Below are positions 1 through 64,000 of a stretch of DNA of 64,000 nt, piece by piece. The number at the start of each line of letters is the position of its first letter. Positions within the stretch are counted from its first letter, which is position 1. Origin of the DNA: a virus (taxonomy: Duplodnaviria > Heunggongvirae > Uroviricota > Caudoviricetes); IMG/VR virus record IMGVR_UViG_3300025723_001543, positions 93,307 to 157,306 of that record; one strand, given 5' to 3'. Under the pieces are notes generated by a model that was given only the letters and a program-made list of their open reading frames with translations, did not search any database and was not told the DNA's origin. Made by a program: the position numbers and the translations under genes.

Positions 1-413
1 GTAGCATGTTTGTTGCCACCATAATTTACACTTGAATAATCAAGCATAGCAAGTTTGCCATTAACTTTAACATTTTCTGATGTTGCATATCTTAAATTAT
101 AAGGATTTTCAATATACAAAGGTCTAGCATATGACTGAGAACTTTTTATTGCAATTCTAAATTCTCTATCAATCGTATTACCGATAGTATAATCGTTAAA
201 TGGGTCTGCAAAAATACCATTTTTAAAACGTTCTTGTGTACCAGCATCATTTTTAACTGAAAGTGTTTTTGTATCAAGTTCAAGTGCATTTAAAACTGTA
301 TAGTATTCAAGTCTTTTAATTCTATCTTCCAATGCGCCAATTTCACGCATTGTATAACCCTTGATAGTCTTAATATTTACTTGTACTGAAAGGTCTTTTC
401 TATTATATGTCAT
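1..413 (-). CDS. partial structural protein (N-terminal part; gene runs off window start), distal baseplate/tail-fibre region
   Basis: Minus-strand ATG at 411-413, open to position 1 (MTYNRKDLSVQVNIKTIKGYTMREIGALEDRIKRLEYYTV...). Lies directly downstream of the baseplate wedge operon. Confidence 0.4.
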   Translation of the reverse strand, partial: MTYNRKDLSVQVNIKTIKGYTMREIGALEDRIKRLEYYTVLNALELDTKTLSVKNDAGTQERFKNGIFADPFNDYTIGNTIDREFRIAIKSSQSYARPLYIENPYNLRYATSENVKVNGKLAMLDYSSVNYGGNKHA

Positions 414-417
414 TTTA

Positions 418-3345
418 CTATTCTGCTTCTTTAAATGTTAATGAAGGATAAGGAGGTACAAAAATTTCAGCAACAGACATTCCTGCTTTATTTATTGAAG
501 GCAATTTTGGTTTTAATGCTGGTGTGCCCAATTTGGCAACTAAATCACCATTTTTTGTTATTAAAAGAACATCAATTCTTGGTAAATAAAATTCTACATC
601 ATAAACAAAATTTTGATTAGGCATAGGAACAACATTGCTATCACCTTTTAAGAAAATTCCATCATTATTTGCAGGATTTACTGTTGCAGATGAAATTGTA
701 GTAGCAATAACTGCAGTGTTTGCCATCACTGATCTAAAGTCAATAAAATTTCTCAAATCATGTGCAATCAAAGATGTGTCAATATAAAGAGGTACTTCTA
801 ATGTTCTTATTGTTGTGTTTGCATCCGCAGTATTTGAATCATCAATAGGATATGAATCGACACTAAAGAATCCAGATTGTGTTGCTGTAATATTTGCAGT
901 AAAATGATTTAACTTAACAAGAAGTTTTGATGAACTATCCAACGATCCAGCATATGCTGGGTCTAAAACAAGTTCAGAAATTCCATAATAAGCGTCTCTT
1001 TCACCATTATCAAGAGTAAACCATTGTTTTTTATCTGGGTTTGCTTCATCATAAGATGCACCAAAATGAACATTTGCAATTTTATATGCATCAGGAAGTC
1101 CAAGTGGCCATGGACCAATTGTACCAGCAGGATGAGTAGAACAATCAATTTTTATATAAGTATTTTTATGTACAACTTTTTGTATTGCAGTTGCAGCTGG
1201 TCTTCCTACTGGTATTAATCCAATGATATTATATGAAGGAGAATCTGGATCAACTTCAAGTTGTGCATGAGAAAGTGTAGATGAATCAATTACAAATGTG
1301 TTTCCACTACCAAACAAGTCAACAGGTGTGCCTTGTTTAAAGAATTTTTGAACTGTAATAGTTCCAGTTCCAGAAAGAGTTGTATTTGGAACTAATGAAA
1401 CTTTGTTTGATGTATATATCGTATTAACTGTGTGATACGTTTTTGTTGCGCCAGAAGAAAGGACAATTCCATCACCAACATTAAATGCACTTGTAAAATC
1501 ATCAGTGGATGATACATTAGAAGCAGTTGTGTTTGATGCTTCAATATTGCCGGTGGTGATGAGTGCATTAGTTGTAGTATCTTGTGCGAAAAGAAGATCA
1601 ATACCTTCTTGTTGAATATCAGAAATAGTTCCTATACCATAATCGAATATGTCTGTTCCTGTTGTACTAAAAGAAACAGAACTTCTACCAGAAGATGGAA
1701 CCAATGTTCCTGACAACATAGCTTTATAAACAAACAGTGAATTATTTTCACCAGCTCCATTCGTTAATCTTTTAACGCTGGCAAGACCTGTGTCAAATAA
1801 TGAAGCAGTAAGATTACTATCTAATACATTTGCCTTTCCAGCACCATCTAATAGAATATCAGCATATGCTTTTCCATAAGTATTATTTACATAAAAACTC
1901 TTCGCATCATTTGTAAAACTTTTGCCGGGATTCATTTTTACATTAAAAATATAAAAATTATATACTGCGAATGCTGTACCTTTACGACCATTCTCATAGC
2001 TCAAAGCTTTAATACATGCAGTACCAATCTTATTTCCAATTGGAGATGTTCTCGATTGATCTAATGTCAAAACTCCTTGAGGTGTATCATAGATATCCAT
2101 CTGATCTAAATTATTAAAATCAAAAATACCAGCATAATTATATACTTGAACATAATTGCCATAACTAGATGTTACAATTTGATTTACAAGAGTATTAGTT
2201 GTCAAAGCTCTTGGAGCAAAAATTTTCTTTGGTGAAAGAAATTCTACACGATAACCATCGACATATCCAATTCCTGCAGATACGTTATAAAAGAAAACAT
2301 TGGCATTATATGAAGTGACATCTACCTGAAATGCATTGACAACAAAATCTCCAGCTTCTTCAGAAGTTCTCTTTGCCATTGTATCCATTATAGTACTATA
2401 TTGTGGATTAGTATTATTGATGACAAGTCTGCCATCTCCACCATCATATGAAAGAACATTTAAGAAATTTGCTGGTATAGTTACTTGAGTATTTGATGCA
2501 TCATAGTATACAGGTTCTGGAACAAGTTTAAGTCTATATGCACCGGGAGCATTATAGTTAGGACTACCAATAGAATTGTCATATAATGAATCATCTTCTA
2601 CAGAAGAAACAATATATTCTTTTGTATCAAACCCAACAACCATCCCTGCAACATTTACAGTATTTTCTTTTATAATAATATTTGTCGGTAAAGTTTTTAA
2701 GAAAAACCCTTTTTGATAAATTACGCCTTCTGAAAGACGAAGCCCATATCCTTGACCAAGAGCATTTACTGTGCTATTTGATGAAAGAGTATACAAAACT
2801 CCTAATTTATTTGCATTATTTAAAATACCAGTTTTGTCTTGATAAGAATTATAAACATCAATTTGCTCTGATGTTTGATTGAATTGGTTTACTTCTATAC
2901 CAGCATTGTTTCCAGATGTTACATATCGTATATAAGCTCTGTTTGTATCTAATGAACCAAAATTAACTGCAGATTCTGTTCCACTATATGCTCTAAATAC
3001 GGCTGCTCTAAGACCTGATGTATTAGATACAAGTAAATAGCTATTAGCAACATCAGGTAAATCACCAACAATAGTATTAAAATCTAAACTATTTGTAGAA
3101 TTATCTTTAAATCTTATGCAATAAAAATCAGATTGCTTGAATCCACAACCTTCTATAATTGAACCATCTTTGTAAATACTATTGCCAAATTTAGAAATTT
3201 GCCATTGAAGAATTGTCTGAAGCTGAGTTAATTCTCTTGCCTGAACAGCTGTGGCTGGACGAAACAATATTCTATAATATTGTTTGTTCTCATCAAAATC
3301 GTCAAAAAATGGAGCTATATTAAAATTCGTCTGTAACTCAGCCAT
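418..3345 (-). CDS. large structural protein (975 aa), baseplate-distal / short-fibre-like; not confidently mapped to T4 gp9-gp12
   Basis: Long ORF in the six-frame track, co-oriented and tightly packed with gp6/gp7/gp8 homologs. No catalytic motifs seen. Confidence 0.4.
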   Translation of the reverse strand: MAELQTNFNIAPFFDDFDENKQYYRILFRPATAVQARELTQLQTILQWQISKFGNSIYKDGSIIEGCGFKQSDFYCIRFKDNSTNSLDFNTIVGDLPDVANSYLLVSNTSGLRAAVFRAYSGTESAVNFGSLDTNRAYIRYVTSGNNAGIEVNQFNQTSEQIDVYNSYQDKTGILNNANKLGVLYTLSSNSTVNALGQGYGLRLSEGVIYQKGFFLKTLPTNIIIKENTVNVAGMVVGFDTKEYIVSSVEDDSLYDNSIGSPNYNAPGAYRLKLVPEPVYYDASNTQVTIPANFLNVLSYDGGDGRLVINNTNPQYSTIMDTMAKRTSEEAGDFVVNAFQVDVTSYNANVFFYNVSAGIGYVDGYRVEFLSPKKIFAPRALTTNTLVNQIVTSSYGNYVQVYNYAGIFDFNNLDQMDIYDTPQGVLTLDQSRTSPIGNKIGTACIKALSYENGRKGTAFAVYNFYIFNVKMNPGKSFTNDAKSFYVNNTYGKAYADILLDGAGKANVLDSNLTASLFDTGLASVKRLTNGAGENNSLFVYKAMLSGTLVPSSGRSSVSFSTTGTDIFDYGIGTISDIQQEGIDLLFAQDTTTNALITTGNIEASNTTASNVSSTDDFTSAFNVGDGIVLSSGATKTYHTVNTIYTSNKVSLVPNTTLSGTGTITVQKFFKQGTPVDLFGSGNTFVIDSSTLSHAQLEVDPDSPSYNIIGLIPVGRPAATAIQKVVHKNTYIKIDCSTHPAGTIGPWPLGLPDAYKIANVHFGASYDEANPDKKQWFTLDNGERDAYYGISELVLDPAYAGSLDSSSKLLVKLNHFTANITATQSGFFSVDSYPIDDSNTADANTTIRTLEVPLYIDTSLIAHDLRNFIDFRSVMANTAVIATTISSATVNPANNDGIFLKGDSNVVPMPNQNFVYDVEFYLPRIDVLLITKNGDLVAKLGTPALKPKLPSINKAGMSVAEIFVPPYPSLTFKEAE

Positions 3346-3354
3346 TGGTAGTCC

Positions 3355-4842
3355 TTAAATTGAAAAATACAATTTTAATTGTTCTGTTGTTATGCCTTGT
3401 CTACTAATAGGTTCTATATTTTTATAATAAAATATATTGGCGCTATATGGTACAATATCAGAAGTATTTATAGCTGCAGGAATAGCTGTTTCACCAGTAT
3501 AAAAACCAGTAACAGTTTCATATGGAGTAAATACTCCTTGTACATTCTTCAAATATAATTTTTCTGCATTCATATAAACAACAATTCCTGTTGCCCCACT
3601 TAAGTAACCAGTTACAATTTCCCCTTCTCCCATAAGACCACTAAAAGTATCTAATGCAAGAACATGTAATTGTAAAAATGTATTATCAATATACCTAAAT
3701 CCATCTAAAGTTGATATTGGATTATACATCAAAGATGCTTGTCTATATGTAATCCAATTTGGAAAATTATCACCTATATCTGTAGAAACAGAAACACCTA
3801 ATGTTGAACAATCTAATTCATATATTGTATTTGCACCATGACCATATTTTGGTGATATTATTGGATAAGTTGTTGCATCCATTCCAAAATAAGAATTTGC
3901 AACAATCTGAGTTGTGCAATAATTATATCCCATACCTCTTGCAATAACACGTATATTTTTTATTTCACCATGAAGCGGATCAACATCACATATAGCAAAA
4001 GCACCAATTCCATCTCCTTGAAACTGAACCTGTGGCGAAATAACAAAACTATTATTTACAATTTCAGTTATAGGCGATAGAGTAGAGATATATCTTCCAG
4101 CTGTATTTACTGTGTAATCACTAATTATAGATACAGAACGTGATGTAGGTCCACCAGCATAAAATGTAGATAAATTATATGATCCTGCAATAGATGATGT
4201 ATTCGTATTAGTAATTTTAAATGTGTTATTGTCTATGATCATGTCAATTTGACCATTAGCAGACATATAACCAGTTCCAGTATTACTTACCATACAAACA
4301 TGAATAGCGCCATCTTCAGCATTGCTAATAACTTCCGCATCACTTAATACAGGAATATAAGAATTGGTTGTAAATTTTTTTGTTAGAATACTAGAAATTG
4401 TGTAAAGATATTTCCATTTATATCCATCACTAGTGTTGAAATCGCCAACAGCTATGTCACCTTCAGGCATAACAATAGAAGGTGACATATAATTATTAAA
4501 TAAACATTTGTAAACTCTGTTTGAAGAATTTAATACATAATACATTTTAGAAGAAATATTTGGATCAGTATTATCATATTGATCATAAACAGTATTTGCT
4601 GTCCAATTTATTCTTGGAATAACAAATCCTACATCTTCTGGAACAACTCTTTTACCAAAAAGTAAATCTTTTTGTACATCATAATAATATGACTGTATAC
4701 TTTCATTTGTAGAAGGAGGATTCTGATCATCATCCCACATATCATTTTTACCAAACCCAACATAGTAACTGAAAGATGTATTAGAGATATTAGTTACTAT
4801 ATCTTCTATAATTTTTGTTTTGAAAGTTTGGTTAAAGGTCAT
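3355..4842 (-). CDS. 8: baseplate wedge protein, gp8-like
   Basis: Segments YYVGFGKNDMWDDD and RINWTANTVYDQYDNTDPNISSKMYYVLNSSNRVYKCLFN resemble remembered T4 gp8 (FITFGRSEPWSSNENE; RRDWGDTRYPDPYTFRINDIVVCNSAPYNATE...YRCLD). The ORF sits after gp7-like in wedge-operon order. Confidence 0.5.
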   Translation of the reverse strand: MTFNQTFKTKIIEDIVTNISNTSFSYYVGFGKNDMWDDDQNPPSTNESIQSYYYDVQKDLLFGKRVVPEDVGFVIPRINWTANTVYDQYDNTDPNISSKMYYVLNSSNRVYKCLFNNYMSPSIVMPEGDIAVGDFNTSDGYKWKYLYTISSILTKKFTTNSYIPVLSDAEVISNAEDGAIHVCMVSNTGTGYMSANGQIDMIIDNNTFKITNTNTSSIAGSYNLSTFYAGGPTSRSVSIISDYTVNTAGRYISTLSPITEIVNNSFVISPQVQFQGDGIGAFAICDVDPLHGEIKNIRVIARGMGYNYCTTQIVANSYFGMDATTYPIISPKYGHGANTIYELDCSTLGVSVSTDIGDNFPNWITYRQASLMYNPISTLDGFRYIDNTFLQLHVLALDTFSGLMGEGEIVTGYLSGATGIVVYMNAEKLYLKNVQGVFTPYETVTGFYTGETAIPAAINTSDIVPYSANIFYYKNIEPISRQGITTEQLKLYFSI

Positions 4843-4859
4843 ATTTTTAATTTACTTTC

Positions 4860-6470
4860 TTATGAATATAATACAGAGAAAAGATCAGTTTCTAGATTTA
4901 GGTTAAAATTGTTATCTGATATTATTAAGGGTTTGCCAAACATCATGTTACCTACAGGATGCATAACTTTTTTAACTACATCAACATATTTATCTAAAGA
5001 TTTTTCAACTTGTATTTCATATGAGTAATCTTGATAATAATAACTGTCCTGAATATATTTATCGGTGTTCAACAATCCTGTATTATCTGACCATCTTCCT
5101 TCTTCCATACCAACACCAGCAACATTTATTGTTAACTGAACTTCAGTATCTTGATTTCTTGGATTAGAGAATGTTAAGCTTTCTCCTTGTGTATTAAATC
5201 CGAATCCAGATGAAAGAAGTTTAACGTCGCCCACAGTTCCATTTGCAGCAGCCAATTCTGCAGTTATTACAGCATTGTTCCCCCATATTCCACCTTTGGA
5301 ATCGGTATACCCATATCCGGTAATCAATGGTTCTGTCACTGATACTTGTAAAGACCCGTTGTACTTTCTATCTCCAGAAGTAGTTGCATGTATTTCTGAT
5401 ATTGTTCCGATTGTTATATCATCAAATGTCAAAGCTTCCTGTAGAACAGAATTAACATTTGTATTATTTAAAACAGAACCATAATCTGCAGAAGATAGTA
5501 ATGTAGCAGCAGAGTCCGATAATAAATTGCTGTTTATACTAATGACAGAAGTATTGCTAATAGTTTTAATTTTAAAAGATGCACCACTTCCCATTGTTGC
5601 GGTTCTATATCCTATAGAAATATGTGAGTTAGCACGATATCCATATCCACCATCAACAATTTTAAAAGTAATATAACCAATATTTTTGCCATAATCTAGG
5701 AGAGCTTTTACATTAAATTGCAATCCCTTTGCTGAATCTGTATTTACTACAAGAACATCATTTATAGCATTATCTGCACCAGATGAATCCACTGTAGCAC
5801 TTCTAGCAGAACCAAGAACATAGGATGTGTTAGATAAAGTTGTAAACCCATCATATGTCAAATACTCACCAATTCCAAACTCATCTCCATTCTTTCCATA
5901 ATGCAAGTCTGTTATAAAAAGAATATAACAAATTTTATCACCAATGTACAATTCAACTGCTTCGTCTACATAAGCTATTGCACCAGTAGTAGTGCCAGTT
6001 ATAAATTTATTTAAATATGAAAAATGATTGGTACTATTTTTTGGTATAACTTCAATGTATTTTCTTTGATACCATTTACCACTTGAAGGTTTTAAAATAT
6101 CAATCTGAGGTAGATAAATTTCTATATTCTTGTTATAAAGCAATCTAAAAAGAAGCTTCATTCCTTCAGATGCACCTTTAGAACGATATACATCTAGTAT
6201 GTGTTTTTCAAGAAATCTTTTATCAGTAAGAATATTTTTTGGAATACCATCCATATATTTTGTCATAAAATATTTGACGTATTCATCGAGAGTTTGATCT
6301 ATGTCTCTATATTCACCAAGTCTTCTAGTTTTATATCCTACAGATGCCTCAGAGTCCATCCATTCGTAATATGCTTTTATAAATTGTATAAAATTTTCTC
6401 CTTCTTCTTTATAAAAAGAAGGGAATTGATTTTCTATTAAAGGAGCAATATTTTTTAAATCTGTAAACAT
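4860..6470 (-). CDS. 7: baseplate wedge protein, gp7-like (short form)
   Basis: KGASEGMKLLFRLLYNKNIEIY resembles remembered T4 gp7 C-terminal region (KGIEASYKFLFKVLYNEEVEIE). Position is immediately after gp6. Confidence 0.45.
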   Translation of the reverse strand: MFTDLKNIAPLIENQFPSFYKEEGENFIQFIKAYYEWMDSEASVGYKTRRLGEYRDIDQTLDEYVKYFMTKYMDGIPKNILTDKRFLEKHILDVYRSKGASEGMKLLFRLLYNKNIEIYLPQIDILKPSSGKWYQRKYIEVIPKNSTNHFSYLNKFITGTTTGAIAYVDEAVELYIGDKICYILFITDLHYGKNGDEFGIGEYLTYDGFTTLSNTSYVLGSARSATVDSSGADNAINDVLVVNTDSAKGLQFNVKALLDYGKNIGYITFKIVDGGYGYRANSHISIGYRTATMGSGASFKIKTISNTSVISINSNLLSDSAATLLSSADYGSVLNNTNVNSVLQEALTFDDITIGTISEIHATTSGDRKYNGSLQVSVTEPLITGYGYTDSKGGIWGNNAVITAELAAANGTVGDVKLLSSGFGFNTQGESLTFSNPRNQDTEVQLTINVAGVGMEEGRWSDNTGLLNTDKYIQDSYYYQDYSYEIQVEKSLDKYVDVVKKVMHPVGNMMFGKPLIISDNNFNLNLETDLFSVLYS

Positions 6471-6472
6471 TT

Positions 6473-8263
6473 TTATGATACTGGAGTTATAAGGACAACA
6501 ATTTTACTATAATCTATCTTTAAAAATTTGCTTTCATTTACTGTAATATCTGCAGCATTTGGCTTTGCATAAAAATCAACAGATTGGCTATAATTATAAG
6601 GGTTGATATCAAGCTGAACATCACCAGTTGTATAATTTACAGTACCAATACTTGGGTTCAAAATAACTCTATTCCCAGTCGAAGATGTATAACAAAGTCT
6701 TAGATTGCCTACACCATCATCCGTGATAAGAACATTTTGAAATAATGTCATTCCTTGAGCATATGAGAACAAACTACTCTGGAATATTTCTGGCTCACCA
6801 TTATTGTAAATATATTTTAAAGGTCTATAAAGAGCATTAGAGAAAGAAAAATTAATTCTCTGTGTTCTACCTTTTATAGGAGTAGTTTTATAGATCATTC
6901 TTATTGCAGTATCGTTACTTACAATAGAAGGGTCTGAAGAATCTATCATTGCCATCAATTTTGATTTTCTAAAATCGCTACCAAATTCTGTAAGATGATC
7001 ATTATCATAATTTTGTATAGAATTTGTAACATCAGTTATTAATTGATTGGATGTTTTGTGAGTTAATTTGGGGTCATAGATTACACTGGCAACAACTCTA
7101 ACATACAAATATTCTGGATCATATATTAATGGTACAGTTGTCATTGTTTTAGTTAAAAGAAAATTAATAATTGATTGTTTTAATTGTGAAGATATAAAAG
7201 GAATTGAACCATATGGAATTGGTGTTATAATTACTTTTCCGTATTGTGGAGGAACAGCATTTTCACCGCCATATACGCCAACAGTTTTAATCTGTGGAAA
7301 TTGATTTCTAACGAGTGTTATAAAATCATCTTTTGTAACACCTCTGTCCTGAGTAGTGAAGTGTCTAGGAGAATAAAATTTTATAGAATTGATATCTTCT
7401 CTTTCAGAACCATCCATAGCCACAATGTTTGTGGTAACAGCTACATCATACATATCATTTATTCTTCTGGAAACAGTAAAGTTAGAAACTTTATTTCCCA
7501 AATCACCATTTGTTGATCTATAATCAACTTTTACTATATTGCCATTTGTCAATGCCTTTGATACAATTCCATCACCAAATACAACTTCATATTGGTTTTC
7601 TTTGTATCCTTGCAAGAAATATACTTCAGAATTGGCAGTCAATCCAAGAAGACTTTCTGAATAAGCATATACATTATTAGCGGAATCTGTGTTAGAATTG
7701 ATGACTGTTACTATGATACTATTTGTATCAATATTTTCAGACTGAAGTACATAATTTGAACCATCAGTAACTGTAAAATATTCTGTTACAATTTTTCCTT
7801 CATATACATATATTGGTCCAGTAGAATATACGCCATTTCTATTAAATACGATTATATCTTCATCTGTAGTAAACTCAAGATTTACTTGATTGATAGTTGA
7901 TCTAATAGAATAATATTGTGGAATCATAACTGATGCTGGTGTATCAGCGCCTGTATTAATTGTTAGTGTAACCAAAGCTCTTGCAGATGTTCTAGAACGT
8001 GGAAGATAATTTAATTCTTTGGCATGTGAAACGACAGATTCTTTTAATTGAGCAGTGTCAAGAAACATTTCGCTTCCTACCATATTCAGATAGAAAGCAT
8101 CAATATATGTGTTATATGAAAGAACGTCTAGTAATTCACTGAGATTAGAACCTTCAAAATCATAATCTTTAAACTCAGTTTTCGCCTTGAGAAATGATTT
8201 TAGATTTTGTTTGATGCCATCAAAACTAGCTTCTGAAACTGAAAGAAATCCTGTGTTTGCCAT
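6473..8263 (-). CDS. 6: baseplate wedge protein gp6
   Basis: N-terminus IKQNLKSFLKAKTEFKDYDFEGSNLSELLDVLSYNTYIDAFY...NYLPRSRTSARA aligns with T4 gp6 (IKQNLIEWLNGQNEFLDYDFEGSRLNVLCDLLAYNTLYIQQF...GYLPTSKSAAQ). Confidence 0.85.
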   Translation of the reverse strand: MANTGFLSVSEASFDGIKQNLKSFLKAKTEFKDYDFEGSNLSELLDVLSYNTYIDAFYLNMVGSEMFLDTAQLKESVVSHAKELNYLPRSRTSARALVTLTINTGADTPASVMIPQYYSIRSTINQVNLEFTTDEDIIVFNRNGVYSTGPIYVYEGKIVTEYFTVTDGSNYVLQSENIDTNSIIVTVINSNTDSANNVYAYSESLLGLTANSEVYFLQGYKENQYEVVFGDGIVSKALTNGNIVKVDYRSTNGDLGNKVSNFTVSRRINDMYDVAVTTNIVAMDGSEREDINSIKFYSPRHFTTQDRGVTKDDFITLVRNQFPQIKTVGVYGGENAVPPQYGKVIITPIPYGSIPFISSQLKQSIINFLLTKTMTTVPLIYDPEYLYVRVVASVIYDPKLTHKTSNQLITDVTNSIQNYDNDHLTEFGSDFRKSKLMAMIDSSDPSIVSNDTAIRMIYKTTPIKGRTQRINFSFSNALYRPLKYIYNNGEPEIFQSSLFSYAQGMTLFQNVLITDDGVGNLRLCYTSSTGNRVILNPSIGTVNYTTGDVQLDINPYNYSQSVDFYAKPNAADITVNESKFLKIDYSKIVVLITPVS

Positions 8264-8264
8264 A

Positions 8265-8681
8265 TTATCTTACTCTTCTTAATAAAACATCTAGAGTTAC
8301 TGGATTGATATTATTTAACACAGAAAATATAATTGAAGCAGAATACATGTTTTGATCTGGCAATGCCTTCACAGAAACATTAATAAGATTGGCTCTTGGT
8401 TCGTAGTTCGTTATTACTTCTTTTATTTTTTCTTTTATCAAAAATTCTGTGTCTTGAGTAATATTTTCAAATAAATATGCCTTAAGACCAGCACCTATAT
8501 TGGGGCTAAAAAATCTTTCGTATGGCTCAGTAAACATTAAATTTATAATAGAACGTTTTACTGCGTTTTCATTAGTCAATAGTATTAGATCACCCTTTAC
8601 TGGGTGTATTATAAAATTAGTAGTGAGGTCTGAATAGAGTGTCTGTGTTGTCATTTTATTATTTATAATGATGTTCTGCAA
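8265..8681 (-). CDS. 25: baseplate wedge protein gp25 (lysozyme-fold sheath initiator)
   Basis: 138 aa. LYSDL...FENIT...NYEPRANLINVSV matches the T4 gp25/GPW family pattern (LYSDI...FENMT...NYEPRIDKLAVNV). Confidence 0.8.
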   Translation of the reverse strand: MQNIIINNKMTTQTLYSDLTTNFIIHPVKGDLILLTNENAVKRSIINLMFTEPYERFFSPNIGAGLKAYLFENITQDTEFLIKEKIKEVITNYEPRANLINVSVKALPDQNMYSASIIFSVLNNINPVTLDVLLRRVR

Positions 8682-10573
8682 GTTTGAAGGAATTGTGGAT
8701 TATATCTTTGAATATCATTTGCAGCAGATGATGCTAATTTCCAACCATCAGAAATAGGTTTAGAACCAAATGGACTGAAAGATTCGCCAGAAATAGCTGC
8801 ACTCATTCCTATTACAAAAGGTATTGCATTATCTGAACGTCTCATTTCTATAGATGCATTCGTTTTAACATTTAATATATTGCATACATTGCCTATCATA
8901 GTCTGCATACTTTTTCCAAAATATGTGCTTGTATCTGGTATAGAAGATGAACCAGTCACCATTTTTGATACTACAGAACCTATATCCATAGCTCCACCAA
9001 AAGATGCAAAGTTCTGCATACCAAATGAGTCAGCACCAGTTCCACCAGTGGGATTGCCAAATGATCCTACTTTTCTGCAAAATAGTTGATCTACAGCTGG
9101 AAGAGCGCATGGGGTTTCGCCAAAAAATGCTTTACCAGCATAAGATGGCGGTCTAAGAGTTGGGTTATTGGCAATTTTTTGTGTTGGAATTCTAGTACCT
9201 GTAATTAGTTCTGACATAAAATTGCCAATTGCTAAACCACCTGTTTGCTGTAAAAGTGGGCCAGCCGCAACACCACCAAGCGCACCAAATTGGCTAAGGA
9301 CACCACCAAGAGGAGAAGCACTTAATAAATTTTGAACAGCACCTACACCAATTTGTGTGGCTATCTGAGCAATGCTTCCTGAAGGATTTGTCAAAGCAGT
9401 TGCGCCAAGACCTATAGAAGAACCGGATGCAAGTTGAATTGCAGAAGCAATAGCATTACTTATGGAACTAGAAGAAAGATTTGGGGCATTACTAAGTACG
9501 CCAATATTTCCATTTAAATTAGAAGCGGCTGAAAGTATAACTGGTCCAAGAACGCCTAATGACATAGCAAGATCACTTGACCTTTGCACATTACCAAAAC
9601 TTGTATTATATGGGTTTGCTGCTGGTTGGCTACTTAAATAAAGACTTGAATATGTATTAATAATTGATGATAATGCATTAGCAAGATAAGCAACTTTATA
9701 AATGTCACTCAATGCAAGTATTCCTCTAATATTTCTTATGTAATTTTGATCTTCTAGTTCTGGAATACCAACAACCTGTGATATATGAACCATGTCAGAA
9801 GGATTTTCTATTGCGGCTAATACGTAAAAGAATTTTTCTAAAACATCAAATGGAACAACACCATATGATGCCAATTCTCTAGATTTTTTATCTATAGCGG
9901 TTTTTTCTATATCCGTCAAAAAATAACTTGATGTGTTTGATGATGAAGTTGGGAGACGAACATAATTTGGTGGGGCAGTTTTTTTCTGTAAAATGCCAGC
10001 AAACCCAGCAACAGCTGAACACATATTAACAGCTTTGCCAAATGCAGCATCAGAATTCTTCATAGATTGATCACCAAAGAAACCAGGATTGCTATATACA
10101 CCAACTTGTGTTAAAGCAGCCGTATCTTTGTTCATATTTGGTTTTGAAGAACTGCCAGTGGAATTGCCATTTGTATCAAATTGTGGTTGACTTGAATTTG
10201 GTGCTGGAGTACTATCACCGGATTTTAAATCAGAAACATCATTAGTAGAAGTTAATTTTGAATTAAAATAATTTTGAGCTGGCATAGAATTGTCAGCTGC
10301 AGCATCGGCAGTCGGCAACGAATAATTTGTAGTGGGTGCATTATACCCAGTGGTGACTGTAGGATTGGCTACATTTGTACTATAAAAATTTTGAGAGCCA
10401 GTTGAATTATATGAATAATTTGTACTTGGTGCATTAACATTAGTAATATCAGTTGTAACTGATGGATTGGCTACATTTGTACTATAAAAATCTTGTGCTG
10501 GCATAGAATTATCAGCAACCGTCTCTGCACTATTAGGAGCATTGAATCCAGTAATTGAAAAATTATTAGGCAT
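8663..10573 (-). CDS. S/T/N/G-rich structural protein with N-terminal tandem peptide repeats (function unknown, baseplate operon)
   Basis: 636 aa low-complexity protein. Repeats FYSTNVANP(S/T)VTT and MPAQ(D/N)(F/Y) are encoded by imperfect DNA duplications at about 10270-10530. Confidence 0.4.
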   Translation of the reverse strand: MPNNFSITGFNAPNSAETVADNSMPAQDFYSTNVANPSVTTDITNVNAPSTNYSYNSTGSQNFYSTNVANPTVTTGYNAPTTNYSLPTADAAADNSMPAQNYFNSKLTSTNDVSDLKSGDSTPAPNSSQPQFDTNGNSTGSSSKPNMNKDTAALTQVGVYSNPGFFGDQSMKNSDAAFGKAVNMCSAVAGFAGILQKKTAPPNYVRLPTSSSNTSSYFLTDIEKTAIDKKSRELASYGVVPFDVLEKFFYVLAAIENPSDMVHISQVVGIPELEDQNYIRNIRGILALSDIYKVAYLANALSSIINTYSSLYLSSQPAANPYNTSFGNVQRSSDLAMSLGVLGPVILSAASNLNGNIGVLSNAPNLSSSSISNAIASAIQLASGSSIGLGATALTNPSGSIAQIATQIGVGAVQNLLSASPLGGVLSQFGALGGVAAGPLLQQTGGLAIGNFMSELITGTRIPTQKIANNPTLRPPSYAGKAFFGETPCALPAVDQLFCRKVGSFGNPTGGTGADSFGMQNFASFGGAMDIGSVVSKMVTGSSSIPDTSTYFGKSMQTMIGNVCNILNVKTNASIEMRRSDNAIPFVIGMSAAISGESFSPFGSKPISDGWKLASSAANDIQRYNPQFLQTCRTSL

Positions 10574-12398
10574 TTGATCTTCCTCCTAATGCAGCTACTG
10601 CATATTGTAATTGAAGACCGGGAACACTTGATTGGCATTTTGGATCAGAACATGTTAGAATAGTTCCTCCACCAGAACCACCCGGTTGTGCTGATTCTAC
10701 ATGTACATGAATGCCGGGGCTATCATTTTTTTCTAATAAAATTTTGCTGTATGGAAGATTATCTCTTACAAATGCGGCAATTTCAGCAGTTGTTTGAACG
10801 TCTGGTTTATTAGAACAACGTAGATCGACTGCGCCGCCCTTAATATGATTGCCAGAATTACTTCTATACCATGAAGTAATCTGCATTCTTGCACCATATT
10901 TCTCAATGATTGGATCGATTATGTTCCATGCAACATTCATAGCTTCTATAATAACTGCTTTTTGCTGACCAGCTGGTACTGATCTTAGTCCAAGAACTTG
11001 GCCTATAGTAACATGCTTTGATATTTTTTCGTTTGTATTATAAATTGATGCTGGAACTGGTAATGGATTTTTTTCAGCTTTTCCATTTGCAGCAGCACCA
11101 GAAGGTTTATCATATGTGCTTGGATTTGGTGGTTGCATAGTGTCACCGCCTGAAATTTCTGGTGGCGCACCGGCACCTTGATTTGGTGCTGCAGATGCTT
11201 CAGCTTTTGGATTTGGTGTATTACCTTCATTCTTATATACAGAGAATTCGCCTTTGGACATTCTCTTGGCATTTTTTGGAAAATCAGGTGCTTCACGAAC
11301 AGAGGTCATATTATCAATAATAGTTTCTGCAGGAGCATATTGTGCCTGTGGCGCTTCAACAACATCAGCTGCAGTGCCGGGAGCAACAGGACTTGGAGTA
11401 CCAGCATCAATATCAGTGAATGGACTTCTATAGTCAGCATTTCCACTAGAATGAATTGACATAGTATCTTGACCAGATATTTTAACAGCTCCAGCTGCTT
11501 TGGTATCCATCTTTCCGTTTGTTTCTATACTCAAATCGTTCTTAGATACAACAGTAAATTTTCCTTTGTTGTTCTGAGTAAAATTTCCTTCTGTTCTGGT
11601 AAGATAATTTCCTTTTACATCTTGTGTAAAATCAATCTTGGATTGAACTATCATATTTTTATATGTTTGAAAAACTGTATTAGCATCAGAACGTGTAGTA
11701 AAATCTTTCTTCACATCTATAGTTTTGCTACCAGAAACTTGTGTACGCATATTTCCTGCAACAGTTAATCTATTATCACCACCAACAGTATGACTTAAAT
11801 CTTTGACAACTTCTGTTACTTTTGCACCATCTGTAAATTCTTCTATCGATCCTTCAACATATGTGTGCATATCACCTTTAACATGAAGAGAAAATGCACC
11901 ACCAACATTCATATCAAGATCGCCATCAGTTTCGATAGTCATTTTTCCATCTGCTTTTAAAATAAGATGGTTCTTGGCAAATATTGTTCCGTCGCCTTTT
12001 GGAGATATTATACCAACACCTTTCTTACCAGTAGAAACAATATGAATTGACCCGTCAGCATCAATCATTATTGTTGCACCCGAATGATGTTGAATAACAA
12101 TATTATCAGAACCAAAAGTATTATCAATCATGACTCTGTTTCCAGTAGCAGAAACAAACCCTTGCATATCAGTTGATTTACCTACACCCACAGATATGCC
12201 AGCTCCCGGTCCTGTATGCGTTATTGTTGTATCAGAAGCATGACCGGGTTTTTCTTTTACAGAAACTTCATAATATGGAATTGGATTGCCAGTTCCATCT
12301 ATATGTTGAGGCGAAGTACTTCTGCTAAGTCCATTGCCTTCTCTATTAGTAATTTTTTTAATATAAGCTGGATCATTTGTAAATTTATCTATTGACAT
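10566..12398 (-). CDS. central spike beta-helix protein with C-terminal M15 (VanY/D-Ala-D-Ala carboxypeptidase-like) peptidase domain; gp5 C-terminal analog
   Basis: Middle region has 8-residue beta-helix-like repeats (VMIDNTFGSDNIVIQHHSGATIMIDADGSIHIV...DMNVGGAFSLHVKGD). C-terminus carries SWYRSNSGNHIKGGAVDL ... GIHVHVE (His/Asp/His zinc ligands typical of peptidase M15). Confidence 0.6.
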   Translation of the reverse strand: MSIDKFTNDPAYIKKITNREGNGLSRSTSPQHIDGTGNPIPYYEVSVKEKPGHASDTTITHTGPGAGISVGVGKSTDMQGFVSATGNRVMIDNTFGSDNIVIQHHSGATIMIDADGSIHIVSTGKKGVGIISPKGDGTIFAKNHLILKADGKMTIETDGDLDMNVGGAFSLHVKGDMHTYVEGSIEEFTDGAKVTEVVKDLSHTVGGDNRLTVAGNMRTQVSGSKTIDVKKDFTTRSDANTVFQTYKNMIVQSKIDFTQDVKGNYLTRTEGNFTQNNKGKFTVVSKNDLSIETNGKMDTKAAGAVKISGQDTMSIHSSGNADYRSPFTDIDAGTPSPVAPGTAADVVEAPQAQYAPAETIIDNMTSVREAPDFPKNAKRMSKGEFSVYKNEGNTPNPKAEASAAPNQGAGAPPEISGGDTMQPPNPSTYDKPSGAAANGKAEKNPLPVPASIYNTNEKISKHVTIGQVLGLRSVPAGQQKAVIIEAMNVAWNIIDPIIEKYGARMQITSWYRSNSGNHIKGGAVDLRCSNKPDVQTTAEIAAFVRDNLPYSKILLEKNDSPGIHVHVESAQPGGSGGGTILTCSDPKCQSSVPGLQLQYAVAALGGRSNA

Positions 12399-12401
12399 TT
12401 A

Positions 12402-12782
12402 TTACCCACAAAAATTTCTGTAAAGAGCTGTTAAAGATTGTTCTAGTTTATCATTATCACTTGTGATAGTTGCGCTATCATATTTTCTAGAAAGTTCTTT
12501 TATAGCTTTATATAGAGTTAGCTTTTGAGGCTCACTCATGTAAAAAGTTGATTCTAATCTGTAAGCTTTCTCATTTATAAATTTATCAGACCCACCAATT
12601 ATAGTTACGGAAGCAGAATCGCCAGATACAGAACCAGAAGAATATATTTCACCATTTACAGCAATAACATATCCGTCTGTTGCATATTGTTCTAAATCAA
12701 CTGCTTCATTTCTTAGAGTATTTGAAAAATTTACAGCCAAATTTTTATGATATGAAATTGTGCCGGGAGACATTAATATCAT
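12402..12782 (-). CDS. hypothetical protein between the two gp5-like genes
   Basis: ORF only (126 aa). Confidence 0.3.
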   Translation of the reverse strand: MILMSPGTISYHKNLAVNFSNTLRNEAVDLEQYATDGYVIAVNGEIYSSGSVSGDSASVTIIGGSDKFINEKAYRLESTFYMSEPQKLTLYKAIKELSRKYDSATITSDNDKLEQSLTALYRNFCG

Positions 12783-13753
12783 GATGTTGAAGCTCCATCA
12801 AATGACATAGAAGCTAAAATATTTCTAGCATTCCCCAATTTTCTAGTATAACTTGCCCCAGTTCTATCAACAGTCCATACGCCGCCTATTTTCTTATAAG
12901 AATCATCTCTCTCAAAGTAAATAATTGCTGCAACAGAATCTTGAATTGTGGTAGATGCAAGTAATTTAGAATATGCTGTTCTTTCTGAAGTATGCAATTC
13001 ATGCCACATAAAATCTAATTGTTTTTCTAAAGGAGGAAGATTTGGTGGAAGAACTGGTGAATTTATGCCACAGAATTTTAATAGTGGCGTATATCGATCA
13101 TACTTCCCTGCTCTCCATTGAGCAATACCATATGATGGTTCGCCTTTATCATTTCCATTATATGCTTGCGGATTGATATTTTTACCAGATTCTCCTTGCA
13201 AATTACCACAAATAGCTGATACAATACATTTTAAATCACCAGAATATGAACCTTCTTCTTTCAACTTTTGCCAAAAATAATTATAAACTTTTTGTGTATT
13301 GCTTCCACCAGTCAATTGAGTTGTTGTTGGTGCGCCTGTATCTCCAGTAGAATTTGCTGCTGATGCAGCTGCAGAAGGATTTGACGAATTTTGAGTTGGG
13401 TCTGAACTGGAAACATTTGAATTTTGTGCTGGCGAAGAATTGATAGATTCCATACCACCATTTATTACACCTATAACTATTGGTTGTTGTGAATCAATAC
13501 CATCAAAAAAGAATCCAACTACCCAAGAACCTGGGGTCAAATTATGACTAGCATTTCCACCACCAGTCTGTCCACCAGTAGTTGGATACAAAACTAAAGC
13601 CCATGGCAGATCACCATCAGAAACTCTTTCAACATCTTCAGTATGGTGAATTCCAAATATTCGAACTCTAACTCGTGATCTATCGTCGCCAATATCTTTG
13701 ACTACACCAACAAACCATCTAAATCTATCACCATAAAAATCATCAGCTATCAT
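12779..13753 (-). CDS. 5: gp5-like baseplate hub protein: N-terminal OB-fold + lysozyme-like (lytic transglycosylase-type) domain, lacking the beta-helix
   Basis: RFRWFVGVVKDIGDDRSRVRVRIFGIHH...LPWALVLYPTTGGQ aligns with T4 gp5 N-terminus (NWFVGVVEDVMDP...RVRVRVFGLHP...LPWAQVLLPTTG). Downstream ES...YGIAQW resembles the SLT/lysozyme catalytic motif. Confidence 0.65.
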   Translation of the reverse strand: MIADDFYGDRFRWFVGVVKDIGDDRSRVRVRIFGIHHTEDVERVSDGDLPWALVLYPTTGGQTGGGNASHNLTPGSWVVGFFFDGIDSQQPIVIGVINGGMESINSSPAQNSNVSSSDPTQNSSNPSAAASAANSTGDTGAPTTTQLTGGSNTQKVYNYFWQKLKEEGSYSGDLKCIVSAICGNLQGESGKNINPQAYNGNDKGEPSYGIAQWRAGKYDRYTPLLKFCGINSPVLPPNLPPLEKQLDFMWHELHTSERTAYSKLLASTTIQDSVAAIIYFERDDSYKKIGGVWTVDRTGASYTRKLGNARNILASMSFDGASTS

Positions 13754-15123
13754 TGAATAGTCCCACCACCAGTATCATATTCACTTTTTTCATTAAGTTT
13801 TGTTAAATAACCATCTTTATTAATTCTTAAAGTTGTGGCTACCCTGTTTCCTGCACTCATTACTTGTTTTACTTCAGAAATAATAAAAAATCCAGATATA
13901 TATTTGTCTTGCTGAACATCATTAAACCCATGCATTTCTGGAATTTCACACCATATTATTTGTCCAGCTTTTAATTTCATATTTGCAGGAACAGTTATGC
14001 TAAAATCAACTTGATTTAATGCGTACATATATTTAGTGGCATTGCCAAATTTATAACGGTATTGTGGCTGAGTTTTGTTTTGTTCATTTAAATCTTCATA
14101 GTTATTAATTATATAACGTATCCTATTAGAATATTCAGTTTTGTCTACCTGATTTTTTACATAGTCGATGTATGGATCGGTATTCAAAGGATATTTTTCT
14201 AAATGATTTGGACCTGTTTCTTTTTCAAGTTCTGTAGGAGTACTATTATAATTTTTTTGTAAAAGACTTATTTCAAATAATTCATTTTGATAATATCCAC
14301 CAGCAATTTTTTCAATTGAAGAAAATCTTTTATTATTTACGATGTTTGAAATATAATAAAGATCGGCATCTGGAGTTGCATTTGTATCAGAAAATCCAGA
14401 TTCAACATCGGAAATATAACGATATTTTGTTTTTTGTATAGTATCTCTTTGTTTCCATGCATCTTCTATTAATTTTTGAATTGTCAAAAAATTAAACCCT
14501 TGATTATCTTCATAAAAAAGATAAAGAAAATGATTTTCATAATCTCTTGCAACAGCATGTTTTGCCAACCATTGAATTGCTTGAAATGGTCTAAGATTTG
14601 GCACAACAATATTTCTTACCTTCAAAGATTCTTCTATAGTAAATGGTTTTGTTTTTAAAAATTTTGTCTGTGTGTCTGCCATAATATATTCATTGTATAA
14701 ATTTTGAGCCATATTTTCTACAAGATCATTATAAGCATGTGAAACAAGTTTTCTTACATTTTGTAGAAACTCAACACTAACCAAATCAATGATAAACATC
14801 ATTCCTCTAGCTCTATCATCAAGAGCAATATCTCTCACAGCTTTGATAATAAATTGCATATTACCAGTATCTTTTTCGACAGAAGAAATACCAGATTTTT
14901 GCTTGTATTCAATACTTATTATTTCTTCCCCTGTAAATGGATAGTTAACAAATAATCCAATATTATCATTTATTAAAAGCTCTGCTTTCATGACGGGTTC
15001 AAAAATAGATTGATATATAGACAATTCGACAAACTGAGGCATTAAGCTCATTTCGTCATTACCATTAAATTTTTTAATTTTTAATTTTGAAATTTCTATT
15101 TCAAGAGGATTTAAATTACTCAT
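13750..15123 (-). CDS. baseplate hub protein, gp27-like (by position upstream of gp5-like; weak)
   Basis: 457-aa ORF translationally coupled to the gp5-like gene. No specific motif recognised. Confidence 0.4.
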   Translation of the reverse strand: MSNLNPLEIEISKLKIKKFNGNDEMSLMPQFVELSIYQSIFEPVMKAELLINDNIGLFVNYPFTGEEIISIEYKQKSGISSVEKDTGNMQFIIKAVRDIALDDRARGMMFIIDLVSVEFLQNVRKLVSHAYNDLVENMAQNLYNEYIMADTQTKFLKTKPFTIEESLKVRNIVVPNLRPFQAIQWLAKHAVARDYENHFLYLFYEDNQGFNFLTIQKLIEDAWKQRDTIQKTKYRYISDVESGFSDTNATPDADLYYISNIVNNKRFSSIEKIAGGYYQNELFEISLLQKNYNSTPTELEKETGPNHLEKYPLNTDPYIDYVKNQVDKTEYSNRIRYIINNYEDLNEQNKTQPQYRYKFGNATKYMYALNQVDFSITVPANMKLKAGQIIWCEIPEMHGFNDVQQDKYISGFFIISEVKQVMSAGNRVATTLRINKDGYLTKLNEKSEYDTGGGTIQ

Positions 15124-15676
15124 TAATTAAAGCTTCAAATTGTTGCCTAAATTCATTTACATATGGTTGTCTTAGCAATTTGATATTTCTTTTTGCTTCG
15201 TTTTTTTCATTTTCAACATCATATATGCTCTTTGCAACCCATCCAGCTGGATATCCAAGCATTTGATATGTGTTTGGGGTCATCGTATAATTATATGCTG
15301 CAATTGTTTCTGGTGTATCAGATGATAACCCCTGATAATAATAGTATGCAATAGAAGAAGGTATAACAATAGAAGTTAATTTATCTGCACTAACATTATA
15401 TTTGTCTTCTAGATAATTAATAAAATTGCCATAGTCCATTGGCCAAGAAGTATATGGGTCTATCATATTATTTGACATATAGATAATCCAATCTAAAGAT
15501 GAATCATCATATTCTTTATATGCAATAATATCAGGTCTTTCACCTTCCATAACTAGATAATCATAAAATTTTTCATATGAATTTCTATATGTCTGAATCA
15601 AAGCAACTCTAGACAATAAATTTATACATGACATATTATTGTATATTATTTTTGGAAAATATTTAAAAGAAGACAT
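15116..15676 (-). CDS. 53: baseplate wedge protein gp53
   Basis: RPDIIAYKEYDDSSLDWIIYMSNNMIDPYTSW resembles T4 gp53 (RPEELANAIYGNPQLYWVLLMCNDNYDPYYGW). Confidence 0.55.
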   Translation of the reverse strand: MSSFKYFPKIIYNNMSCINLLSRVALIQTYRNSYEKFYDYLVMEGERPDIIAYKEYDDSSLDWIIYMSNNMIDPYTSWPMDYGNFINYLEDKYNVSADKLTSIVIPSSIAYYYYQGLSSDTPETIAAYNYTMTPNTYQMLGYPAGWVAKSIYDVENEKNEAKRNIKLLRQPYVNEFRQQFEALINE

Positions 15677-15679
15677 ATG

Positions 15680-16456
15680 TTATGGACCTGATGTAGATGT
15701 AGATGATACAAAATCATCTCTTGTTTGAATGTTTATTTCTTGAAAAGATATATTCATTTCTACTATAGCAGATTTCCCATCTTTATAGAATGCAGGAGTT
15801 CCTCCAGCAGAACTATTTACTGTAAACCCAGTAATAAAAGAAGTTTTTACATTAGGAAGAATATTATTATCTCCAACATTAAAACTTAATTCTGCAAGAT
15901 ATGGATATTCAAGAGCAAATCCGCCACCAATTATTCTTGGATGCATGAACCCTTTAATATTAGTTATAATATTTTCTAAAGCAATTGCTTCTGCCTGTGA
16001 TCTAGGAGACATTTTCCATGTAAAAGAATAACTTTTTAATTTTACACCATTAAAAATGTTTGTATGGTGAGGATTTCTTACCATACCAGTTTCAGCTTGA
16101 GCAAGTTTTCCGATAATAGAATCAGAAACTCCCGGCATAATTGCAGCTGCTTGTAAAGAAGCATCTTTAATAAAAGCAAGCGCACCTTTGCCTGCACGAA
16201 TTTCGTTGGCATATGCTTCCATTTTGCTTTTTCCGGCCATAAGAACATCAGAAGGCGTATTTCCCAAAATATCTAAAGCCACATCACCAACATCCATGTT
16301 AAATTGATCTTGAAGACTTGAAGGCAAAGGAAGACGAATAATGCCATCAAAATTTTGAGATGCTTTGACTCCCGGTCTTGGTCTAACATATTTTTTAAAC
16401 ATGATCCTACAGCAATAAATAGGAACTTCTTCTGGAAAACTTAGAGATACAAACAT
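15680..16456 (-). CDS. baseplate protein, possibly tube-initiator family (gp48/gp54-like)
   Basis: First gene of the minus-strand baseplate operon, downstream of a late promoter. Weak C-terminal resemblance to tube-initiator proteins. Confidence 0.3.
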   Translation of the reverse strand: MFVSLSFPEEVPIYCCRIMFKKYVRPRPGVKASQNFDGIIRLPLPSSLQDQFNMDVGDVALDILGNTPSDVLMAGKSKMEAYANEIRAGKGALAFIKDASLQAAAIMPGVSDSIIGKLAQAETGMVRNPHHTNIFNGVKLKSYSFTWKMSPRSQAEAIALENIITNIKGFMHPRIIGGGFALEYPYLAELSFNVGDNNILPNVKTSFITGFTVNSSAGGTPAFYKDGKSAIVEMNISFQEINIQTRDDFVSSTSTSGP

Positions 16457-16466
16457 GTTTATCCTC

Positions 16467-16474
16467 TATAAATA
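16467..16474 (+). promoter_or_regulatory. T4-type late promoter TATAAATA for the plus-strand gp4-like operon
   Basis: Exact TATAAATA about 30 nt upstream of ATG 16504. Confidence 0.6.
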
Positions 16475-16483
16475 TAACAATAG

Positions 16484-16491
16484 TATTTATA
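16484..16491 (-). promoter_or_regulatory. T4-type late promoter TATAAATA (minus strand) for the baseplate operon
   Basis: Revcomp TATAAATA about 28 nt upstream of the minus-strand start at 16456; divergent with the site at 16467. Confidence 0.6.
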
Positions 16492-16503
16492 TGGCGAGAA
16501 TGA

Positions 16504-16947
16504 ATGGCATACAAAGGAAAATTTAAACCTGATAGACCAGAAAAATATAAAGGCGATCCTACGAAAATTGTGTATCGTAGCCTTTGGGAATTAAAATTTA
16601 TGCGTTATTTGGATTCCCATCCTAATGTAATATCATGGTCTTCAGAAGAAATTATTGTACCGTATATAAGCCCTATGGATAATAAAATTCATAGATACTA
16701 TCCAGATTTTTGGGTAAAAACTAAAGATAATAACAACAACATAAATACTATGTTAGTAGAAATAAAGCCCATGTATCAAGTTGTGGCACCTATAGTTCAA
16801 AAAAATATGACAAAAAGATATCTTACAGAAGTAAAAACATATGCTATAAATTCTGCCAAATGGAAAGCAGCACAAGAATTTTGTTCAAATAGGAAATGGA
16901 TATTTAAAATAATGACCGAAAAAGAACTTGGAATAGGGAAAAAATAA
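16504..16947 (+). CDS. head completion protein gp4-like (PD-(D/E)XK-like motif PDFW...VEIK)
   Basis: 147 aa, similar in size and position to T4 gene 4 (divergent from gene 53). PD...EIK motif present. Confidence 0.35.
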   Translation: MAYKGKFKPDRPEKYKGDPTKIVYRSLWELKFMRYLDSHPNVISWSSEEIIVPYISPMDNKIHRYYPDFWVKTKDNNNNINTMLVEIKPMYQVVAPIVQKNMTKRYLTEVKTYAINSAKWKAAQEFCSNRKWIFKIMTEKELGIGKK

Positions 16948-17552
16948 TGGGAATGTTCTCAGATAAATTAGACCCTAATAGACCAGTTAATAAAAGATCA
17001 GCTGATCAGGTCAGAAAATGGATGACCGGAAAACTTGGCGATTTTAGAAACGCCAATGCAAAAGTTCGTAATATTATGATGGATAATAGAGAATATCTTA
17101 GAACTTCTATGCGCCCCGGTTACATGTATCTATACATGTATAATCCTAAACATAAGGATACATTACCATTTTATGATAGGTATCCTCTTGTATTTCCGTT
17201 TAAAGCAGTTGAAAATGGATTTTTAGGGTTGAACCTCCACTATCTTCCTCCTATCATGAGAGCAAAACTTATGGATGCTCTTTATGATAAAGTTAATAAT
17301 AACAAATATGACGAGACAACTCGTCTTAAAATTAGTTATGATATTTTAAATGGAGCATCAAGATATAAGTATTTTAGACCTTGTGTAAAGAGATACTTGT
17401 ATTCACATCTTCAGACAAAGTTTCTTTTGATTCCAGCTAATGAATGGGATTATGCTTTGTTTATTCCGTTCGAACAGTTTGAAAAGCAGGGCAGCAGAAT
17501 AAATAAAGAGATCGTATATAGAGATTCAAGGAACAAAATTAATGGCGTTTAG
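16947..17552 (+). CDS. possible DNA end protector gp2-like (by position only)
   Basis: 201-aa ORF translationally coupled to the gp4-like gene. Confidence 0.25.
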   Translation: MGMFSDKLDPNRPVNKRSADQVRKWMTGKLGDFRNANAKVRNIMMDNREYLRTSMRPGYMYLYMYNPKHKDTLPFYDRYPLVFPFKAVENGFLGLNLHYLPPIMRAKLMDALYDKVNNNKYDETTRLKISYDILNGASRYKYFRPCVKRYLYSHLQTKFLLIPANEWDYALFIPFEQFEKQGSRINKEIVYRDSRNKINGV

Positions 17553-18258
17553 CGTAAATGAAATGTTATCCACCATTAATTCAAATGGTGGAATATCAAA
17601 AGCATCAAGATTTATGGCATATTTTAGAAAATACCCATCTGGTATTACAACAGATGGGAATGCTAGTGATTTATCTTTCTTTTGCGAATCTACTTCTATT
17701 CCCGGTATTGCGTATCAAACAGATGATATCAGGGCATCTGGTTATGGAAATATAGAAAAACGTCCTTATGCAACAGTATATCAAGATGTTACATTAAATT
17801 TCTTCTGTGATAATGATGGAAGAGTAATAAATTTTATGCATAAATGGTTGCAATCTATATTTAATTTTAATAATAAAAGTGCTCCAGATGCTACAACAAA
17901 TGCTGGTTTACCTCTTCATACTTTTGGGTATCCAAAAGATTATTTTGGAACAATAGAAATAATACATTATTATGATCAAAATTATGGGCAAGAGCAAATC
18001 GTATCTGTTTCTCTTCAGGAAGCATATCCAATTAATATTGGAGAAATAACAGTTGATTGGAATAGTACAGATACTCTTACTAAGATTCCTGTGACGTTTG
18101 CTTATACTTATTGGTCATCAGAAACACTTGATCAAGGAACTATTGATACTAATTCTTCTACCAGAGCATCTACATTGATGAATACACAAACAAGAATTGA
18201 TTCTTCGCTTTCTTCAGTTCAAGAAGCAATTGGAATAACAACTCCTTTAAATCGTTAA
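17542..18258 (+). CDS. tail tube-family paralog (gp48/gp54/gp3-like tube cap/initiator)
   Basis: Pattern SRFMAYF...FFCESTSIPG...PYATVYQDVTLNFFCDNDGRV..FMHKWLQ...IPVTFAY resembles tube-family proteins (compare gp19 in this window). Confidence 0.45.
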   Translation: MAFSVNEMLSTINSNGGISKASRFMAYFRKYPSGITTDGNASDLSFFCESTSIPGIAYQTDDIRASGYGNIEKRPYATVYQDVTLNFFCDNDGRVINFMHKWLQSIFNFNNKSAPDATTNAGLPLHTFGYPKDYFGTIEIIHYYDQNYGQEQIVSVSLQEAYPINIGEITVDWNSTDTLTKIPVTFAYTYWSSETLDQGTIDTNSSTRASTLMNTQTRIDSSLSSVQEAIGITTPLNR

Positions 18259-18285
18259 TATATTAAAAAAATAAGGTGAAATGAA

Positions 18286-18978
18286 ATGGCATTACCGAAA
18301 ATTAAACATCCTACTTATAAAATTACTATACCATCAAACAAAAAAGAAGTAAATTTTCGTCCTTTTACAGTACAAGAAGAAAAGCTTCTTCTTATGGCTA
18401 AGAATTCAGAAATTACTGAAGATATCATTAACACTGTAAGACAAGTTATTCAGAATTGTATTATTGAACCTATTGATGTTGAAAAACTTGCCATTTTTGA
18501 TATTGAATATATTTTTATTAAACTTAGGTCAAAATCAGTTGGAGAAATTGTTGAACTAGAATACATTGATCCTGAAACAAATGAAAATGTAAAGTTTAAG
18601 GTAAATTTAGAAGATATTGAAGTAAAGAGAGACGAAAAACATACTAATAAGTTTCCTCTTTTTGAGAATATTGGTGTCGTTATGCGGTATCCAACTCTTG
18701 ATGAAATCAAGGCAGTTGAAGATGCTGGTAAAGATGAAGCAGTATTTACTATGTTATTGAAATGTATCGACACAATTTATGACGATGAAACAGTATATTC
18801 TGATTATTCTGAGAAGGAATTGAAAGATTTTATTGATTCTCTTCCTATGGAAAGTATGGGAGCAATTCAAACTTTCTTTGAAACAATGCCTTCTGTTGAA
18901 CATACAGTAACACTAAAGAATAAACAAGGTGAGACTAAGGAAGTTGTATTAAAAGGAATTAATAGTTTTTTTACATAA
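18286..18978 (+). CDS. tail assembly chaperone (G-like), immediately upstream of tape measure
   Basis: 230-aa acidic protein ending at a T7 run (18966-18972). A -1 ORF continues to 19163 and overlaps the TMP start: classic G/GT arrangement. Confidence 0.5.
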   Translation: MALPKIKHPTYKITIPSNKKEVNFRPFTVQEEKLLLMAKNSEITEDIINTVRQVIQNCIIEPIDVEKLAIFDIEYIFIKLRSKSVGEIVELEYIDPETNENVKFKVNLEDIEVKRDEKHTNKFPLFENIGVVMRYPTLDEIKAVEDAGKDEAVFTMLLKCIDTIYDDETVYSDYSEKELKDFIDSLPMESMGAIQTFFETMPSVEHTVTLKNKQGETKEVVLKGINSFFT

Positions 18979-19163
18979 TGGTGGGATATAATAATATTGC
19001 CACCTATTATAATACTCTGTTTTCTTTGATACAACATCATAAATACTCATTGACAGAAGTATATGAAATGTACCCATATGAGCGTGATCTATTCGTTGAA
19101 TTATTAATACAGCATCTAAGAGAACAAGAAGAAGAAAACAACAGAAGAAACACACATGGCTGA
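18966..19163 (+). CDS. -1 frameshift extension of chaperone (GT-like product), slippery site T TTT TTT at 18966-18972
   Basis: Frame -1 ORF YIMVGYNNIATYYN...NTHG* begins at the heptanucleotide and ends by overlapping ATG 19156 of the tape measure gene. Confidence 0.45.
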   Translation, partial: FFYIMVGYNNIATYYNTLFSLIQHHKYSLTEVYEMYPYERDLFVELLIQHLREQEEENNRRNTHG

Positions 19164-21402
19164 TTTAGGTAATTTAACGAAAAAAGTTGCAGGAAAAGTT
19201 GGTTCTGCAGCTATGACTGTAGGAAAAACAGCCGGGGGCGCAGTTGCTTCCGCTGGTAAAGCAGTTGGTGGCGTTGTTAGTTCTCTTGCTCAAGGTACGT
19301 TCAATACTATAAAAAGTGGTATTGTTCAATCTACAGGCATAAATGCATTACGCCCATCTAATGTTATTGGTGGTGTATTAGATTCTGTTGGTCTTGGAGC
19401 AATGAGACCAGCATTTGGTGGAGACCCAACACAAAAAGCGGCTGCACAAGCAGCAAATCGTGTTGTAGCACAAAACAATGCTAATACTTCTTTAAAACCA
19501 TTAGAAGAACTTCTTCAAAAACTTTTAACAATCAATGAAAAAATTCTTGAAAATACTAACTCTATGTTAAGTTATGCAAAGAAACAAAGTGGACTATTAG
19601 ATACTGCTAATGATCTTGTTAAAAAACAGATGCTACAAGATATTGAAAATGCAAGAGTAGCAGCTGGAAAAGGAAAAGTTGGCGTAGGCACACCAGCAAA
19701 CGATAATACTCCCGGCAAAAAGCCAGCTGAAGGTGGTTTTCTCAGTGGAATTTTAGGGAGTATTATGGGTGGTGCTGGAAGTCTTTTAAAAATGCTTGGT
19801 CCAATCGGAGAATTTTTAGGTTCAATTGGAAGAATATTTTTAAAACTTGGCAGATTTACTATGTTATTAAATCCATATGTTCTTGCAGCTGAAGTAATAT
19901 TATTGTCTCTTAAAGCAGAAGATTGGGCATCTTTTTTTGACAATATTGGTAAAATATTTGGTGCTCTTGCTGAAGGAAAATTTCTTGAAGCTTTTACAAG
20001 ATCAATGCTTTTACTTCCTGAATTAATACTTAGAGGACTGATGAGAATTGCAGAATATATACTTGAATTTTTTGGATTTGAAGACTTAGCAAAAAAATTA
20101 AGTAAATTTATTGATTCATTTGACTTATATGATATATTGGTAAATTCTTTTAAAGAAATTGTTGATGTTATAATGAATATTGGATCAATGCTTGTAGATG
20201 GTGCAAAATTTATAGGCAAAAAAATTGGCGGTGTAATATCTGGTGTATGGGATACTATATCAAATGCATTTGGCACATTATTTAAAGATATAACGGATGC
20301 ATTTGATGCTTTTTCTTCTGGTGATATAATCAAAGGAATAGTAAAGTTAGTTTATGCAATACCAGATGCTCTTATTCAATGGGTCGGAAGAGCATTAGCC
20401 ACTGTAGTAGATTTTTTTGGTGGTGCAGAAATGGCTAAAACCATTCGTAATTTCTTAGATAATTTTAATCTAACAGATACTATTCTTAAATTTTTTACAT
20501 CTGTAAAAGAATATGTAACTGATACTTTTGCTAGTGCTACCAAAGCATTTTCTGATTGGTGGAAAGATTTTCATCCAATTGATGACATGATTGGAACATT
20601 TAGTTCAATAAAAGATTGGATAACATCTAAATTTACTGACACTACCAAAGCATTTTCTGATTGGTGGAAAGATTTTCATCCAATTGATGACATGATTGGA
20701 ACATTTAGTTCAATAAAAGATTGGATAACATCTAAATTTACTGACACTACCAAAGCATTTTCACAATGGTGGGATAGTTTTTCAATAATTGATATTGTAC
20801 TTACGCCATTCAATTATTTAAAAGATACTGCAACAGCATTATTTGATAATCTTCAAAAATCAGTTGCAGATGTTCTTTCGTTTGATCTTGTCAAAAAAGT
20901 AAGTGATTCTATAAGTTCAGTAGTAAGCGGCGTTTGGGATTTCTTTAAAGCTTTGCCAAGCAAAGCTGTTGATTTAATTTCTGATTTGATTCCTGATAGT
21001 CTTAAAGGTTTTTTCAAATCTATGTTTGGTAGTTCAACCACACCAACAGCAACACCAACTACACCGCCAGTAACACAACCAAGAACAGCTCTTACTCCAC
21101 AATCGACGAGTAGAGTAATTCAAGAACGTGAAGACGCTTTTAATGCTACACCAACTGCAGCTAATGTTTCACCAGTTCCAACTGGAAGAGAGCAAGTATT
21201 CAATCAACAATCTGCACGTATGTCAGTTGATCAAGCAGCACCAACAGCTGTAATTATAAACAACAATAATAATAGCCCAAATATTGGAAGTTCTGGGCAA
21301 AATTCACTGCCCAGAACTTCGGGTGCAGTACAAACAGCTCCACAATCATCTCATATAGACAGAGCATTATATGGAGATACTTATGGAGCTGGTGTTCCTT
21401 AG
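19156..21402 (+). CDS. tail tape measure protein (gp29-like)
   Basis: 748 aa. Gly/Ala-rich N-terminal hydrophobic segment, long helical body, 35-aa tandem repeats, and a position after the chaperone with frameshift. Confidence 0.6.
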   Translation: MADLGNLTKKVAGKVGSAAMTVGKTAGGAVASAGKAVGGVVSSLAQGTFNTIKSGIVQSTGINALRPSNVIGGVLDSVGLGAMRPAFGGDPTQKAAAQAANRVVAQNNANTSLKPLEELLQKLLTINEKILENTNSMLSYAKKQSGLLDTANDLVKKQMLQDIENARVAAGKGKVGVGTPANDNTPGKKPAEGGFLSGILGSIMGGAGSLLKMLGPIGEFLGSIGRIFLKLGRFTMLLNPYVLAAEVILLSLKAEDWASFFDNIGKIFGALAEGKFLEAFTRSMLLLPELILRGLMRIAEYILEFFGFEDLAKKLSKFIDSFDLYDILVNSFKEIVDVIMNIGSMLVDGAKFIGKKIGGVISGVWDTISNAFGTLFKDITDAFDAFSSGDIIKGIVKLVYAIPDALIQWVGRALATVVDFFGGAEMAKTIRNFLDNFNLTDTILKFFTSVKEYVTDTFASATKAFSDWWKDFHPIDDMIGTFSSIKDWITSKFTDTTKAFSDWWKDFHPIDDMIGTFSSIKDWITSKFTDTTKAFSQWWDSFSIIDIVLTPFNYLKDTATALFDNLQKSVADVLSFDLVKKVSDSISSVVSGVWDFFKALPSKAVDLISDLIPDSLKGFFKSMFGSSTTPTATPTTPPVTQPRTALTPQSTSRVIQEREDAFNATPTAANVSPVPTGREQVFNQQSARMSVDQAAPTAVIINNNNNSPNIGSSGQNSLPRTSGAVQTAPQSSHIDRALYGDTYGAGVP
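20539..20772 (+). repeat. in-frame 105-bp tandem direct repeat (2 identical copies + partial third) inside the tape measure gene
   Basis: ACCAAAGCATTTTCTGATTGGTGGAAAGATTTTCATCC... recurs at 20539, 20644 and 20749, encoding TKAFSDWWKDFHPIDDMIGTFSSIKDWITSKFTDT x2.3. Confidence 0.85.
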
Positions 21403-22349
21403 TCCTTAGCAAGCTTCTTAAAGAAACTCAAGTCTTCGTCGTCTTCCTCTGCGGAATCCCAAGGATTAGAAGCTTTTGGTGCTTCCTTCATTGCAGCCAT
21501 CTTTGGCGATGGAGCAAAGTCTGTAGAATCGGATACCATAGTCTTCTTGTTATCAACAGCAAGACCAAGAGCCTTTTCAAGACGCTTCTTCAACTCATCA
21601 TAAGTCTTGAAGTTCTTTGGATCAAGAAGTTCAGTGAGTGAATACTCAGACTTCCAAATCTTCTCAAGCTCATCATCATCTCTGACAAGAGGACCAGTAC
21701 GATCAAACTCTGACTTATCATAGTTTGGATATCCATCAACCTTACGAATCTTTAGCTTCAAGTTTGCACCTTCCCAAAGATCAAAAGGATTAAATGCATT
21801 TGAAGGATCATATTGCGGATGATCTGGACTACGACCCTGATCATCAAAAGCAGGATGCATAGCTTCATTGAGCTTCTCAAAAATCTTCTTACCATACTTG
21901 TAAAGGAAGACCTTGCCTTCATTCTGAGGGCGATTAGGATCAGAAACTACATAAATGTTTGAATAATAACTCAAACGACGCTTCTGCTTACGAACGACTT
22001 CCTTGTTAGACTCAATACCAGAATTCCACAACTGAGAATTATACTCAGTGCAAGGATCAGCAGTACCGGGACCAAAAGTAGTCAATGACTTCTCAATGTA
22101 CCATCCGCCCGGTCCCTGAAATCCATGATCCCAAATACGAGTAAAAGGAACATCCTCACCAGAAGGTGCTGGCAAGAAACGAATGATAGCATAACCATTT
22201 CCAGCCTTATCAATGTCAGGCTTCCAAAAACGATTATCTTCATTGTTACTTGTGGGAGAATTAATCTTGGCAATCTCGCTGTTGAGCTTATCAAACTGAG
22301 ACTTGCGGTTGCTCTTAAGTGCTTCAAAGTTAGTCATAGTTATCTCCAT
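21399..22349 (-). CDS. 32: single-stranded DNA-binding protein gp32 (probable true start at second ATG, 22337)
   Basis: KPDIDKAGNGYAIIRFLP, NEGKVFLYKYGKKIFEKL and WEGANLKLKIRK match T4 gp32 (KLDNAGNGQAVIRFLP, NEGKVFKYRFGKKIWDKI, WEGANFVLKVK). GGAG Shine-Dalgarno lies 7 nt before the second ATG. Confidence 0.9.
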   Translation of the reverse strand: MEITMTNFEALKSNRKSQFDKLNSEIAKINSPTSNNEDNRFWKPDIDKAGNGYAIIRFLPAPSGEDVPFTRIWDHGFQGPGGWYIEKSLTTFGPGTADPCTEYNSQLWNSGIESNKEVVRKQKRRLSYYSNIYVVSDPNRPQNEGKVFLYKYGKKIFEKLNEAMHPAFDDQGRSPDHPQYDPSNAFNPFDLWEGANLKLKIRKVDGYPNYDKSEFDRTGPLVRDDDELEKIWKSEYSLTELLDPKNFKTYDELKKRLEKALGLAVDNKKTMVSDSTDFAPSPKMAAMKEAPKASNPWDSAEEDDEDLSFFKKLAKD

Positions 22350-22391
22350 ATGTACGATGTGTTTACGATTGTTTGTTCGATGTATGTAAAA

Positions 22392-22964
22392 TCAAGAAAA
22401 TTTATCTCTCAAGATTCCACAGTATTTATCTTTTTCTATGTTTAGAAAAAGACGAAGTTTGATACAATTCAATTCTATTGTAGGCCAAAGAACTGGATCA
22501 AGAATCTTCTTATTCCAAGAATCAAAGAAACCAACACACTGATTAATAATAATAAATGTTTCTTTATGTATCTTCTTGCGAATAAGAAGCTTTAGTAAAT
22601 GAGGGTATTCCCCATCTTCCACCTTGAAGTTAGAATCAAAATCTTCAAGAAGCTCTTCTATATCATTCTTAAAGATATATGTCAATGATTCTTTTCGTAG
22701 TAGAAACTTTTTATAAGTAAGATCACATTCATTTGAAAGCAAATCACCTACCCATATGTTAGCATTTTCTGAAAGATTAGCAACAAGATAGTTAAATAAA
22801 TCTTCCTTCTTTGAAAGTTTATAAAACATATATTTGTCTTTACGACTTTCAAAAGATGATTCGTTTGCTCTTACTTTACCATTGTACTTGAAATAATCAT
22901 AAGATGGAAGAGTAAAATGTTGTTTAACAGCAAGATATTGTTTATATGCTTCAAAGGGTGTCAT
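22392..22964 (-). CDS. 59: helicase loader gp59
   Basis: YKQYLAVKQHFTLPSYDYFKYNG and RKDKYMFYKLSKKE match T4 gp59 (YKLYLMIKQHMNGKYDVIKYNW; RRDKYFFQKLSEKY). Adjacent to gene 32 as in T4. Confidence 0.8.
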   Translation of the reverse strand: MTPFEAYKQYLAVKQHFTLPSYDYFKYNGKVRANESSFESRKDKYMFYKLSKKEDLFNYLVANLSENANIWVGDLLSNECDLTYKKFLLRKESLTYIFKNDIEELLEDFDSNFKVEDGEYPHLLKLLIRKKIHKETFIIINQCVGFFDSWNKKILDPVLWPTIELNCIKLRLFLNIEKDKYCGILRDKFS

Positions 22965-23233
22965 TATGCACTTGTCTTGTTATAATAATCGGAGAAGAAA
23001 GAGTGCATCTCACGCCAGAAATCATTTTCATTACAAGGAAGCTTCCATGTTTGATATAGTTTCCAAATACGATCATCCATATCCTTGAAGTTATCATATG
23101 CAGAATGATTAATTCCTTTCATGACAGTATAACCTTTTTCTTCTAGATATTCAACGATATCATTTGTATCAAAATCATCAAGGTCAACATCAACTTCTGT
23201 TTCAATATATGCTGTCTTTATTGTTCTTCCCAT
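22964..23233 (-). CDS. small acidic protein at the dsbA position (between 33-like and 59)
   Basis: 89 aa. Synteny only. Confidence 0.25.
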   Translation of the reverse strand: MGRTIKTAYIETEVDVDLDDFDTNDIVEYLEEKGYTVMKGINHSAYDNFKDMDDRIWKLYQTWKLPCNENDFWREMHSFFSDYYNKTSA

Positions 23234-23243
23234 AATATACTCC

Positions 23244-23477
23244 TTAGATAGGAAGTCTATTTGTTTTCTTCATCATATTCATATTTTCAGCTTCATATTG
23301 AAGTCTTGCTTTCAAAATAGCATTATGCTTAATCAAAGCTGCAACTGTTTCTACTTCTATATTATGACTTTCACAATATAAAATTACAGCATCCATATAT
23401 TCACAATTTTTATTCTTCACAATCATCTCAATTTCAATAACAAAATCAGATGGAGTTTTAATATTAACAATTTTCAT
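23244..23477 (-). CDS. 33: late transcription co-activator gp33-like
   Basis: 77 aa. YMDAVILYCESHNIEVETVAALIK..ILKARLQYEAENMN resembles the remembered gp33 C-terminal region. Synteny 33-dsbA-59-32. Confidence 0.4.
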   Translation of the reverse strand: MKIVNIKTPSDFVIEIEMIVKNKNCEYMDAVILYCESHNIEVETVAALIKHNAILKARLQYEAENMNMMKKTNRLPI

Positions 23478-23484
23478 AATTAAT

Positions 23485-23790
23485 CCTTTTAAAAAGTGAG
23501 CCCATTCTGTTCCAAGGCGGTGCTCATACCCGTGAAACTTAAGCCGCTAGGCGAGTCTCAATGAGTGCATTATCGTTAGCATCTAAACGTTGCTTTTAGT
23601 CTCTTCGTACCTTTACTACAACCCGTCGAACCTATTTCCAGCCCATCAAAGATACATTGGTGACAATATTAGAGACCTTTGCTCTTATCATCGGTACGGT
23701 CATGCGAGGACCAATGTATCCATGGTGGACTGGTCGGGTACTGCCCCCGAGTCCGAATTGTCTATTCCTTACGCCTCAACGACTTAAGCA
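23485..23790 (-). ncRNA. ssrA: circularly permuted (two-piece) tmRNA gene. Acceptor piece about 23723-23790 (T-arm, 3' acceptor strand CCAGUCC, ACCA). Intervening segment 23645-23722. Coding piece about 23485-23644 (5' GGGCUGG..., resume codon GCU at 23580-23578, tag ANDNALIETRLAA, stop UAA 23541-23539)
   Basis: Minus-strand GGGCUGGAAAUAGGUUCGACGGG matches the tmRNA 5' end (E. coli GGGGCUGAUUCUGGAUUCGACGGG). AAUUCGGACUCGGGGGCAGUACCCGACCAGUCCACCA matches the tmRNA 3' end (AAUUUCGGACGCGGGUUCAACUCCCGCCAGCUCCACCA) but lies UPSTREAM of the 5' strand. The 7-bp acceptor stem has a G3:U wobble. Tag reading frame ends ...LAA-UAA. Confidence 0.7.
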
Positions 23791-23794
23791 TCAT

Positions 23795-23824
23795 ATTTAT
23801 AACACAGCTATTATTATATGTCAA
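23795..23824 (-). promoter_or_regulatory. sigma70-like promoter TTGACA-N17-TATAAA(T) (also contains TATAAATA) driving the tmRNA precursor
   Basis: Revcomp of 23819-23824 is TTGACA. A 17-nt spacer precedes TATAAAT at 23802-23795. Confidence 0.55.
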
Positions 23825-23829
23825 GCAAC

Positions 23830-24525
23830 TCAAATACCATATTTGTCTTTATATTTCTTGCGAACTTCTAGCAACTTGCCAACATAATCATCTCTTTTTT
23901 CAATAAAAATTTGTGGTTCTTCATCATCAACAGAAATCATTACTACAGTCTGAGAAATAGGTATGCCAGTTCTTTCTTCATACATGATTGCATAAGCAGC
24001 TGCTTGACAAAAATAATTAGTGATGTAACTTTTTTCTTTTGGTTTTAGTGCTGTCTTAAAATCGATAATAGAAAGTTTGCCTTCATATTCAGCAACACAA
24101 TCGACTGTTCCAGCCATCTCAAGATAGTCGGAATACAATCTTACTTCTTGAAGATGCACATTATCAATCTTTTCATCAATAACTTTCCTCAACCTAGAAA
24201 AACTTTCTAGGTCAATTATACTATATTTTTTATCGAAAACATCTTCATTATTGATATATTCTTCACAAATTTTATGAACACGAGTTCCACGAGAAGCAGC
24301 TTTAGAAGAAATTTTGTTTGCTTCTTCAGCACCAACTCGTCGCCGCCATTCCATAATAGCATCTTTCGTCATCATCCCAACAACAGTTGTCACTGATGGA
24401 TACTTGGCTCCGGTAGGAGTTTGATAAAACCTACCGGAGTCTGTGTTTATTTGTTCAACTTTTTCAATGATAATTTTATCAGTGTGTTGAAAGATTTTCT
24501 TCTTTTTTGAATTCGGTTTCCACAT
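23830..24525 (-). CDS. PD-(D/E)XK family nuclease (Cas4/RecB-like phage exonuclease)
   Basis: Motifs SVTTVVG, D...GTVD, IIDFKT (D..E.K). The annotated start overlaps the phoH 3' end by 47 nt in another frame. Confidence 0.55.
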   Translation of the reverse strand: MWKPNSKKKKIFQHTDKIIIEKVEQINTDSGRFYQTPTGAKYPSVTTVVGMMTKDAIMEWRRRVGAEEANKISSKAASRGTRVHKICEEYINNEDVFDKKYSIIDLESFSRLRKVIDEKIDNVHLQEVRLYSDYLEMAGTVDCVAEYEGKLSIIDFKTALKPKEKSYITNYFCQAAAYAIMYEERTGIPISQTVVMISVDDEEPQIFIEKRDDYVGKLLEVRKKYKDKYGI

Positions 24526-25279
24526 TCATTTGCACCATTTTATAGAGATTATTATCAAATTTGTTTTTTGTGATGATAAAATCTTTAACCAAACCAGAAC
24601 GAACTATATCATTTTCCACAAATTCAATGCAACTAAAATATTTGTGCATGTTCTTTAGAATTTTCATGAAATAAAATATACCTTGCTTTTCATCATCATA
24701 TTTCAAATCGGTTTGTCTATAATCACCACAGAATAAAATCTTAGAATTTTGTCCTGTTCTTGTGATGATTGTGGATAGTTCAGAGAATGTCATATTTTGA
24801 CATTCATCTACTATAATGATAGAATTGTCTAATGTCAAGCCTCTTAAGAAAGATGATGTCTGAAATTCGACGATTCCCTTATTTTTAAGAATATCGTATG
24901 CATCACCTCTACCATATAGTTCTCTACAGATTTCTTGATATGGTTGTTCATATACTTTTGCTTTTTCTTTTGCACTTCCCGGCAAGAATCCCATATCTCT
25001 GGATGGAACAACTGACCTGATAATAATTACTTTATGATATGTTCTAAAATTTTCTATCTCTGATAGTGCAAGATATAATGATATGAATGATTTTCCTGTG
25101 CCTGGTAATCCGTGGATTAATAAATTTTTTCCATTTGTGAAGTCTTTAAAAACTAATTCTTGATTTGTTGTTTTTGGTTTAATAGCTTTTATTTTTAAAC
25201 CATTTGATATAACAGTTTTTTCCTCAGTTCTTTTTTGTTTTCTTGACATTCTTTTTTCTGCACGGGTAGGTCTATCCAT
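24479..25279 (-). CDS. phoH: PhoH-like ATPase
   Basis: Walker A GLPGTGKS, Walker B IIIVDECQN; length and motif spacing typical of phage PhoH. Confidence 0.9.
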   Translation of the reverse strand: MDRPTRAEKRMSRKQKRTEEKTVISNGLKIKAIKPKTTNQELVFKDFTNGKNLLIHGLPGTGKSFISLYLALSEIENFRTYHKVIIIRSVVPSRDMGFLPGSAKEKAKVYEQPYQEICRELYGRGDAYDILKNKGIVEFQTSSFLRGLTLDNSIIIVDECQNMTFSELSTIITRTGQNSKILFCGDYRQTDLKYDDEKQGIFYFMKILKNMHKYFSCIEFVENDIVRSGLVKDFIITKNKFDNNLYKMVQMNVETEFKKEENLSTH

Positions 25280-25514
25280 TTGAATACCTCTTGTTAAAAT
25301 GATTATAGTAATACCAATCCTCTGTTTATAAGGTCAGCACTTCTATTTTTTGTTTGAGATGAGAGATAGAGGCGAGAATAAGCGGAGAGATTCAAATCTC
25401 TATTGAACTGATTATGTTTAAATAAACAATCTAGAATCAATGCTTATACACCTTTGAGTGACCAAATTAAATATGGTCACTGTTATTTATAGCTTTTCAT
25501 CCTTTTGAAAAGAA

Positions 25515-25522
25515 TATAAATA
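25515..25522 (+). promoter_or_regulatory. T4-type late promoter TATAAATA upstream of collagen-like fibre gene
   Basis: Exact octamer about 30 nt upstream of ATG 25552. Confidence 0.55.
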
Positions 25523-25551
25523 CAATGAGCCAAATATTTTAGGGAAATACA

Positions 25552-26592
25552 ATGACAACCAAAATTTTCGTATCCCAAATAGATACAACACAGCCAGATG
25601 GATCAACAGCTTCTTCCAATTCAGTAATTCTTCTTACAGATACTGGTCCTATATGGAAACCACTTTCTGCTTTAAATTCTGTTGGTTATACTGGTTCGCA
25701 AGGAATTAATGGTTATTTTGGATCAGTTGGCTATCGAGGTTCGACTGGCGAAGTTGGTGTGCCGGGAACATCTGGTTACAAAGGTTCTGTCGGATATACT
25801 GGTTCGGCTGGAGTTGGGTATCAAGGTTCTGTAGGATACACTAGTTCTATTGGTTATACAAGTTCTGTAGGATATACTGGTTCACAAGGAACTACAGGGT
25901 ATTTTGGTTCATTAGGTTATACTGGTTATTTTGGTTCAGTTGGTTATCAGGGTTCTTTAGGAGTCGGTTATCAAGGTTCTGTTGGTTATCAAGGGTCAGC
26001 TGGTATAACAGGAATACTTGCACCATTTCCTTTTATCAATCTTTCTGATGTTGCAGACACAAATGGCAATCCATATACTGGCTATAATGATTTTGGTGGT
26101 TCATATGTCAGAGTAAAACCATCAAGAGACGGATTAGTTCTTGATCCAACAGTTGTATTGACTCCCAACATTACTGTAAATGTAGATTTTCATGGTAATC
26201 AACTTCAACATCCTGTGTTCAGCGGTTATTCAGAAAATGTAATAGATGATGGTCAACCGGGCGCTTCTCTATCTGCAAATCCATTGAATGGTAATGTAAT
26301 TAAAGCTACTCTCAATTCACCTATTACAACTATTACAATGACAAATGCTGGATTAATTTCTGGAAGATTATTTTCAGTAACATTTTTCTTGAAACAAGAT
26401 TCTACTGGTGGAAGAGTACTTGATTGGACAAATAATATCATCTATTGGTCAACAGGTGATGGTATTAATCAAAATACTGGTCCAATCCTTTCAACACAAC
26501 CATTTTATACTGATATTATAACTGTATATACATATGATGCTGGTGGTTCTTGGTATGGAATCATGGGTGCTAGAGGTTTCCCAACACCATAA
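25552..26592 (+). CDS. collagen-like (Gly-X-Y) tail fibre protein
   Basis: About 40 uninterrupted GXY triplets (GYTGSQGINGYFGSVGYRGSTGEVGVPGTSGYKGSVGYTGSAG...) followed by a 190-aa C-terminal globular region. Confidence 0.6.
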   Translation: MTTKIFVSQIDTTQPDGSTASSNSVILLTDTGPIWKPLSALNSVGYTGSQGINGYFGSVGYRGSTGEVGVPGTSGYKGSVGYTGSAGVGYQGSVGYTSSIGYTSSVGYTGSQGTTGYFGSLGYTGYFGSVGYQGSLGVGYQGSVGYQGSAGITGILAPFPFINLSDVADTNGNPYTGYNDFGGSYVRVKPSRDGLVLDPTVVLTPNITVNVDFHGNQLQHPVFSGYSENVIDDGQPGASLSANPLNGNVIKATLNSPITTITMTNAGLISGRLFSVTFFLKQDSTGGRVLDWTNNIIYWSTGDGINQNTGPILSTQPFYTDIITVYTYDAGGSWYGIMGARGFPTP

Positions 26593-26607
26593 AAATGAGA
26601 GATTAAT

Positions 26608-28350
26608 ATGCCCGTATCTGCAATATCATTATTGAATAACATTGGATTAGCATCTCCAAAAATTCAAAAAATAATACCCAATTATTCTATTTTATTCTGG
26701 CATCATACAGAAAAATGGAATGATGTAAATTCATCCATCTCATATGGCAATGATCCTAGTAATTATAATGATCCGCTAAGAATTTTTAGACAATATGATA
26801 TTGGTCAGTCAAGTATACCAGATGTGGCTGGGTTTTATTCAAATTCGAAATCTACATTATCTTTTAATTATCTCGTAAGATGTGTATCGAGCAACACTGC
26901 ATGGCCGTCTATTTGTGATATAAAATATGATGCAAATACAAATATGAAAACTACTCAAGCAACTTTATTAGATGTTGGTGGGGCTCATAATTATACATTA
27001 GTTGGTAGAACTTCACCTCCTTTAAAAAATAGTGTTGGCACTCCTTTAATTCCTAATATACCAGTTTCTTATTATAATATTGCACATGCAGGCCATCTTC
27101 ATCAAGTAGAAGGGTTATATAATTTTATAACTTCAGTAAACCCAGGAGCTACTGATTCTATCCTTTTAAATGATCAAGCTGGAAGTCATGTACCAAAATC
27201 TTTTTCAAGTTTTTTTGTTGATCCTATAATAAAAGATCCAAGTTTATTAAATATTCCAGTTACAGCTATTCCAAAAGATATAATAGTTATGTATTATGGT
27301 AATTCTACTCTTTCTCTTGATCATTATGATCCATATGATTTAAGCATGAGCGGAGATAATAATAACATAGACTACTCTGCAAATAGTTATGCTCTTCCTT
27401 TAACATTTGTGCAAACTTCTACATATCTAGAAGCTGGTAAAGTAGGAGCTAAAAATTTAATAATTGCAGCAACAGATTCAAATAGTCTTCTTACTGAACC
27501 AAGAATTCTTGCTGGTTTACAGAGCCAAGTTAATGTTGTTGGTATCAATACCCCAAATACTATAACATTTGTAGCTTCTTCTAATACAGCTGGATGGCAT
27601 GATCATGCTCCTCTTGCAAAACAATCTAGTAAATTAATATCAAGTAATCCTGCAGTAACATATAATGTTATAACTAAACCAAACGGTGGAATTGTATATC
27701 CAAATAATGTTGGAGAAAAATATCCTGATGGACCCGATCCTATAAATCACAAACATAATGTTACATACACATCAGAATTAAAATTAAAATCAGTTAAGTT
27801 AAAAGCATTTTTATCAAAAACTAGTGATGCTCCAATTACAAAAGGATTGATAATTGGATACAGTATTGGCAAATATTCAAAATATTCTGGTATTAGTACA
27901 GATGGAAGTAATAGTTTACCACCGGGTTGGTATTTTTGTGATGGCCAAAATGGTACACCAGATTTAAGAGGAAAATATCCTTTCTTAGATTTTACTCAAG
28001 GAACTGATGATGGTAGCACAATTAATCCTACCAAATCATCAATTTTAATAAAACAAATAAATGTAGAAACTATAAATTGGCAACATGGGCATGTCAGTGG
28101 TACTTCTACATTACCAGGATCAGCCGGAAGTATGGATGTAGGAAGTCATGCATCAAATTATGATCCTATATCAAATCCAAATAATACAACTAGACATAAT
28201 CATCCAGTTTCTGGTCAAGTTACATTTTCACAAGCAAATCCAAGTGGTCTTGGTTCAACTATACAACCAAACGCAATAGTTGGAACTTCTTTTGATTATG
28301 AACCACCAACTGTAGAAATAGCATTCATAATGTATAATGATACAATATAA
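26608..28350 (+). CDS. tail fibre / receptor-binding protein with phage tail-collar domain
   Basis: C-terminal GWYFCDGQNGTPDLRGKYPF matches the tail-collar motif (GWxxCDG...PDLRG+F). Confidence 0.55.
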   Translation: MPVSAISLLNNIGLASPKIQKIIPNYSILFWHHTEKWNDVNSSISYGNDPSNYNDPLRIFRQYDIGQSSIPDVAGFYSNSKSTLSFNYLVRCVSSNTAWPSICDIKYDANTNMKTTQATLLDVGGAHNYTLVGRTSPPLKNSVGTPLIPNIPVSYYNIAHAGHLHQVEGLYNFITSVNPGATDSILLNDQAGSHVPKSFSSFFVDPIIKDPSLLNIPVTAIPKDIIVMYYGNSTLSLDHYDPYDLSMSGDNNNIDYSANSYALPLTFVQTSTYLEAGKVGAKNLIIAATDSNSLLTEPRILAGLQSQVNVVGINTPNTITFVASSNTAGWHDHAPLAKQSSKLISSNPAVTYNVITKPNGGIVYPNNVGEKYPDGPDPINHKHNVTYTSELKLKSVKLKAFLSKTSDAPITKGLIIGYSIGKYSKYSGISTDGSNSLPPGWYFCDGQNGTPDLRGKYPFLDFTQGTDDGSTINPTKSSILIKQINVETINWQHGHVSGTSTLPGSAGSMDVGSHASNYDPISNPNNTTRHNHPVSGQVTFSQANPSGLGSTIQPNAIVGTSFDYEPPTVEIAFIMYNDTI

Positions 28351-28362
28351 TAGGAGTATAAC

Positions 28363-28986
28363 ATGATTACAGTAGATCAAATTAAAGAAATTTGTCCAAA
28401 TGCAAAACAAGATATTGCTGAAGCAATTGCAAATAACTATGACCTTCTTTCTGAATATTATGATATCAATAGTCCATTGAGACTAGCACATTTTCTTGCT
28501 CAATGTGCTCATGAATCTGGTGGGTTTAGATTAATTCAAGAAAATTTAAACTATTCTGCAGAAGGTTTAGATAAAATTTTTCCAAAGTATTTTAAAAATG
28601 CTGGTCGTGATGCAACAGAATATGCTAGAAAACCAGAAAAAATTGCAAATGTTGTTTATGCAAATCGTATGGGTAATGGGAACGAAGAATCTGGTGATGG
28701 ATATCATTTTTGTGGAAGAGGTTTAATCCAATTGACTGGTAAGAATAATTATAAATCACTTGCTGAAACTCTCGAAATGACTATTGATGAAGCAGTAGAA
28801 TATCTTCAGACAGCTGGTGGAGCATTAGAATCTGCAGCATGGTTCTGGGCAAATAATGGGTTGAATGAAATTGCAGATACAGATGATATTCTTCGTATTA
28901 CTAAGAAAGTAAATGGTGGAACTATTGGTCTTGATGATCGTACACACAATGCAAATAAATTTAAAGAAGCTCTTGGTATTGATTAA
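28363..28986 (+). CDS. glycoside hydrolase family 19 (chitinase-like) endolysin
   Basis: LAQCAHESGGF...E...GRGLIQLTGKNNY are GH19 lysozyme catalytic-region signatures. Confidence 0.8.
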   Translation: MITVDQIKEICPNAKQDIAEAIANNYDLLSEYYDINSPLRLAHFLAQCAHESGGFRLIQENLNYSAEGLDKIFPKYFKNAGRDATEYARKPEKIANVVYANRMGNGNEESGDGYHFCGRGLIQLTGKNNYKSLAETLEMTIDEAVEYLQTAGGALESAAWFWANNGLNEIADTDDILRITKKVNGGTIGLDDRTHNANKFKEALGID

Positions 28987-28991
28987 ATAAA

Positions 28992-29354
28992 ATGGGTCAA
29001 TATCCTGTAGCAAGAATAGGTGATACAAGTGACCATGGCGGTGTCATTATATCATCGGGAACAAAGTACAGAGACAGTACTGATGGTAAATTGGTTTCTA
29101 GAGTTGGAGATTATCATAGTTGTCCAATTCCCGGTCATGGTGTCACTGCAATTATTACAGGGTCTCCTAAAGTAAGATCAGAAGGTTCACTTGTTGCAGC
29201 CATAACAAGTGTAACTGGATGTGGAGCAGCAATAAACAGTGGAAGTAAAACTACTACGGTTCCTATGCAAGGTGGTGGAGCAGGAAATGAAAATGCATTT
29301 ATTCTTGATAATAATGAACATGACCAGTTGAATGGTCCATCAGTAATGGGATAA
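28992..29354 (+). CDS. PAAR-repeat spike tip protein (gp5.4-like), free-standing in the fibre module
   Basis: Three PAAR-like repeats: PVARIGDTSDHGGVIISSG / VSRVGDYHSCPIPGHGVTAIITGSPKV / VAAITSVTGCGAAINSGS. Confidence 0.8.
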   Translation: MGQYPVARIGDTSDHGGVIISSGTKYRDSTDGKLVSRVGDYHSCPIPGHGVTAIITGSPKVRSEGSLVAAITSVTGCGAAINSGSKTTTVPMQGGGAGNENAFILDNNEHDQLNGPSVMG

Positions 29355-29358
29355 AATA

Positions 29359-31530
29359 ATGAAAATTTGGGTAGTTGGTGATTATTTAAAATCACAAGAT
29401 TTGAATGCTAACTTTGCAGAACTATCTAGCAATGTAGGTTTTTTGCAAGCAAACGTAGCAACTATTAATGCTGAAATAGGTGATATATACTCAAAATTAA
29501 ATGGTATTACATCTACTTCAAACGTTTCTGGGTTGGATGCTAGATATTTTACTGGCCAATATGTAACAGGATTTAGTCATAGTTCAAACAGTATTAGTTA
29601 TGAAGCTCCATTAATATATAAACAAATACCCGATTCTAGAATCGGCAACACTGTTATTGAAGCAAATACCTATACAATAGGAATAGGTCCAATTCTTCCT
29701 CTTGATAATACTGTAATTTACACAGCATCATTTTGGAGCAGAAAAGTACAAAATGGTAGTGCAAATTCTGGTACATTATATTTTGTTATATCAAATTACG
29801 AGGCAAACTTACAAGTTATACCAGGAGATGGCGGTTATTATCATTATCCAATAGAAAATTTAGTACAAAATACAATATCAACAGCTGATGGTTGGGAAAA
29901 ATATTCTTTTAATGTTGGTCCAAATTCTGGAACAAAAGATCATTCTACAAATGCAAAATTTATAAGTCTTGGGTTTATTGTAAATTATCCAGTCGATGGA
30001 CCAACTGCATATGGAAATGACGTATTTCAATTTACAGGATTTTCATTAAAACCGGCTGGAAATAATATTATTGGTTATACAGGATCGAGTGGAACTGATC
30101 AAGGCGAACCGGGTTATAAAGGTTCGAAAGGATTTACAGGTTCTCGTGGATTAACTGGATATTTTGGTTCTACTGGATTTAAAGGTTCACAAGGAATTAG
30201 TGGCTATCAAGGTAGTGCTGGAGTACAAGGATCAGTTGGTTATATAGGAAGTGCTGGTGTTCAAGGTTCAGTTGGTTATGAAGGTTCGGCTGGTGTAAGA
30301 GGATCGACTGGATATGTTGGATCATTAGGACCGGGAGTACAAGGATCAGTTGGTTATCTTGGTTCTACAGGGTTTAAAGGGTCTGTTGGATCAGTTGGTT
30401 ATAAAGGTTCAGTCGGTGATCCCGGTGGTCCAGTTGGTTATCAAGGTTCGGCTGGTTATCAGGGGAGTTTGGGATATCAAGGATCGGCTGGTGTCCAAGG
30501 ATCAACTGGATATGTTGGATCATTAGGACCGGGAGTACAAGGATCAGTTGGATTTAAAGGGTCGGCTGGTTATCAAGGTTCTGCAGGATTTCGTGGTTCT
30601 GCTGGATACAGAGGATCGGTTGGGTATCAAAGTTCTGTTGGATATCTTGGTTCTACAGGATATCTTGGTTCAGTAGGGTATCTTGGATCGGTAGGTTATA
30701 CAGGTTCTATTGGTGATCAAGGACCACCGGGTGGAAGCACAGGTTATACAGGCTCAGTTGGATTTGTCGGATCATTAGGATATGATGGCTCACTTGGATA
30801 TACAGGTTCTAGCGGATATACAGGATCAGTAGGGTTTATCGGATCATTAGGATATGATGGCTCACTTGGATATACAGGTTCAAGAGGTGGCGGATATTTT
30901 GGTTCTACCGGATATAGCGGCTCTATTGGATTTCAAGGATCAGCTGGTTATTTTGGTTCATTTGGTTATAAAGGAAGTGTTGGTTATTCTGGATCATATG
31001 GTTATCTTGGCTCAGTAGGATATACAGGTTCTGTTGGTGCAAGAGGCGTTGATGGTTATAAAGGTTCTATAGGTATAATGGGTTCTATAGGATATCAAGG
31101 TTCAGCTGGTACTTCATATCCTCCTGCGATTGCATTTGCTGCAAAATCTGACATAGGTTCTTATGAACAAGATTATTGGATATTTGATATAGTTGTATTA
31201 AATAAAGGTAATGGGTTTGATTATTTAAGTGGTAAATTTACTGCACCAAAAACAGGATATTATTATATACATCTTTCTGGAGATGTAGATTATTATGCTG
31301 ATGGTATGATAAGAATTTATTTTGCAGTTAATGATGTAATTTATACGACTGCAAAATATATCAGTACAAAATATTCTACGCAAAATGGATGGCAAAATTT
31401 TAATATGTCAACTGTCATGTATCTACATGAAGGCGATTATATTATGCCTTACATAGAAATAGCTGGTGGTCAAAATATAGATAGTAACCCAGAAAACACT
31501 TCTTTTGATGGTTTTTTTATAGGAGAATAA
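29359..31530 (+). CDS. collagen-like fibre protein with C-terminal C1q/TNF-like globular domain (candidate whisker/fibritin analog)
   Basis: About 110 GXY triplets (res ~235-565). The C-terminus fits the C1q signature F-x5-N-x4-F-x6-F-x5-G-x-Y-x-(I)-x-(L): FDIVVLNKGNGFDYLSGKFTAPKTGYYYIHL. The gene lies two genes upstream of gp13, where T4 has wac. Confidence 0.75.
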   Translation: MKIWVVGDYLKSQDLNANFAELSSNVGFLQANVATINAEIGDIYSKLNGITSTSNVSGLDARYFTGQYVTGFSHSSNSISYEAPLIYKQIPDSRIGNTVIEANTYTIGIGPILPLDNTVIYTASFWSRKVQNGSANSGTLYFVISNYEANLQVIPGDGGYYHYPIENLVQNTISTADGWEKYSFNVGPNSGTKDHSTNAKFISLGFIVNYPVDGPTAYGNDVFQFTGFSLKPAGNNIIGYTGSSGTDQGEPGYKGSKGFTGSRGLTGYFGSTGFKGSQGISGYQGSAGVQGSVGYIGSAGVQGSVGYEGSAGVRGSTGYVGSLGPGVQGSVGYLGSTGFKGSVGSVGYKGSVGDPGGPVGYQGSAGYQGSLGYQGSAGVQGSTGYVGSLGPGVQGSVGFKGSAGYQGSAGFRGSAGYRGSVGYQSSVGYLGSTGYLGSVGYLGSVGYTGSIGDQGPPGGSTGYTGSVGFVGSLGYDGSLGYTGSSGYTGSVGFIGSLGYDGSLGYTGSRGGGYFGSTGYSGSIGFQGSAGYFGSFGYKGSVGYSGSYGYLGSVGYTGSVGARGVDGYKGSIGIMGSIGYQGSAGTSYPPAIAFAAKSDIGSYEQDYWIFDIVVLNKGNGFDYLSGKFTAPKTGYYYIHLSGDVDYYADGMIRIYFAVNDVIYTTAKYISTKYSTQNGWQNFNMSTVMYLHEGDYIMPYIEIAGGQNIDSNPENTSFDGFFIGE

Positions 31531-31531
31531 A

Positions 31532-31834
31532 ATGCAGTATACAGTAACTTATACTGAAGCGGAAGACATGGCAATGCAAAGTGTTACTGTTTCAGTAGAT
31601 TCTTGGATACAAAATATTTGTCATCAAAGATCAAAACAGGCTATGGATACTATAATCAATAATTCAATAAACAAATTTTTGGATGCTGGTATTCCTATTC
31701 CTTCTACAAGAGAAGAAATAGTTTTAACTGTTTTTGCAAATGGTTGGGAAAAAACTGGTCTTACAAAAAATACTGAATTATTAGCAAACACATATTACAT
31801 GACGCCACCACCAAGAAAAGTAGCAAACACATAA
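31532..31834 (+). CDS. hypothetical protein
   Basis: ORF, 100 aa. Confidence 0.3.
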   Translation: MQYTVTYTEAEDMAMQSVTVSVDSWIQNICHQRSKQAMDTIINNSINKFLDAGIPIPSTREEIVLTVFANGWEKTGLTKNTELLANTYYMTPPPRKVANT

Positions 31835-31857
31835 ATACTTAAAAGAGGTATTTTAAA

Positions 31858-32598
31858 ATGGCAACATTACAAACCAGAACTGATTTCAAAGAATATTGTC
31901 TCAGAAGACTTGGTAAACCTGTAATTGATATTAATGTTGATGACGATCAGGTCGATGATCGTGTTGATGACGCATTGAAATTTTATTGGGATTATCATTT
32001 TGATGGTACTGAAAAAATTTATTATAAACATGTTTTTACTCCTCAAGATATATCAAATGGTTATATTCCACTACCAGATAATATTATTGGAGCTGTAAAC
32101 ATATTTGATATTGGAGATTATGTTGCTACAAATAATATTTTTAATATTAGATACCAGATTGCATTGAATGATCTTTACACATTAACATATCAATCTATGG
32201 TTCCGTATTATATGGCATTTCAACAACTACAACTTTTAGAACAATTGCTCGTTGGCAAACAACCAATTCGTTATAATAGAAAAACAAATAAATTGTATAT
32301 AGACGTTGATTGGGCTAAAATTTATCCCGGTCAATATCTTGTTGTAGAAGCATATCAGGTCGTCGATCCGAATGAGTATTCATCTGTATGGAATGATAGA
32401 TGGTTACAAAAATATGCATCAGAATTAATTAAAAGACAATGGGGTAGCAATCTTACTAAATTTGTTGGAATGCAGTTGCCCGGTGGTATTCAGTTTAATG
32501 GTGAAAAAATTTATAATGATGCAGATGCTGCAGTTGAAAAATTAGAAAAAGAAGTAATAGATGGTTACAGTTTGCCCGTTGTAGATATGATAGGTTGA
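31858..32598 (+). CDS. 13: neck protein gp13
   Basis: TDFKEYCLRRLGKPVIDINVDDDQVDDRVDDALKFYWDYHFDG and C-terminal NDRWLQKYASELIKRQWG...MQLPGGIQFNGEKI match T4 gp13 ([61 protein letters not shown]...MMLPGGVTIDGQRL). Confidence 0.85.
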   Translation: MATLQTRTDFKEYCLRRLGKPVIDINVDDDQVDDRVDDALKFYWDYHFDGTEKIYYKHVFTPQDISNGYIPLPDNIIGAVNIFDIGDYVATNNIFNIRYQIALNDLYTLTYQSMVPYYMAFQQLQLLEQLLVGKQPIRYNRKTNKLYIDVDWAKIYPGQYLVVEAYQVVDPNEYSSVWNDRWLQKYASELIKRQWGSNLTKFVGMQLPGGIQFNGEKIYNDADAAVEKLEKEVIDGYSLPVVDMIG

Positions 32599-32649
32599 AA
32601 TATACTTTTTATAAATACTCTTGTATAACAATTTACAGGAGTATTAAAA

Positions 32650-33324
32650 ATGGAAAAATATGGGTTTGTTTATATCTGGTTTGATAAAAAACACAGCAGA
32701 TTTTATATAGGTTCACATTGGGGGACAGAAGATGACGGGTATATTTGTAGTTCAGCTTGGATGCTAAAAGCTTATAAAATAAGACCAGATGATTTTAAAA
32801 GAAAAATTATTAAAAAAATATTTTCAAGTAGAAAAGAACTGATGGAAGAAGAATTTCGTTATTTGAGTATGATAAAAGAATATGAGTTAAAAACTAGATA
32901 TTATAATTTAAATATTAAAGCTACTGGTCATTGGTCAACATACCCAGAAAAAGTAAAAACAATATCTGAAAAAATATCTATTCGTACCAAAGAAGCTATG
33001 GCTCGTCCTGAAATTCGTGAGAATTATCTTATTGGATTGGCAACAAGAGATAACAAATCATCTGATCCAAATGTTTGTGAAAAACGTCGTGTATCTATGA
33101 TTGGAAAAAATACAGGTAAAGATAATTCAAAAGCTAGAAGAATGGCTACAGAAGCCAATACGGGCAGACCTTTATCAGATACACACAAAGAAAAAATTAA
33201 AAGTACTACACATTTTAAAACAATAAATAGTAGTAAAATAAAATGTGTTCATTGTGATTTTGAAGGAAACATGGGCAATATTGCTAGATATCACAACGAT
33301 AAATGTAACAGAAAGATACTTTAA
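32650..33324 (+). CDS. GIY-YIG homing endonuclease (Seg/I-TevI-like) with NUMOD-like repeats and C-terminal zinc finger
   Basis: GFVYIWFDKKHSRFYIGS (GIY...YIG). C-terminal CVHCDFEGNMGNIARYHNDKC. Free-standing between gp13 and gp14. Confidence 0.75.
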   Translation: MEKYGFVYIWFDKKHSRFYIGSHWGTEDDGYICSSAWMLKAYKIRPDDFKRKIIKKIFSSRKELMEEEFRYLSMIKEYELKTRYYNLNIKATGHWSTYPEKVKTISEKISIRTKEAMARPEIRENYLIGLATRDNKSSDPNVCEKRRVSMIGKNTGKDNSKARRMATEANTGRPLSDTHKEKIKSTTHFKTINSSKIKCVHCDFEGNMGNIARYHNDKCNRKIL

Positions 33325-33884
33325 TGTTACCATTTAATTTATTCATACAATTAGATGAAGATCAGCAACAAGCATTAAAATATGCTGCTAGAGCCCATGC
33401 TGGGCAGACAAGATCAGATGGTTCTGATTATATTCGTCATCCTGAAAGAGTTGCTAAGAGTGTTATGCAGTTTAAAAAATCACATAATATTGATGCTCTT
33501 ATGAGTGCTGCGTATCTTCATGATACTATTGAAGATACTAATACTACTAAAGATGATTTAGAAAAATTGTTTGGTAGTCTAGTTGCTTCTCTTGTACAAG
33601 AGTTGACTACTGATAAAGACGATCTTGAAAAAGCTGGTGGTAAGACAGAATATTTATCTCAGAAGATGAAAAAAATGTCTAGCTATGCTTTGGTCATCAA
33701 GTTGGCAGATAGATTGGATAATGTACAAGATATCAAGTCAGCAAAGAATGCTGCATGGCGTGAGAAATATAAAAAAGAAACTCTTAGAATAATGAACTAT
33801 ATAGAGAAGGAAAGAGTTTTATCAAAGACTCATATGAAAATTATTACAGCTATACGCCATAAGCTATCGGAGTTGGATCACTAA
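33324..33884 (+). CDS. small alarmone hydrolase (RelA/SpoT-type HD-domain (p)ppGpp hydrolase, Mesh1-like)
   Basis: HAGQTRSDGSDYIRHPERVA...AAYLHDTIEDTNTTKDDLEKLFGSLVASLVQELT aligns with the SpoT hydrolase core (HEGQ.R.SGEPYI.HP..VA...AALLHDVIEDT....E....FG..VA.LV.GVT). 186 aa, no synthetase domain. Confidence 0.7.
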   Translation: MLPFNLFIQLDEDQQQALKYAARAHAGQTRSDGSDYIRHPERVAKSVMQFKKSHNIDALMSAAYLHDTIEDTNTTKDDLEKLFGSLVASLVQELTTDKDDLEKAGGKTEYLSQKMKKMSSYALVIKLADRLDNVQDIKSAKNAAWREKYKKETLRIMNYIEKERVLSKTHMKIITAIRHKLSELDH

Positions 33885-33885
33885 A

Positions 33886-35778
33886 ATGTTAATGTTTAAA
33901 CAGTTTATCAAAGAAAATGCTATTACAGGTTATAATACCCTTCTAAACGAAGAATTGAACGATGCTCAAAAAAAAGTTGTTGATTCATGGGGTGAAAACA
34001 CAAAGGCTAAGAAAATTTCTAAAGATGCAATTCCAGAAGGACAAGATAGAACATATATCCCTCTAGAACATCCAGATGACAATAAGCCAGTAGAACCTCA
34101 TCCAGATGTTAAAGCGCATCTGGAAAAGCATGGCTATAAGATAACTGATTATAAAGGTAATAAAGCAATTGAGCCTAAGTATAACAGAGAAATTCGTATT
34201 GGTAAAGCATTAGCTGCAACAGGTGCTTCAAAAGAATTAGTTAGCACATTTAACAACGATCCTAAAAGGGCTGCTTCCAATTCTGGTAAACTAGGCGTAG
34301 TTATTTCTCGTCACCCACATGATGTTGCTGGAATGTCTACTGACAGAGGTTGGCGTTCATGTATGAGTATGAGTACAACAGGAGCTAAAAAAGGTATTGG
34401 TGCTGGTAGTAATAGTCATTATCTAAAGCATGATGTTCAACAAGGAACACACGTTGCTTATCTTGTACACGAACATGACAAAGAAGCTAAACAACCTCTT
34501 GCAAGAATAGCATTGAAACCATTTCAATCGGAAGATAAAAAAGATACCATTCTCAGACCAGAAGAATCACAATATGGAACTTCTGATCATGCATTTGGAC
34601 ATACAGTAAAAAAATGGGCTGAAACAAATTTTCCTGTTAAAGATGATAAAATATACAGAAAAAATAAAAAATTATATAATGATGATCAAAAAGATGTGAT
34701 TGCCAGTCCTAATGCTTCATTAAAAAGTAAAGACCCTAATACCAGAGCCGCAGCTTTTGATAATAGTAATGTGTCACATGAACATATTACAAAAGGATTA
34801 AATGATGAACAAGCTCAAGTACAACTTGCTGCTATTCAACATCCAAATGCAACGGCAGAGCATATCACAAAAGCTTTAGGAATTGATCATATTGGAATTA
34901 GAGCAGCTGCGATTCAACATCCTAATGCAACAGCAGAACATATTACACATGTATTGCATAATGATGGTGATGATTATGTAAGAAAAGCTGCATTAAAAAA
35001 TAAAAATGCAACAGCAGAACATCTTACCCATGTATTAAATAATAAATGGGGTGAAGATAGAAATGTAAGAATTGCTGCATTACAACATCCAAAATTACCA
35101 GCAAAAGAAATTACTAAAGTTTTAAATGGTACTAGTGGTCCTGAAAAAGCATTTGCAGTATCTAATCCTAATGCAACACCAGATCATATTAATAAAGCTT
35201 TGGATGCTCACAATCATTCTGATATCAGACAAGCTGCTATTCAAAATCCTCATGTTAAATTATCATCAGAACATATAACAAAAGCATTAAATGATGTAGA
35301 CACAAGAATAAGAGGAATTGCTGTAAGAAGACCAGAAGCAACAACAGAGCATATTACAAAAGCATTAAATGATGATAAATCATTTGTCAGATCACATGCT
35401 ATTCAAAATCCTAAAGCAACTGCAGAACATATTTCTAAAGTATTAAATGATCCAAATGAAGAAGATGGTATAAAAAGATCAGCGGTAGCTCATCCAAATG
35501 CAACATCTGCACATATTTCTAAAGCATTAAATGATCCAGATGAGGCTGTAAGAAGAACAGCAATATCTAATCCAAATGCAAATGCAGAACATATTTCTAA
35601 AGCATTAAATGATCCAGATGACGTTGTAAGAAGAAAAGCAGTAAATCATCCCAATGCAACTGAGGAACATGCTTTAAAAGCATCAACAGATAAATCTTCA
35701 ATGTTCGTTCGTAATGATGCAGAACAACGTCTTGCACAGTTTAGAGTAGCAAATAAAAGAAAAAGTAAAGAGCTATAA
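33886..35778 (+). CDS. protein with unknown N-terminal domain (~300 aa) plus ~12 tandem 27-aa HEAT/PBS-lyase/LRV-like alpha repeats
   Basis: Repeats of consensus NPNATAEHI(T/S)KALNDPD..VRR.AI (e.g. HPNATSAHISKALNDPDEAVRRTAIS; NPNANAEHISKALNDPDDVVRRKAVN). Translationally coupled to the SAH gene. Confidence 0.6.
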   Translation: MLMFKQFIKENAITGYNTLLNEELNDAQKKVVDSWGENTKAKKISKDAIPEGQDRTYIPLEHPDDNKPVEPHPDVKAHLEKHGYKITDYKGNKAIEPKYNREIRIGKALAATGASKELVSTFNNDPKRAASNSGKLGVVISRHPHDVAGMSTDRGWRSCMSMSTTGAKKGIGAGSNSHYLKHDVQQGTHVAYLVHEHDKEAKQPLARIALKPFQSEDKKDTILRPEESQYGTSDHAFGHTVKKWAETNFPVKDDKIYRKNKKLYNDDQKDVIASPNASLKSKDPNTRAAAFDNSNVSHEHITKGLNDEQAQVQLAAIQHPNATAEHITKALGIDHIGIRAAAIQHPNATAEHITHVLHNDGDDYVRKAALKNKNATAEHLTHVLNNKWGEDRNVRIAALQHPKLPAKEITKVLNGTSGPEKAFAVSNPNATPDHINKALDAHNHSDIRQAAIQNPHVKLSSEHITKALNDVDTRIRGIAVRRPEATTEHITKALNDDKSFVRSHAIQNPKATAEHISKVLNDPNEEDGIKRSAVAHPNATSAHISKALNDPDEAVRRTAISNPNANAEHISKALNDPDDVVRRKAVNHPNATEEHALKASTDKSSMFVRNDAEQRLAQFRVANKRKSKEL

Positions 35779-35781
35779 ATA
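35774..35781 (+). promoter_or_regulatory. T4-type late promoter TATAAATA upstream of gp14
   Basis: Exact octamer 28 nt upstream of ATG 35809. Confidence 0.5.
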
Positions 35782-35808
35782 GTATATAAAAACAAAAGAA
35801 AGCTATAA

Positions 35809-36537
35809 ATGGCCACATCATTATATTTTAACAATTTTACTTCTGCAAGTGAACAGAACCTAATAGAGAATCTTGTCATAGAGTCTATAAAGGCTTATGG
35901 TATTAATACTTATTATGTTCCCAGAACAATTATCACCAGAGATAATGCTTTCAGAGAACAATTTGTTACTGAATATGGTGAAGGTGTAAATGTCGAAATG
36001 TATTTAAAGAACGTCAACGGATTTGCTGGTGATGGAGAATTTCTTTCTAAATTTGGTGTAGAAGTAAGAGATCAATTAACATTTTCTGTTGCCTTAAGAA
36101 TTTTTGAAAATGAAGTTGGTTCTATCTTAAGAAGAGATAGACCATTAGAAGGTGATCTTATTTGGTTTCCGTTGAACCAACATCTTTATCATATTAAATT
36201 TGTTAACAAGACACCTATTTTTTATCAAATGGGCGCAATACAAATGTATGATGTTGTATGTGAATTGTTTGAATATTCTAATGAAGTATTCAATACAGGA
36301 TTTGATACTATAGACAACATGTATAATGCTCTTTTAACAACTACTGATCCTTATGTTATTACTACAGAAAATGGTATTCCTTTATTTGATGAGAATGGAA
36401 TTGAATTGATAGAAGAACAATACGATCTTAATATGATTGACACAAATTCACAAAATGATTATTTTGAATCTCAAGGAATTGAATTTTTAGATTTCAGTGC
36501 AAAAGACCCATTTAGTGAATCAGATAGGAGAGCATAA
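35809..36537 (+). CDS. 14: neck protein gp14-like
   Basis: 242 aa between gp13 and gp15 in conserved order. Size similar to T4 gp14. Confidence 0.5.
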   Translation: MATSLYFNNFTSASEQNLIENLVIESIKAYGINTYYVPRTIITRDNAFREQFVTEYGEGVNVEMYLKNVNGFAGDGEFLSKFGVEVRDQLTFSVALRIFENEVGSILRRDRPLEGDLIWFPLNQHLYHIKFVNKTPIFYQMGAIQMYDVVCELFEYSNEVFNTGFDTIDNMYNALLTTTDPYVITTENGIPLFDENGIELIEEQYDLNMIDTNSQNDYFESQGIEFLDFSAKDPFSESDRRA

Positions 36538-37349
36538 TGATTGGTGGCTCTCCTTTTTACAATTCTCTTTTTAAAAAATATGTGGTAATATTTGGAACTC
36601 TTTTCAATAATATTATGATAGAACGTGTTAGCGATTCTGGTGTTTTAGAACAAACTTTTAAGGTTCCTATTGCTTATGGGCCAAGAGAAAAATTTCTTGC
36701 TCGTGTGGAAGAAAATCCAGATGCATCTGCAGTAACTGCTATAAGATTACCAAGAATGTCTTTTGAGATATCTGGTGTTACTTATGACCCAAGCAGAAAA
36801 TTACAAACAGTAGGCAAGATTGGTTCAAAAAGAGAATTAAATGGAAAAAATACTTATAAAAAAGTATTTAATCCAGTACCTTATAATCTTGGATTTAAAT
36901 TAGATATTATGGTAAAGACAATGGAAGACGGTTTAAGAATCGTAGAGCAAATACTTCCTTATTTTACACCAGAATGGACTGTAAGCGCAAGACTTTTACC
37001 AGATTATGATAATATAACAGATATTCCATTGATTATGGATGGTATGGACATCAGCGATTCATATGAAAGCGATTTTGTTGCTAGAAGAGCACTCATATTT
37101 ACATTAAATTTTACTATGAAATGTTATTTTTATGGTCCTGTAACTGAATCTAAACTTATTAAAATTTCTGATGTTAGAATATATCCTAATCTTACTGCAA
37201 ATAGTGATGTTGCTGATATAAATGTTAGACCGGGACTAACTGCTAATGGAATGCCAACTTCTGATCCATCTTTATCTATACCATTATCTCAAATAGAAGA
37301 GACAGATACATATGGATTTATTGTAACTGTGAGTGAAACATATGGTTAA
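36537..37349 (+). CDS. 15: tail sheath stabiliser / tail completion protein gp15
   Basis: SPFYNSLFKKYVVIFGTLFNNIMIERV and RIVEQILPYFTPEW match T4 gp15 (MFGYFYNSSFRRYATLMGDLFSNIQIKRQ; QIVEQILPYFQPHF). Confidence 0.8.
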   Translation: MIGGSPFYNSLFKKYVVIFGTLFNNIMIERVSDSGVLEQTFKVPIAYGPREKFLARVEENPDASAVTAIRLPRMSFEISGVTYDPSRKLQTVGKIGSKRELNGKNTYKKVFNPVPYNLGFKLDIMVKTMEDGLRIVEQILPYFTPEWTVSARLLPDYDNITDIPLIMDGMDISDSYESDFVARRALIFTLNFTMKCYFYGPVTESKLIKISDVRIYPNLTANSDVADINVRPGLTANGMPTSDPSLSIPLSQIEETDTYGFIVTVSETYG

Positions 37350-37731
37350 TAAAGATGTAATTTCAAATTCATTAGGAATACCACCCATTCCTTCTCCACC
37401 AAATCCTGTATTCTTGCCGTCAAAAGAAAAGAATGACTATGAATATGCTCGTCAGAACATGTATGATATCATAGAAAAAGGTCAATCTGCATTAGAAGAT
37501 ATTGTAGATATTGCTAGACAATCAGAATCTCCTAGAGCATATGAAGTAGTCACCAATTTAATTAAAACTTTGGCTGAAACAAATAAAGACCTTATGGAAT
37601 TAGCAAAAAAGAACAAAGAAATTAATAAAGCTGATAGTAGCAATGAAGGTAATAAAACAGTCAACAACAATTTATTTGTTGGTTCTTCTTCTGAGTTATT
37701 GAAGATGATTAGGTCTGATTATAATGAATAG
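37333..37731 (+). CDS. 16: terminase small subunit gp16
   Basis: DYEYARQNMYDIIEKGQSALEDIVDIARQSESPRAYEVVTNLIKTLAETNKDLMEL aligns with T4 gp16 ([56 protein letters not shown]). Confidence 0.8.
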   Translation: MKHMVNKDVISNSLGIPPIPSPPNPVFLPSKEKNDYEYARQNMYDIIEKGQSALEDIVDIARQSESPRAYEVVTNLIKTLAETNKDLMELAKKNKEINKADSSNEGNKTVNNNLFVGSSSELLKMIRSDYNE

Positions 37732-38608
37732 TACAAATGAAGTATATCTTGGTAATATAAACTTAAAGCGTAAAGGTGTCCAACTAGAATTTTCAAAAGA
37801 ACAAATTTTAGAATATATAAAGTGCGCCAATGATGTAAATTATTTTTGTGAGAATTATGTTAAGATCGTGAGTATTGATAAAGGACTCGTTTCTTTTAGT
37901 CCTTATCAATATCAAAAAAGAATGTTTAAAGTATTTGATGACAACCGTTTTACAATATGTAAAATGCCTCGTCAGGTGGGGAAAACAACAGGTGTTGTTG
38001 GGTATATGCTTCATAAAATTCTTTTCAATGAAAATTATAATATTGCAGTTTTGGCTAATAAACAAATTCAATCAAAAGAAATTCTTTCTCGAATTCAACT
38101 TGCATATGAATGGTTGCCCAAATGGATGCAGCAAGGCATTATTCAATGGAATAGAGGAAATATCGAATTGGAAAATGGTTCTAAAATACTTGCAGCTGCC
38201 ACTTCATCATCTGCTATTCGTGGTCAATCTTATAATCTAATTTATCTTGATGAGTTTGCATTCGTTCCCAGAAATATTCAAGACACATTTTTTGCTTCAG
38301 TATTCCCAACAATTTCTTCTGGTAACACTTCTAAATTATTAATAACTTCCACACCAAATGGTATGAATTTATTTTATAAAATTTGGATGGACTCTGTTAA
38401 TAGTGAAAATTCTTATGCCCGTGTTGATGTTCATTGGTCAGATGTTCCCGGCAGAGACGAAGCATGGAAAGTAGAAACTATTCGAAATACTTCTGTTGAT
38501 CAATTTCGTCAAGAGTTTGAATGTTTAGACGGTGATACAGAAATTAATATTTTAATAGATAACATTTCCAAAAAAGTTGCAATCAAAGAAATTATAAATA
38601 TAATATGA
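37724..38608 (+). CDS. 17: terminase large subunit gp17, N-terminal (ATPase) fragment fused to a 28-aa N-intein
   Basis: Walker A RQVGKTT (T4 SRQLGKTT). Extein ends ...SVDQFRQEFE (T4 ...LAQFRQEHTAAFE), then CLDGDTEINILIDNISKKVAIKEIINII-stop, i.e. intein block A (C-L-x-x-D-T-x-I). Confidence 0.85.
   Translation: MNSTNEVYLGNINLKRKGVQLEFSKEQILEYIKCANDVNYFCENYVKIVSIDKGLVSFSPYQYQKRMFKVFDDNRFTICKMPRQVGKTTGVVGYMLHKILFNENYNIAVLANKQIQSKEILSRIQLAYEWLPKWMQQGIIQWNRGNIELENGSKILAAATSSSAIRGQSYNLIYLDEFAFVPRNIQDTFFASVFPTISSGNTSKLLITSTPNGMNLFYKIWMDSVNSENSYARVDVHWSDVPGRDEAWKVETIRNTSVDQFRQEFECLDGDTEINILIDNISKKVAIKEIINII
38522..38605 (+). other. N-terminal half of atypically split intein (Int-N, 28 codons starting with Cys)
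   Basis: TGT at 38522 lies in frame with the terminase ATPase fragment. CLDGDTEI motif; stop codon 38606-38608. Confidence 0.75.
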
Positions 38609-38624
38609 ATGCAATTTTATAGGA

Positions 38625-39194
38625 TTGAATTATATGCATTATAGAAAAATTTGGGAAAATACACACGGAAAAATACCAACTGATGAAAATGGGTTTTCTT
38701 ATGAAATACATCATATAGATGGTAATCATAAAAATAATAACATAGAAAATTTACAATTAGTTACAATAAGAGAACATTTCGATATTCATTTACAGCAAGA
38801 AGATTGGTTTGCAGCTGCATTAATTGCTAAAAGAATTGGATTTGGTCCAGATTATTCTTCAAATTTACAAAAAGGAAAGAAAAGACCAAATATTGGTGGA
38901 GTTTCAAAAGGAACAGTTCCGTGGAATAAAGGGAAAAAATATTCTTTTTCTGAAGAAGTTAGAAACAACAGAAAAGGTAAAAGATTTGGAAAAGTTAAAA
39001 TTACTGATCATGAATGTTGTTTAATTTTGAAAAAATATAATAATAAAATTCCTTTAAATGGTGTAGGTGATATATCAAAAAATGGAAGAAAAATTACTTA
39101 TGAAAGAGTTTTTTCTAAAGAATTTCATAAAGAATATAACGTAACTGAATCACAATTATATAATATAATTACAGGAAAACGAAATGTTCTTTAA
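38625..39194 (+). CDS. free-standing HNH homing endonuclease between the terminase halves (likely ATG start at 38634; track start 38625 is TTG)
   Basis: EIHHIDGNHKNNNIENLQLVTIREHFDIH is an HNH motif. Its frame differs from both terminase fragments, and its 3' end overlaps the C-intein ORF start by 11 nt. Confidence 0.8.
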   Translation: MNYMHYRKIWENTHGKIPTDENGFSYEIHHIDGNHKNNNIENLQLVTIREHFDIHLQQEDWFAAALIAKRIGFGPDYSSNLQKGKKRPNIGGVSKGTVPWNKGKKYSFSEEVRNNRKGKRFGKVKITDHECCLILKKYNNKIPLNGVGDISKNGRKITYERVFSKEFHKEYNVTESQLYNIITGKRNVL

Positions 39195-39507
39195 AAATAA
39201 TAATACATTAATAGAAACATCTGAAGGGTATTTACCTTTTAAAGGTGTACAAAAAATTAAAAAAAATGGTCAAATTGAAATTCATTTAGAAAACGGCAGT
39301 CAATTAAAATGTTCGCTTACCCACCGAATCATGACTGTAGATGGTTGGAAGAAATCTATTGATCTTAAGAACGACGATATTATCATATGTAAAAACGAAA
39401 AATCTAAGATATTTTTTCTAGATTACAAAGAGGGAGAATTTGAATATTTTGATATTGTTGGAGTAGAAAATGAACAGTTTTATGCAAATGATATTTTATC
39501 ACATAAT
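39184..39507 (+). other. C-terminal half of atypically split intein (Int-C, 108 codons; ends ...ILSHN, +1 Cys at 39508)
   Basis: Own ATG with AGGA Shine-Dalgarno 7 nt upstream. Terminal HN | C splice junction. Confidence 0.75.
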
Positions 39508-40317
39508 TGCGAATTCTTAGGTTCTACTAACACTCTTATCCATCCTTCAGTTCTTTCTAGATTAGCATACATGAGACCAATAGACAATCCTCATGAAGTA
39601 AAAATATATAAACATCCAATCAAAGATCATATTTATTCCATAACAGTAGATGTTAGCGAAGGTTTAGGGATGGATTCATCTGCACTCGTAGTAATCGATT
39701 GTTCTACTGTTCCATATGAAGTCGTTGCTACATTTAAAGATTCAAATATATCACAATTAATGTTACCAACATTACTTTCTAATATAGGAAAATATTATAA
39801 CGAAGCAGCTATATTGGTTGAAATAAATATAGGATCACAAGTAGTAAATATTCTACATCAAGATTTAGAATATGAAAATATTGTTATGACAAAAATGAGT
39901 GGTAAAAAAGGCACAGCAATAGGTATATCAGGTAATCAAAATAGATTAGGTATAAAAACAACTCAAGTTACTAAAAGAATAGGATGCGCTAACTTAAAAA
40001 CTCTTATCGAATCTGATAAAATAATTTTAAATGATTATGATATTATAAATGAACTGTCCACATATGCTGTTGATAGAAATACTTACAATGCAGAAGAAGG
40101 ACATCATGACGATTTGGTAATGTGCATGGTTCTTTTTGCTTGGATGGCAAGTCAAAATTATTTTAAAGATGTTTCAAATACAGATATCCGTAGACGAATT
40201 GAAGAAGAAGTTGAAGAAGATTTCACACCTTTTGGTATTATACATGATGGCAGGGAAGAAGAATTTAACGATAAAGTAATGAGTGAAAACGAGTTTGAAA
40301 AATTTTTACTAAATTGA
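39184..40317 (+). CDS. 17: 108-aa C-intein fused to terminase large subunit C-terminal (nuclease) fragment
   Basis: ORF opens MFFKNNN...EYFDIVGVENEQFYANDILSHN followed by CEFLGSTNTLIHP. Intein blocks F/G end in HN with +1 Cys. The extein then continues in register with T4 gp17 (FEGTSGTLI...), with HDDLVMCMVLFAWM matching T4 HDDLVMSLVIFGWL. Confidence 0.85.
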   Translation: MFFKNNNTLIETSEGYLPFKGVQKIKKNGQIEIHLENGSQLKCSLTHRIMTVDGWKKSIDLKNDDIIICKNEKSKIFFLDYKEGEFEYFDIVGVENEQFYANDILSHNCEFLGSTNTLIHPSVLSRLAYMRPIDNPHEVKIYKHPIKDHIYSITVDVSEGLGMDSSALVVIDCSTVPYEVVATFKDSNISQLMLPTLLSNIGKYYNEAAILVEINIGSQVVNILHQDLEYENIVMTKMSGKKGTAIGISGNQNRLGIKTTQVTKRIGCANLKTLIESDKIILNDYDIINELSTYAVDRNTYNAEEGHHDDLVMCMVLFAWMASQNYFKDVSNTDIRRRIEEEVEEDFTPFGIIHDGREEEFNDKVMSENEFEKFLLN

Positions 40318-40322
40318 GTTTT

Positions 40323-40330
40323 TATAAATA
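40323..40330 (+). promoter_or_regulatory. T4-type late promoter TATAAATA upstream of sheath gene
   Basis: Exact octamer 47 nt upstream of ATG 40377. Confidence 0.45.
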
Positions 40331-40376
40331 ATCATACGAAATAATATGTGATTTTTATTATAAAAAGGAGAAAACA

Positions 40377-42509
40377 ATGCCATTTCAAGTTAGTCCCGGC
40401 GTTAACGTTTCTGAAATTGATCTAACAACCATTGTTCCTGCCGTTTCTTCAACTTTTGGAGCAACTGCTGGAGTATTCAAATGGGGTCCAATAGAAGACA
40501 GAGTACTTGTGTCATCTGAGGACGAGTTAGTATCAGTTTTTGGAAAACCAAACGCAAATAATTACGAAACCTTCTTCACAGCTGCAAATTTCTTGGCATA
40601 TGGCAATCAGCTATATGTATCAAGAGCAGCTTCAGCCTCCGCATATAATGCCGTCGCTAATGTTGGATCAACAGGTGTAGGTGGAAATACTGTTGTTATT
40701 AAAAATCTTCATGATTTTGAAGCACAATATACTACATTAAATGAAGCTGGTGGTTCAAATGCTTATAGCAATGTTTATTTTGTTGCTAAGTATGCTGGTG
40801 ATGTTGGCAATTCTATAAGAATTTCTATCTGCCCAACAGAAACTGCTTATGCAAGTCAACTTATGGCTTATAATGGGTCAAATGTTGCAATTCAAATTTC
40901 TAATACATATTTTTCATTCAATATTCCAGTAGGATCAATGGAAGCTAATATAGTTTTCCAAAGTGTCACTGACGTAAATCTTGCTCCTTCTATGGCAGTT
41001 GATATGAAGAATAACATTAACATCGGTGATGTGTTTCTTGTAGGTAATACTTCTACTGGAACACAATACTTAACTGTTAGTGCTGTTGGTGGAACAACTA
41101 GTGTTAGTGTTGGTTCAGGAATTAATTCTAGCTTCCAGATAATGTTTAATGAAACTTATAGACAGAAGATGGATATTACAATTTCTGGTACTGCAAATAG
41201 CATCACTGGAAATTATTATGGCACAACTTTAGCCAATAAGTATTGGGAATTTCACAATGCTGTTGATATGGCTCCAGGAACATCTGGATATGTATCATCA
41301 AGAAATGCAAACAACATGGTTATGGATCAAGTCCATATCGTTGTTGTAGATCAAAATGGTAAGTTTACTGGTATTCCCGGTGAAATTCTAGAAGTTTGGC
41401 CAAATCTTTCAATTGCAACTGATGCAAAGGGCGAACAAGGCGGTTCTATTTTCTATAGAGACGTTCTTAATATGAGTTCAAAGTATGTATGGTCTGCAAA
41501 GGACATACTATCAACAACTCCACGCAATGCTGATGATACTCTTCTTGCACCATCTTTAACTAACAATCTTTCTTTGAATTTTGCTAGTGGCGCAGATGGT
41601 GATCCAGAATCTACTATTGCTGTATCAAAGTTAATGACTGCATATGACAAGTATAAGTCATCAGAAGATGTAGATGTTTCTTTGATTCTTGGTGGTAAGG
41701 CAAGAGGAAATATTGGTGAAGTACTCGCAAATTACATCATCGATAATATCTGCGAATATAGGAAAGATTGTGTAGCATTTATTTCACCTGATCTTTCTGC
41801 AGTAGTAAATGTTCCCGGTCATGAGCTAGATAATGTTACAGCTTTTAGAAATGCATTGACTTCAACTTCATATGCAGTTCTTGATTCTGGTTATAAGTAT
41901 CAATATGATAAGTATAATGACACATATCGTTGGGTTCCTCTTAATGGTGATATTGCTGGTCTTTGTGTTCGTACAGATAATGTTCGTGATGCATGGTGGT
42001 CTCCAGCTGGATTCAACAGAGGCATTATCAAGAATGTTGTAAAGCTTGCATACAATCCTGATAAGGCAAATCGTGATGTTCTTTATCGTAATGGTGTAAA
42101 CCCTGTAGTCAATTTCCCCGGTCAGGGAACAGTTCTATATGGTGATAAGACCTTGCTTGCAAGACCATCTGCATTTGATCGTATCAATGTACGCAGACTA
42201 TTCATTGTGCTTGAGAAGGCAATTGCGATTGCTGCTAAGTCAACTCTATTTGAATTCAACGATGATTTTACAAGAGCTTCATTCCGCAATCTTGTAGAAC
42301 CATATCTTCGTGATATTCAGGGTCGTCGTGGAATCTATGATTTCAGAGTAATTTGTGATACTACAAATAACACTCCTGAAGTTATTGATGCAAACGAATT
42401 TAGAGGTGACATTTATATCAAGCCCGCACGTTCAATCAATTTCATTCAGCTCAACTTCGTTGCAGTACGCACTGGTGTCGAGTTTACTGAAATTGTTGGC
42501 AAGTTTTAA
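40377..42509 (+). CDS. 18: tail sheath protein gp18
   Basis: N-terminus VSPGVNVSEIDLTT...AGVFKWGPIEDRVLVSSEDELVSVFGKP...FFTAANFLAYGNQLYVSRA aligns with T4 gp18 (LSPGIELKETTVQS...AGKFQWGPAFQIKQVTNEVDLVNTFGQP...YFMSAMNFLQYGNDLRVVRA). Confidence 0.9.
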   Translation: MPFQVSPGVNVSEIDLTTIVPAVSSTFGATAGVFKWGPIEDRVLVSSEDELVSVFGKPNANNYETFFTAANFLAYGNQLYVSRAASASAYNAVANVGSTGVGGNTVVIKNLHDFEAQYTTLNEAGGSNAYSNVYFVAKYAGDVGNSIRISICPTETAYASQLMAYNGSNVAIQISNTYFSFNIPVGSMEANIVFQSVTDVNLAPSMAVDMKNNINIGDVFLVGNTSTGTQYLTVSAVGGTTSVSVGSGINSSFQIMFNETYRQKMDITISGTANSITGNYYGTTLANKYWEFHNAVDMAPGTSGYVSSRNANNMVMDQVHIVVVDQNGKFTGIPGEILEVWPNLSIATDAKGEQGGSIFYRDVLNMSSKYVWSAKDILSTTPRNADDTLLAPSLTNNLSLNFASGADGDPESTIAVSKLMTAYDKYKSSEDVDVSLILGGKARGNIGEVLANYIIDNICEYRKDCVAFISPDLSAVVNVPGHELDNVTAFRNALTSTSYAVLDSGYKYQYDKYNDTYRWVPLNGDIAGLCVRTDNVRDAWWSPAGFNRGIIKNVVKLAYNPDKANRDVLYRNGVNPVVNFPGQGTVLYGDKTLLARPSAFDRINVRRLFIVLEKAIAIAAKSTLFEFNDDFTRASFRNLVEPYLRDIQGRRGIYDFRVICDTTNNTPEVIDANEFRGDIYIKPARSINFIQLNFVAVRTGVEFTEIVGKF

Positions 42510-42523
42510 GAGGGAGAAATAAA

Positions 42524-43075
42524 ATGGCATTTAATATCAATGAAATTAGATCACAGCTAAAATTTGGCGGTGCGAGAAATTCTCTCTTCCAAGTAATTAT
42601 CAGCAATCCAATTAATCCAGTTGCTGATATTAAAGTTCCTTTCCTTTGTAAGGTAGCTCAAATTCCAAGTTCACAACTTGGTCTAATTGAGGTTCCTTAT
42701 TTTGGAAGAAGACTTAAGATTGCTGGTGATCGTCGTTTTGATCCATGGACAGTAACAATTATCAATGATGAAGATTTTGCTGTAAGAAACGCCATGGAAC
42801 AATGGAACAACTACATCAATCTTTATCAGCAAAATGTTACTGCACTTGCAACAGGTGCTCCATCTGAATATAAGTCACAGGCAACTGTGACTCAGTTTGG
42901 AAAATCTGGAGATGTTCTAAGAACTTATCAGTTCAATGGAATTTATCCAGAATCAATTTCTACAATTGATCTTGCATGGGCAACTGTTGACGAGATTGAA
43001 GAATTCCAAGTAACATTCCAATATGACACATTTCAAATATTGAATGGTCCTACTGGTAATGCTGGTGGTTCCTAA
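42524..43075 (+). CDS. 19: tail tube protein gp19
   Basis: LKIAGDRRFDPWTVTIINDEDFAVRNAMEQWNNYI matches T4 gp19 (INVAGDRTFDDWTVTVMNDEAHDARQKFVDW). Confidence 0.9.
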   Translation: MAFNINEIRSQLKFGGARNSLFQVIISNPINPVADIKVPFLCKVAQIPSSQLGLIEVPYFGRRLKIAGDRRFDPWTVTIINDEDFAVRNAMEQWNNYINLYQQNVTALATGAPSEYKSQATVTQFGKSGDVLRTYQFNGIYPESISTIDLAWATVDEIEEFQVTFQYDTFQILNGPTGNAGGS

Positions 43076-43085
43076 TTAAGTAATC

Positions 43086-43125
43086 GAGAGCCGTTATAAA
43101 TAGAGTATAACGGCTCTCTTTTCTT
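43086..43125 (+). terminator. intrinsic terminator after gp19: perfect 13-bp stem (GAGAGCCGTTATA / TATAACGGCTCTC), 7-nt loop, then TTTTCTT. The stem also contains a late-promoter octamer TATAAATA (43096-43103)
   Basis: Arms 43086-43098 and 43106-43118 are perfectly complementary, with a T-rich tail at 43119-43125. Confidence 0.7.
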
Positions 43126-43141
43126 AAGGAAAAATATTATT

Positions 43142-44749
43142 ATGGTTCAATTATTTGGATATGAAATAAAAAGAAAAAATGAAAAGCCACTTGAGTCCTT
43201 TGCACCAGAGTTAAAGGATGATGGTGCTGTTGTTGTTGCAGCTGGTGGTGCATATGGCACATTCGTTGATCTTGCTGGTACTGCTAGAACCGAATCAGAA
43301 TTAGTTGCAAAATATAGAGAAATTTCTTTACAGCCGGAATTAGAACAAGCCATTGATGATATTGTCAATGAGGCTATGGATGTTGACGCAGAAAAAATCG
43401 TAAGTCTCAACACAGATAAATTAGAATATAGTGATAATGTTAAAAATATTTTTAGAGAAGAATTTGAAAATATACTAGATTTGTTTAATTTTCAAAATGA
43501 AGCTTATGAAATTTTTAAAAGATGGTATATTGATGGTCGTATGTACTATCATGTTATTATTGATGAAAAATCACCAAGAGAAGGTATTAAAGAATTTAGA
43601 TACCTTGATCCTAGAAAAATTCGAAAAATTAGAGAAGTAAAAAGAACTCCAAAAGGTCCAATTACTGTTTTTGATGCAAAAAATGAATATTTTGTGTATA
43701 ATGATAGAACATTTTTGCCAGCTGGTGGTAATGGTGGTCTTCCTATGGATACAAACACATCTGGTTTGAGAATATCAACTGATTCTATTCTTCATGTTAC
43801 ATCTGGCATGATGGATCAAAATAATTCTGTTGTATATTCGTATCTTCAAAAAGCAATTAAACCTCTTAATCAGTTGAGAACACTTGAGGATGCAACAGTT
43901 ATCTATCGTATTTCTCGTGCGCCTGAAAGAAGAATTTTTTATATTGATGTTGGCAATCTTCCAAAAATTAAAGCAGAACAGTATCTTCGTGATATGATGG
44001 TTCGACACAAGAATCGTCTTGTTTATGATGCTGCCAGTGGTGAAGTTCGTGATGATCGAAAGTACATGACTATGCTTGAAGATTATTGGCTACCTCGTCG
44101 TGAAGGAAATCGTGGTACTGAAATTACTACACTTCCAGCTGGACAAAATCTTGGTGAAATGGATGACGTATTATATTTTCAAAAAAGATTATATGATTCA
44201 TTGAATGTTCCTATTTCAAGATTAAACTCTGGTCAGTCAGGATTTAATCTTGGCCGTTCTGCAGAAATTACTAGAGATGAAGTTAAATTTACAAAATTTG
44301 TCGGAAGACTTCGTAGACGTTTTTCTCAATTGCTTCTCAAGGCACTTGAAAAACAATTAATATTAAAAGGTGTTGTTTCTGAAGAAGATTGGCCCGAAAT
44401 TTCTAATAAATTAAATTTTGATTTTCATATTGATAATCATTTTGAAGAATTTAAAGAAGCAGAAGTTATTTCAAATAGAATTAATATTTTAAATCAAATT
44501 CAACCATATATTGGTAAGTATTATTCTGATGAATGGGTTCGCAAAAATGTTCTACATCAAACTGATGAAGAAATTCTTGAAATGATGCAACAGATGGCTG
44601 AAGAACAACCATCACCAGAAACTATGGTTCCTGAAGATGAAGTCAATCAGGGATTAAAATCTATGGAACAACAATCAAAACTACAGAATACGGGTGGTAA
44701 TGCTCCAAAAACAAATTCGAGCATACCAGGTCAAGGTTCTGCGTATTAA
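43142..44749 (+). CDS. 20: portal vertex protein gp20
   Basis: FKRWYIDGRMYYHVIIDEKSPREGIKEFRYLDPR and YRISRAPERRIFYIDVGNLP match T4 gp20 ([54 protein letters not shown]). Confidence 0.9.
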   Translation: MVQLFGYEIKRKNEKPLESFAPELKDDGAVVVAAGGAYGTFVDLAGTARTESELVAKYREISLQPELEQAIDDIVNEAMDVDAEKIVSLNTDKLEYSDNVKNIFREEFENILDLFNFQNEAYEIFKRWYIDGRMYYHVIIDEKSPREGIKEFRYLDPRKIRKIREVKRTPKGPITVFDAKNEYFVYNDRTFLPAGGNGGLPMDTNTSGLRISTDSILHVTSGMMDQNNSVVYSYLQKAIKPLNQLRTLEDATVIYRISRAPERRIFYIDVGNLPKIKAEQYLRDMMVRHKNRLVYDAASGEVRDDRKYMTMLEDYWLPRREGNRGTEITTLPAGQNLGEMDDVLYFQKRLYDSLNVPISRLNSGQSGFNLGRSAEITRDEVKFTKFVGRLRRRFSQLLLKALEKQLILKGVVSEEDWPEISNKLNFDFHIDNHFEEFKEAEVISNRINILNQIQPYIGKYYSDEWVRKNVLHQTDEEILEMMQQMAEEQPSPETMVPEDEVNQGLKSMEQQSKLQNTGGNAPKTNSSIPGQGSAY

Positions 44750-44753
44750 AAAA

Positions 44754-44761
44754 TATAAATA
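44754..44761 (+). promoter_or_regulatory. T4-type late promoter TATAAATA downstream of portal gene
   Basis: Exact octamer 30 nt upstream of ATG 44792. Confidence 0.5.
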
Positions 44762-44791
44762 AAGTAACAGATTTTTTATTGGAGAAATATA

Positions 44792-44980
44792 ATGGATAAT
44801 GAGAATCTTGAAAATATTTTAGTACATGCATGGAATAAAGATGCAGTAAATCTACGTGGAGCTTTGGATGCAGAAATGCAAGCCAGAGTTTCTGATCATA
44901 TCGAAGATATGGTAGCTAATGTTTCTGCTAGACTTTTTAATCCATCACTATCAACAACAGATGAGAATCACGAAGGATAA
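44792..44980 (+). CDS. small prohead core protein (gp67/gp68-position)
   Basis: 62-aa ORF with a late promoter, between portal and prohead genes. Confidence 0.3.
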   Translation: MDNENLENILVHAWNKDAVNLRGALDAEMQARVSDHIEDMVANVSARLFNPSLSTTDENHEG

Positions 44981-44986
44981 TTAAAA

Positions 44987-46711
44987 ATGGAAAAGTCAGT
45001 ACGTAACACCATCAACTCCATTATGGAAGTGGCACAGCCTTTGTCACAGGGCGAAATTAATTTTAAGGCGCTTCATGGCGAACCAAAGCCAACAAATAGA
45101 GATATGATTCCTGGGATTACTGACCAAGATTTTATTTTTAATGGTAATCCTCGTAAAGATAATAAACTTCCTGCATCATATCAGAATGGTGAAAATGATG
45201 CATCAAAAGATGTTTATGATAAAAATTTAAAGGTAACACAAAATTATTATCCCCAAAAAGAAGTTGGGGTTAAAGAAGAAGTTGAATCTGTTGAAGAAGC
45301 TATGAAGGGTGAAGATGAATATAATGCTCGTTATGGCGCTGGTGGAAAGAAGCGTTCATCTGATGAAGTAGAAAATTCTTATATGAAGAACAAGGAAAAA
45401 GTTCTTAATAAGTATAATAATAAAAGTAGTGAAAAAGAAGTTTCTGAGCCAGTCAAAGAAGAAATGAAGGGTGAAACTGAATACAATGCTCGTTATGGTA
45501 AAGGCGGAAAAAAGAAGCCAAATCCAGATAAAACAAAAGAAAAAACTGATTGGAAAGAAATTCTTACAAGAAAGAAAGAAGTTTCTGAAGAAGTTGAATC
45601 TATTGAAGAAGAAATATACTCAACTATTAAAACATTCGTTATCGGTGAGTATGGCATTTCAGTACAAGAATCATCAGATATTTATTGTGTAATTAATCCA
45701 GTAAATGAAGATGAGTATTTTACAGAAGATTATAACGATGCGTGTGATACTGCTAAAGCAATTTTAAGAACTATTGTCAAGGAAGCTATCGAAGAAGAAG
45801 AAGCAATTGCTTTAGCTGAAAAGAGAATTGACGTAGAAAAAGCTATGTATGCTCGTTATGTTCCTGGAAAGTTTACAAAAAAGCCAAATAAGTTAAAAGG
45901 AAACCAGAAGGTTCTTGACAAGAATCATAATGGTCATCTTGATAAGCAAGACTTTGAAATGCTTCGTAAGGAAGAAGCAGAAGAGCTTGAAGAAAAGAAT
46001 TGGATTGCTGGTGCTATCAAACATCCTGGTGCTCTAAAGGCTGCAGCAAAACGTGCTGGCGAAACCACATCAGAATATGAGCAAGAACATAAGCATGATT
46101 CTGGTAAAGCTGGAAAACGTGCACGTCTTGCACTTACTTTGAATAAAATGCATGAAAACTATGATGATTCAAAAGAAGAAGTCAGTATGGTTACAACAGA
46201 ACTTAAGTCAATGATCCACGATGCTACAGAACTTCTTAGCAAGATGCCATCACAGATGCATGTAGAACCATGGGTTCAAGCAAAGGTAGCAATGGCAAAA
46301 GCTTCTATCTGTAGTATTCATGATTACATAGTATATGGCAATGTAAATGAAGAAGTAGAACCACTTGATGAAATTTCTCGTGATCTTGCTTCTAGATATA
46401 TTCAAAAAGCTAAAACAAGTACTCGTGGTGCATATTATGGTGATGATGTAAAAACTTCTGGAAAAAGACAAAAAGGAATTGATCTTGCTCTTCTTAAGAA
46501 GTGGGGTGATAAGAAATTTGGTTATCCTGAGCCAAAGGTAAAGGCTACTGAAGAAGTAGTAAATCATGTTGAAGAAGGCGCAGAAGTTGATCGTATGGAA
46601 AGACACATTGAAACAAGTGAAATTAAATCTGGAAAATCGCCAAAGGTAGCAAAACAGATTGCATGGGCTACTATCAATAAACGTGGTATGTTGAAGAAGG
46701 ACGGGAAGTAA
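44987..46711 (+). CDS. large highly charged (K/E-rich) protein with internal repeats; candidate prohead core / internal head protein
   Basis: Repeated modules (E)MKGE.EYNARYG.GGKK x2. Shares a KKEVSEEV segment with the next ORF. Located between portal and protease gp21 (T4 has gp67/gp68 there). Confidence 0.3.
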   Translation: MEKSVRNTINSIMEVAQPLSQGEINFKALHGEPKPTNRDMIPGITDQDFIFNGNPRKDNKLPASYQNGENDASKDVYDKNLKVTQNYYPQKEVGVKEEVESVEEAMKGEDEYNARYGAGGKKRSSDEVENSYMKNKEKVLNKYNNKSSEKEVSEPVKEEMKGETEYNARYGKGGKKKPNPDKTKEKTDWKEILTRKKEVSEEVESIEEEIYSTIKTFVIGEYGISVQESSDIYCVINPVNEDEYFTEDYNDACDTAKAILRTIVKEAIEEEEAIALAEKRIDVEKAMYARYVPGKFTKKPNKLKGNQKVLDKNHNGHLDKQDFEMLRKEEAEELEEKNWIAGAIKHPGALKAAAKRAGETTSEYEQEHKHDSGKAGKRARLALTLNKMHENYDDSKEEVSMVTTELKSMIHDATELLSKMPSQMHVEPWVQAKVAMAKASICSIHDYIVYGNVNEEVEPLDEISRDLASRYIQKAKTSTRGAYYGDDVKTSGKRQKGIDLALLKKWGDKKFGYPEPKVKATEEVVNHVEEGAEVDRMERHIETSEIKSGKSPKVAKQIAWATINKRGMLKKDGK

Positions 46712-46712
46712 T

Positions 46713-48050
46713 ATGGATAAGAAACCAAATTTCGACCAATACAAGAGAGAAAAAGTTGCTTCTTCAAATGATAAACCACAAGCTGGTTCTGCATGGGATG
46801 AACATGGCAGAATGGCAAATTCTAATGTAAAAAATGCTCATTATTTTTGGGATGCAAAATTTCCTGATAAAGAAAGAGCAATGCGCCATGCTGAAAAAGC
46901 TAAGAAACATGCTGCCGATTATGATGCACTCATGAAAAGTGAATGGCCAAAAGGTTATAATAAAAAAACAAATGAAGAAGTAGAACAGATCGATGAAATT
47001 TCTGACAAACTTGCATTAAATTATGCAAAAAGAGCAGAAAAATCTATGGATAATGCAATGGTAAAAGGTTCAGAAGGTCATGAAACTTTTATGAAAAGAT
47101 CAAAAGGACATACTCTTGCTCTTGATAAAATTAATCAAGGATACAAACGTTTAAAAGCAAAAGTTGGAACTAGCGATGCTAATGCTAAAGATGTTGCTTA
47201 TGATAAAGCAGTAAAGGAAGATGTTGATTCTGCTCGTGCTGCACAGCAAAAGGCTAAAGATTATACAGAAATGGGCCATGATGCTGGAAGAATTGGTGAT
47301 GAAAAAGCAATGAGAAGACATTTTGCTAATGCTGCTTTAGAAAAATTAAAAATTAAAGCCGCAATGAAGAAAAAAGAAGTTTCAGAAGAAGTTCTTGATG
47401 AAACAGAATTTAAAAGAGCTGATTTAGAAAGAGCTTCAGCGGCTTTAGATAAAGCAAGAGATACAAATAAAAGAAAAAATCTTGATCCTGATCTTAAGAA
47501 AAGAGCAGAAAATTGGCATAGACAAAATTTTCTTACTAAACAATTAACTTATATGAGAAGTCGTATTGCATCACAAGCACAACCAAGAAATGAAGAAATT
47601 GAAGTAACTTCGGAAGCTCGTGATGATATATTTTTTCATAAAGATGCTTTAGAAGATTTATCTGGAACAATTTCTCGTCTTAAGAAGAGTGGCAAAGCAG
47701 TTCCTGACGATCTTCTTAGACAATTAGATAAACATAAGCAAGCTGTTGCAAGACTGAGAAGTGGTAAATCGAGATTTGCAGAAGATGCAGACCCAACAAC
47801 AATGCAATCAGATAAACGTGATATTATAACTTCTACAAGAATTTCACCTGCAGGAAGAGTGGAACTTTTTAAACGTCACAAACCAAGAAAACAAATTAAA
47901 ATTGGTGAATCAGATGATATGATTGAAGAAAAACTAAATAGATTATATGAAAATCTTTCTGATGAAAATAAAGAAAAATTTATAGAAAAATTAGAAACTG
48001 AAGAAGGCATAATGCAGTTATTTCAGTTTGCAGAAGAACAAGGATTTTAA
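46713..48050 (+). CDS. second highly charged helical protein, paralogous segment to preceding ORF; candidate internal head/scaffold-like protein
   Basis: 445 aa, K/E/A-rich, shared KKEVSEEV motif, translationally coupled to the previous ORF. Confidence 0.3.
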   Translation: MDKKPNFDQYKREKVASSNDKPQAGSAWDEHGRMANSNVKNAHYFWDAKFPDKERAMRHAEKAKKHAADYDALMKSEWPKGYNKKTNEEVEQIDEISDKLALNYAKRAEKSMDNAMVKGSEGHETFMKRSKGHTLALDKINQGYKRLKAKVGTSDANAKDVAYDKAVKEDVDSARAAQQKAKDYTEMGHDAGRIGDEKAMRRHFANAALEKLKIKAAMKKKEVSEEVLDETEFKRADLERASAALDKARDTNKRKNLDPDLKKRAENWHRQNFLTKQLTYMRSRIASQAQPRNEEIEVTSEARDDIFFHKDALEDLSGTISRLKKSGKAVPDDLLRQLDKHKQAVARLRSGKSRFAEDADPTTMQSDKRDIITSTRISPAGRVELFKRHKPRKQIKIGESDDMIEEKLNRLYENLSDENKEKFIEKLETEEGIMQLFQFAEEQGF

Positions 48051-48052
48051 AA

Positions 48053-48304
48053 ATGTCGGCTGTTTATAAATTTTTAGGAACAGAAATTGGATTAAACGGA
48101 ACAGGAAATACTGTTTCTTTATCTAGACTTGTTAGAATAACAAATGCAAACAATACTTTAACTGTTTTATCAGTTGCTAATACAACTGCTACTTATGCTA
48201 ACGTCACACTTACACCATATGAAGTAATAACATTAGAAAAATCTACCACTGATTTACTTACAGGTGTAAATTTAAAAGCCGTTTCAGTAGCATATAGGAA
48301 TTAA
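48053..48304 (+). CDS. hypothetical small protein preceding prohead protease
   Basis: ORF, 83 aa. Confidence 0.3.
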   Translation: MSAVYKFLGTEIGLNGTGNTVSLSRLVRITNANNTLTVLSVANTTATYANVTLTPYEVITLEKSTTDLLTGVNLKAVSVAYRN

Positions 48305-48308
48305 AAAA

Positions 48309-48974
48309 ATGAAACTTATCACAGAATTAAACGAAGATGTAAAATGCATCACGGAAGAAGGAAGAGAAGGGCAAAAGACACTTTATATTGTCGGTCCTTT
48401 TATTCAAACTGAACAAAAAAATAGAAATAACCGTATATATAGAATGGAATCAGTTTCTCGTGAAGTTAAGCGTTATGTAGAAAATTATGTCAATAAGAAT
48501 AGAGCTTTGGGCGAACTAGGTCATCCAGATAGTCCTTCTATGAATCTTGATAGAGTTTCACATTGCATTACAAGCCTTACACAAGAAGGCAATAATTTTA
48601 TGGGAAAAGCTAAGATTCTTAATACTCCAATGGGAAATATTGCTCGCAATCTTATTGAAAGTGGCGTTCAACTTGGTGTTTCTACAAGAGGTATGGGATC
48701 AATTGTAGAAGAAAATGGAGTTCATGTTGTTCAAGACGATTTTTATCTTGCTACAGCAGGTGATATTGTTGCTGATCCTTCCGCACCTGATGCTTTTGTA
48801 AATGGCATCATGGAAGGCGTTGAGTGGATTTGGGACAACGGTATTATAAAGGCTCAGAAGGTAGAAGCAGCTAAGAAGCACATTAATGAAGTAGCTGCCA
48901 AAGTTACACATTCTAAAAAAGAACTTGAAGAAGCAAAGCTGAGAGTATTTCAGCATTTAATTTCAAATTTATAA
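48309..48974 (+). CDS. 21: prohead core protease gp21
   Basis: GPFIQTEQKNRNNRIYRMESVSREV...LGELGHPDSPSMNLDRVSHCIT...AKILNTPMGNIARNLIESG matches T4 gp21 (GPFMEADTINRNKRLYRKNLLESEI...GELGHPSENRINLNNVSHLIK...VQILNTPNGNIARSLLKDG). Confidence 0.88.
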   Translation: MKLITELNEDVKCITEEGREGQKTLYIVGPFIQTEQKNRNNRIYRMESVSREVKRYVENYVNKNRALGELGHPDSPSMNLDRVSHCITSLTQEGNNFMGKAKILNTPMGNIARNLIESGVQLGVSTRGMGSIVEENGVHVVQDDFYLATAGDIVADPSAPDAFVNGIMEGVEWIWDNGIIKAQKVEAAKKHINEVAAKVTHSKKELEEAKLRVFQHLISNL

Positions 48975-48978
48975 AAAG

Positions 48979-48986
48979 TATAAATA
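48979..48986 (+). promoter_or_regulatory. T4-type late promoter TATAAATA upstream of gp22
   Basis: Exact octamer 34 nt upstream of ATG 49020. Confidence 0.5.
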
Positions 48987-49019
48987 ATTTACATATAAAA
49001 TTTTTAAGGAGAATATCTA

Positions 49020-50066
49020 ATGTCTGACGAACTAAACAATATTGATGATGTAGAAGAAATCACTCTTGAAGAAGATGCTGCTGCATCAAATCAAGCAACA
49101 ATTGCTATGAAGCCAACTGGAATTTCACGTTCTGATTTGATTTCAAAGATGGTTGCTTATGCATCACAACTTGGTAAAGAAGACCTTTCTCAAGCAATTG
49201 AGAAGATGGGAATTCCTGAGCCAGAAGAAATTTTTAACAACAATACAAATCTTGCAACTGGCGATATGTCTGCAAAAAACAAGGCTACTATTAGATCAAG
49301 TAATGCTAAGGGCGATCCTATGCAGTCAGTAAAGGAAGACCTAAATCTTCTTTTTGGTGATTCAACTGATCTTTCTGAAGATTTTCGTATTAAGGTAGGA
49401 ACACTATTTGAAGCTGCTGTTTCAACTAGAGTTGGAATCGAAAACGCTCGTCTAGAAGAAGAATTTGAAGAAAAGCTTGAAGAATCATATATTGAAATTA
49501 AGGAAGATATGATGTCAAATATTGACGCATATCTAAATTATGCAGTAGCAGAATGGGCTTCTGATAATAGACTTGCTATCGAAAACAATATTCGTGCTCA
49601 AGTAACCGAATCTTTTATCAACGGATTGAAGGGTCTATTTGAAGAGCATTATGTTGAAATTCCAGAAGACAAGGTTGATGTTGTTGAATCATTGGCAATG
49701 CGTATCGAAGAACTAGAAACTCTAGTAAACGAAACCACTGCAGATAATATTGAACTTACAAAGCTTGTCAATGAAAAGGAAGTCAGAGAAATTTCTGATA
49801 GCCTAACAGAAGGAATGACTTCAGTACAAAAAGATAAGTTTGTTAAGCTTACTGAAGCTGTGAGTTATTCTGATGCAAATGAATTCCGTAAGAAGGCAAA
49901 TGTCATTAAGGAAACATATTTTGCTGGAAAGAGCGATATCAAGGTTGTTGAAGATCGTCTTCTTAGTGAGAGTGTTGAAGAGCCAGAAATGAACAAGTCA
50001 AATTCAAACATGGATTCTTCTATGCAGATGTATGTTTCTAATCTTTCTAAAACAATTAAAAAGTAA
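49020..50066 (+). CDS. 22: prohead core scaffold protein gp22
   Basis: YLNYAVAEWASDNRLAIENNIRAQVTESFINGLKGLFEEHYVEIPEDKVDVVESLAMRIEELE aligns with T4 gp22 (FLDHLAKEWLAENKLAVDKGIKAELFESMLGGLKELFVEHNVVVPEESVDVVAEMEEELQE). Confidence 0.85.
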   Translation: MSDELNNIDDVEEITLEEDAAASNQATIAMKPTGISRSDLISKMVAYASQLGKEDLSQAIEKMGIPEPEEIFNNNTNLATGDMSAKNKATIRSSNAKGDPMQSVKEDLNLLFGDSTDLSEDFRIKVGTLFEAAVSTRVGIENARLEEEFEEKLEESYIEIKEDMMSNIDAYLNYAVAEWASDNRLAIENNIRAQVTESFINGLKGLFEEHYVEIPEDKVDVVESLAMRIEELETLVNETTADNIELTKLVNEKEVREISDSLTEGMTSVQKDKFVKLTEAVSYSDANEFRKKANVIKETYFAGKSDIKVVEDRLLSESVEEPEMNKSNSNMDSSMQMYVSNLSKTIKK

Positions 50067-50071
50067 AAAAT

Positions 50072-50079
50072 TATAAATA
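50072..50079 (+). promoter_or_regulatory. T4-type late promoter TATAAATA upstream of major capsid gene
   Basis: Exact octamer 35 nt upstream of ATG 50114. Confidence 0.55.
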
Positions 50080-50113
50080 ATATTACAAATAACTTTCCTA
50101 AAGGAGAAATTAA

Positions 50114-51466
50114 ATGAACCCTCTAAATGAAGAACTAATTGCTAAGTGGAAGCCCCTTCTTGAACATCCTGATCTTCCAAAGATCACTGATATGCATCGT
50201 CGTAATACAACTGCACAGCTTCTTGAAAATACAGAAAGAGCTATCCGTGAACAGGCTGCTTTCAACCCACAGTCACTTCTAACTGAAACTGGCATCAATG
50301 CTGCCGGAACTGGTGGATACGGTGGAGCTGGTGGTGCTGGCGTTGCTGGTTACGACCCAATCCTTATCTCACTTATTCGTCGTTCTGTTCCTAACCTTAT
50401 TGCTTATGATATCTGCGGCGTTCAGCCAATGACTGGTCCTACTGGACTTATCTTCGCAATGCGTTCACAGTATGCTAACAGCACTGCAAAGGGCAACGAA
50501 ACATTCTATGATGAAGTTCTAACTAACAACTCAACTATTGCTTCTGGTGCAAATACAATCGGCAACGCACAGACTGGTACTTCAGGTGCATTTGCTGGTG
50601 CTTCAGGCGCTGATGCTTATAACTTTGCTCAAGGCATGACTACTTCACAGTCAGAAGGTCTTGGATCAAATTATACATTCCCTGAAATGGCATTCAGCAT
50701 TGATAAGGTTTCTGTAACTGCTCGTAGCCGTGCGCTAAAGGCAGAATACACTATGGAACTTTCTCAAGATTTGAAGGCAGTTCATGGTCTAGATGCTGAA
50801 ACAGAACTTGCTAACATTCTTCAGTCAGAAATTCTTGCTGAAATCAATCGTGAAGTAGTTCGTACAATCAACCTTTCTGGCGTTTCTGGCGCTCAGTATG
50901 GCACAACAACTCCCGGCGTATTCGATCTTGATACTGACTCAAACGGTCGTTGGTCAGTTGAAAAGTTCAAGGGTCTTATGTTCCAGATTGAAAGAGAAGC
51001 TAACCAGATTGCCAAGGACACTCGTCGTGGTAAGGGTAACATCATCATCTGTTCTTCTGACGTTGCTTCAGCTCTTCAGATGGCTGGTGTTCTTGACTAC
51101 ACTCCTGCTCTTGCTTCAAATAACCTACAGGTAGATGACACTGGTAATACTTTCGCTGGTATTCTCAATGGTCGTTTCCGTGTTTACATTGATCCTTATA
51201 CCACTGGCAACTATGCCACTATCGGTTATAAGGGTGCAAATGCATTTGACGCTGGTATCTTCTATTGCCCATACGTTCCTCTACAGATGGTTCGTGCAGT
51301 TGGTCAAGATACATTCCAGCCAAAGATTGGATTCAAGACTCGTTACGGAATGGTCGCAAACCCATTCGCCCGTTCAGTTGTTGGATCACCTAATCTTTCA
51401 GACGGAACTATCATAAGCAACTCAAATGGTTACTATCGTAGAGTTATTGTCAACAATATTCTCTAA
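50114..51466 (+). CDS. 23: major capsid protein gp23
   Basis: YDPILISLIRRSVPNLIAYDICGVQPMTGPTGLIFAMRSQY matches T4 gp23 (...PMVRRVFPRLIAHDLVSVQPM...). GC-richer codon usage typical of a highly expressed gene. Confidence 0.9.
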   Translation: MNPLNEELIAKWKPLLEHPDLPKITDMHRRNTTAQLLENTERAIREQAAFNPQSLLTETGINAAGTGGYGGAGGAGVAGYDPILISLIRRSVPNLIAYDICGVQPMTGPTGLIFAMRSQYANSTAKGNETFYDEVLTNNSTIASGANTIGNAQTGTSGAFAGASGADAYNFAQGMTTSQSEGLGSNYTFPEMAFSIDKVSVTARSRALKAEYTMELSQDLKAVHGLDAETELANILQSEILAEINREVVRTINLSGVSGAQYGTTTPGVFDLDTDSNGRWSVEKFKGLMFQIEREANQIAKDTRRGKGNIIICSSDVASALQMAGVLDYTPALASNNLQVDDTGNTFAGILNGRFRVYIDPYTTGNYATIGYKGANAFDAGIFYCPYVPLQMVRAVGQDTFQPKIGFKTRYGMVANPFARSVVGSPNLSDGTIISNSNGYYRRVIVNNIL

Positions 51467-51472
51467 TAAAAA

Positions 51473-51494
51473 CCCCGCTGATTCAAAGGCGGGG
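51473..51494 (-). terminator. intrinsic terminator for minus-strand early operon (CCCCGC-10nt loop-GCGGGG, followed by UUUUU on minus strand)
   Basis: Stem 51473-51478/51489-51494; A5 at 51468-51472 gives a U-run in minus orientation. Confidence 0.55.
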
Positions 51495-51526
51495 CAATAC
51501 AAGACGGTTTCAAGCCGCAAACTTAA

Positions 51527-51553
51527 GGGGAGCAGAGATGCTCCCCTTTTTTT
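51527..51553 (+). terminator. strong intrinsic terminator after gp23 (GGGGAGCA-GAGA-TGCTCCCC + T7)
   Basis: 8-bp GC-rich stem 51527-51534/51539-51546, T-run 51547-51553. Confidence 0.8.
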
Positions 51554-52016
51554 ATTTCATATCCTTGATAATTTTATCAAGTTGGTCTGCAGTTATTGGC
51601 CCATATTCATTTTTTAAAATACTCCAAAGAGCATCTTCTACTCCTTCTCCATAGTATGACGCAAGAGGTTGGGGAACCTCATCAACATCCTTTGAATAAT
51701 TAATAACATTAACAAAAGTCATTTTATTTTCATCATCCCATGACTTTAGATAATGATTATCTTCATCAAACATACGAAGATAATCTTCCTTCGTAATTTC
51801 ACGATGAGACAAAATGATAGTTGGCTCAAGATGAAGTTGACTAAATTCTTTCAAATTAGCTTCACTTTCTTGCATTATATATTCATCACACGCATGATCA
51901 ATATCATCTTCTACCTCAAAAACATATCTCATCCGGTATTGAGAAAGTGCTTCCAACATCACAAGTTTCTTAACCATATAACTATTCTCCTTAGATAATA
52001 TAAAAGGTATCACCAC
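51552..52016 (-). CDS. hypothetical early protein
   Basis: ORF, 154 aa, last gene of a minus-strand operon ending at the terminators. Confidence 0.4.
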   Translation of the reverse strand: MVIPFILSKENSYMVKKLVMLEALSQYRMRYVFEVEDDIDHACDEYIMQESEANLKEFSQLHLEPTIILSHREITKEDYLRMFDEDNHYLKSWDDENKMTFVNVINYSKDVDEVPQPLASYYGEGVEDALWSILKNEYGPITADQLDKIIKDMK

Positions 52017-52302
52017 TCAGAACATGAGTATGTAAAAACCTATTGGGATTACGTATTTCTTTATATTGAGTTACGGGAATATCAATAATGACCTCTTCCT
52101 TTTTCACAGGAGGAGGAACATCATTTTCGTATATTTCAACTATATTAATTTTGCTTCCATGATTTTTCTTTGCAGAGATTTTCTCTACAAATTTCTTTGC
52201 TTCTTTTATAGAAGAAAAAATCTCAAACTTCTTTTCAAAATCCAAAGTTTGAGATTTATCAAGAAACCAATAGCCGTATTCGACTTTATATTTGGTAATC
52301 AT
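51991..52302 (-). CDS. hypothetical early protein
   Basis: ORF, 103 aa. Confidence 0.35.
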   Translation of the reverse strand: MITKYKVEYGYWFLDKSQTLDFEKKFEIFSSIKEAKKFVEKISAKKNHGSKINIVEIYENDVPPPVKKEEVIIDIPVTQYKEIRNPNRFLHTHVLSGDTFYII

Positions 52303-52547
52303 GCTGACACCCGAAAGTTATGAGTATCATGAAAATACTGTTTACCATGGTCAATAGCATCATACTGATGACAACCATTTTTAATGGTGAAGCGATCCAC
52401 TTGAAAAACTTGTTGATTATTACTAAATTCGTATACACAAAAATAGTTATCACCATTCCATGTGATGAACTGATTCAGTTTGAAGTCAGAAGCAACAACC
52501 ATACGGTTGATGACAGCATCATGAAAATCGATATACAACCTAGCCAT
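52299..52547 (-). CDS. hypothetical early protein
   Basis: ORF, 82 aa. Confidence 0.35.
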   Translation of the reverse strand: MARLYIDFHDAVINRMVVASDFKLNQFITWNGDNYFCVYEFSNNQQVFQVDRFTIKNGCHQYDAIDHGKQYFHDTHNFRVSA

Positions 52548-52603
52548 GTGAACCTCCGTTGTTCATATAAAGACCATATCATACCAATATATGGTGTCAA
52601 GCA

Positions 52604-52957
52604 CTAATTTCCAAAATATTCTTCGTTTGGATTATCTTTCATAAAAGATTCAGCAAAAGCTTGAGCGGTTTCTTCATCATAACTATCTGGGATATTTGCT
52701 TCTGGATAATATTGAAACATGCTTGTACCAGAATCGGTAACATTTTCTACACCATACATAACAGAATATGAATGGTCACGATGAACTTTAATATCCATAC
52801 AACGTACAACTTTTTTCTTGGCAAAAGCTTTCATTTCGTATATATCACGGGTCCATTCTTCACCTTCATGACGAAGAGTTTCTGTACGATCAAAAATCTT
52901 ATGAACACGAGGAACCCAATAGGTATATCCAATGTCATATTTGGTTTTGATATCCAT
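52604..52957 (-). CDS. hypothetical early protein
   Basis: ORF, 117 aa, first gene after the minus-strand sigma70-like promoter. Confidence 0.4.
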   Translation of the reverse strand: MDIKTKYDIGYTYWVPRVHKIFDRTETLRHEGEEWTRDIYEMKAFAKKKVVRCMDIKVHRDHSYSVMYGVENVTDSGTSMFQYYPEANIPDSYDEETAQAFAESFMKDNPNEEYFGN

Positions 52958-52989
52958 ATGTAATCTCCAATTTCAATATCACAATACCT

Positions 52990-53018
52990 ATTATATAGAT
53001 AAAAAAAATGATGTCAAG
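52990..53018 (-). promoter_or_regulatory. sigma70-type early promoter TTGACA-N17-TATAAT (minus strand)
   Basis: Revcomp of 53013-53018 is TTGACA and revcomp of 52990-52995 is TATAAT; 17-nt spacer. Confidence 0.6.
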
Positions 53019-53041
53019 CCAAAAAAAGTTTAAAATAGGTG

Positions 53042-53070
53042 TTGACATTCTTTTTTGATGGGTCTAATAT
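53042..53070 (+). promoter_or_regulatory. sigma70-type early promoter TTGACA-N17-TAATAT (plus strand), followed by ACACAC-ATGAG-GTGTGT inverted repeat at the start region
   Basis: TTGACA 53042-53047, TAATAT 53065-53070. Divergent from the promoter at 52990-53018. Confidence 0.6.
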
Positions 53071-53122
53071 GCCTCCATACACACATGAGGTGTGTAGCAA
53101 TCAGTGAAAGAAGGGTTACATT

Positions 53123-53389
53123 ATGAATTACAACATTACCAAGATGGATCGTGTCATCATTGCTCTCACGGCTGGTGATCAGCTTACCAAGCGTCAGATC
53201 AAGGCTCGTTTTGGAGTTGCCAATCCCCGTGCTACAATCTCTGACCTTCGTATGAAGGGGTTCCCAATTTATCTTCGTAAGCATAAGACCACTAAGGGAA
53301 CTACTCTCAAGTATGAGCTTGGCAAGCCTTCTCGTGCTGTCATTGCTGCTGGTTATCAGTATCTGGCCATGCAGAAGCAGACTGGCTAA
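53123..53389 (+). CDS. small basic protein, possible winged-helix DNA-binding protein, in its own promoter-terminator unit
   Basis: 88 aa, GC-richer than the genome average. LTKRQIKARFGVANPRATISDLRMKGFPI is HTH-like. Flanked by a consensus promoter and an intrinsic terminator. Confidence 0.3.
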   Translation: MNYNITKMDRVIIALTAGDQLTKRQIKARFGVANPRATISDLRMKGFPIYLRKHKTTKGTTLKYELGKPSRAVIAAGYQYLAMQKQTG

Positions 53390-53403
53390 TAAAATAATTT
53401 AAA

Positions 53404-53428
53404 AAGGGGGTTGACGCCCCCTTTTTTT
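53404..53428 (+). terminator. intrinsic terminator (A-run, GGGGG-TTGACG-CCCCC, T7); bidirectional-capable
   Basis: Stem 53406-53410/53417-53421, T-run 53422-53428. Confidence 0.7.
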
Positions 53429-53438
53429 ATGCTAATAT
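53411..53438 (+). promoter_or_regulatory. sigma70-type promoter TTGACG-N16-TAATAT whose -35 hexamer is the terminator loop
   Basis: TTGACG 53411-53416 (hairpin loop), TAATAT 53433-53438, upstream of ATG 53457. Confidence 0.45.
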
Positions 53439-53456
53439 GAATCATCAACAACGGAG

Positions 53457-53738
53457 ATGGTCATGTCCAAGCGCAAAACCTTCAATGTCGAAGAATTTAA
53501 ACAATCCATCAACAAGATGCTTGCTGGCTCTGTTATCAATCCAGAAGGTCGCAAGTCGATGATTGTCATCCTTGAAGACGTTCTTATGCAGACTGGCAAC
53601 TACAAAGGTTTCCGATACCTTAGTGAAAAGGAAGTTCCGGCTGGGCATACAGCTGGAATTAATCACAGCGATTATTTTCAACCCACACATGAAGAATTAT
53701 TTGACAACACAGATAACACTCGTGTTTGTTACCTTTGA
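53457..53738 (+). CDS. hypothetical early protein
   Basis: ORF, 93 aa. Confidence 0.35.
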   Translation: MVMSKRKTFNVEEFKQSINKMLAGSVINPEGRKSMIVILEDVLMQTGNYKGFRYLSEKEVPAGHTAGINHSDYFQPTHEELFDNTDNTRVCYL

Positions 53739-53944
53739 GGGAGAATACCATGCTTAATATGGAATTTTACCTTGATGCGATGTTGCGTGTCAGCTGGACT
53801 GTGGTTGACTACATGCTCGAAATGATGTATGTTTTGGATACAAACAACGAGAAAAATAAAATCGAGGCATTAGAAATCCTTCGTAAGGAAGCAAAATACA
53901 AGTTTTCTGACGAAGAACGCTATGAAAACGGAATCTTCATCTAA
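53726..53944 (+). CDS. hypothetical early protein
   Basis: ORF, 72 aa. Confidence 0.3.
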   Translation: MLPLRENTMLNMEFYLDAMLRVSWTVVDYMLEMMYVLDTNNEKNKIEALEILRKEAKYKFSDEERYENGIFI

Positions 53945-53958
53945 AAGGAGAATGTATC

Positions 53959-54417
53959 ATGGGTACTCGTGCAGTTTTCACATTTAAGGACGATCTTAAC
54001 ACTTTTGCCGTCTATAAACATTGGGATGGATACCCAGAAGGTGCATCTGAGTACTTGACCAAAGCAATTCCTATTTCATGGGGATTGGATAGATATGAGG
54101 CTGATGACTTTTCAGCTGCTTTTGTCGCAGCGAATAAGAAAAATGGGGGTGATATCTATCTCACACCATCTATAGATGCTCATAGTGATTTGGAATACCA
54201 TTACGAGTTGACTTCTGCCGTTACGAATAGCCAATTGATTATTCGTGCATCTAAGGTTGAATATGAACGCATCAATGAAGATGACTATCAAATTGCTTTT
54301 AAGGAGATTTTTTACGGTCGCTTGAAAGAATTTGTTGACATCTACGGTAGTTCTGATACAAAGAAGATGTGGAACACGTTGGACAAGTCGCCCAACAAGC
54401 TTTATGAAGGAGTCTGA
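53959..54417 (+). CDS. hypothetical early protein
   Basis: ORF, 152 aa. Confidence 0.35.
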   Translation: MGTRAVFTFKDDLNTFAVYKHWDGYPEGASEYLTKAIPISWGLDRYEADDFSAAFVAANKKNGGDIYLTPSIDAHSDLEYHYELTSAVTNSQLIIRASKVEYERINEDDYQIAFKEIFYGRLKEFVDIYGSSDTKKMWNTLDKSPNKLYEGV

Positions 54418-54420
54418 ATC

Positions 54421-54528
54421 ATGGACACTACTACTTGCCTTATCATCTTTGGACCGTTGATTTGTATGGTTATTGGCATGGCAATCGGTTTAGCTTTCCT
54501 TCACTATACGGAGAATACCAATGTCTAA
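54421..54528 (+). CDS. small single-pass membrane peptide (35 aa), not in ORF track
   Basis: AAGGAG Shine-Dalgarno 9 nt upstream of ATG 54421. MDTTTCLIIFGPLICMVIGMAIGLAFLHYTENTNV with one hydrophobic helix. Stop overlaps the next gene start. Confidence 0.35.
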   Translation: MDTTTCLIIFGPLICMVIGMAIGLAFLHYTENTNV

Positions 54529-54823
54529 AGGTCTCTTGCTTTTGATTGGTGATAATCAGGGTATTTTCATTCCTCAAACATTTGCAGAAAAATATGCGGA
54601 TAATTGGTTTCTGGTAAATTCAGATGCCTTGGATATTGTTAAGGAAGGTCCAAATCATCCTGAATATTGGGATGCATGGAGTGATGTATTGGATGACGCA
54701 ACTCTCACAGATAACAATAACAATCTATGGAGATTGTATCAAGACGGTGATCTATGGATGTTCTGCAATGAACTGATGAAAGACGAAGAGTATGAAAACT
54801 TCTTTGGAGAAAAACGAGAATGA
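54521..54823 (+). CDS. hypothetical early protein
   Basis: ORF, 100 aa. Confidence 0.35.
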   Translation: MSKGLLLLIGDNQGIFIPQTFAEKYADNWFLVNSDALDIVKEGPNHPEYWDAWSDVLDDATLTDNNNNLWRLYQDGDLWMFCNELMKDEEYENFFGEKRE

Positions 54824-55317
54824 GAGACATTTTTATCATTAGTGACACTCATTTTGGTCATGAAAACATCTTGACTTTCACAGACGAGCATCGTAATGTT
54901 GTTCGTTCATTTGCAGATGTGGACGAAATGGATGCACTTATGATTGACAACTGGAACAAGACCGTCAAAGATAATGATATTGTTTATCATCTAGGTGATG
55001 TGTTCTTTGGTAAAGGATATCAAGTCTTGCCTTTTCTAAAGGGTCGTAAAAGATTGGTGTTAGGCAATCATGATAATCCTAAAAGCAATCATATCACGAA
55101 AAATTTTCAAAAAGTTATGTTACTGCGGTGGTTCCCTGAGTTTGATTGCGTTCTTACTCATATTCCTATGCATGAAAGTGGAATGACTAAAGTTAAATAC
55201 AATCTTCATGGGCACATTCATCAAAAAAAATCTCCTACAGAACGACATGTAAATTGTTGTGTTGAGGTTCGTGATTACACACCTATCGCAATCGAAGATA
55301 TCATGAAGGGTCTATAA
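54820..55317 (+). CDS. calcineurin-like metallophosphoesterase (phage Ser/Thr-phosphatase-like)
   Basis: Motifs DTHFGH, GDVFFG, GNHD, GHIHQ in canonical order. Confidence 0.75.
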   Translation: MRDIFIISDTHFGHENILTFTDEHRNVVRSFADVDEMDALMIDNWNKTVKDNDIVYHLGDVFFGKGYQVLPFLKGRKRLVLGNHDNPKSNHITKNFQKVMLLRWFPEFDCVLTHIPMHESGMTKVKYNLHGHIHQKKSPTERHVNCCVEVRDYTPIAIEDIMKGL

Positions 55318-55318
55318 A

Positions 55319-55711
55319 ATGACTAAACTTCCTGCACTTGTCTATAATCGTAACATGATAGTTCATGGGTCTGCTGAACCAATTCAAAACAATTATCATA
55401 ATGATGATTTTCATCGTGAACCACCAGTAGAAACCATCATTGATGCAGAAAATATCAAAGAAAAAGTTATGGACTATCTTGGTGCTGTATTGGCTAGATG
55501 TTGGTATGATAAGAAGCTTATGGCTGGTTTGGAATTAAATGCTCATAGGACACTTCGTCACTTGGGCATTCTTCTTCCTCCAGAGTTGGAAATCAAGTTT
55601 GAAAAGACAAATAAAGAACGTCCCAAGCTTCTCATCTATGAATGGAACAAGGAACGTACATTCAAACGCAAGGTATGCTATCTACAAATGATGATGATGG
55701 CTGGGAGGTAA
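55319..55711 (+). CDS. hypothetical early protein
   Basis: ORF, 130 aa. Confidence 0.3.
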   Translation: MTKLPALVYNRNMIVHGSAEPIQNNYHNDDFHREPPVETIIDAENIKEKVMDYLGAVLARCWYDKKLMAGLELNAHRTLRHLGILLPPELEIKFEKTNKERPKLLIYEWNKERTFKRKVCYLQMMMMAGR

Positions 55712-55713
55712 GA

Positions 55714-56046
55714 ATGACTGATGATGAAGCAGATATGTATTATGATCGTTGGTTAATTGCTAAGAATACAATTAAGCGACTTGAAGCTGGCATCATGGAA
55801 ATGAAGCAGACAATTGCTAATAGAGAAAATGAGATTGAACGTCTCACAAAAAAATGTGATATGCAAGCTAACATTCTTCGTCACTTGACACCAGATAAGT
55901 TTCCTGATACATTATTTATTAGTGGGGTTCTTGGTGAACGGGATTTAAACAATATGCCTCAGAAGCTTCTTGTTGTTCCTGCATATGGTGTTGACTTTAG
56001 CTATATCTATGAGCGTACAGAAAAAACAACAGGACCAGAGTGGTAA
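55714..56046 (+). CDS. hypothetical early protein (start moved to internal ATG with GGGAGG Shine-Dalgarno; track ORF 55642-56046)
   Basis: RBS GGGAGGT 5-7 nt before ATG 55714. The upstream part of the track ORF overlaps the previous gene. Confidence 0.35.
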   Translation: MTDDEADMYYDRWLIAKNTIKRLEAGIMEMKQTIANRENEIERLTKKCDMQANILRHLTPDKFPDTLFISGVLGERDLNNMPQKLLVVPAYGVDFSYIYERTEKTTGPEW

Positions 56047-56047
56047 G

Positions 56048-56365
56048 ATGGTAGGATACAAGTCAAAGAAACTACTAGCTGAAAGTAGAGAGAGTAATGT
56101 GAGATATTCATTGGTACGTTTGCATGATGGCGCTGGGGATTCTGGACCCATGTGCCAGATACTTGATCCAGAAAATTATCAATTTATCGAAGGTGAGAAC
56201 CGTCCCCGTATTGGGTGCGGTATTCGTGTTGGTTCTTTCTATGGGAGAACCTATGACTCACAAGACTGGTGGCAGACTAGCCCCGTATTAGAGATTCTTG
56301 AAGAGCGTGAGGACTATATGAAGTTCAGGACTCGCAATTCAGAATACGAGTGGAAGACTTTTTGA
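56048..56365 (+). CDS. hypothetical early protein (start at internal ATG 56048; track ORF 55970-56365)
   Basis: The previous gene stops at 56046, with this ATG 2 nt later. Confidence 0.3.
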   Translation: MVGYKSKKLLAESRESNVRYSLVRLHDGAGDSGPMCQILDPENYQFIEGENRPRIGCGIRVGSFYGRTYDSQDWWQTSPVLEILEEREDYMKFRTRNSEYEWKTF

Positions 56366-56366
56366 T

Positions 56367-56960
56367 ATGCCATTTAAACCAAATGAATTGCCTTCACTTG
56401 AAATTTTAAATGATTTATTTATATTAGATATTGAAAACGGCATTCTCTATTGGAAAGAACGTGATAGAAAATATTTTCCAAATCATAAAGCGCATGTAAC
56501 GTGGAATGCAAAATTAGCTAATAAAAAAGCTGGGTCTATCAAAGATAATTTTAAAAAAAATGGTACAAATAAACAATACCACATTATTATGTTTAAAAAC
56601 AAAATGATTTATTCACATAGAGTAATTTTTAAAATATATTATGGATATGAACCAATATATATTGATCATATTAATGGAAATGGTTTAGATAATAGACCTA
56701 TAAATTTAAGATCAGTAACACAAATTGAAAATAATAGAAACATTTCTATTTCAAGAAAAAATAAAAGTGGTGTTGTTGGTGTGTGGTTTGATTCAAGACG
56801 AAAAAAATGGAGAGCCCAATTAATAACTAATAAAAAATGTTATTGGAAATTTTTTGATACATTTGAAGAAGCAGTTGATTATAGAATATTTTTAGAAGAA
56901 ACACATGGGTTTTCTGCGACAGGAAAAAAAACACATGAAATTACAAAAGAAGTAGCGTGA
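56367..56960 (+). CDS. HNH-AP2 homing endonuclease
   Basis: HNH motif HRVIFKIYYGYEPIYIDHINGNGLDNRPINLRSVTQIENN followed by AP2 DNA-binding domain SGVVGVWFDSRRKKWRAQLITNKKCYWKFFDTFEEAVDYR. Markedly more AT-rich than flanking genes. Confidence 0.8.
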   Translation: MPFKPNELPSLEILNDLFILDIENGILYWKERDRKYFPNHKAHVTWNAKLANKKAGSIKDNFKKNGTNKQYHIIMFKNKMIYSHRVIFKIYYGYEPIYIDHINGNGLDNRPINLRSVTQIENNRNISISRKNKSGVVGVWFDSRRKKWRAQLITNKKCYWKFFDTFEEAVDYRIFLEETHGFSATGKKTHEITKEVA

Positions 56961-56977
56961 TAAACTAGGAGTTTAAA

Positions 56978-57355
56978 ATGACAACATGGAAAGTTTCAAC
57001 AAAGTATAAGAAGTCTATCACTGAAAAACAGTTCTGGACAAAAGATGGCAAAACCATTATCTATAGCATTGGTTGGCGTTGGGGATATGCTCGCTATGCT
57101 GAGAAGCCAGAGATTGATGAAGATGATGAAGAAGTAAATATCTATGAACTTGGTGATGTGATTGATCAAGAGCAAGAAGATGGCTGTTGGTCTGATTGGG
57201 AATTTCCTGATGACATGGATGAAGAAGAACAAGAACGTCTTCAAGAAGCATATGAAGAAGAATATGATGAAGGTCTTGAAGGTGAAGGTTGGGTTTGCGA
57301 TGATACAGAAACATGGTTTTCTGGTCCACTAGAAATTGAGGAAGAAACAGAATGA
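56978..57355 (+). CDS. acidic hypothetical protein
   Basis: 125 aa, D/E-rich C-terminal half. Confidence 0.3.
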   Translation: MTTWKVSTKYKKSITEKQFWTKDGKTIIYSIGWRWGYARYAEKPEIDEDDEEVNIYELGDVIDQEQEDGCWSDWEFPDDMDEEEQERLQEAYEEEYDEGLEGEGWVCDDTETWFSGPLEIEEETE

Positions 57356-58536
57356 TTGCTCGTATTGTCTTGACATTCGTATCTCTTGTAGTGTATGGTT
57401 TCATTACTAAGTTGTATAATCCAATTTCAACATTGATTTTGGGTAGCACAGCTGGTGATCAGTTTGCAAACAGTGACATGGCATATGTAAAGTCCATGTA
57501 CATTTTTTTTCTTTTTGATGGGGTAAATTTTATGCTTGGACCTATTCTTTTCTTTACTCTTGCCGTCATCTGGTTTAAGCCAATGAAGCAGTGGATTATT
57601 GCGGCATCTACTTTTGCTATCGCACTTTTCCTTATTAACCCTGATCAAGCATGGGCATATGCTGATACGACAGATAAGACTGAGGCATATACTATCCTTC
57701 CTAATCAGTCAGCTTTCTGGGTTCCAGATGTTGGTGCTAACAAGGAAAGTCAGGCTCAATTTGAAAGTGAGTCTTACTACAATGAACGCAAGATTGCATC
57801 GAAGCGTTTCGTAGTTCCTCATCAGAAACTTTCTAACTCTGGTGGATATCTTGGTTGGGATTTCTATATTCCTACTGGTCGTCTCTATATTGTTGATCGT
57901 ACACCTTATAGCCGTGAATGGGTTGCTGGTACACATCGTGGAACATCTTCAAGGGATGAGTCTTTTCCTTGTCAGACTAAAGAAGGTTTGAATATTACAG
58001 CTGGTGTTTCTATTGGTGCTTCTGTATCGGAAGATAATGCTGCAAAGTTTCTTTATAACTTTGGTGTAATTCCTCCTTCTGGAAAGTCTATTGATCCTGT
58101 TGTCATCTTCACTTCTGTTTACTATGGGCGTAGCCTGACTGATATTATGGATGATGTTGGTCGTAAGAAGATTCAGACTATGGTGTGCGGTGAAGTTGGT
58201 CGTCGCACATTCGATCAAGCCAATGCTGACTACATTCCAATGATGGATACTATTGAGAAGAATGCTAAAGATTATTTTGGTAAGCTTGGAATCACTATTA
58301 ATTTTGTCGGATGGGCTGATACTTTTACTTTCGATAAGGAAATTCAAGTTGCAATTAATCGTAAGTTTGAAGCAGAAAAACTTGCATCTATTATGAGTAC
58401 TCTTGAGTCAATTGCACAACTCAATGTTCAAAATGGTCTTGGTGCTGGTTTGGCTAACAAGGGATTGCCAATTGTTGTAACTCCCGGTATGATTGATGCA
58501 CTTATTAATCTTGTACCAAAGACTGTGGTAAAGTAA
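57352..58536 (+). CDS. multi-pass membrane protein with C-terminal SPFH (band-7/prohibitin)-like domain (tentative)
   Basis: N-terminal hydrophobic helices (VLTFVSLVVYGFI; ILFFTLAVIWF; IIAASTFAIALFLI). C-terminal region resembles slipin-like cores with an AEK-rich helix (FDKEIQVAINRKFEAEKLASIMSTLESIAQLNVQ). Confidence 0.35.
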   Translation: MIARIVLTFVSLVVYGFITKLYNPISTLILGSTAGDQFANSDMAYVKSMYIFFLFDGVNFMLGPILFFTLAVIWFKPMKQWIIAASTFAIALFLINPDQAWAYADTTDKTEAYTILPNQSAFWVPDVGANKESQAQFESESYYNERKIASKRFVVPHQKLSNSGGYLGWDFYIPTGRLYIVDRTPYSREWVAGTHRGTSSRDESFPCQTKEGLNITAGVSIGASVSEDNAAKFLYNFGVIPPSGKSIDPVVIFTSVYYGRSLTDIMDDVGRKKIQTMVCGEVGRRTFDQANADYIPMMDTIEKNAKDYFGKLGITINFVGWADTFTFDKEIQVAINRKFEAEKLASIMSTLESIAQLNVQNGLGAGLANKGLPIVVTPGMIDALINLVPKTVVK

Positions 58537-58537
58537 A

Positions 58538-58939
58538 ATGGATAGGCGTAAGTTTTTTTCTTTTTTACCAGCTGCTCCAGTTGGTATGTTGATGGCTGCG
58601 GAGGCTATGGCAAAAGCTCCCCCAGCATCAATGGCTCCTGATAAAGCATTAATGACACTTACTGCTCATAGTACTCCACCGCTTGTTACGCCCCGTGATC
58701 CATTTACATTTGCGCCTCTTCTTGAAAGAGGATCATTCACTATTCCAAAAGAATATGTTAATCATTACGTATCATCTTTAGACAATAAATTCAATAACAA
58801 ATTGACTATTGGTAAAGGCATGGAGGTAGAAGCAGATATGAACTTTGACTCTGAAACGAGGGTTGCTATGTCTGTTGGCAAGGATGGACATCTTTGGTTG
58901 AAGATTAATGATGAATGGAAAAGGATCGTAACAGAATGA
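58538..58939 (+). CDS. secreted/periplasmic protein with twin-arginine (Tat)-like signal peptide
   Basis: MDRRKFFSFLPAAPVGMLMAAEAMAKA: RRxFF motif, hydrophobic core, AxA cleavage-type site. Translationally coupled to the upstream membrane protein. Confidence 0.35.
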   Translation: MDRRKFFSFLPAAPVGMLMAAEAMAKAPPASMAPDKALMTLTAHSTPPLVTPRDPFTFAPLLERGSFTIPKEYVNHYVSSLDNKFNNKLTIGKGMEVEADMNFDSETRVAMSVGKDGHLWLKINDEWKRIVTE

Positions 58940-58948
58940 AGTTTACTA

Positions 58949-59155
58949 ATGAGTTATAGGTCGTACTGTTTCAAAGAAATTGATGGTAACAATGAAGAAG
59001 TTACTATTCAAATTACAGAGTTTGATGTTCTCGATATTTATTGGGAACAATGGATTGAAAGACAACCAGATCGAACAGAGCCACTTGACATTCTCGAAGA
59101 AGAGTGTATAGTAGCATGGATGGAAACTTATAAGGGATGGCAAGTTTTATCGTAA
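58949..59155 (+). CDS. hypothetical protein
   Basis: ORF, 68 aa. Confidence 0.3.
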   Translation: MSYRSYCFKEIDGNNEEVTIQITEFDVLDIYWEQWIERQPDRTEPLDILEEECIVAWMETYKGWQVLS

Positions 59156-59168
59156 AGAAAGGTTTGTT

Positions 59169-59369
59169 ATGAAGAAGGAAGTTATGATGATTGACCCGCC
59201 TTCTGGTTGGAAATATGGGTTTCCTAAGCCTTTGACAGAAGATGCAGAGGGCAGAAATCTTGAATGGTTAGTTGAACAAGGATATCCTCAAAAAGAAATC
59301 GATGCTTGTGGAAAGCATTTTTATTGCCGCTATTGGAAACAGGAGATTGAAGATGAATCTGGAAATTGA
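59169..59369 (+). CDS. hypothetical protein
   Basis: ORF, 66 aa. Confidence 0.3.
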   Translation: MKKEVMMIDPPSGWKYGFPKPLTEDAEGRNLEWLVEQGYPQKEIDACGKHFYCRYWKQEIEDESGN

Positions 59370-59616
59370 TGACGAGCTTGTAAGCAAGATTATTGTTGAA
59401 GATTTGAAGAAGGCATACATCTCTTGTCAAGAAGAAATTGCTCGATTGGTATCAAAGTCAAGTCCACTTGAAGATTATGAATATCAAGATGTGTATGATA
59501 ATGAAGAAACCTCAAATGCGTTGGCAAGAGTTCTTCAATATTATATGTATCGTCCTTATGCCGACGAATTCATCAAAGAAAATAGGTATAGAAAAGGTCA
59601 TTATTTCGATGATTGA
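59353..59616 (+). CDS. hypothetical protein (internal ATG with AGGAG Shine-Dalgarno; track ORF 59272-59616)
   Basis: AGGAG 59341-59345, 7 nt before ATG 59353. Confidence 0.3.
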   Translation: MNLEIDDELVSKIIVEDLKKAYISCQEEIARLVSKSSPLEDYEYQDVYDNEETSNALARVLQYYMYRPYADEFIKENRYRKGHYFDD

Positions 59617-59653
59617 TTGAAGATAAATAGCATATAAACAAGGATTATATGCT

Positions 59654-60175
59654 ATGCCTCTTTTAACAACTCAACCAAATAACATAAATTTTCTTTCTCC
59701 ATTAGGATTTAAATTTACTTTGGCACGGGCTCCAAATTTGGATTTCTTTGTCACTGACGTTAATATTCCTTCCTTAGCACTTGGATTTATCCAATCGCCA
59801 ACGCCATTTAAAGTTCTTGAAATAGCCGGAAATAGATTAGACTATGGCGATCTTCAAGTTACATTTAAAGTAGACGAAGATTTTCAAAATTATTTGGAAG
59901 TTTATAATTGGTTAGTTGGTCTTGGATTTCCAGAAAATTTTGGTCAATATAAAACTCTTCAATCTGTAAGTCCCGGTTCAAAAGATGGGTTATACTCTGA
60001 TGCCACTCTTACTATTTTAAATAGTAATATGAATCCAAATATCATAGTTTCATTTGAAGACTTGTTTCCGGTTTCATTAAGTGATATAAATTTCACTTCA
60101 ACTGATTCGGATGTGAACTATGTTACCAACACAGTTAGTTTTAAATATAAAATTTTTAGGGTAGCAAAAATATAG
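59654..60175 (+). CDS. tail tube-family paralog (gp19/gp54-like)
   Basis: FKFTLARAPNLDFFVTDVNIPSLALGFIQSPTPFKVLEIAGNRLDYGDLQVTFKVDEDFQNYLEVYNW parallels gp19 of this phage (FQVIISNPINP...KVAQIPSSQLGLIEVPYFGRRLKIAGDRRFDPWTVTIINDEDFAVRNAMEQW). Confidence 0.5.
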   Translation: MPLLTTQPNNINFLSPLGFKFTLARAPNLDFFVTDVNIPSLALGFIQSPTPFKVLEIAGNRLDYGDLQVTFKVDEDFQNYLEVYNWLVGLGFPENFGQYKTLQSVSPGSKDGLYSDATLTILNSNMNPNIIVSFEDLFPVSLSDINFTSTDSDVNYVTNTVSFKYKIFRVAKI

Positions 60176-60185
60176 GATTTTTATT

Positions 60186-60620
60186 ATGAAGCTTGATGAT
60201 ATTCATGATATGTGGGACGAAGATTGTAATATTGATCGTACTGAACTTGGTAATGAAAGTTTAAAGCTTCCTAAAATGCATAGCAAGTATCTTCGTATTT
60301 TCTCAGATGAAAATATGCTTTTGAAGAAACTAGAACAAGATCGTAAACAATTTATTAAGTTGAAATATGATTATTATCGTGGTATAATGCCTCCAGAAGA
60401 TTTAAAAGAACATGGATGGCAACCATTTCAATTAAATGTATTGAAATCGGATGTTCCTATGCATATAGAAGCTGATCAAGATATTATTAATATTAATTTG
60501 AGAATTGCTATGCAGCAAGAAAAAGTAGATGTACTTGAATCAATTATTAAATCAATTAAAGATAGAGGATTTCAAATTAAAAATGCAATTGAATTTGAAA
60601 AATTTAAAGTAGGTGCGTGA
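60186..60620 (+). CDS. uvsY: recombination mediator UvsY
   Basis: YYRGIMPPEDL...VLKSDVPMHIEADQDII and IKSIKDRGFQIKNAIEFEKFKVGA match T4 UvsY (YYSGRGDGDEF...VLSADKDVLKVDTSL; LDAIKSRGFAIKHIQDMRAFEAGK). Confidence 0.8.
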   Translation: MKLDDIHDMWDEDCNIDRTELGNESLKLPKMHSKYLRIFSDENMLLKKLEQDRKQFIKLKYDYYRGIMPPEDLKEHGWQPFQLNVLKSDVPMHIEADQDIININLRIAMQQEKVDVLESIIKSIKDRGFQIKNAIEFEKFKVGA

Positions 60621-62064
60621 CAAGTTATACGTTACAAAAGTAAATGAAGTTTATGCTAGAGTGACATGTGAACCATCTGTTGCACAGGAACTTTGTGATA
60701 ATTTTACATTTACAGTACCCGGTGCTAAATTTATTCCTGCGGTTCGCAATAAATTTTGGGATGGAAAAATAAAACTTTATAATACAATGACTGCTTTGTT
60801 ATATTTTGGCTTAATTAAAGAAGTATCAGAATTTGCATCTTCTAGAAATTATGATGTTGAATATGATGATAACTGTAAACCAAACTTAACTACATTCAAT
60901 GATTCAGAGGTAAAAGAATTTTTAAACGACTGTGAGTTAACATTGACTCCTCGTGATTATCAAATAAACGCCTTTCGTCATGCAATAAAGTATGACAGAG
61001 GCGTTTTTTTATCACCAACTGCTTCCGGCAAATCATTAATTATCTATCTATTAACGAGGTATTATAATGCACGTACTCTTATTATTGTTCCAACTACTTC
61101 TTTGGTTAGTCAACTTGCCTCTGACTTTGCTGATTATGGTTTTATATCCGATAAGTTCGTCCATAGAATTTATGAGGGTCAAGATAAACAGACAGATAAA
61201 CCAATTACCATCTCAACATGGCAATCTATATACAAGTTGCCTAAAAGCTATTTCGAACAGTTTGATGTGGCCATAGGAGACGAGGCACATTTATTCAAAG
61301 CCAAATCTCTTACATCAATTATGGAGAAGATGGGCAATTGTAAATATCGTTTTGGGTTTACTGGTACTTTAGATGGTTCGCAAACAAACAAAATGGTTTT
61401 AGAAGGATTGTTTGGTCCTGTATATAAAGTAACAACGACTGCTGAATTGATGGAAAAAAATCATGTTGCTGATCTTAAAATTAAAGCAATTGTTCTTGGA
61501 TATAGTGATGAGGAAAGAAAACTCGTCAAGAGCATGTCATATCAAGATGAAGTAGATTTTATTGTAAGGCATCAAGCAAGAAACAAATTTTTACGTAATT
61601 TGTCACTTTCTTTGGAAGGAAACTCACTTATTCTCTTTCAATTTGTTGAAAAACATGGTAAGATGTTATTTGATATGTTGAAGGATAAACAGCCAGATAG
61701 ACCTATATTTTTTATTCATGGAGGAATTGATGGAGAAGAACGTGAAGCAATACGGCATATCGTTGAAAAAGAAACTAATGCTATCATTGTTGCCAGTTAC
61801 GGCACATTCTCAACTGGTGTTAACATACGCAATCTTCATAATGTTGTGTTTAGTTCTCCGACCAAATCTCGTGTGAGAACATTACAATCAATTGGTCGTG
61901 GACTACGTATAGGAACAGAAAAATCATCTGTAGTAGTATATGATATTGCAGATGATTTAAAACATAAAACAAAAATGAATTTTACATTATTACATTTTAT
62001 GGAACGTCTAAATATATACAATAGTGAAAGTTTTGATTACAAAATTTACAATGCGAGTATTTAA
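60613..62064 (+). CDS. uvsW: DNA helicase UvsW (SF2), GTG start overlapping uvsY stop
   Basis: LSPTASGKSLIIYLLTRYY...LIIVPTTSLVSQLASDFADYGF...AIGDEAHLFKAKSL...IIVASYGTFSTGVNIRNLHNVVF match T4 UvsW (NLPTSAGKSLIQALLARYY...LIIVPTTALTTQMADDFVDY...NDECHLATGKSI...IIVASYGVFSTGISVKNLHHVVL). Confidence 0.88.
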   Translation: MRDKLYVTKVNEVYARVTCEPSVAQELCDNFTFTVPGAKFIPAVRNKFWDGKIKLYNTMTALLYFGLIKEVSEFASSRNYDVEYDDNCKPNLTTFNDSEVKEFLNDCELTLTPRDYQINAFRHAIKYDRGVFLSPTASGKSLIIYLLTRYYNARTLIIVPTTSLVSQLASDFADYGFISDKFVHRIYEGQDKQTDKPITISTWQSIYKLPKSYFEQFDVAIGDEAHLFKAKSLTSIMEKMGNCKYRFGFTGTLDGSQTNKMVLEGLFGPVYKVTTTAELMEKNHVADLKIKAIVLGYSDEERKLVKSMSYQDEVDFIVRHQARNKFLRNLSLSLEGNSLILFQFVEKHGKMLFDMLKDKQPDRPIFFIHGGIDGEEREAIRHIVEKETNAIIVASYGTFSTGVNIRNLHNVVFSSPTKSRVRTLQSIGRGLRIGTEKSSVVVYDIADDLKHKTKMNFTLLHFMERLNIYNSESFDYKIYNASI

Positions 62065-62066
62065 AA

Positions 62067-62663
62067 ATGACAGAAGTACCAGAAGTACCAGAATTAGCAA
62101 AAGAAATTCGTAAAGAAAAAGTTAAAAAAGTAAGTATTCATTATATTGATAATAAGAAATTTTATACAGCTATTATTCAATATAAAAGTGATTGTGCAGA
62201 AGCTGATGAAAAGGGTGAAGAACATCCAAGGATTCCTCCTTATATTGGCGAATGTCTTTATAAAATTGCAACTCGTCTTTCTCTAAAACCAAACTTCATC
62301 AGTTATACGTATCGTGATGAAATGATTTCAGATGGACTAGAGAACTGTGTTAATTATTTAAATAATTTTAATCCTGAAAAATCAACAAATCCATTTGCAT
62401 ATTTTACGCAGATTATTTGGTATGCTTTCTTAAGGCGTATTGACAAAGAGAAGAAACATCTGTATATCAAACAGAAGACTTTGGAGAATTTTTACTTTGA
62501 AGGTATGCTGGCTGAACAATCTATAGGTGATGAAAAAAATGTGACTGTCAATTTGGATAATGATTATATGAAAAATCTTGTCAAGTCATACGATAAAAAA
62601 CAATCAGAGAAAGCAACAAAGCGTAAAGATAAAAAAATTGGAGTGGAGAAGTTTTATGAATAA
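62067..62663 (+). CDS. 55: late-transcription sigma factor gp55
   Basis: YRDEMISDGLENCVNYLNNFNPEKSTNPFAYFTQIIWYAFLRRIDKEKK matches T4 gp55 ([49 protein letters not shown]). Confidence 0.88.
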   Translation: MTEVPEVPELAKEIRKEKVKKVSIHYIDNKKFYTAIIQYKSDCAEADEKGEEHPRIPPYIGECLYKIATRLSLKPNFISYTYRDEMISDGLENCVNYLNNFNPEKSTNPFAYFTQIIWYAFLRRIDKEKKHLYIKQKTLENFYFEGMLAEQSIGDEKNVTVNLDNDYMKNLVKSYDKKQSEKATKRKDKKIGVEKFYE

Positions 62664-62926
62664 TGATAATATACATATGGTTCCACCAAGTGTGGTAGAT
62701 ATTGTTGAAAAAATTAATTCGCCTATCGCTCATCCAAATGAGAAAATGAATTATCTCGTAAGGCTTGAGACCATTCGTGACTATTGTATCTCATCAATCA
62801 ATAAGCATAATAGTAATACTCAAAAGAATAATGTTTTTAAAGATACCCGTCCTAAAACAAATTATTCACGAATTGGTAGAAACAACGTATGAATCATTAG
62901 TTATATAAAATGAAAGGAGACTCAGT

Positions 62927-63998
62927 GTGACACGTATTGCTCTTATAACTGATACCCACTTTTGGAGTTAAAAATGACTCCCCTGTTATGCTTAACAACA
63001 TGAAGGATTTTCTTGATGAAATCTTTTTTCCGTATATTGATAGACACTCTATCAAATCTATTGTCCATCTTGGTGATCTTGTTGATCGCCGCAAATATAT
63101 TAATATTGCCACTGCTAAGAGATTGAGAGAAGATTTCCTTGAAAAAATTGCTTCAAGGGATTTAGACTTTCATATCATTGCTGGCAATCATGATACTTAC
63201 TATAAGAATACGAACAATGTGAATTCATTGAAAGAACTTGTAGTGCATCAATATCCTTCATTTAAAGTGTGGGATAACACACCAGTATCATGGTCATTCA
63301 ATAATACTAATATTTTATTGACACCATGGATTTGTGATGAGAACCGTGAAGAATCATTAAGGATTATTAATGAAACACGTTGCCCAATTCTTTTTGGCCA
63401 TTTGGAACTTGCAGGTTTCCCAATGTTTGTTGGTGCTCCTCCGTCTCATGGTGACGACCCTAATATCTTCAATCGTTTTGATACTGTATGTAGTGGGCAT
63501 TACCATCATCGTAGTAGCAGAGGAAATATTCATTATCTTGGTTCGCCGTGTGAATTTACTTGGGCAGACTACAATGATAAAAAAGGTTTTCATGTATTTG
63601 ACACAGAAACGAGAGAACTAGAATTTATTGAAAACTCATATACAATGTTTCAAAAAATTTGGTATGATGATATAACTCTTGGAAATGAACCAGAAAAAAT
63701 TGATCTTGATTTTTATGCAGGAAGGCATATCAAAGTTATTATTAAAAACAGAATTGATCCTTATAAGTTTGATATGTTCATTAATCAACTTGAAAAGCGT
63801 GGGGTTCATGACTTGCAGGTAGTTGAAGACCATTTAAATTTGTATCTAGAAGAAGATTCTGATATAATAAACGAAGCAGAAGACACAATGACTATTCTTA
63901 GAAAGTATCTTACTAGCATGAGTGCAAATACAGATATGAAAGACAGAGTAGAAAAAATAGTTAGTGACCTTTATATGAAAGCCCAAACTATAGAGTGA
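62927..63998 (+). CDS. 47: recombination endonuclease subunit gp47 (Mre11/SbcD-like) interrupted by a +1 frameshift: N-terminal 14 codons with motif I in one frame, remainder in frame of ORF 62988-63998
   Basis: AAGGAG Shine-Dalgarno then GTG 62927 encodes MTRIALITDTHFWS-stop. The +1 frame continues (T)FGVKNDSPVMLNN...IVHLGDLVDRRK...IIAGNHDTYY (motifs II and III). Joined, ITDTHFGVKNDSPV parallels T4 gp47 LGDWHLGVKADDEW. Confidence 0.7.
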
Positions 63999-64000
63999 GG

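What the first reader, a model, noticed from the sequence alone, without database searches (positions are those of the whole stretch)
10566..13753. Cell-puncturing apparatus split into two genes with two different peptidoglycan hydrolase domains; PAAR tip encoded far away
The T4 gp5 architecture (OB-fold, lysozyme, beta-helix) is divided. The first gene, 12779-13753, carries the gp5 N-terminal OB-fold (RFRWFVGVV...RVRVRIFG...LPWALVLYPTTG) plus a lysozyme-like ES...YGIAQW domain and then stops. A separate 610-aa gene, 10566-12398, supplies the beta-helix and ends in an M15 metallopeptidase domain (SGNHIKGGAVDL...GIHVHVE). This domain is not present in T4 gp5. A 126-aa ORF sits between them. The PAAR sharpening protein is a free-standing gene in the fibre module (28992-29354), next to a GH19 endolysin. 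The spike therefore potentially delivers both a glycosidase and a peptidase, indicating modular exchange of the lytic warhead.
Basis: partly seen in the sequence, partly recalled or inferred. Interest (0 to 1): 0.6.

Follow-up and report, generated by a model that had tools for sequence, protein, structure and literature searches.

The report
Split gp5 tail spike with extra peptidase
A T4-like phage encodes its cell-puncturing spike as three adjacent genes that carry a lysozyme-like domain and a zinc peptidase domain. The reading is correct, but the same layout already exists in sequenced cultured phages, so it is a well-supported ordinary variant rather than a new kind of device.

Summary

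The intervening 126-aa ORF is a conserved gene. It is probably an Amidase_2-like domain that has lost its zinc ligands (hhalign 91%).

The cassette is conserved in at least 94 protein clusters from metagenomes. Rhizobium phage RHph_I1_18 has it gene for gene. Caulobacter phage Cr30 carries all four domains in one chain, followed by a PAAR gene. Melnitz and pf16 spike proteins, and more weakly a PA5oct PAAR protein, carry related peptidase domains on other spike parts. A split gp5 was published for phage PhiM9 in 2015.

Novelty is low: this is a new member of a known kind. Enzyme activity, virion presence and PAAR docking remain untested.

The parts
13750..15123 (-). 457-aa candidate hub protein in the gp27 position. 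It lies between the gp53-like gene and the OB/lysozyme gene, and its stop overlaps the ORF324 start (ATGA).
   Evidence: phrog_350 'tail protein' E 1.7e-63. The same position is conserved in RHph_I1_18, pf16, Cr30 and metagenomic relatives. No Pfam or PDB sequence hit, so gp27 identity is inferred from position only.
12779..13753 (-). ORF324, the gp5*-like half of the spike: an N-terminal OB domain, a low-complexity linker and a lysozyme-like domain.
13388..13729 (-). gp5-type OB domain of ORF324 (about residues 9-122).
   Evidence: Gp5_OB 25.5 bits. PDB spike 9f4a E 2.1e-9 and T4 gp5 E 5.4e-7.
12893..13276 (-). Phage_lysozyme2 (PF18013) domain of ORF324 (residues 160-287). The candidate catalytic residue is E188 in a conserved 'ES' motif.
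   Evidence: 58.7 bits, E 9.5e-16. E188, S189, Q212 and W213 are invariant in an alignment of four sequences that includes Cr30 and RHph_I1_18.
12402..12782 (-). ORF126, a conserved small protein. It is probably an Amidase_2 (T7-lysozyme/PGRP-like) fold that has lost its zinc ligands (a pseudo-amidase).
   Evidence: 57 representative clusters, nearly all of them stand-alone proteins of about 105-130 aa. The RHph_I1_18 homologue is 30% identical, E 1e-11. hhalign against an Amidase_2 alignment gives 91.1%, E 1e-6, and against T7 lysozyme 71.6%. Controls give 0.2-0.4%. PHROG 'amidase' hits 3 of 42 members, best E 1e-4. The AlphaFold model is poor, pLDDT 47.7.
10566..12398 (-). ORF610, the gp5C-like half of the spike: a clade-specific N-terminal 78 residues, the beta-helix, a conserved linker and a C-terminal LAS/M15 peptidase domain.
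11364..12161 (-). Beta-helix region of ORF610 (about residues 80-345). It starts with the motif equivalent to T4 gp5 'ESGHIQEFDDTPG...'.
   Evidence: The profile hits T4 gp5 beta-helix structures at E 1.5e-6 to 2.5e-5 and VgrG at 1.3e-4. Local alignments to Cr30, Melnitz and pf16 place ORF610 residues 78-116 on the motif that begins their beta-helical regions, which by eye corresponds to T4 gp5 residues about 394-430. DUF2345 hits 23 of 23 members and Gp5_trimer_C 22 of 23.
10989..11363 (-). Linker of ORF610 (about residues 346-470). It is rich in P, A, G and N but carries strongly conserved motifs (R368, P371, F373, N376 and others).
   Evidence: Invariant columns in alignment A1. No family match.
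10578..10973 (-). LAS-fold zinc peptidase domain of ORF610 (about residues 476-607), closest to MEROPS M15A. The candidate zinc ligands are H518, D525 and H564 or H566. E556 is the candidate catalytic acid. The cysteine pair C583/C588 is invariant.
28992..29354 (+). Free-standing PAAR protein (120 aa), the presumed tip of the spike.
   Evidence: PF05488 51 bits, E 1.7e-13. It is the only PAAR-like ORF in a six-frame scan of the window.

Best explanation
The region encodes a gp5-type central spike complex of a T4-like myophage. The complex is written as three translationally coupled genes instead of one.

ORF324 supplies the OB domain that, in T4, seats the spike on the hub trimer. It also supplies a lysozyme-like (PF18013) glycan-cleaving domain.

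ORF610 supplies the trimeric beta-helix needle. A conserved linker of about 125 residues follows, and then a LAS-fold (M15-type) zinc peptidase.

The gene break lies between the lysozyme-like domain and the start of the helix. T4 gp5 is cut in the same interval by proteolysis into gp5* and gp5C (Ser351/Ala352; my own knowledge of the T4 literature). The two halves are therefore expected to associate non-covalently, as in mature T4.

ORF126 sits between the two genes and is probably a zinc-less Amidase_2-like domain. Its likeliest role is structural, peptidoglycan-binding or regulatory within the complex.

On tail contraction the PAAR-capped needle would cross the outer membrane. The lysozyme-like domain would cut glycan strands and the peptidase would cut peptide stems or cross-links, opening the wall locally for the tail tube.

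What is shown: the domain identities, conservation of catalytic-type residues, synteny, and the fused four-domain equivalent in Cr30. What is inferred: assembly, virion location, enzyme activity and specificity, PAAR docking, and the role of ORF126.
For: - Domain assignments.
- Catalytic-type residues are invariant across homologues down to 35% identity.
- The Cr30 gp242 chain of 701 aa contains OB, Phage_lysozyme2, beta-helix and the same peptidase domain, and a PAAR gene follows it. hhalign against the ORF610 family gives 99.1%.
- ORF324 aligns with Cr30 residues 1 to about 300. ORF610 residues 80-116 align with Cr30 322-356. The break therefore maps between the lysozyme-like domain and the helix.
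- The order gp53 / hub candidate / OB-lysozyme (about 310 aa) / about 125 aa / helix-peptidase (about 600-660 aa) / gp25 / gp6 is conserved in RHph_I1_18 and in metagenomic contigs at 37-58% identity.
- The four genes overlap or lie 3 nt apart.
- Melnitz places a PAAR gene directly after its helix-plus-peptidase gene. This shows that the extended helix and PAAR co-occur.
- A split gp5 is described in PhiM9/P10VF (PMC4621102).
Against: - There are no proteomic, structural or enzymatic data for any member of this clade.
- The beta-helix was not modelled. Single-sequence Pfam scores for it, and for M15, are below the curated cut-offs.
- The Gp5_OB score is only marginally above its cut-off.
- The hub candidate has no detectable similarity to gp27.
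- A C-terminal extension of about 265 residues beyond the helix could obstruct the blunt end where PAAR proteins bind. How both fit is unknown.
- The N-terminal 78 residues of ORF610 have no counterpart in T4 or Cr30.
- The peptidase bond specificity cannot be read from the fold.
Confidence: 0.75

Rival explanations
1. The C-terminal LAS domain is not a penetration enzyme. It might be a non-catalytic binding or structural cap, as Hedgehog-N is a non-peptidase LAS protein. Alternatively it might act at lysis rather than at entry.
For: Hedgehog-N is among the best sequence and fold matches. Pfam M15 scores are below the cut-off. No activity data exist. The phage also has a separate GH19-type endolysin.
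Against: The His/Asp/His positions and the Glu equivalent to the Hedgehog and M15 catalytic acid are invariant across the family. The best fold match is a true peptidoglycan peptidase, followed by several phage endolysins. The domain is fused to spike proteins in several phages.
Confidence: 0.1
2. ORF324 and ORF610 do not form one spike. ORF610 might be the complete needle, docking through its own N-terminal 78 residues, while ORF324 is a separate hub-associated lysin. Alternatively the two might be different occupants of the hub.
For: OB and helix normally lie on one chain. ORF610 has a conserved N-terminal region of unknown fold. In PhiM9-like phages the OB and helix genes lie about 30 kb apart. 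Stenotrophomonas phage DLP6, which has the closest gp6, has only a 305-aa gp5-like gene.
Against: Cr30 has all four domains in one chain in the same order. The genes are adjacent and coupled throughout the clade. From my own knowledge, T4 gp5 functions as two non-covalently bound fragments after cleavage.
Confidence: 0.1
3. The split was caused by insertion of ORF126 as a selfish or mobile gene into a once-continuous gp5 gene.
For: ORF126 sits exactly at the break. Cr30, which lacks it, has a continuous gene.
Against: ORF126 has no nuclease or intein features. Its only profile similarity is to Amidase_2. It is conserved at this position down to 22-30% identity, including in RHph_I1_18. Melnitz is split without it.
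Confidence: 0.04
4. The split is an assembly or sequencing artefact, or a pseudogene.
For: None found.
Against: An identical protein is recorded on 13 independent contigs, and the four shown carry the same gene layout. There are 94 homologous clusters of nearly constant length. The cultured phage RHph_I1_18 has the same three genes.
Confidence: 0.01

Closest known systems
Rhizobium phage RHph_I1_18 (MN988519), genes EVB91_042/041/040
   Same: The cassette and its neighbours match gene for gene: a 300-aa Phage_lysozyme2 protein that aligns with all of ORF324 at 38% identity, OB-region residues conserved (its Gp5_OB Pfam match did not reach E 0.05), a 116-aa ORF126 homologue, and a 635-aa helix plus M15-like protein. 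The C-terminal domain matches the model at TM 0.86 (the 635-aa target is presumed to be this protein).
   Different: Identity is only 30-40%. The host is a soil alphaproteobacterium. No PAAR was found within the 16 kb examined. Both large genes are annotated only as 'baseplate hub subunit and tail lysozyme', and no paper was found.
Caulobacter phage Cr30 gp242 with PAAR gp243
   Same: The same four domains occur in the same order: OB, Phage_lysozyme2, beta-helix and LAS peptidase. It has a PAAR partner.
   Different: It is one 701-aa chain. It has no ORF126 homologue and no counterpart of the ORF610 N-terminal 78 residues. PAAR is the next gene rather than 15 kb away.
T4 gp5 / gp5.4 (PDB 1k28, 1wth, 4ku0)
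   Same: OB domain, a glycan-cleaving domain, a triple-stranded beta-helix and a PAAR cap. The mature protein is two fragments, with the cut between the lysozyme domain and the helix (my own knowledge). The OB and helix are homologous.
   Different: T4 has one gene with a T4-lysozyme-type domain and no C-terminal peptidase, and PAAR is encoded nearby. Here there are separate genes, a PF18013-type lysozyme-like domain, an added LAS peptidase and an added pseudo-amidase gene.
Sinorhizobium phage PhiM9 / Rhizobium phage P10VF split gp5 (PMC4621102)
   Same: This is a published case of gp5 divided into an OB protein and a beta-helix protein. The helix part is homologous to ORF610 residues 85-353.
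   Different: The two genes are far apart in those genomes. No peptidase domain was detected on the helix protein, because the matches stop at ORF610 residue 353.
Methylophilales phage Melnitz, Pseudomonas phage pf16 and PA5oct spike proteins
   Same: A related M15-like domain sits on central spike components.
   Different: Melnitz has OB plus a VanY-like domain, then helix plus peptidase, then an adjacent PAAR. pf16 has OB, a short helix and the peptidase in one 510-aa chain. In PA5oct the domain is on a PAAR protein, and the similarity is weak (E 4e-3).
Evolved VgrG spikes of type VI secretion (for example V. cholerae VgrG-3) and phi29 gp13 (my own knowledge, not tested here)
   Same: VgrG-3 is a needle protein with a C-terminal peptidoglycan-degrading domain, used with PAAR. 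phi29 gp13 combines a lysozyme-like domain with a LAS (M23) peptidase at a tail tip.
   Different: These are different machines and lineages. Only the beta-helix (DUF2345/VgrG) similarity was measured here.

Membership tests
T4 gp5-type central spike | N-terminal OB domain homologous to gp5 | tested here: met
   Gp5_OB 25.5 bits against a cut-off of 25. PDB gp5-type spikes E 2e-9 to 5e-7. PHROG hub/lysozyme families E 1e-22 to 1e-29.
T4 gp5-type central spike | C-terminal triple-stranded beta-helix | tested here: inconclusive
   Sequence homology to the gp5/VgrG helix is significant with a profile (E 1.5e-6). It is below the Pfam cut-off for the single sequence. The trimeric helix itself was not modelled.
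T4 gp5-type central spike | All domains on one polypeptide that is later cleaved between lysozyme and helix | tested here: not met
   Two separate genes with a third between them. The break maps to the same inter-domain interval.
T4 gp5-type central spike | T4-lysozyme-type (GH24) domain between OB and helix | tested here: not met
   The domain is Phage_lysozyme2 (PF18013) instead.
T4 gp5-type central spike | Sits on a gp27 hub trimer and is capped by a PAAR protein in the virion | not testable with these tools
   A hub candidate and a PAAR gene exist. Their contacts are unknown.
Peptidase M15 / LAS zinc peptidases | Hedgehog/DD-peptidase fold | tested here: met
Peptidase M15 / LAS zinc peptidases | His-x6-Asp plus a distal His as zinc ligands, and an acidic catalytic residue | tested here: met
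   H518, D525, E556, H564 and H566 are invariant. H518, D525, E556 and H564 align with the matching residues of Sonic hedgehog N; numbering them there as H140, D147, E176 and H182 is from my own knowledge.
Peptidase M15 / LAS zinc peptidases | Score above a curated Pfam M15 cut-off | tested here: not met
   Peptidase_M15_3 15.6 bits against 23.2. 19 of 23 homologues hit it, best E 3.9e-4. The subfamily is therefore unassigned.
Peptidase M15 / LAS zinc peptidases | Zinc-dependent cleavage of a peptidoglycan peptide bond | not testable with these tools
Phage_lysozyme2 (PF18013) | Profile score above the cut-off and a conserved catalytic Glu | tested here: met
   58.7 bits against 28.2. E188-S189 is invariant with Cr30 and RHph_I1_18. 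Assigning E188 as the catalytic residue is an inference.
PAAR | PAAR_motif profile above the cut-off | tested here: met
   51 bits against 27.
Amidase_2 (T7 lysozyme / PGRP) - for ORF126 | Profile similarity across the core of the fold | tested here: inconclusive
   hhalign 91.1%, E 1e-6 over 72 columns against 10 Amidase_2 proteins. T7 lysozyme alone gives 71.6% and AmpD alone 2%. Pfam hits 2 of 42 members at E about 0.1. No confident model.
Amidase_2 (T7 lysozyme / PGRP) - for ORF126 | Zinc ligands (T7 H18, H123, C131 counting the initiator Met) | tested here: not met
   The aligned positions are variable or Asn/Asp/Ser in the ORF126 family, and the protein ends before the Cys position. It should not be filed as an active amidase.
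GH19 endolysin (neighbour of PAAR) | Profile match | tested here: inconclusive
   Pfam Glyco_hydro_19 18.8 bits against 25.5. PHROG endolysin phrog_181 E 4e-74 and chitinase phrog_14712 E 6e-24.

The most novel reading that the evidence does not exclude
ORF126 is a catalytically dead Amidase_2-fold protein that has become a dedicated part of the spike. It might be an adaptor holding the separately encoded OB/lysozyme and helix/peptidase trimers together, or a lid that keeps one of the enzymes silent until the spike is released. The spike would then combine three different peptidoglycan-hydrolase folds: one glycosidase, one peptidase and one pseudo-enzyme. [quoted passage not shown]
Probability: 0.25. 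Interest if true: 0.5.

Novelty: new member of a known kind. Interest (0 to 1): 0.3.

Why it matters
This is a clean natural example showing that the gp5 spike can be encoded in pieces, and that wall-degrading modules are swapped among the OB protein, the needle and the PAAR tip. T6SS spikes diversify their effectors in the same way.

Two questions become testable. First, how does a needle with a 265-residue C-terminal extension still accept a PAAR cap? Second, what does the small zinc-less amidase-like protein do? RHph_I1_18 carries the same cassette and Cr30 the fused version, and both are cultured, so the experiments are feasible.

The value is mainly better annotation. Many of these proteins are labelled only 'hypothetical' or 'baseplate hub subunit and tail lysozyme'.

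Tried and rejected
- DNA-level search of the region against phage genomes found nothing.
- Single-sequence PDB searches did not detect the peptidase, the hub candidate or ORF636.
- The AlphaFold model of ORF126 was unusable (pLDDT 47.7), so no fold search was run on it.
- The ORF126 profile against the PDB gave only chance-level hits.
- ORF126 is not related to T4 gp5.1 or to the DUF5675 protein that follows the pf16 spike.
- I considered that ORF610 begins with the 'FxDPxxxYP...TNR' post-OB motif seen at the start of the Melnitz helix protein (Gp5_OB positions 71-121). No ORF610-family member hits Gp5_OB, so this idea was dropped as unsupported.
- The PA5oct record note 'ESI-MS/MS' is not taken as proof of virion location, because ribonucleotide reductase carries the same note.
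- A literature search for RHph_I1_18 found nothing. The Melnitz paper mentions the baseplate only once.
- No second PAAR gene exists near the spike genes, either in the window or in the two related loci scanned.
Full report
**What is in the window**

The window comes from a low-GC (about 33%) T4-like myophage. A minus-strand operon encodes the following genes in order:
- a gp48-like tube cap (15680-16456)
- a gp53-like protein (15116-15676)
- a 457-aa 'tail protein' in the hub position (13750-15123)
- ORF324 (12779-13753)
- ORF126 (12402-12782)
- ORF610 (10566-12398)
- a 636-aa protein with no detectable relatives in the curated libraries (8663-10573)
- gp25 (8265-8681) and gp6 (6473-8263)

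The hub candidate, ORF324, ORF126, ORF610 and ORF636 overlap by 4-8 nt or lie 3 nt apart. This fits co-translation of parts of one assembly.

**ORF324**

Residues 160-287 match Pfam Phage_lysozyme2 at 58.7 bits (cut-off 28.2). Gp5_OB matches residues 42-122 at 25.5 bits (cut-off 25). Solved gp5-type spikes match the N-terminus at E 2e-9 (9f4a) and 5e-7 (T4 gp5). An 'ES' motif (E188-S189) and Q212-W213 are invariant in an alignment with a clade relative, RHph_I1_18 and Cr30. The lysozyme-like module is not the T4-lysozyme type. Its other phage matches lie in tape-measure and tail-lysin proteins of staphylococcal phages.

**ORF610, helix part**

The single sequence is below Pfam cut-offs (Gp5_trimer_C 27.1 against 30.9). 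It matches PHROG hub/lysozyme families (phrog_430, E 3e-11). A database search returned 94 clusters of nearly constant length (581-696 aa for full-length members). A 23-sequence profile hits T4 gp5 beta-helix crystal structures at E 1.5e-6 to 2.5e-5 and VgrG at 1.3e-4. All 23 members hit DUF2345 and 22 hit Gp5_trimer_C.

Local alignments place ORF610 residues 78-116 (QGFVSATGNRVMIDNTFGSDNIVIQHHSGATIMIDADGS) on the conserved motif that begins the helix region in Cr30 (322-356), Melnitz and pf16. By eye, the corresponding T4 gp5 motif is ESGHIQEFDDTPGQERYRLVHPTGTYEEVSPSG, at residues about 394-430. The first 78 residues are conserved within the clade and have no counterpart elsewhere.

**ORF610, peptidase part**

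Pfam alone is weak (Peptidase_M15_3 E 0.018). In the family alignment R512, H518, G521, A523, D525, E556, N558, H564, H566, C583 and C588 are invariant. A profile of the last 175 residues finds Sonic hedgehog N-domains (LAS fold) at E 1.2e-3. That alignment places H518 and D525 on the two N-terminal zinc ligands, E556 on the catalytic Glu and H564 on the third ligand.

AlphaFold2 with an 18-sequence alignment gave pLDDT 91.5 and pTM 0.87. The fold searches then gave:
- Foldseek against the PDB: one significant hit, the Streptomyces albus zinc D-Ala-D-Ala carboxypeptidase 1lbu (E 2.4e-3, probability 1.00).
- BFVD: 25 matches at E <= 1e-3. Almost all of the named ones are 'Peptidase M15A/M15' or 'Gp5 N-terminal OB-fold domain-containing' proteins.

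The domain is therefore a LAS/M15-type zinc peptidase fold with an intact ligand set. Subfamily and bond specificity stay open.

**ORF126**

ORF126 is not filler. It has 27 close homologues and 57 representative clusters, nearly all of them stand-alone proteins of about 105-130 aa. The 116-aa gene at the same place in RHph_I1_18 is 30% identical (E 1e-11).

No curated family matched and the model was poor (pLDDT 47.7). The sequence pattern suggested Amidase_2, so I tested that directly:
- hhalign of a 42-sequence profile against T7 lysozyme gave 71.6%.
- Against E. coli AmpD alone it gave 2%.
- Against two unrelated small spike-adjacent proteins it gave 0.2-0.4%.
- Against an alignment of T7 lysozyme, eight other diverse phage amidases and AmpD it gave 91.1%, E 1e-6 over 72 columns.
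- 'Amidase' is the most frequent PHROG hit among members (3 of 42, best E 1e-4). Amidase_2 ties for the most frequent Pfam hit (2 of 42).

The zinc ligands of T7 lysozyme are not conserved at the aligned positions. My reading, at about 65% confidence for the fold, is a pseudo-amidase. Its role is unknown. A structural, wall-binding or enzyme-masking role is an inference. Phage 812 offers a precedent: its weld protein has an inactive CHAP-fold clip domain, and its lid domain covers a hub peptidase site (PMC13433997).

**PAAR and GH19**

ORF 28992-29354 matches PAAR_motif at E 1.7e-13. It is the only PAAR-like ORF in a six-frame scan of the window. The gene 5 nt upstream (28363-28986) is below the Pfam GH19 cut-off but matches PHROG endolysin phrog_181 at 4e-74. 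Both lie between a tail-fibre-like gene and a collagen/C1q fibre gene.

**Comparison with other phages**

- Rhizobium phage RHph_I1_18 has the same genes in the same order. Its two large genes are both annotated 'baseplate hub subunit and tail lysozyme'.
- Metagenomic contigs at 37% and 58% identity keep the full order from gp53 to gp8.
- Caulobacter phage Cr30 gp242 (701 aa) carries OB, Phage_lysozyme2, helix and the same peptidase domain in one chain, followed by a PAAR gene (hhalign 99.1%).
- Melnitz has an OB protein with a weak VanY-like match, then a helix protein with the peptidase domain, then PAAR.
- pf16 has OB, a short helix and the peptidase in one 510-aa chain.
- PA5oct has a PAAR protein whose C-terminus matches weakly (E 4e-3). 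Its record calls it a muramoyl-pentapeptidase.
- Stenotrophomonas phage DLP6, with the closest gp6 (42%), has only a 305-aa gp5-like gene.
- Johnson et al. [quoted passage not shown]

**Mechanism**

By homology with T4 (my own knowledge of Kanamaru et al. 2002 and Shneider et al. 2013), the OB trimer seats on the hub, the helix is the needle and PAAR sharpens it. T4 gp5 is cleaved between its lysozyme domain and its helix, and the fragments stay together until infection.

Here the break between genes falls in the same interval. ORF324 aligns with Cr30 residues 1 to about 300, and the ORF610 helix motif aligns with Cr30 322-356. A non-covalent (ORF324)3-(ORF610)3 complex is therefore the simplest model.

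Two enzymes with intact catalytic-type residues would attack glycan and peptide parts of the wall. The conserved linker between helix and peptidase suggests ordered packing rather than a loose tether. That packing may be how the tip stays free for PAAR. All of this is inference.

**Verdict**

The feature is ordinary for a sizeable clade of non-Tevenvirinae T4-like phages, and it is already present in deposited and annotated genomes. The only addition beyond the known pattern is the probable pseudo-amidase identity of the middle gene.

Noticed in passing
window 8663-10573 (-): A 636-aa protein lies directly after the spike genes and overlaps the ORF610 stop by 8 nt. It has no Pfam, PHROG or PDB match. 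It has a Ser/Asn/Thr-rich repetitive N-terminus and long Gly/Ala/Ser/Leu-rich hydrophobic stretches. A gene of 506-636 aa holds this position in the four clade contigs and the two more distant relatives examined, one copy being called at 551 aa. It could be an ejected or membrane-active protein. Unexplained.
   Followed up: partly
window 28363-29354 (+): A GH19-type endolysin gene sits 5 nt upstream of the PAAR gene, inside a late fibre module. This is an unusual place for an endolysin. Whether it is a virion or PAAR-associated enzyme rather than the lysis enzyme was not tested.
   Followed up: no
window 25552-26592 and 29359-31530 (+): These are two fibre-like proteins with long collagen triple-helix repeats (GYxGSxG). 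The second ends in a C1q domain (Collagen E 9e-42, C1q E 1e-9).
   Followed up: no
window 10578-10650 (-), ORF610 residues 583-588: An invariant Cys pair (TC-x-DP-x-C) follows the peptidase core in all 23 homologues. It could be a disulfide or an extra metal site. It is absent from Cr30.
   Followed up: no
L007 2413-3453 (Melnitz 'OB domain protein'): The Melnitz OB protein carries a weak VanY-type (M15B) match at residues 229-282 (E 1.1e-4, below the cut-off). Melnitz may therefore have two LAS peptidases and no lysozyme on its spike.
   Followed up: partly
window 16504-16947 (+): The gp4-like head-closure protein also gives weak PHROG endonuclease hits. Its counterparts in related contigs are tagged with Pfam Tn7_TnsA-like_N.
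   Followed up: no
window 19156-21402 (+) and 18286-18978 (+): A 748-aa tape-measure-like protein and a baseplate hub protein (phrog_150; T4_baseplate in relatives) are encoded divergently from the spike operon. RHph_I1_18 has the same layout.
   Followed up: no

What the first reader, a model, noticed from the sequence alone, without database searches (positions are those of the whole stretch)
18286..19163. Candidate -1 programmed frameshift (G/GT-type) in the tail assembly chaperone immediately upstream of the tape measure gene
The 230-aa chaperone ORF ends ...AAT AGT TTT TTT ACA TAA. It contains a run of seven T (18966-18972), a shifty X XXY YYZ heptamer (T TTT TTT). The -1 frame is open from exactly this point for 63 codons (YIMVGYNN...NTHG) and terminates by overlapping the tape measure ATG at 19156. 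That would yield a ~291-aa GT-like fusion at low frequency. This is the conserved long-tailed-phage arrangement, found here in a T4-like genome whose tube gene gp19 is located elsewhere. A tube-family paralog (17542-18258) precedes the chaperone, so the local order tube-like / chaperone / TMP mimics the non-T4 layout.
Basis: partly seen in the sequence, partly recalled or inferred. Interest (0 to 1): 0.6.

Follow-up and report, generated by a model that had tools for sequence, protein, structure and literature searches.

The report
T4-like phage tail-chaperone −1 frameshift
A T4-like phage gene just upstream of the tail-length ruler gene very probably makes a short and a long chaperone from one mRNA, by letting some ribosomes slip back one base on a run of T's; the case is convincing, but it is a new example of a mechanism already published for T4-like phages.

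Summary
ORF 18286-18978 ends AAT AGT TTT TTT ACA TAA. The heptamer T TTT TTT (18966-18972) is in the right phase for a slip. The -1 frame opens exactly there, after TAA TAG, and runs 63 codons to a TGA that overlaps the tape-measure ATG at 19156.

The ORF is a homolog of T4 gp26 (PF12322). The -1 segment is the part found only in T4 gp51. Joined at the heptamer, the two frames align as one stretch with single-frame gp51-type proteins and profiles.

In 162 of 164 related loci (95 distinct junctions), an in-phase T TTT TTY/A heptamer lies 0-9 nt before the stop, and the extension is in the -1 frame. In 49 of 95 junctions the first ATG lies more than 12 codons inside the conserved extension, so independent initiation cannot be the general mechanism.

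T4 proper uses two separate genes (26 and 51) instead. According to citing papers, this was published by Vladimirov et al. 2022. The window holds a new, unannotated member of a known kind.

The parts
18272..18279 (+). Shine-Dalgarno site (TAAGGTGA) of the chaperone gene
   Evidence: Duplex with the 16S 3' end is -6.9 kcal/mol; sequence.
18286..18978 (+). TAC-N: 230-aa short tail assembly chaperone, homolog of T4 gp26 (0 frame, stop TAA 18976-18978)
18953..18957 (+). Internal SD-like motif (AAGGA), 8 nt upstream of the slippery heptamer; candidate 5' stimulator
   Evidence: Duplex with anti-SD is -5.6 kcal/mol. 81% of 95 related junctions reach -5 kcal/mol or lower, against 10% of background coding windows. 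At the Glu codon here GAG:GAA is 36:22 against a background of 482:1655, p=1e-10. Its function is inferred.
18966..18972 (+). Slippery heptamer T TTT TTT in X XXY YYZ phase; site of the -1 slip
   Evidence: An in-phase T TTT TTY/A heptamer is present in 162 of 164 related loci (95 distinct junctions). The preceding codon is always NNT, across 7 codons and 6 amino acids.
18972..19163 (+). -1 frame extension: 63 codons (YIMVGYNN...NTHG) plus TGA; the gp51-specific C-terminal segment of the long product TAC-NC (292 aa = residues 1-229 of the 0 frame + 63)
   Evidence: PHROG 634 4.8e-19. The fusion matches PHROG 634 as one stretch across the junction. Its PHROG 150 match extends from profile positions 5-233 to 5-279 of 282. 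BLASTP to a T4-type gp51 runs across the junction, E=1e-9.
18978..18980 (+). ATG overlapping the 0-frame stop (TAATG); possible reinitiation start for a free 61-aa peptide
   Evidence: There is no SD upstream (+0.8 kcal/mol). A start-capable codon (ATG or TTG) is kept in all 15 clade members. It is absent at this place in most other lineages.
18980..19004 (+). RNA hairpin (GGUGGGAUAU/AUAUUgCCACC), 7 nt 3' of the heptamer; candidate 3' stimulator. An AU-rich extension would span 18975-19010.
   Evidence: -8.3 kcal/mol for the core and -10.5 extended. In 15 distinct clade sequences, 100% of 150 pair cells are paired. Three pairs change on both sides, including a synonymous ACG/GCC to ACC/GCG swap. 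0 of 500 shuffles reach the covariation score.
19156..21402 (+). Tape measure protein gene (gp29 equivalent, 748 aa). Its ATG overlaps the stop of the -1 ORF (ATGGCTGA) and has no recognisable SD.
   Evidence: PHROG tape-measure families 1e-14 to 1e-12. SD duplex only -1.0 kcal/mol. In 71 of 78 related junctions the TMP start lies -5 to +8 nt from the first base of the -1 ORF stop.
17542..18258 (+). Tail-tube paralog directly upstream (context; probably the tube-initiator equivalent)
   Evidence: PHROG 45 2.7e-35. Pfam Phage_TTP_2. BLASTP against the window's gp19 E=5e-6. The initiator role is inferred.

Best explanation
The locus is the tail assembly chaperone (TAC) gene of an uncultured T4-like (Kyanoviridae-like) myovirus, and it is read in two ways.

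Most ribosomes translate 18286-18978 and terminate, giving the 230-aa short chaperone (TAC-N, the gp26 equivalent). A minority pause with tRNA-Phe in the P and A sites on T TTT TTT (18966-18972) and slip back one base. They then read 63 more codons in the -1 frame, giving a 292-aa long chaperone (TAC-NC, the equivalent of T4 gp51).

The pause is probably helped by two elements. One is an SD-like AAGGA 8 nt upstream that can pair with 16S rRNA. The other is a hairpin beginning 7 nt downstream.

By analogy with lambda G/GT, both products would coat the tape measure protein encoded by the next gene. The extension carried only by the long form would dock this complex onto the tube or hub during tail initiation. 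Neither product would stay in the virion.

What is shown: the sequence anatomy, its conservation, homology of the joined product to gp51, and a TAC-like fold. What is inferred: that the slip actually happens, its efficiency, the role of the two stimulators, and the binding partners.
For: 1. The anatomy is exact. The heptamer is in phase, the -1 frame opens at the heptamer, and it closes on the TMP start.

2. Of 164 related loci with a complete junction, 162 (95 distinct junction sequences, 35-86% aa identity) have an in-phase T TTT TTY/A heptamer 0-9 nt before the stop, followed by a -1 extension. The extension is 55-67 codons in the junctions where it is complete.

3. There is selection at the nucleotide level. 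The codon before Phe-Phe is always NNT (AGT, TCT, GAT, AAT, GCT, ACT, TTT), against a background third-base T of 57%. The first Phe codon is always TTT, against a background of 68%.

4. The extension is conserved from the first codon after the slip. Yet the first ATG is more than 12 codons downstream in 49 of 95 junctions, and no ATG, GTG or TTG occurs within 12 codons in 31 of 95.

5. The joined protein behaves as one protein. A T4-type gp51 aligns across the junction at E=1e-9. The PHROG 150 match grows from 236 to 263 bits and from profile 5-233 to 5-279. PHROG 634 matches as one stretch, residues 176-289.

6. gp26 and gp51 of a T4-type phage are paralogs, with gp51 carrying a C-terminal extension of about 50 aa. 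That is the short/long TAC pattern.

8. The downstream hairpin is fully paired in 15 clade sequences, with compensatory changes. The upstream SD-like motif is enriched, 81% against 10%.

9. No SD precedes ATG 18978.

10. Literature: T4 gp26 and gp51 are hub assembly chaperones, and gp51 is not found in the virion (PMC3004832). Poly-T slippery sites in the TAC-N genes of T4-like phages are attributed to Vladimirov et al. 2022 (PMC12846349; PMC10885494).
Against: There is no protein or ribosome-profiling evidence for this genome or for any relative examined here.

The window and all 15 members of its clade keep a start-capable codon (ATG or TTG) two codons after the slip point, overlapping the stop. 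So a free 61-aa peptide could be made as well as, or in this clade instead of, the fusion.

The hairpin is short and AU-rich (-8.3 kcal/mol), about the 10th percentile of local windows. A downstream structure is not general across the family (median percentile 0.34, KS p=0.06).

The SD-like motif overlaps conserved Glu/Lys-Gly codons, so part of its conservation is protein-level.

Slippery heptamers are common in this AT-rich genome.

The loci are phylogenetically related, so the counts are not independent events.
Confidence: 0.85

Rival explanations
1. There are two separate genes and no frameshift. Ribosomes terminating at TAA 18976-78 reinitiate at the overlapping ATG 18978 (TAATG) and make a free 61-aa gp51-like peptide, as most database annotations imply.
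For: An ATG is present in the window and an ATG or TTG in all 15 clade members. Gene callers and GenBank records annotate short 'gp51' ORFs. TAATG overlaps are a common form of translational coupling (general knowledge).
Against: In 49 of 95 distinct junctions the first ATG lies more than 12 codons inside the conserved extension, so this cannot be the ancestral or general mechanism. No SD lies upstream (+0.8 kcal/mol). It does not explain why the -1 frame is used in every case, the in-phase heptamer, or the NNT wobble conservation. The homologous T4-type gp51 has the segment covalently attached to a gp26-like domain. The two mechanisms may coexist in this clade; the confidence given here is for reinitiation as the sole mechanism.
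Confidence: 0.08
2. Transcriptional slippage. RNA polymerase stutters on the T run and makes a fraction of mRNAs with one base fewer (or two more), which encode the fusion in a single frame.
For: Homopolymer runs can cause RNA polymerase slippage (general knowledge). The preserved wobble T lengthens the run to at least 6-7.
Against: About half of the junctions have only six T's (TTTTTTC, 48 of 95), which is short for efficient polymerase slippage. The run is always in the exact X XXY YYZ phase and no longer than needed, except in 3 cases. That fits tandem tRNA slippage rather than selection for run length. The SD-like motif and the hairpin at 7 nt are ribosome-directed stimulators.
Confidence: 0.05
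3. It is an artefact or decay: a homopolymer sequencing error, or a recent frameshift mutation, in what is really one continuous 292-aa gene.
For: Homopolymer runs are prone to length errors, and the joined frames make a coherent protein.
Against: The same frame offset occurs in 162 independently assembled loci from many studies. The heptamers include TTTTTTC, and the stop lies at three main offsets (0, 3 or 6 nt; 9 nt once). The 120 best database homologs listed are 229-236 aa, so none is fused in frame.
Confidence: 0.01

Closest known systems
TAC genes of T4-like phages (Vladimirov, Gautam & Davidson 2022, Virology 566:9-15), including T4 gp26/gp51
   Same: Same protein family (PF12322). Same short/long pair. 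According to citing papers, the same poly-T -1 slippery signal at the 3' end of TAC-N in some T4-like phages.
   Different: In T4-type phages the long form (gp51) is a separate, divergently transcribed gene and the gp26 tail has no slippery heptamer (Serratia phage CBH8). The window uses the one-gene frameshift layout. I could not read the 2022 paper, so I cannot say whether this clade, the hairpin or the SD-like motif were described there.
Lambda G/GT tail assembly chaperones (Levin 1993; Xu, Hendrix & Duda 2004)
   Same: Gene directly upstream of the tape measure gene. -1 slip at a heptamer a few codons before the stop. Short abundant and long rare products share an N-terminus. The extension ends at the TMP start.
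   Different: Different slippery sequence (G GGA AAG in lambda, from my own knowledge). No detectable sequence similarity. TAC-N here is about 230 aa and appears to have two alpha/beta halves in the model, against about 140 aa for gpG. The extension is about 63 aa, against about 140 aa for T.
Phage P2 E/E' (Christie et al. 2002)
   Same: Myovirus TAC pair made by a -1 slip on a T-run heptamer (T TTT TTG, from my own knowledge), upstream of the tape measure gene.
   Different: Unrelated sequence family. P2 is not T4-like.
E. coli dnaX gamma/tau frameshift signal
   Same: Tripartite layout: an upstream SD-like element, a slippery heptamer and a downstream hairpin at 5-7 nt.
   Different: In dnaX the shift truncates the protein; here it extends it. 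The heptamer is A AAA AAG. SD spacing is 10 nt in dnaX and 8-9 nt here. The stimulators here are untested.
HK97 gp10 (PDB 2ob9) and YqbN (PDB 3klu) TAC structures
   Different: Only one domain-sized part aligns. Sequence identity is 6-10%. Foldseek finds nothing significant.

Membership tests
Phage tail assembly chaperone (G/GT-type TAC pair) | [quoted passage not shown] | tested here: met
   18286-19163 is followed by the TMP gene at 19156-21402 (PHROG tape-measure hits). The same order holds in relatives.
Phage tail assembly chaperone (G/GT-type TAC pair) | [quoted passage not shown] | tested here: met
   At the sequence level: an in-phase T TTT TTT one codon (3 nt) before the stop codon, with the -1 frame open from it for 63 codons. 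This is conserved in 162 of 164 loci.
Phage tail assembly chaperone (G/GT-type TAC pair) | The long frameshift product is actually made, at a low ratio to the short one. | not testable with these tools
   Needs proteomics, a reporter assay or ribosome profiling.
Phage tail assembly chaperone (G/GT-type TAC pair) | TAC fold. | tested here: met
Phage tail assembly chaperone (G/GT-type TAC pair) | Binds the tape measure protein, is required for tail assembly, and is absent from virions. | not testable with these tools
   Literature covers the T4 homologs only: gp26 and gp51 are listed as hub assembly chaperones, and gp51 is required but not present in the particle (PMC3004832).
T4 gp26/gp51 family (Pfam PF12322 T4_baseplate; PHROG 150/634) | Significant match of the 0-frame ORF to the family profile. 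| tested here: met
   PF12322 9.7e-65, 218.7 bits against a cutoff of 24.5. PHROG 150 9e-70.
T4 gp26/gp51 family (Pfam PF12322 T4_baseplate; PHROG 150/634) | The long member (gp51 type) is a gp26-like domain plus a C-terminal extension of about 50-60 aa, contiguous in one polypeptide. | tested here: met
   Met only if the -1 slip is assumed. The fusion aligns with CBH8 gp51 residues 16-250 across the junction. It matches PHROG 150 positions 5-279 of 282 and PHROG 634 positions 7-116 of 121, each as a single stretch.
T4 proper layout (separate genes 26 and 51) | gp51 is encoded by its own full-length gene, separate from gene 26. | tested here: not met
   The locus has no second PF12322 gene; only the 63-codon -1 segment follows gp26. 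In Serratia phage CBH8 the two genes are divergent. I did not scan the rest of the window with the profile.
Bacterial-type -1 PRF signal (dnaX-like) | X XXY YYZ heptamer in the 0-frame phase. | tested here: met
   T TTT TTT at 18966-18972. In-phase in 95 of 95 distinct junctions that have the one-gene layout.
Bacterial-type -1 PRF signal (dnaX-like) | Stimulatory RNA structure 5-9 nt downstream. | tested here: met
   Hairpin at 18980-19004, 7 nt downstream. It is 100% paired in 15 clade sequences, with 3 covarying pairs. It is clade-specific: there is no consensus structure across 55 diverse junctions. Its stimulatory function is not testable here.
Bacterial-type -1 PRF signal (dnaX-like) | Upstream SD-like element pairing with 16S rRNA. 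| tested here: inconclusive
   AAGGA lies 8 nt upstream, -5.6 kcal/mol. It is enriched across the family, and GAG is preferred over GAA. But it is confounded by conserved Glu/Lys-Gly codons, and the spacing is shorter than the 10 nt of dnaX.

The most novel reading that the evidence does not exclude
The frameshift may also set the dose of the tape measure protein. In the window's clade the TMP start codon has no Shine-Dalgarno site and overlaps the stop of the -1 ORF (ATGGCTGA). TMP may therefore be translated mainly by ribosomes that arrive in the -1 frame, that is, those that slipped at the heptamer or reinitiated at TAATG. That would tie TMP to TAC-NC at about 1:1 and fix both at a small fraction of TAC-N.

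In addition, lineages seem to swap the 3' stimulator. Where the 0-frame stop directly abuts the heptamer, there is no downstream structure (median MFE -3.4 against -8.2 kcal/mol, p=3.5e-5).
Probability: 0.25. Interest if true: 0.5.

Novelty: new member of a known kind. Interest (0 to 1): 0.3.

Why it matters
It places T4-like phages within the G/GT rule that holds for nearly all long-tailed phages. T4's two long-puzzling 'hub assembly' proteins, gp26 and gp51, are the short and long tail assembly chaperones. Most marine and freshwater T4-like phages make the gp51 equivalent by a -1 slip, where T4 proper uses a second gene.

The practical value is for annotation. GenBank and RefSeq cyanophage records either leave a gap of about 180 nt at this place or call a 45-47 aa 'gp51' from an internal ATG. 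At least 498 GenBank phage records carry the two parts adjacent to each other.

The family also offers a large natural series of T TTT TTY signals with different stimulators (hairpin, adjacent stop, SD-like motif). This series could be used to study bacterial -1 frameshifting.

Tried and rejected
- Chance: the heptamer by itself is not significant in this 33.5% GC genome (173 in-phase heptamers). The case rests on the open frame, the homology and the conservation.
- A universal downstream RNA structure: RNAalifold on 55 diverse junctions found none. Local MFE percentiles are only weakly skewed. An earlier mean z of -2.35, from mononucleotide shuffles, overstated the effect.
- Internal duplication of gp26 (two TAC-like halves): hhalign of the two halves gave probability 2.4%, so there is no sequence support.
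- Sequence search of the PDB with a gp26 profile found nothing. Foldseek against the PDB found nothing significant.
- AF2 on the 292-aa fusion without an alignment gave pLDDT 36, which is unusable.
- NCBIfam had no hits for any local protein.
- The other long -1 frame, after C CCA AAT at 21276 in the TMP gene, gives a non-protein-like translation that lies antisense to gp32. I rejected it as chance.
- I could not obtain Vladimirov et al. 2022. Its content is known here only through citing papers.
- Four closer relatives were listed without DNA.

Full report
**Observation**

ORF 18286-18978 (230 aa) ends AAT AGT TTT TTT ACA TAA. The seven T's occupy 18966-18972, so T TTT TTT sits in the X XXY YYZ phase of the 0 frame. 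In the -1 frame, TAA TAG occupy 18960-18965, which means that frame opens exactly at the T run. After a -1 slip the ribosome would read TAC ATA ATG GTG ... for 63 codons (YIMVGYNN...NTHG) to TGA 19161-19163. That stop overlaps the ATG of the next gene at 19156. The fusion would be 292 aa.

An ATG at 18978 overlaps the 0-frame stop (TAATG).

The window is 33.5% GC, so slippery heptamers are common: 173 in-phase XXXYYYZ heptamers in 65 genes, 12 of them T6N. The open -1 frames that follow them have a median of 4 codons and a 95th percentile of 24. This one has 63. The only longer case, at 21276, gives a W/C-rich translation that does not look like protein and lies antisense to gp32.

**What the genes are**

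The window is a T4-like myovirus. It carries:
- gp4 and gp2;
- a tube paralog (17542-18258);
- the ORF in question;
- a 748-aa tape measure protein gene (19156-21402);
- gp32 and gp59 on the other strand;
- sheath, gp19 tube and portal at 40-45 kb.

The tube paralog matches PHROG 45 and Pfam Phage_TTP_2, and aligns with the window's own gp19 at E=5e-6.

The ORF is a gp26 homolog: PF12322 at 9.7e-65 and PHROG 150 at 9e-70. The -1 segment matches PHROG 634, 'baseplate hub assembly catalyst' (the gp51 label), but only the C-terminal half of that profile.

No close relative exists among GenBank phages. The best are cyanophages and Methylophilales phage Melnitz, at 40-44% aa identity for this gene. 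Metagenomes hold relatives at up to 96%.

**The joined product is the gp51 equivalent**

In a T4-type phage (Serratia phage CBH8, Tevenvirinae), gene 26 (209 aa) and gene 51 (250 aa) are divergently transcribed. Residues 1-201 of gp51 match PF12322, and residues 9-203 align with gp26 (E=9e-10). So gp51 is a gp26-like domain plus a C-terminal extension of about 50 aa.

That gp51 aligns with the window's hypothetical fusion over residues 24-280, straight across the junction, at E=1e-9.

Against PHROG 150, gp26 alone matches profile positions 5-233 (236 bits), while the fusion matches 5-279 of 282 (263 bits) as one stretch. Against PHROG 634, the fusion matches positions 7-116 of 121 as one stretch (residues 176-289), as CBH8 gp51 does. 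Joining the two frames at the heptamer therefore rebuilds a protein that exists elsewhere in a single frame.

**Comparative test**

I collected 80 IMG/VR loci, 80 metagenome loci, 7 near relatives and GenBank examples. Of 164 loci with a complete junction, 162 have the arrangement, giving 95 distinct junction sequences. They share these features:
- An in-phase T TTT TTC (48), T TTT TTT (43) or T TTT TTA (4) heptamer.
- The 0-frame stop 0, 3, 6 or 9 nt after the heptamer.
- The homologous extension in the -1 frame, 55-67 codons where it is complete.

The two exceptions are CBH8, which has a separate gene 51, and Vibrio phage K446.

The codon before Phe-Phe is AGT, TCT, GAT, AAT, GCT, ACT or TTT. 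That is six different amino acids, and the codon always ends in T, against a background of 57% T. The first Phe codon is always TTT, against a background of 68%. These are nucleotide-level constraints of the kind a tandem-slippage site needs.

The extension is conserved from the first codon after the slip: [YRL][IVL]xLxHxxLxxYYxTNFxLMQHHKYSLxExExMxPWERxxY. Yet the first ATG lies more than 12 codons downstream in 49 of 95 junctions, and no ATG, GTG or TTG occurs within 12 codons in 31 of 95. Independent initiation therefore cannot be the general way this segment is expressed.

The 120 best database homologs listed are 229-236 aa, so none is fused in frame. In GenBank, 498 of 667 matching phage records carry both parts adjacent to each other. 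None of the records I inspected annotates the frameshift. S-CAM4 leaves a gap; S-8S29 and Melnitz-47 aa ORFs from internal ATGs.

**Stimulatory elements**

*Downstream.* In the window, a hairpin at 18980-19004 starts 7 nt after the heptamer (-8.3 kcal/mol, or -10.5 with an AU-rich extension).

In 15 distinct sequences of the window's clade, all 150 pair cells are paired. Three pairs change on both sides: GGUGG/CCACC in the window, GACGG/CCGUC and GACCG/CGGUC in relatives. One of these is a pair of synonymous third-position changes (ACG/GCC to ACC/GCG). None of 500 shuffles reaches the covariation score, and slid controls pair at only 32-62%.

The hairpin is not universal. There is no consensus structure across 55 diverse junctions, and local MFE percentiles are only weakly skewed. 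Loci in which the stop directly abuts the heptamer have less downstream structure (median -3.4 against -8.2 kcal/mol, p=3.5e-5). This could be a lineage effect.

*Upstream.* An SD-like motif (AAGGA in the window, -5.6 kcal/mol; GAGGG or GAAGG elsewhere) lies 8-9 nt before the heptamer. 81% of junctions reach -5 kcal/mol or lower, against 10% of background coding windows. GAG is preferred over GAA at that Glu codon, 36:22 against 482:1655. Conserved Glu/Lys-Gly residues confound this result.

**Fold**

**Mechanism**

The best-supported reading is a lambda G/GT-type -1 programmed ribosomal frameshift. It would give an abundant 230-aa TAC-N and a rare 292-aa TAC-NC, both serving the tape measure protein encoded next.

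T4 gp26 and gp51 are listed as hub assembly chaperones, and gp51 is required but absent from particles (PMC3004832).

Rivals:
- Reinitiation at TAATG as the sole mechanism. This is possible only in clades that have a start codon there. It may coexist with the frameshift in this clade, since ATG or TTG is kept in 15 of 15 members.
- Transcriptional slippage. This is disfavoured by the six-T heptamers and the strict phase.
- Sequencing error. This is excluded by 162 independent assemblies.

One further inference: the TMP ATG has no SD (-1.0 kcal/mol, against -6.9 for gp26) and overlaps the -1 stop. In 71 of 78 relatives, the TMP start lies within -5 to +8 nt of that stop. TMP translation may therefore be coupled to ribosomes in the -1 frame.

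**Novelty**

Papers citing Vladimirov, Gautam & Davidson 2022 state two things. Some T4-like phages carry a short TAC gene plus a long fused gene instead of frameshifting (PMC10885494). Poly-T sequences are -1 signals in the TAC-N genes of T4-like phages (PMC12846349). I could not read the paper itself.

The kind is therefore known. The window is a new, unannotated member from an uncultured lineage. The clade-specific hairpin, the SD-like motif and the possible TMP coupling may or may not have been described before.

Noticed in passing
window 37724-40317: The large terminase gene (gp17-like) is split in three. The N-terminal ATPase part is 37724-38608 (Terminase_6N, 2e-22). An HNH endonuclease ORF follows at 38625-39194 (HNH_3, 5.5e-13). 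Last is a 377-aa ORF at 39184-40317, with a sub-threshold Intein_splicing hit at residues 24-70 followed by the Terminase_6C nuclease domain. It looks like a homing endonuclease, intein or intron insertion in terL.
   Followed up: partly
window 19136-19163: The tape measure ATG (19156) has no recognisable Shine-Dalgarno site (-1.0 kcal/mol against -6.9 for the gp26 start). It overlaps the stop of the -1 ORF (ATGGCTGA). In 71 of 78 related junctions the TMP start lies within -5 to +8 nt of that stop. This suggests translational coupling of TMP to -1-frame ribosomes.
   Followed up: partly
related loci, e.g. L036:3672-3765, L049, L067, L078: In lineages where the 0-frame stop directly follows the heptamer (T TTT TTT TAA/TAG), the 50 nt downstream are unusually unstructured (median MFE -3.4 against -8.2 kcal/mol in the others, p=3.5e-5). 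This could mean an adjacent stop and a hairpin are alternative stimulators, or it could be a lineage effect.
   Followed up: partly
window 21276-21639: An in-phase C CCA AAT heptamer lies 39 codons before the TMP stop, followed by a 119-codon open -1 frame. The frame runs past the TMP stop, antisense to the gp32 gene. The translation is W/C-rich and not protein-like, so it is most likely chance.
   Followed up: yes
L082 (Vibrio phage K446, OZ196324.1) 2483-3223: This gp26-like 'baseplate hub' (246 aa) has no slippery heptamer and is not followed by a tape measure gene. tblastn with the fusion extends about 20 residues past the junction in a single frame. How this lineage makes a long form was not examined.
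   Followed up: no
L084 (S-CAM4 NC_031900) 3214-3393; L085 (S-8S29) 3262-3399; L083 (Melnitz) 3250-3393: Public cyanophage and Kyanoviridae records mis-annotate this spot. They show either an unannotated gap of about 180 nt, or a 45-47 aa 'baseplate hub assembly catalyst' called from an internal ATG. Neither represents the frameshift product.
   Followed up: yes
window 18286-18975 (AF2 model m1ec5e674dfa4): The gp26 model shows two successive alpha/beta units (about 10-115 and 120-229), each roughly the size of a classical TAC of about 100 aa. This hints at a tandem TAC-domain architecture, but hhalign of the halves gives no sequence support (probability 2.4%).
   Followed up: partly

What the first reader, a model, noticed from the sequence alone, without database searches (positions are those of the whole stretch)
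23485..23824. Phage-encoded circularly permuted (two-piece) tmRNA gene with its own sigma70-like promoter, sitting just upstream of gp33
On the minus strand, 23644-23622 reads GGGCUGGAAAUAGGUUCGACGGG, a near-copy of the canonical tmRNA 5' end, followed by a tag reading frame (resume GCU at 23580; ANDNALIETRLAA; UAA). The matching T-arm + 3' acceptor strand + ACCA (CAAUUCGGACUCGGGGGCAGUACCCGACCAGUCC-ACCA, 23760-23723) lies 78 nt UPSTREAM of that 5' strand. This gene order is only seen in permuted two-piece tmRNAs (alpha-proteobacteria, some cyanobacteria and beta-proteobacteria). The inferred 7-bp acceptor stem keeps the G3:U70 alanine identity pair. A palindromic GCUUAAG occurs both at the precursor 5' end and across the tag stop codon, and could close the two pieces. 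A near-consensus promoter TTGACA-N17-TATAAAT (also containing TATAAATA) sits at 23824-23795. A virus carrying a host-lineage-specific permuted ssrA implies manipulation of trans-translation during infection and points to the host clade.
Basis: partly seen in the sequence, partly recalled or inferred. Interest (0 to 1): 0.85.

Follow-up and report, generated by a model that had tools for sequence, protein, structure and literature searches.

The report
Phage two-piece tmRNA carrying an RNA insert
A T4-like marine phage carries a complete, circularly permuted ribosome-rescue RNA (tmRNA) gene just upstream of gp33; this arrangement is already published for related phages, but the spacer that is cut out of this precursor holds a conserved structured RNA module, apparently undescribed, that also occurs in the tRNA clusters of many other phages.

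Summary
ARAGORN calls a permuted tmRNA with tag ANDNALIETRLAA, and Rfam alpha_tmRNA scores 94.3 bits (threshold 50). The acceptor stem (G3·U70), the alpha-type T-arm and helix P2a covary across 108 phage homologues. The -35/-10 promoter is conserved in relatives, and its -10 also reads as a T4-type late box (TATAAATA).

It is not new as a kind. Buchholz et al. 2022 described the same PhoH–nuclease–ssrA–gp33 layout in OM43 phage Melnitz and in pelagimyophages, and I found an unannotated copy in HTVC008M. This window lacks Melnitz's glutamine riboswitch and belongs to a different T4-like lineage. Inferring the host from the tmRNA type is unsafe, because Melnitz infects a non-alphaproteobacterium.

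The unexpected part is the 78-nt intervening segment. It is a 72-nt module with a variable closing stem, a covarying inner helix and a possible pseudoknot. The same module is present in about 40 phage sequences, mostly abutting tRNA or tmRNA ends. It is absent from Rfam and nearly absent from cellular genomes. Its function is unknown.

The parts
23819..23824 (-). -35 hexamer TTGACA of the tmRNA promoter
   Evidence: Read directly from the sequence. It is the only exact TTGACA-N17-TATAAA in the 64 kb. A TTGAC(A/T)-like -35 sits at the same distance in about 20 related phage tmRNA loci.
23794..23801 (-). -10 region TATAAATA: TATAAA with an upstream TGn, which is also the T4-type late-promoter box
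   Evidence: TATAAATA is conserved upstream of nearly all related tmRNAs. The same box lies 30-45 nt upstream of many structural genes in the window. Promoter activity is inferred, not shown.
23723..23789 (-). Acceptor piece (about 67 nt). It contains the 5' end near 23789, the P2 3' strands (P2d 23789-23786, P2c 23784-23781, P2b 23773-23770, P2a 23760-23754), the T stem 23750-23746/23738-23734 with T loop GGCAGUA (23745-23739), the acceptor 3' strand 23733-23727, and the encoded ACCA 23726-23723
   Evidence: Rfam alignments. An unconstrained co-fold recovers the T-arm and acceptor stem. The 5' end is inferred from the promoter position.
23645..23722 (-). Intervening segment (78 nt) that is removed on maturation. 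Positions 23721-23650 form the 72-nt structured module: P1 23721-23710 with 23661-23650, and a 48-nt core 23709-23662 containing P2 and a putative GACC:GGUC pseudoknot. The conserved leader UUGAU (23649-23645) precedes the presumed RNase P site
   Evidence: The hairpin folds and matches Rhodococcus phages. Covariation was tested on alignment A2. Covariance model R1 scores 88.3 bits at 23718-23653.
23491..23644 (-). Coding piece (about 150 nt). It contains the acceptor 5' strand 23644-23638, the D-loop-like GAAAUAGGUUCGAC, the P2a 3' strand 23625-23619, the distal P2 strands 23609-23592, the tag ORF 23580-23539 (ANDNALIETRLAA, stop UAA 23541-23539), the 3' pseudoknot domain with conserved UUGGAACAGAA (S2: 23526-23522 with 23501-23497), and a U-run 23495-23491
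   Evidence: The 3' end is inferred from the end of the Rfam model (23495) and the U-run.
23537..23553 (-). End of the tag ORF and stop-codon region, which can pair with the transcript 5' end (23789-23772) in an alternative 17-bp helix.
   Evidence: Co-fold and duplex energies against shuffles. The conservation test in relatives was inconclusive.
23244..23477 (-). gp33 late-transcription coactivator. Its start codon is 13 nt downstream of the tmRNA U-run, with SD AAGGA at 23488-23484. It has no promoter of its own in the gap, so it is probably co-transcribed with the tmRNA
   Evidence: Pfam PF16805, 64.6 bits. ORF list. Same order as Melnitz. Co-transcription is inferred.
23830..24525 (-). PD-(D/E)XK nuclease gene immediately upstream. 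PhoH lies at 24479-25279, upstream of that
   Evidence: Pfam PF12705 and PF02562. The synteny matches Melnitz and HTVC008M.

Best explanation
The locus is a complete, functional-looking phage copy of an alphaproteobacterial-type, circularly permuted ssrA gene.

Proposed mechanism, with the basis of each step:

1. Transcription starts near 23789 from a conserved promoter. The promoter combines a sigma-70-type -35/-10 with a T4-type late box, so expression could run both early and late in infection (inferred).

2. The precursor folds so that the 3' acceptor strand and CCA (23733-23723) pair with the downstream 5' strand (23644-23638). This is shown by covariation.

3. Host RNase P cuts after the conserved UUGAU leader at 23645|23644, and 3' processing trims back to the encoded CCA. 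The 78-nt intervening hairpin is released. This step is inferred from established knowledge of two-piece tmRNA in Caulobacter.

4. The result is a two-piece tmRNA of about 67 nt plus about 150 nt, held together by the acceptor stem and P2.

5. Host AlaRS charges it through the G3·U70 identity pair. With host SmpB it enters stalled ribosomes and adds ANDNALIETRLAA, whose LAA end is a ClpXP-type degron (inferred).

6. The probable benefit to the phage is to keep ribosomes recycling while host and phage nucleases generate non-stop mRNAs, and to feed tagged proteins into proteolysis (inferred).

7. gp33 lies 13 nt downstream and is probably read from the same transcript.

The excised intervening segment is not junk. 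It is a copy of a phage-specific structured RNA module, most likely a small stable RNA 'passenger' that is set free by the same tRNA-processing cuts.
For: Identity of the gene:
- ARAGORN calls a permuted tmRNA.
- Rfam RF01849 scores 94.3 bits and RF04321 scores 88.1 bits.
- An unconstrained co-fold of the two pieces recovers the acceptor stem and T-arm.

Selection on structure, measured in 108 distinct phage homologues:
- The acceptor stem is 99.6% paired, with G·U at pair 3 in 108 of 108 and compensatory changes at pairs 4-6.
- The T-arm is 100% paired, with four pair types at its first pair.
- P2a is 84% paired, against 23-43% in slid registers.

Selection on the tag: relatives keep ANDN…(A/R)LAA while the middle varies. 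L092 encodes the identical tag although its RNA is only 74% identical.

Promoter: the -35 and TATAAATA are conserved in relatives.

Phage context: T4-type gp32, gp59, gp33, PhoH, baseplate, sheath, gp20 and gp23. The synteny is the same as in Melnitz and HTVC008M.

The conserved (U)UUGAU or UAUGAU leader precedes the mature 5' end in nearly all relatives.

The module:
- 27 distinct copies are 93.4% paired, against 70.6% for shuffles.
- 15 pairs show double-sided changes, and 0 of 500 shuffles reach the observed values.
- It is always on the tRNA strand, and about 22 of 34 copies lie within 25 nt of a tRNA or tmRNA end on either side.
Against: - No expression, processing, charging or tagging data exist for this phage.
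- No phage-encoded SmpB was found among the large ORFs I scanned, so function depends on compatibility with an unknown host.
- The distal P2 helices are weak here (-10.7 kcal/mol, z about -1) and compete with the 17-bp alternative helix.
- No clear PK1 was identified upstream of the resume codon.
- The 3' domain has no significant MFE signal (z = 0.8). Its pseudoknot is inferred by comparison with relatives only.
- The -10 lacks the canonical T at -7. Allowing one mismatch, the promoter pattern is not enriched in the window (2 found, 1.7 expected).
- For the module, the 'passenger small RNA' idea rests on position alone. Copies also occur away from tRNAs, for example in Sulfitobacter phages.
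Confidence: 0.88

Rival explanations
1. The RNA acts mainly as a decoy or inhibitor of host trans-translation, titrating SmpB or AlaRS, rather than as a working rescue RNA. This is what was proposed for the TLD-only tmRNA of mycobacteriophage DS6A.
For: Phage tmRNA-like molecules that inhibit host tmRNA are on record (PMC4131195; PMC11915505). The distal P2 and PK1 regions are reduced compared with the alpha consensus: the alignment has 16-nt deletions.
Against: The mRNA-like domain is complete. It has an Ala resume codon, a 13-residue tag and a stop codon. The ANDN…LAA ends are conserved across more than 70 phage homologues while the middle varies. That pattern indicates selection on the translated tag.
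Confidence: 0.07
2. The locus is a non-functional relic: a host ssrA fragment picked up by imprecise excision, or an attP-type ssrA fragment.
For: tmRNA genes are frequent integration sites, and prophages often carry ssrA fragments (PMC9004378; PMC4383910, listed).
Against: Both pieces, the promoter, the tag ORF and the 3' domain are all present. The structure covaries across 108 phage copies. The position between the nuclease gene and gp33 is conserved in distant T4-like phages. The family scans of the window's larger ORFs returned no integrase. The Rfam score is well above threshold.
Confidence: 0.03
3. The main selected role of the locus is as an expression and processing platform. A strong dual promoter plus tRNA-like cleavage signals would deliver (a) the intervening-segment cargo RNA and (b) the downstream gp33 message, with trans-translation secondary.
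For: Intervening segments in related phage tmRNAs range from 8 to more than 220 nt and carry unrelated cargo inside a conserved closing stem. This includes SD+ATG mini-ORFs in 21 of 106 distinct segments. L065 and L071 differ only by two synonymous changes. gp33 follows with no room for its own promoter. The module is flanked by tRNA or tmRNA ends in most other copies.
Against: The tmRNA parts themselves are under strong purifying and compensatory selection. Many homologues have tiny intervening segments of 8-30 nt with no cargo. Cargo is therefore optional and the tmRNA is the constant.
Confidence: 0.1
4. The intervening module is a cis-acting processing device, either a new self-cleaving ribozyme or an RNase recognition or insulator element. 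It would make tmRNA and tRNA end maturation independent of host 3'-processing enzymes, analogous to theta ribozymes.
For: The module starts 1-7 nt after tRNA or tmRNA 3' ends and ends 1-9 nt before the next 5' end in many copies. Its 48-nt core is highly conserved, with unpaired nucleotides, a conserved C·U mismatch and a possible pseudoknot. There is precedent for ribozymes next to phage tRNAs (PMC10879173).
Against: No known ribozyme family matches at E ≤ 5-10 in six independent copies. The topology, a conserved core inside one closing stem, does not fit the HDV-like fold. The distance to tRNA ends is not fixed. About a third of copies are not next to any tRNA.
Confidence: 0.15

Closest known systems
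ssrA of Methylophilales phage Melnitz and the pelagimyophages (Buchholz et al. 2022, PMC9004378)
   Same: An alpha-type two-piece tmRNA in a T4-like marine myovirus, with the same gene order PhoH – PD-(D/E)XK nuclease – ssrA – gp33 coactivator – gp59 loader – gp32 and an early-type promoter upstream.
   Different: Melnitz has a glutamine riboswitch (RF01739, 52.8 bits) between ssrA and gp33. The window has none at E ≤ 10, and gp33 follows within 13 nt of the U-run. Melnitz's intervening segment is about 175 nt and holds an SD+AUG mini-ORF, whereas the window's holds the structured module. The portal and gp32 of this phage are closer to DLP6, phiM12/phiN3 and cyanophages (50-60%) than to Melnitz or HTVC008M.
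Pelagibacter phage HTVC008M tmRNA (unannotated in NC_020484)
   Same: A permuted alpha-type tmRNA (RF04321 90.6 bits, RF01849 83.8 bits) lies downstream of PhoH and the exonuclease and upstream of gp33.
   Different: Two hypothetical ORFs separate it from gp33. There is no DNA-level similarity to the window's gene by blastn. It has no module.
Cellular two-piece tmRNA of Alphaproteobacteria (Rfam RF01849; Caulobacter paradigm, Keiler et al. 2000, from my own knowledge as the paper is not held)
   Same: Permuted gene order, a G3·U70 acceptor stem, the alpha-specific T loop GGCRGUA, an ANDN…LAA tag, the 3' UGGMAACAGAA pseudoknot domain, and even the promoter-like positions of the model.
   Different: The distal P2 helices are shortened by a 16-nt deletion on each side. 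The intervening segment is enlarged by about 50 nt. The gene sits in a lytic phage genome of about 30% G+C.
One-piece tmRNAs of mycobacteriophages (Bxz1 group) and Bacillus phage G, and the TLD-only RNA of DS6A (PMC4131195)
   Same: These are phage-encoded components of trans-translation.
   Different: They have the standard, non-permuted gene form or lack a tag. Their phage and host lineages are different.
For the intervening module: theta (HDV-like) ribozymes next to phage tRNAs (PMC10879173), the manA RNA (RF01745), and the T4 stable RNAs C and D in phage tRNA clusters
   Same: All are small structured RNAs embedded in phage tRNA arrays on the tRNA strand. Theta ribozymes abut tRNA 3' ends. 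A manA RNA lies in the same Francesca tRNA array as a module copy.
   Different: There is no sequence or covariance-model match to any of them. The module lacks the HDV-like nested double pseudoknot topology. It abuts 5' ends as often as 3' ends, and it also occurs inside tmRNA precursors and in tRNA-free intergenic regions.

Membership tests
Permuted (two-piece) tmRNA, alpha type (Rfam RF01849 / RF04321) | Covariance-model score at or above the curated gathering score | tested here: met
   RF01849 scores 94.3 bits against 50. RF04321 scores 88.1 bits against 47.
Permuted (two-piece) tmRNA, alpha type (Rfam RF01849 / RF04321) | Permuted gene order: the T-arm, 3' acceptor strand and CCA lie upstream of the 5' acceptor strand and the tag ORF | tested here: met
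   ACCA is at 23726-23723 and the 5' strand starts at 23644 on the same strand. ARAGORN calls 'tmRNA*'.
Permuted (two-piece) tmRNA, alpha type (Rfam RF01849 / RF04321) | 7-bp acceptor stem with the G3·U70 alanine identity pair | tested here: met
   The co-fold gives pairs 23644:23727 through 23638:23733, including G23642·U23729. G·U is present in 108 of 108 homologues, and pairs 4-6 covary.
Permuted (two-piece) tmRNA, alpha type (Rfam RF01849 / RF04321) | T-arm with a 5-bp stem and the alpha-type 7-nt loop GGCRGUA | tested here: met
   UCGGG-GGCAGUA-CCCGA at 23750-23734. It is 100% paired in 108 homologues.
Permuted (two-piece) tmRNA, alpha type (Rfam RF01849 / RF04321) | P2 helix joining the acceptor piece to the coding piece | tested here: met
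   P2a (23760-23754 with 23625-23619) is 84% paired against 23-43% in slid registers, with covariation. The distal P2b-d helices covary in close relatives but are weak here and compete with an alternative helix.
Permuted (two-piece) tmRNA, alpha type (Rfam RF01849 / RF04321) | Tag reading frame with an alanine resume codon, a hydrophobic (L/V/I)AA end and a stop codon | tested here: met
   GCU at 23580 through UAA at 23541-23539 gives ANDNALIETRLAA. The ANDN…LAA pattern is conserved in relatives.
Permuted (two-piece) tmRNA, alpha type (Rfam RF01849 / RF04321) | Two processed RNA species in vivo, alanylation, and SmpB-dependent tagging | not testable with these tools
   This needs RNA from infected cells and biochemistry.
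Melnitz/pelagimyophage-type phage ssrA locus (PMC9004378) | ssrA sits between the PhoH/PD-(D/E)XK nuclease genes and the gp33 coactivator, behind an early-type promoter | tested here: met
Melnitz/pelagimyophage-type phage ssrA locus (PMC9004378) | Glutamine (glnA) riboswitch associated with the 3' side of ssrA | tested here: not met
   There is no RF01739 or RF01704 hit at E ≤ 10 in 23380-23900. Melnitz gives 52.8 bits with the same tool. The riboswitch is also absent from 12 related loci at gathering score. The paper itself treats this as a feature of some members only.
Melnitz/pelagimyophage-type phage ssrA locus (PMC9004378) | Membership of the Melnitz/HTVC008M gene-sharing cluster | tested here: inconclusive
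   The best isolate matches are DLP6 (portal, 60%), phiM12/phiN3 (52-56%) and cyanophages. HTVC008M gp33 is only 38% identical. No gene-sharing network was computed.
Theta / HDV-like ribozymes (candidate family for the intervening module) | HDV-like nested double pseudoknot with a catalytic C in J4/2, and cleavage at the ribozyme 5' end within ±5 nt of a tRNA 3' end | tested here: not met
   No HDV-family hit in six copies. The conserved core lies inside a single closing stem, P1. The module is adjacent to tRNA 3' ends in only about 13 of 34 copies and equally often to 5' ends.
Any Rfam 15 family (candidate families for the intervening module) | Covariance-model match | tested here: not met
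   Nothing overlaps the module at E ≤ 10 in the window or at E ≤ 5 in L123, L127, L135, L136 and L159.

The most novel reading that the evidence does not exclude
The 72-nt insert in the tmRNA intervening segment would be the founding example of a new class of phage RNA. It would be either a self-cleaving or processing element that lets phages mature tRNAs and two-piece tmRNA without host 3'-end nucleases, or a trans-acting small RNA released by tRNA-processing cuts that targets a host factor. More generally, phages would be using the discarded spacer of permuted tmRNA genes as an expression slot for cargo, both structured RNAs and mini-proteins.
Probability: 0.3. Interest if true: 0.75.

Novelty: new member of a known kind. 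Interest (0 to 1): 0.4.

Why it matters
The tmRNA itself adds one more example, from a different T4-like lineage, to a published phenomenon: marine myophages carrying alpha-type two-piece ssrA in front of gp33. It shows that the glutamine riboswitch is not an obligatory part of that arrangement. It also cautions against predicting the host from the tmRNA type.

The more useful lead is the intervening segment. A strongly covarying, phage-restricted RNA module sits exactly where tRNA- and tmRNA-processing enzymes cut, both in tmRNA precursors and in tRNA arrays of unrelated phages (actinophages, roseophages, jumbo-phage contigs). Whether it is a processing device or a released small RNA, it would bear on how phages make their translation RNAs and on what else they express from tRNA clusters, which is still poorly understood. 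Both ideas can be tested directly with in vitro cleavage assays and small-RNA sequencing.

Tried and rejected
- Protein-coding explanation. The only ORFs over the region are antisense, 65-76 aa. The G+C spike and the covariance-model hits explain the region. Rejected.

- Glutamine riboswitch as in Melnitz. Absent here, although the same tool finds it in Melnitz.

- Intrinsic terminator and sigma-70 scans. The scanner missed both sites because of its rules: T at -7, and a loop of 3-8 nt. The MFE of the 3' domain is not significant.

- Known ribozymes for the module. I compared hammerhead, hairpin, pistol, twister and HDV-like consensus features by eye and none fits. Rfam agrees.

- Gene-specific riboswitch idea for the module. 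The downstream ORFs in non-tRNA contexts are unrelated. Rejected.

- Covariance model R1 searched over 1.4 Mb of fetched loci. It found no divergent copies beyond those retrieved by pattern, and none in about 120 other tmRNA intervening loops.

- Literature. A string search for the module core found nothing relevant. The supplements of the 8,495-motif IMG/VR catalogue are not held, so prior anonymous listing cannot be excluded. Keiler 2000 and Sharkady & Williams 2004 are not held.

- Host ssrA comparison. I spent the single genome-contig scan on the module, so I made no direct comparison with SAR11 or other alphaproteobacterial ssrA.

Full report
**1. Checking the observation**

- TTGACA at 23824-23819.
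- A 17-nt spacer ending in TGn, then TATAAATA at 23801-23794.
- A T-arm, a 3' acceptor strand and ACCA, ending at 23723.
- A 78-nt spacer.
- GGGCUGGAAAUAGGUUCGACGGG starting at 23644.
- A reading frame from GCU (23580) to UAA (23541-23539) that encodes ANDNALIETRLAA.

ARAGORN finds exactly one RNA gene in the 64 kb: a permuted tmRNA with that tag. Rfam gives alpha_tmRNA 94.3 bits (gathering 50, E 2e-24) and tmRNA_permuted 88.1 bits (gathering 47). G+C rises to 0.46 over the gene in a genome of about 0.30. The only ORFs across the region are short and antisense.

**2. Genomic context**

The window is a T4-like myovirus. On the minus strand the gene order is PhoH (24479-25279), a PD-(D/E)XK nuclease (23830-24525), the tmRNA, gp33 (23244-23477; PF16805, 64.6 bits), an 89-aa ORF, gp59 and gp32. 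Elsewhere there are baseplate and tail genes, sheath, gp20 portal, gp23 capsid and UvsW.

No GenBank phage is similar at the DNA level. gp32 and the portal are 50-60% identical to Stenotrophomonas phage DLP6, the Sinorhizobium phiM12/phiN3 group and cyanophages. HTVC008M gp33 is only 38% identical.

**3. Structure and selection**

A degenerate pattern for the alpha-type T-arm and acceptor retrieved more than 119 IMG/VR contigs. ARAGORN called permuted tmRNAs in 78 of the 122 loci then held, with tags of the form ANDN…(A/R)LAA. Thirty-two of those loci also encode gp33 nearby.

Across 108 distinct homologues:
- The acceptor stem is 99.6% paired. G3·U is invariant and pairs 4-6 show compensatory changes.
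- The T-arm is 100% paired.
- P2a is 84% paired, against 23-43% in slid registers.

An unconstrained co-fold of the two predicted mature pieces recovers the acceptor stem and T-arm. The T loop GGCAGUA and the 3' UUGGAACAGAA pseudoknot domain are the alphaproteobacterial signatures in RF01849.

**4. Promoter and downstream gene**

The exact TTGACA-N17-TATAAA is unique in the window. With one mismatch allowed, the pattern is not enriched. The real support is conservation: about 20 related loci keep a TTGAC(A/T) -35 and a TATAAATA -10 at the same spacing.

TATAAATA is also the T4-type late-promoter box. In this window it lies 30-45 nt upstream of many structural genes on the coding strand. The tmRNA may therefore be transcribed both early and late, which is an inference.

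The gene ends in a pseudoknot-forming hairpin followed by UUUUU (23495-23491). The gp33 SD and start codon follow within 13 nt, so gp33 has no room for its own promoter and is probably co-transcribed (inference).

**5.

In close relatives the transcript 5' end reads GCUGAGG, GCUGAUG or GCUAAGG, so the CUUAAG palindrome is not conserved. The 5' end can form the canonical distal P2 helices with the coding piece. These show compensatory changes at (A/G/U)GUY:GAC(U/C/A) and match the RF04321 consensus structure.

However, the unconstrained co-fold pairs 23789-23772 with 23553-23537 in a 17-bp helix across the end of the tag and the stop codon. Its energy is -24.2 kcal/mol, against -10.8±2.9 for shuffles.

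In 16 relatives the same register is 66% paired, against 29-43% when slid. Its core (GUYGUUGA with UAGCNGC) is almost invariant and constrained by the L-A-A codons, and the one variable pair gives mixed evidence. I regard the helix as plausible in this phage but unproven. It competes with the distal P2 and with the P5 hairpin.

**6. Comparison with what is known**

Buchholz et al. 2022 (PMC9004378) described a two-piece, alpha-type ssrA in OM43 phage Melnitz. It lies directly upstream of the late-transcription coactivator and behind an early promoter. They found permuted tmRNAs in 17 of 47 related contigs and 53 two-piece tmRNAs among 18,146 phage genomes, 50 of them aquatic.

The Melnitz record shows the same order: PhoH – PDDEXK – SsrA – coactivator – helicase loader – ssDNA-binding protein. 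HTVC008M has an unannotated copy in the equivalent place. The finding is therefore a new member of a known kind.

It differs in three ways:
- Melnitz's glutamine riboswitch is genuine (RF01739, 52.8 bits). It lies after the tmRNA, between ssrA and gp33. It is absent here and in 12 relatives.
- The phage lineage differs.
- The content of the intervening segment differs.

Because Melnitz infects a non-alphaproteobacterium while carrying an alpha-type ssrA, the tmRNA type does not identify the host.

**7. The unexpected part: the intervening segment**

A blastn search of the region hit only two Rhodococcus phages, over the spacer rather than the tmRNA. In phage Francesca the match lies in a tRNA array, directly 5' of tRNA-Lys.

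The window's spacer folds as a 12-bp stem (23721-23710 with 23661-23650) around a 48-nt core. Two core patterns retrieved 21 and 33 IMG/VR contigs. Only one of 185,579 species genomes has it: Salipiger mucosus, immediately after tRNA-Cys in an 11-tRNA array.

In 27 distinct copies (alignment A2; pair counts):
- The closing stem P1 has a different sequence almost every time but is 100% paired, with double-sided changes at 12 of 14 pairs.
- An inner helix P2 covaries (UCG:CGA, CUG:CAG, UUG:CAA) around a conserved C·U mismatch.
- Overall 93.4% of cells are paired, against 70.6% for shuffles. None of 500 shuffles reaches the observed values, and slid registers give 28-45%.
- A GACC:GGUC pseudoknot is possible, but it is invariant and therefore untested.

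No Rfam family matches in six independent copies, and no held paper contains the sequence. The supplements of a catalogue of 8,495 anonymous IMG/VR motifs are not held, so prior listing there cannot be excluded.

A covariance model built from A2 scores the window copy at 88.3 bits. It finds 38 strong copies in the second batch of loci (39 hits listed, one weak at E 0.3), all of them in loci retrieved by the core patterns or by blastn, and none in about 120 other tmRNA loci.

Context of the copies:
- The module is always on the tRNA strand.
- About 22 of 34 distinct copies lie within 25 nt of a tRNA or tmRNA end, on the 5' side as often as the 3' side. Some fill the whole spacer.
- Five copies are associated with a tmRNA. 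Three sit inside permuted intervening loops (window, L128, L141). Two flank one-piece tmRNAs (L137, L144).
- The module also occurs without tRNAs, in a 510-nt noncoding region ahead of the HNH and terminase genes of Sulfitobacter phages.
- Downstream genes in non-tRNA contexts are unrelated.

**8. Intervening segments as cargo sites**

Among 106 distinct intervening segments of phage permuted tmRNAs, length runs from 8 to more than 220 nt inside a conserved closing stem and UUGAU leader. Twenty-one carry an SD+ATG ORF of at least 20 codons. L028 and L090 encode homologous 45-aa peptides. L065 and L071 differ by two synonymous changes. Others contain T-arm-like hairpins.

The 2025 tmRNA database paper mentions cargo only anecdotally: one tRNA-Ala and one repetitive element (PMC11915505).

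**9. Verdict**

The locus is a genuine phage-encoded two-piece tmRNA gene of the published Melnitz/pelagimyophage type (confidence about 0.9). Its mechanism is inferred from family knowledge; nothing has been shown experimentally for this phage.

The implied novelty and the host inference are overstated, and the GCUUAAG helix remains open.

The most interesting element is the conserved structured module in the excised spacer. My best guess is that it is a small RNA passenger released by tRNA-processing cuts (about 0.5). A cis-acting processing aid or ribozyme (about 0.25 together) and a DNA-level element are the alternatives.

Noticed in passing
window 23650-23721 (minus strand); also L123-L160 and L162: The tmRNA intervening segment is a copy of a 60-75-nt structured RNA module: a variable stem P1, a covarying helix P2 and a possible pseudoknot. 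The core reads CUCGCWUGACCGUNCCGAU-nn-UAAGAGCAAAGGUC-nn-UAAUAUUGYC. It is found in about 40 phage sequences, mostly abutting tRNA or tmRNA ends. It is absent from Rfam 15 and present in only 1 of 185,579 cellular species genomes.
   Followed up: yes
L001-L122 (IMG/VR permuted tmRNA loci); Melnitz L161 about 6075-6250: Intervening segments of phage permuted tmRNAs range from 8 to more than 220 nt and carry unrelated inserts inside a conserved closing stem. Of 106 distinct segments, 21 have an SD+ATG mini-ORF, often hydrophobic. L065 and L071 differ only by two synonymous changes, and L028 and L090 encode homologous 45-aa peptides. Melnitz's segment also starts with GGAGAA-N6-AUG.
   Followed up: partly
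L009, L047, L027, L012/L049, L032, L091 (intervening segments): Several other intervening segments contain T-arm-like hairpins (for example GGGTTCAAGTCCC and GGGGTTCGACTCCC), which suggests tRNA-like fragments or mini-tRNAs as cargo.
   Followed up: no
L122 1606-1917 (NC_020484.1 145103-145414): Pelagibacter phage HTVC008M carries a permuted alpha-type tmRNA (RF04321 90.6 bits) that RefSeq does not annotate. It partly overlaps the 'hypothetical protein' CDS I899_gp194.
   Followed up: partly
L161 6399-6447 (Melnitz MZ577097 46398-46446): The published Melnitz glutamine riboswitch is real (RF01739, 52.8 bits). It lies just after the tmRNA (alpha model ends at 6391), in the ssrA-gp33 spacer. It is therefore better placed to control read-through into gp33 than the tmRNA itself. 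It is absent from the window and from 12 related loci.
   Followed up: partly
window 25515, 32610, 35774, 38593, 40323, 43095, 48979, 50072 (+ strand): TATAAATA boxes lie 30-45 nt upstream of the starts of tail-fibre, sheath, portal, capsid and other structural ORFs, consistent with T4-type late promoters. The overall count (16) is not significantly above chance (11.2±3.4), so the signal lies in their positions.
   Followed up: partly
L123 841-1023 (Rhodococcus phage Francesca PP978770): An unannotated manA RNA (RF01745, 72.9 bits) lies between tRNA-Met and tRNA-Lys(ctt), in the same tRNA array that holds a copy of the module.
   Followed up: no
L162 1492-1558 (Sulfitobacter phage pCB2047-C NC_020856; also pCB2047-A and NYA-2014a): A copy of the module (66.8 bits, with UAAGAGCGAAGGUC) lies in a 510-nt noncoding region between a hypothetical gene and the endonuclease and terminase genes of a 40-kb roseophage. 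There is no tRNA nearby, so the module is not strictly linked to tRNAs.
   Followed up: partly
L137 2062-2505 and L144 8240-8677: Two phage contigs carry one-piece tmRNAs with the module placed directly next to them: 7 nt after the 3' end in L137 and 18 nt before the 5' end in L144. The association with tmRNA is therefore not limited to permuted genes.
   Followed up: partly
window 19156-21402 (+ strand): The 748-aa tape-measure-like protein contains an exact tandem duplication of about 35 residues (…FSDWWKDFHPIDDMIGTFSSIKDWITSKFTDTTKA… twice), visible in the translation.
   Followed up: no
window 25552-26592 and 29359-31530 (+ strand): There are two fibre-like proteins. One has long GYxGSxG-type glycine-rich repeats. 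The other has collagen triple-helix repeats (PF01391) followed by a C-terminal C1q domain (PF00386), an unusual receptor-binding tip for a phage fibre.
   Followed up: no
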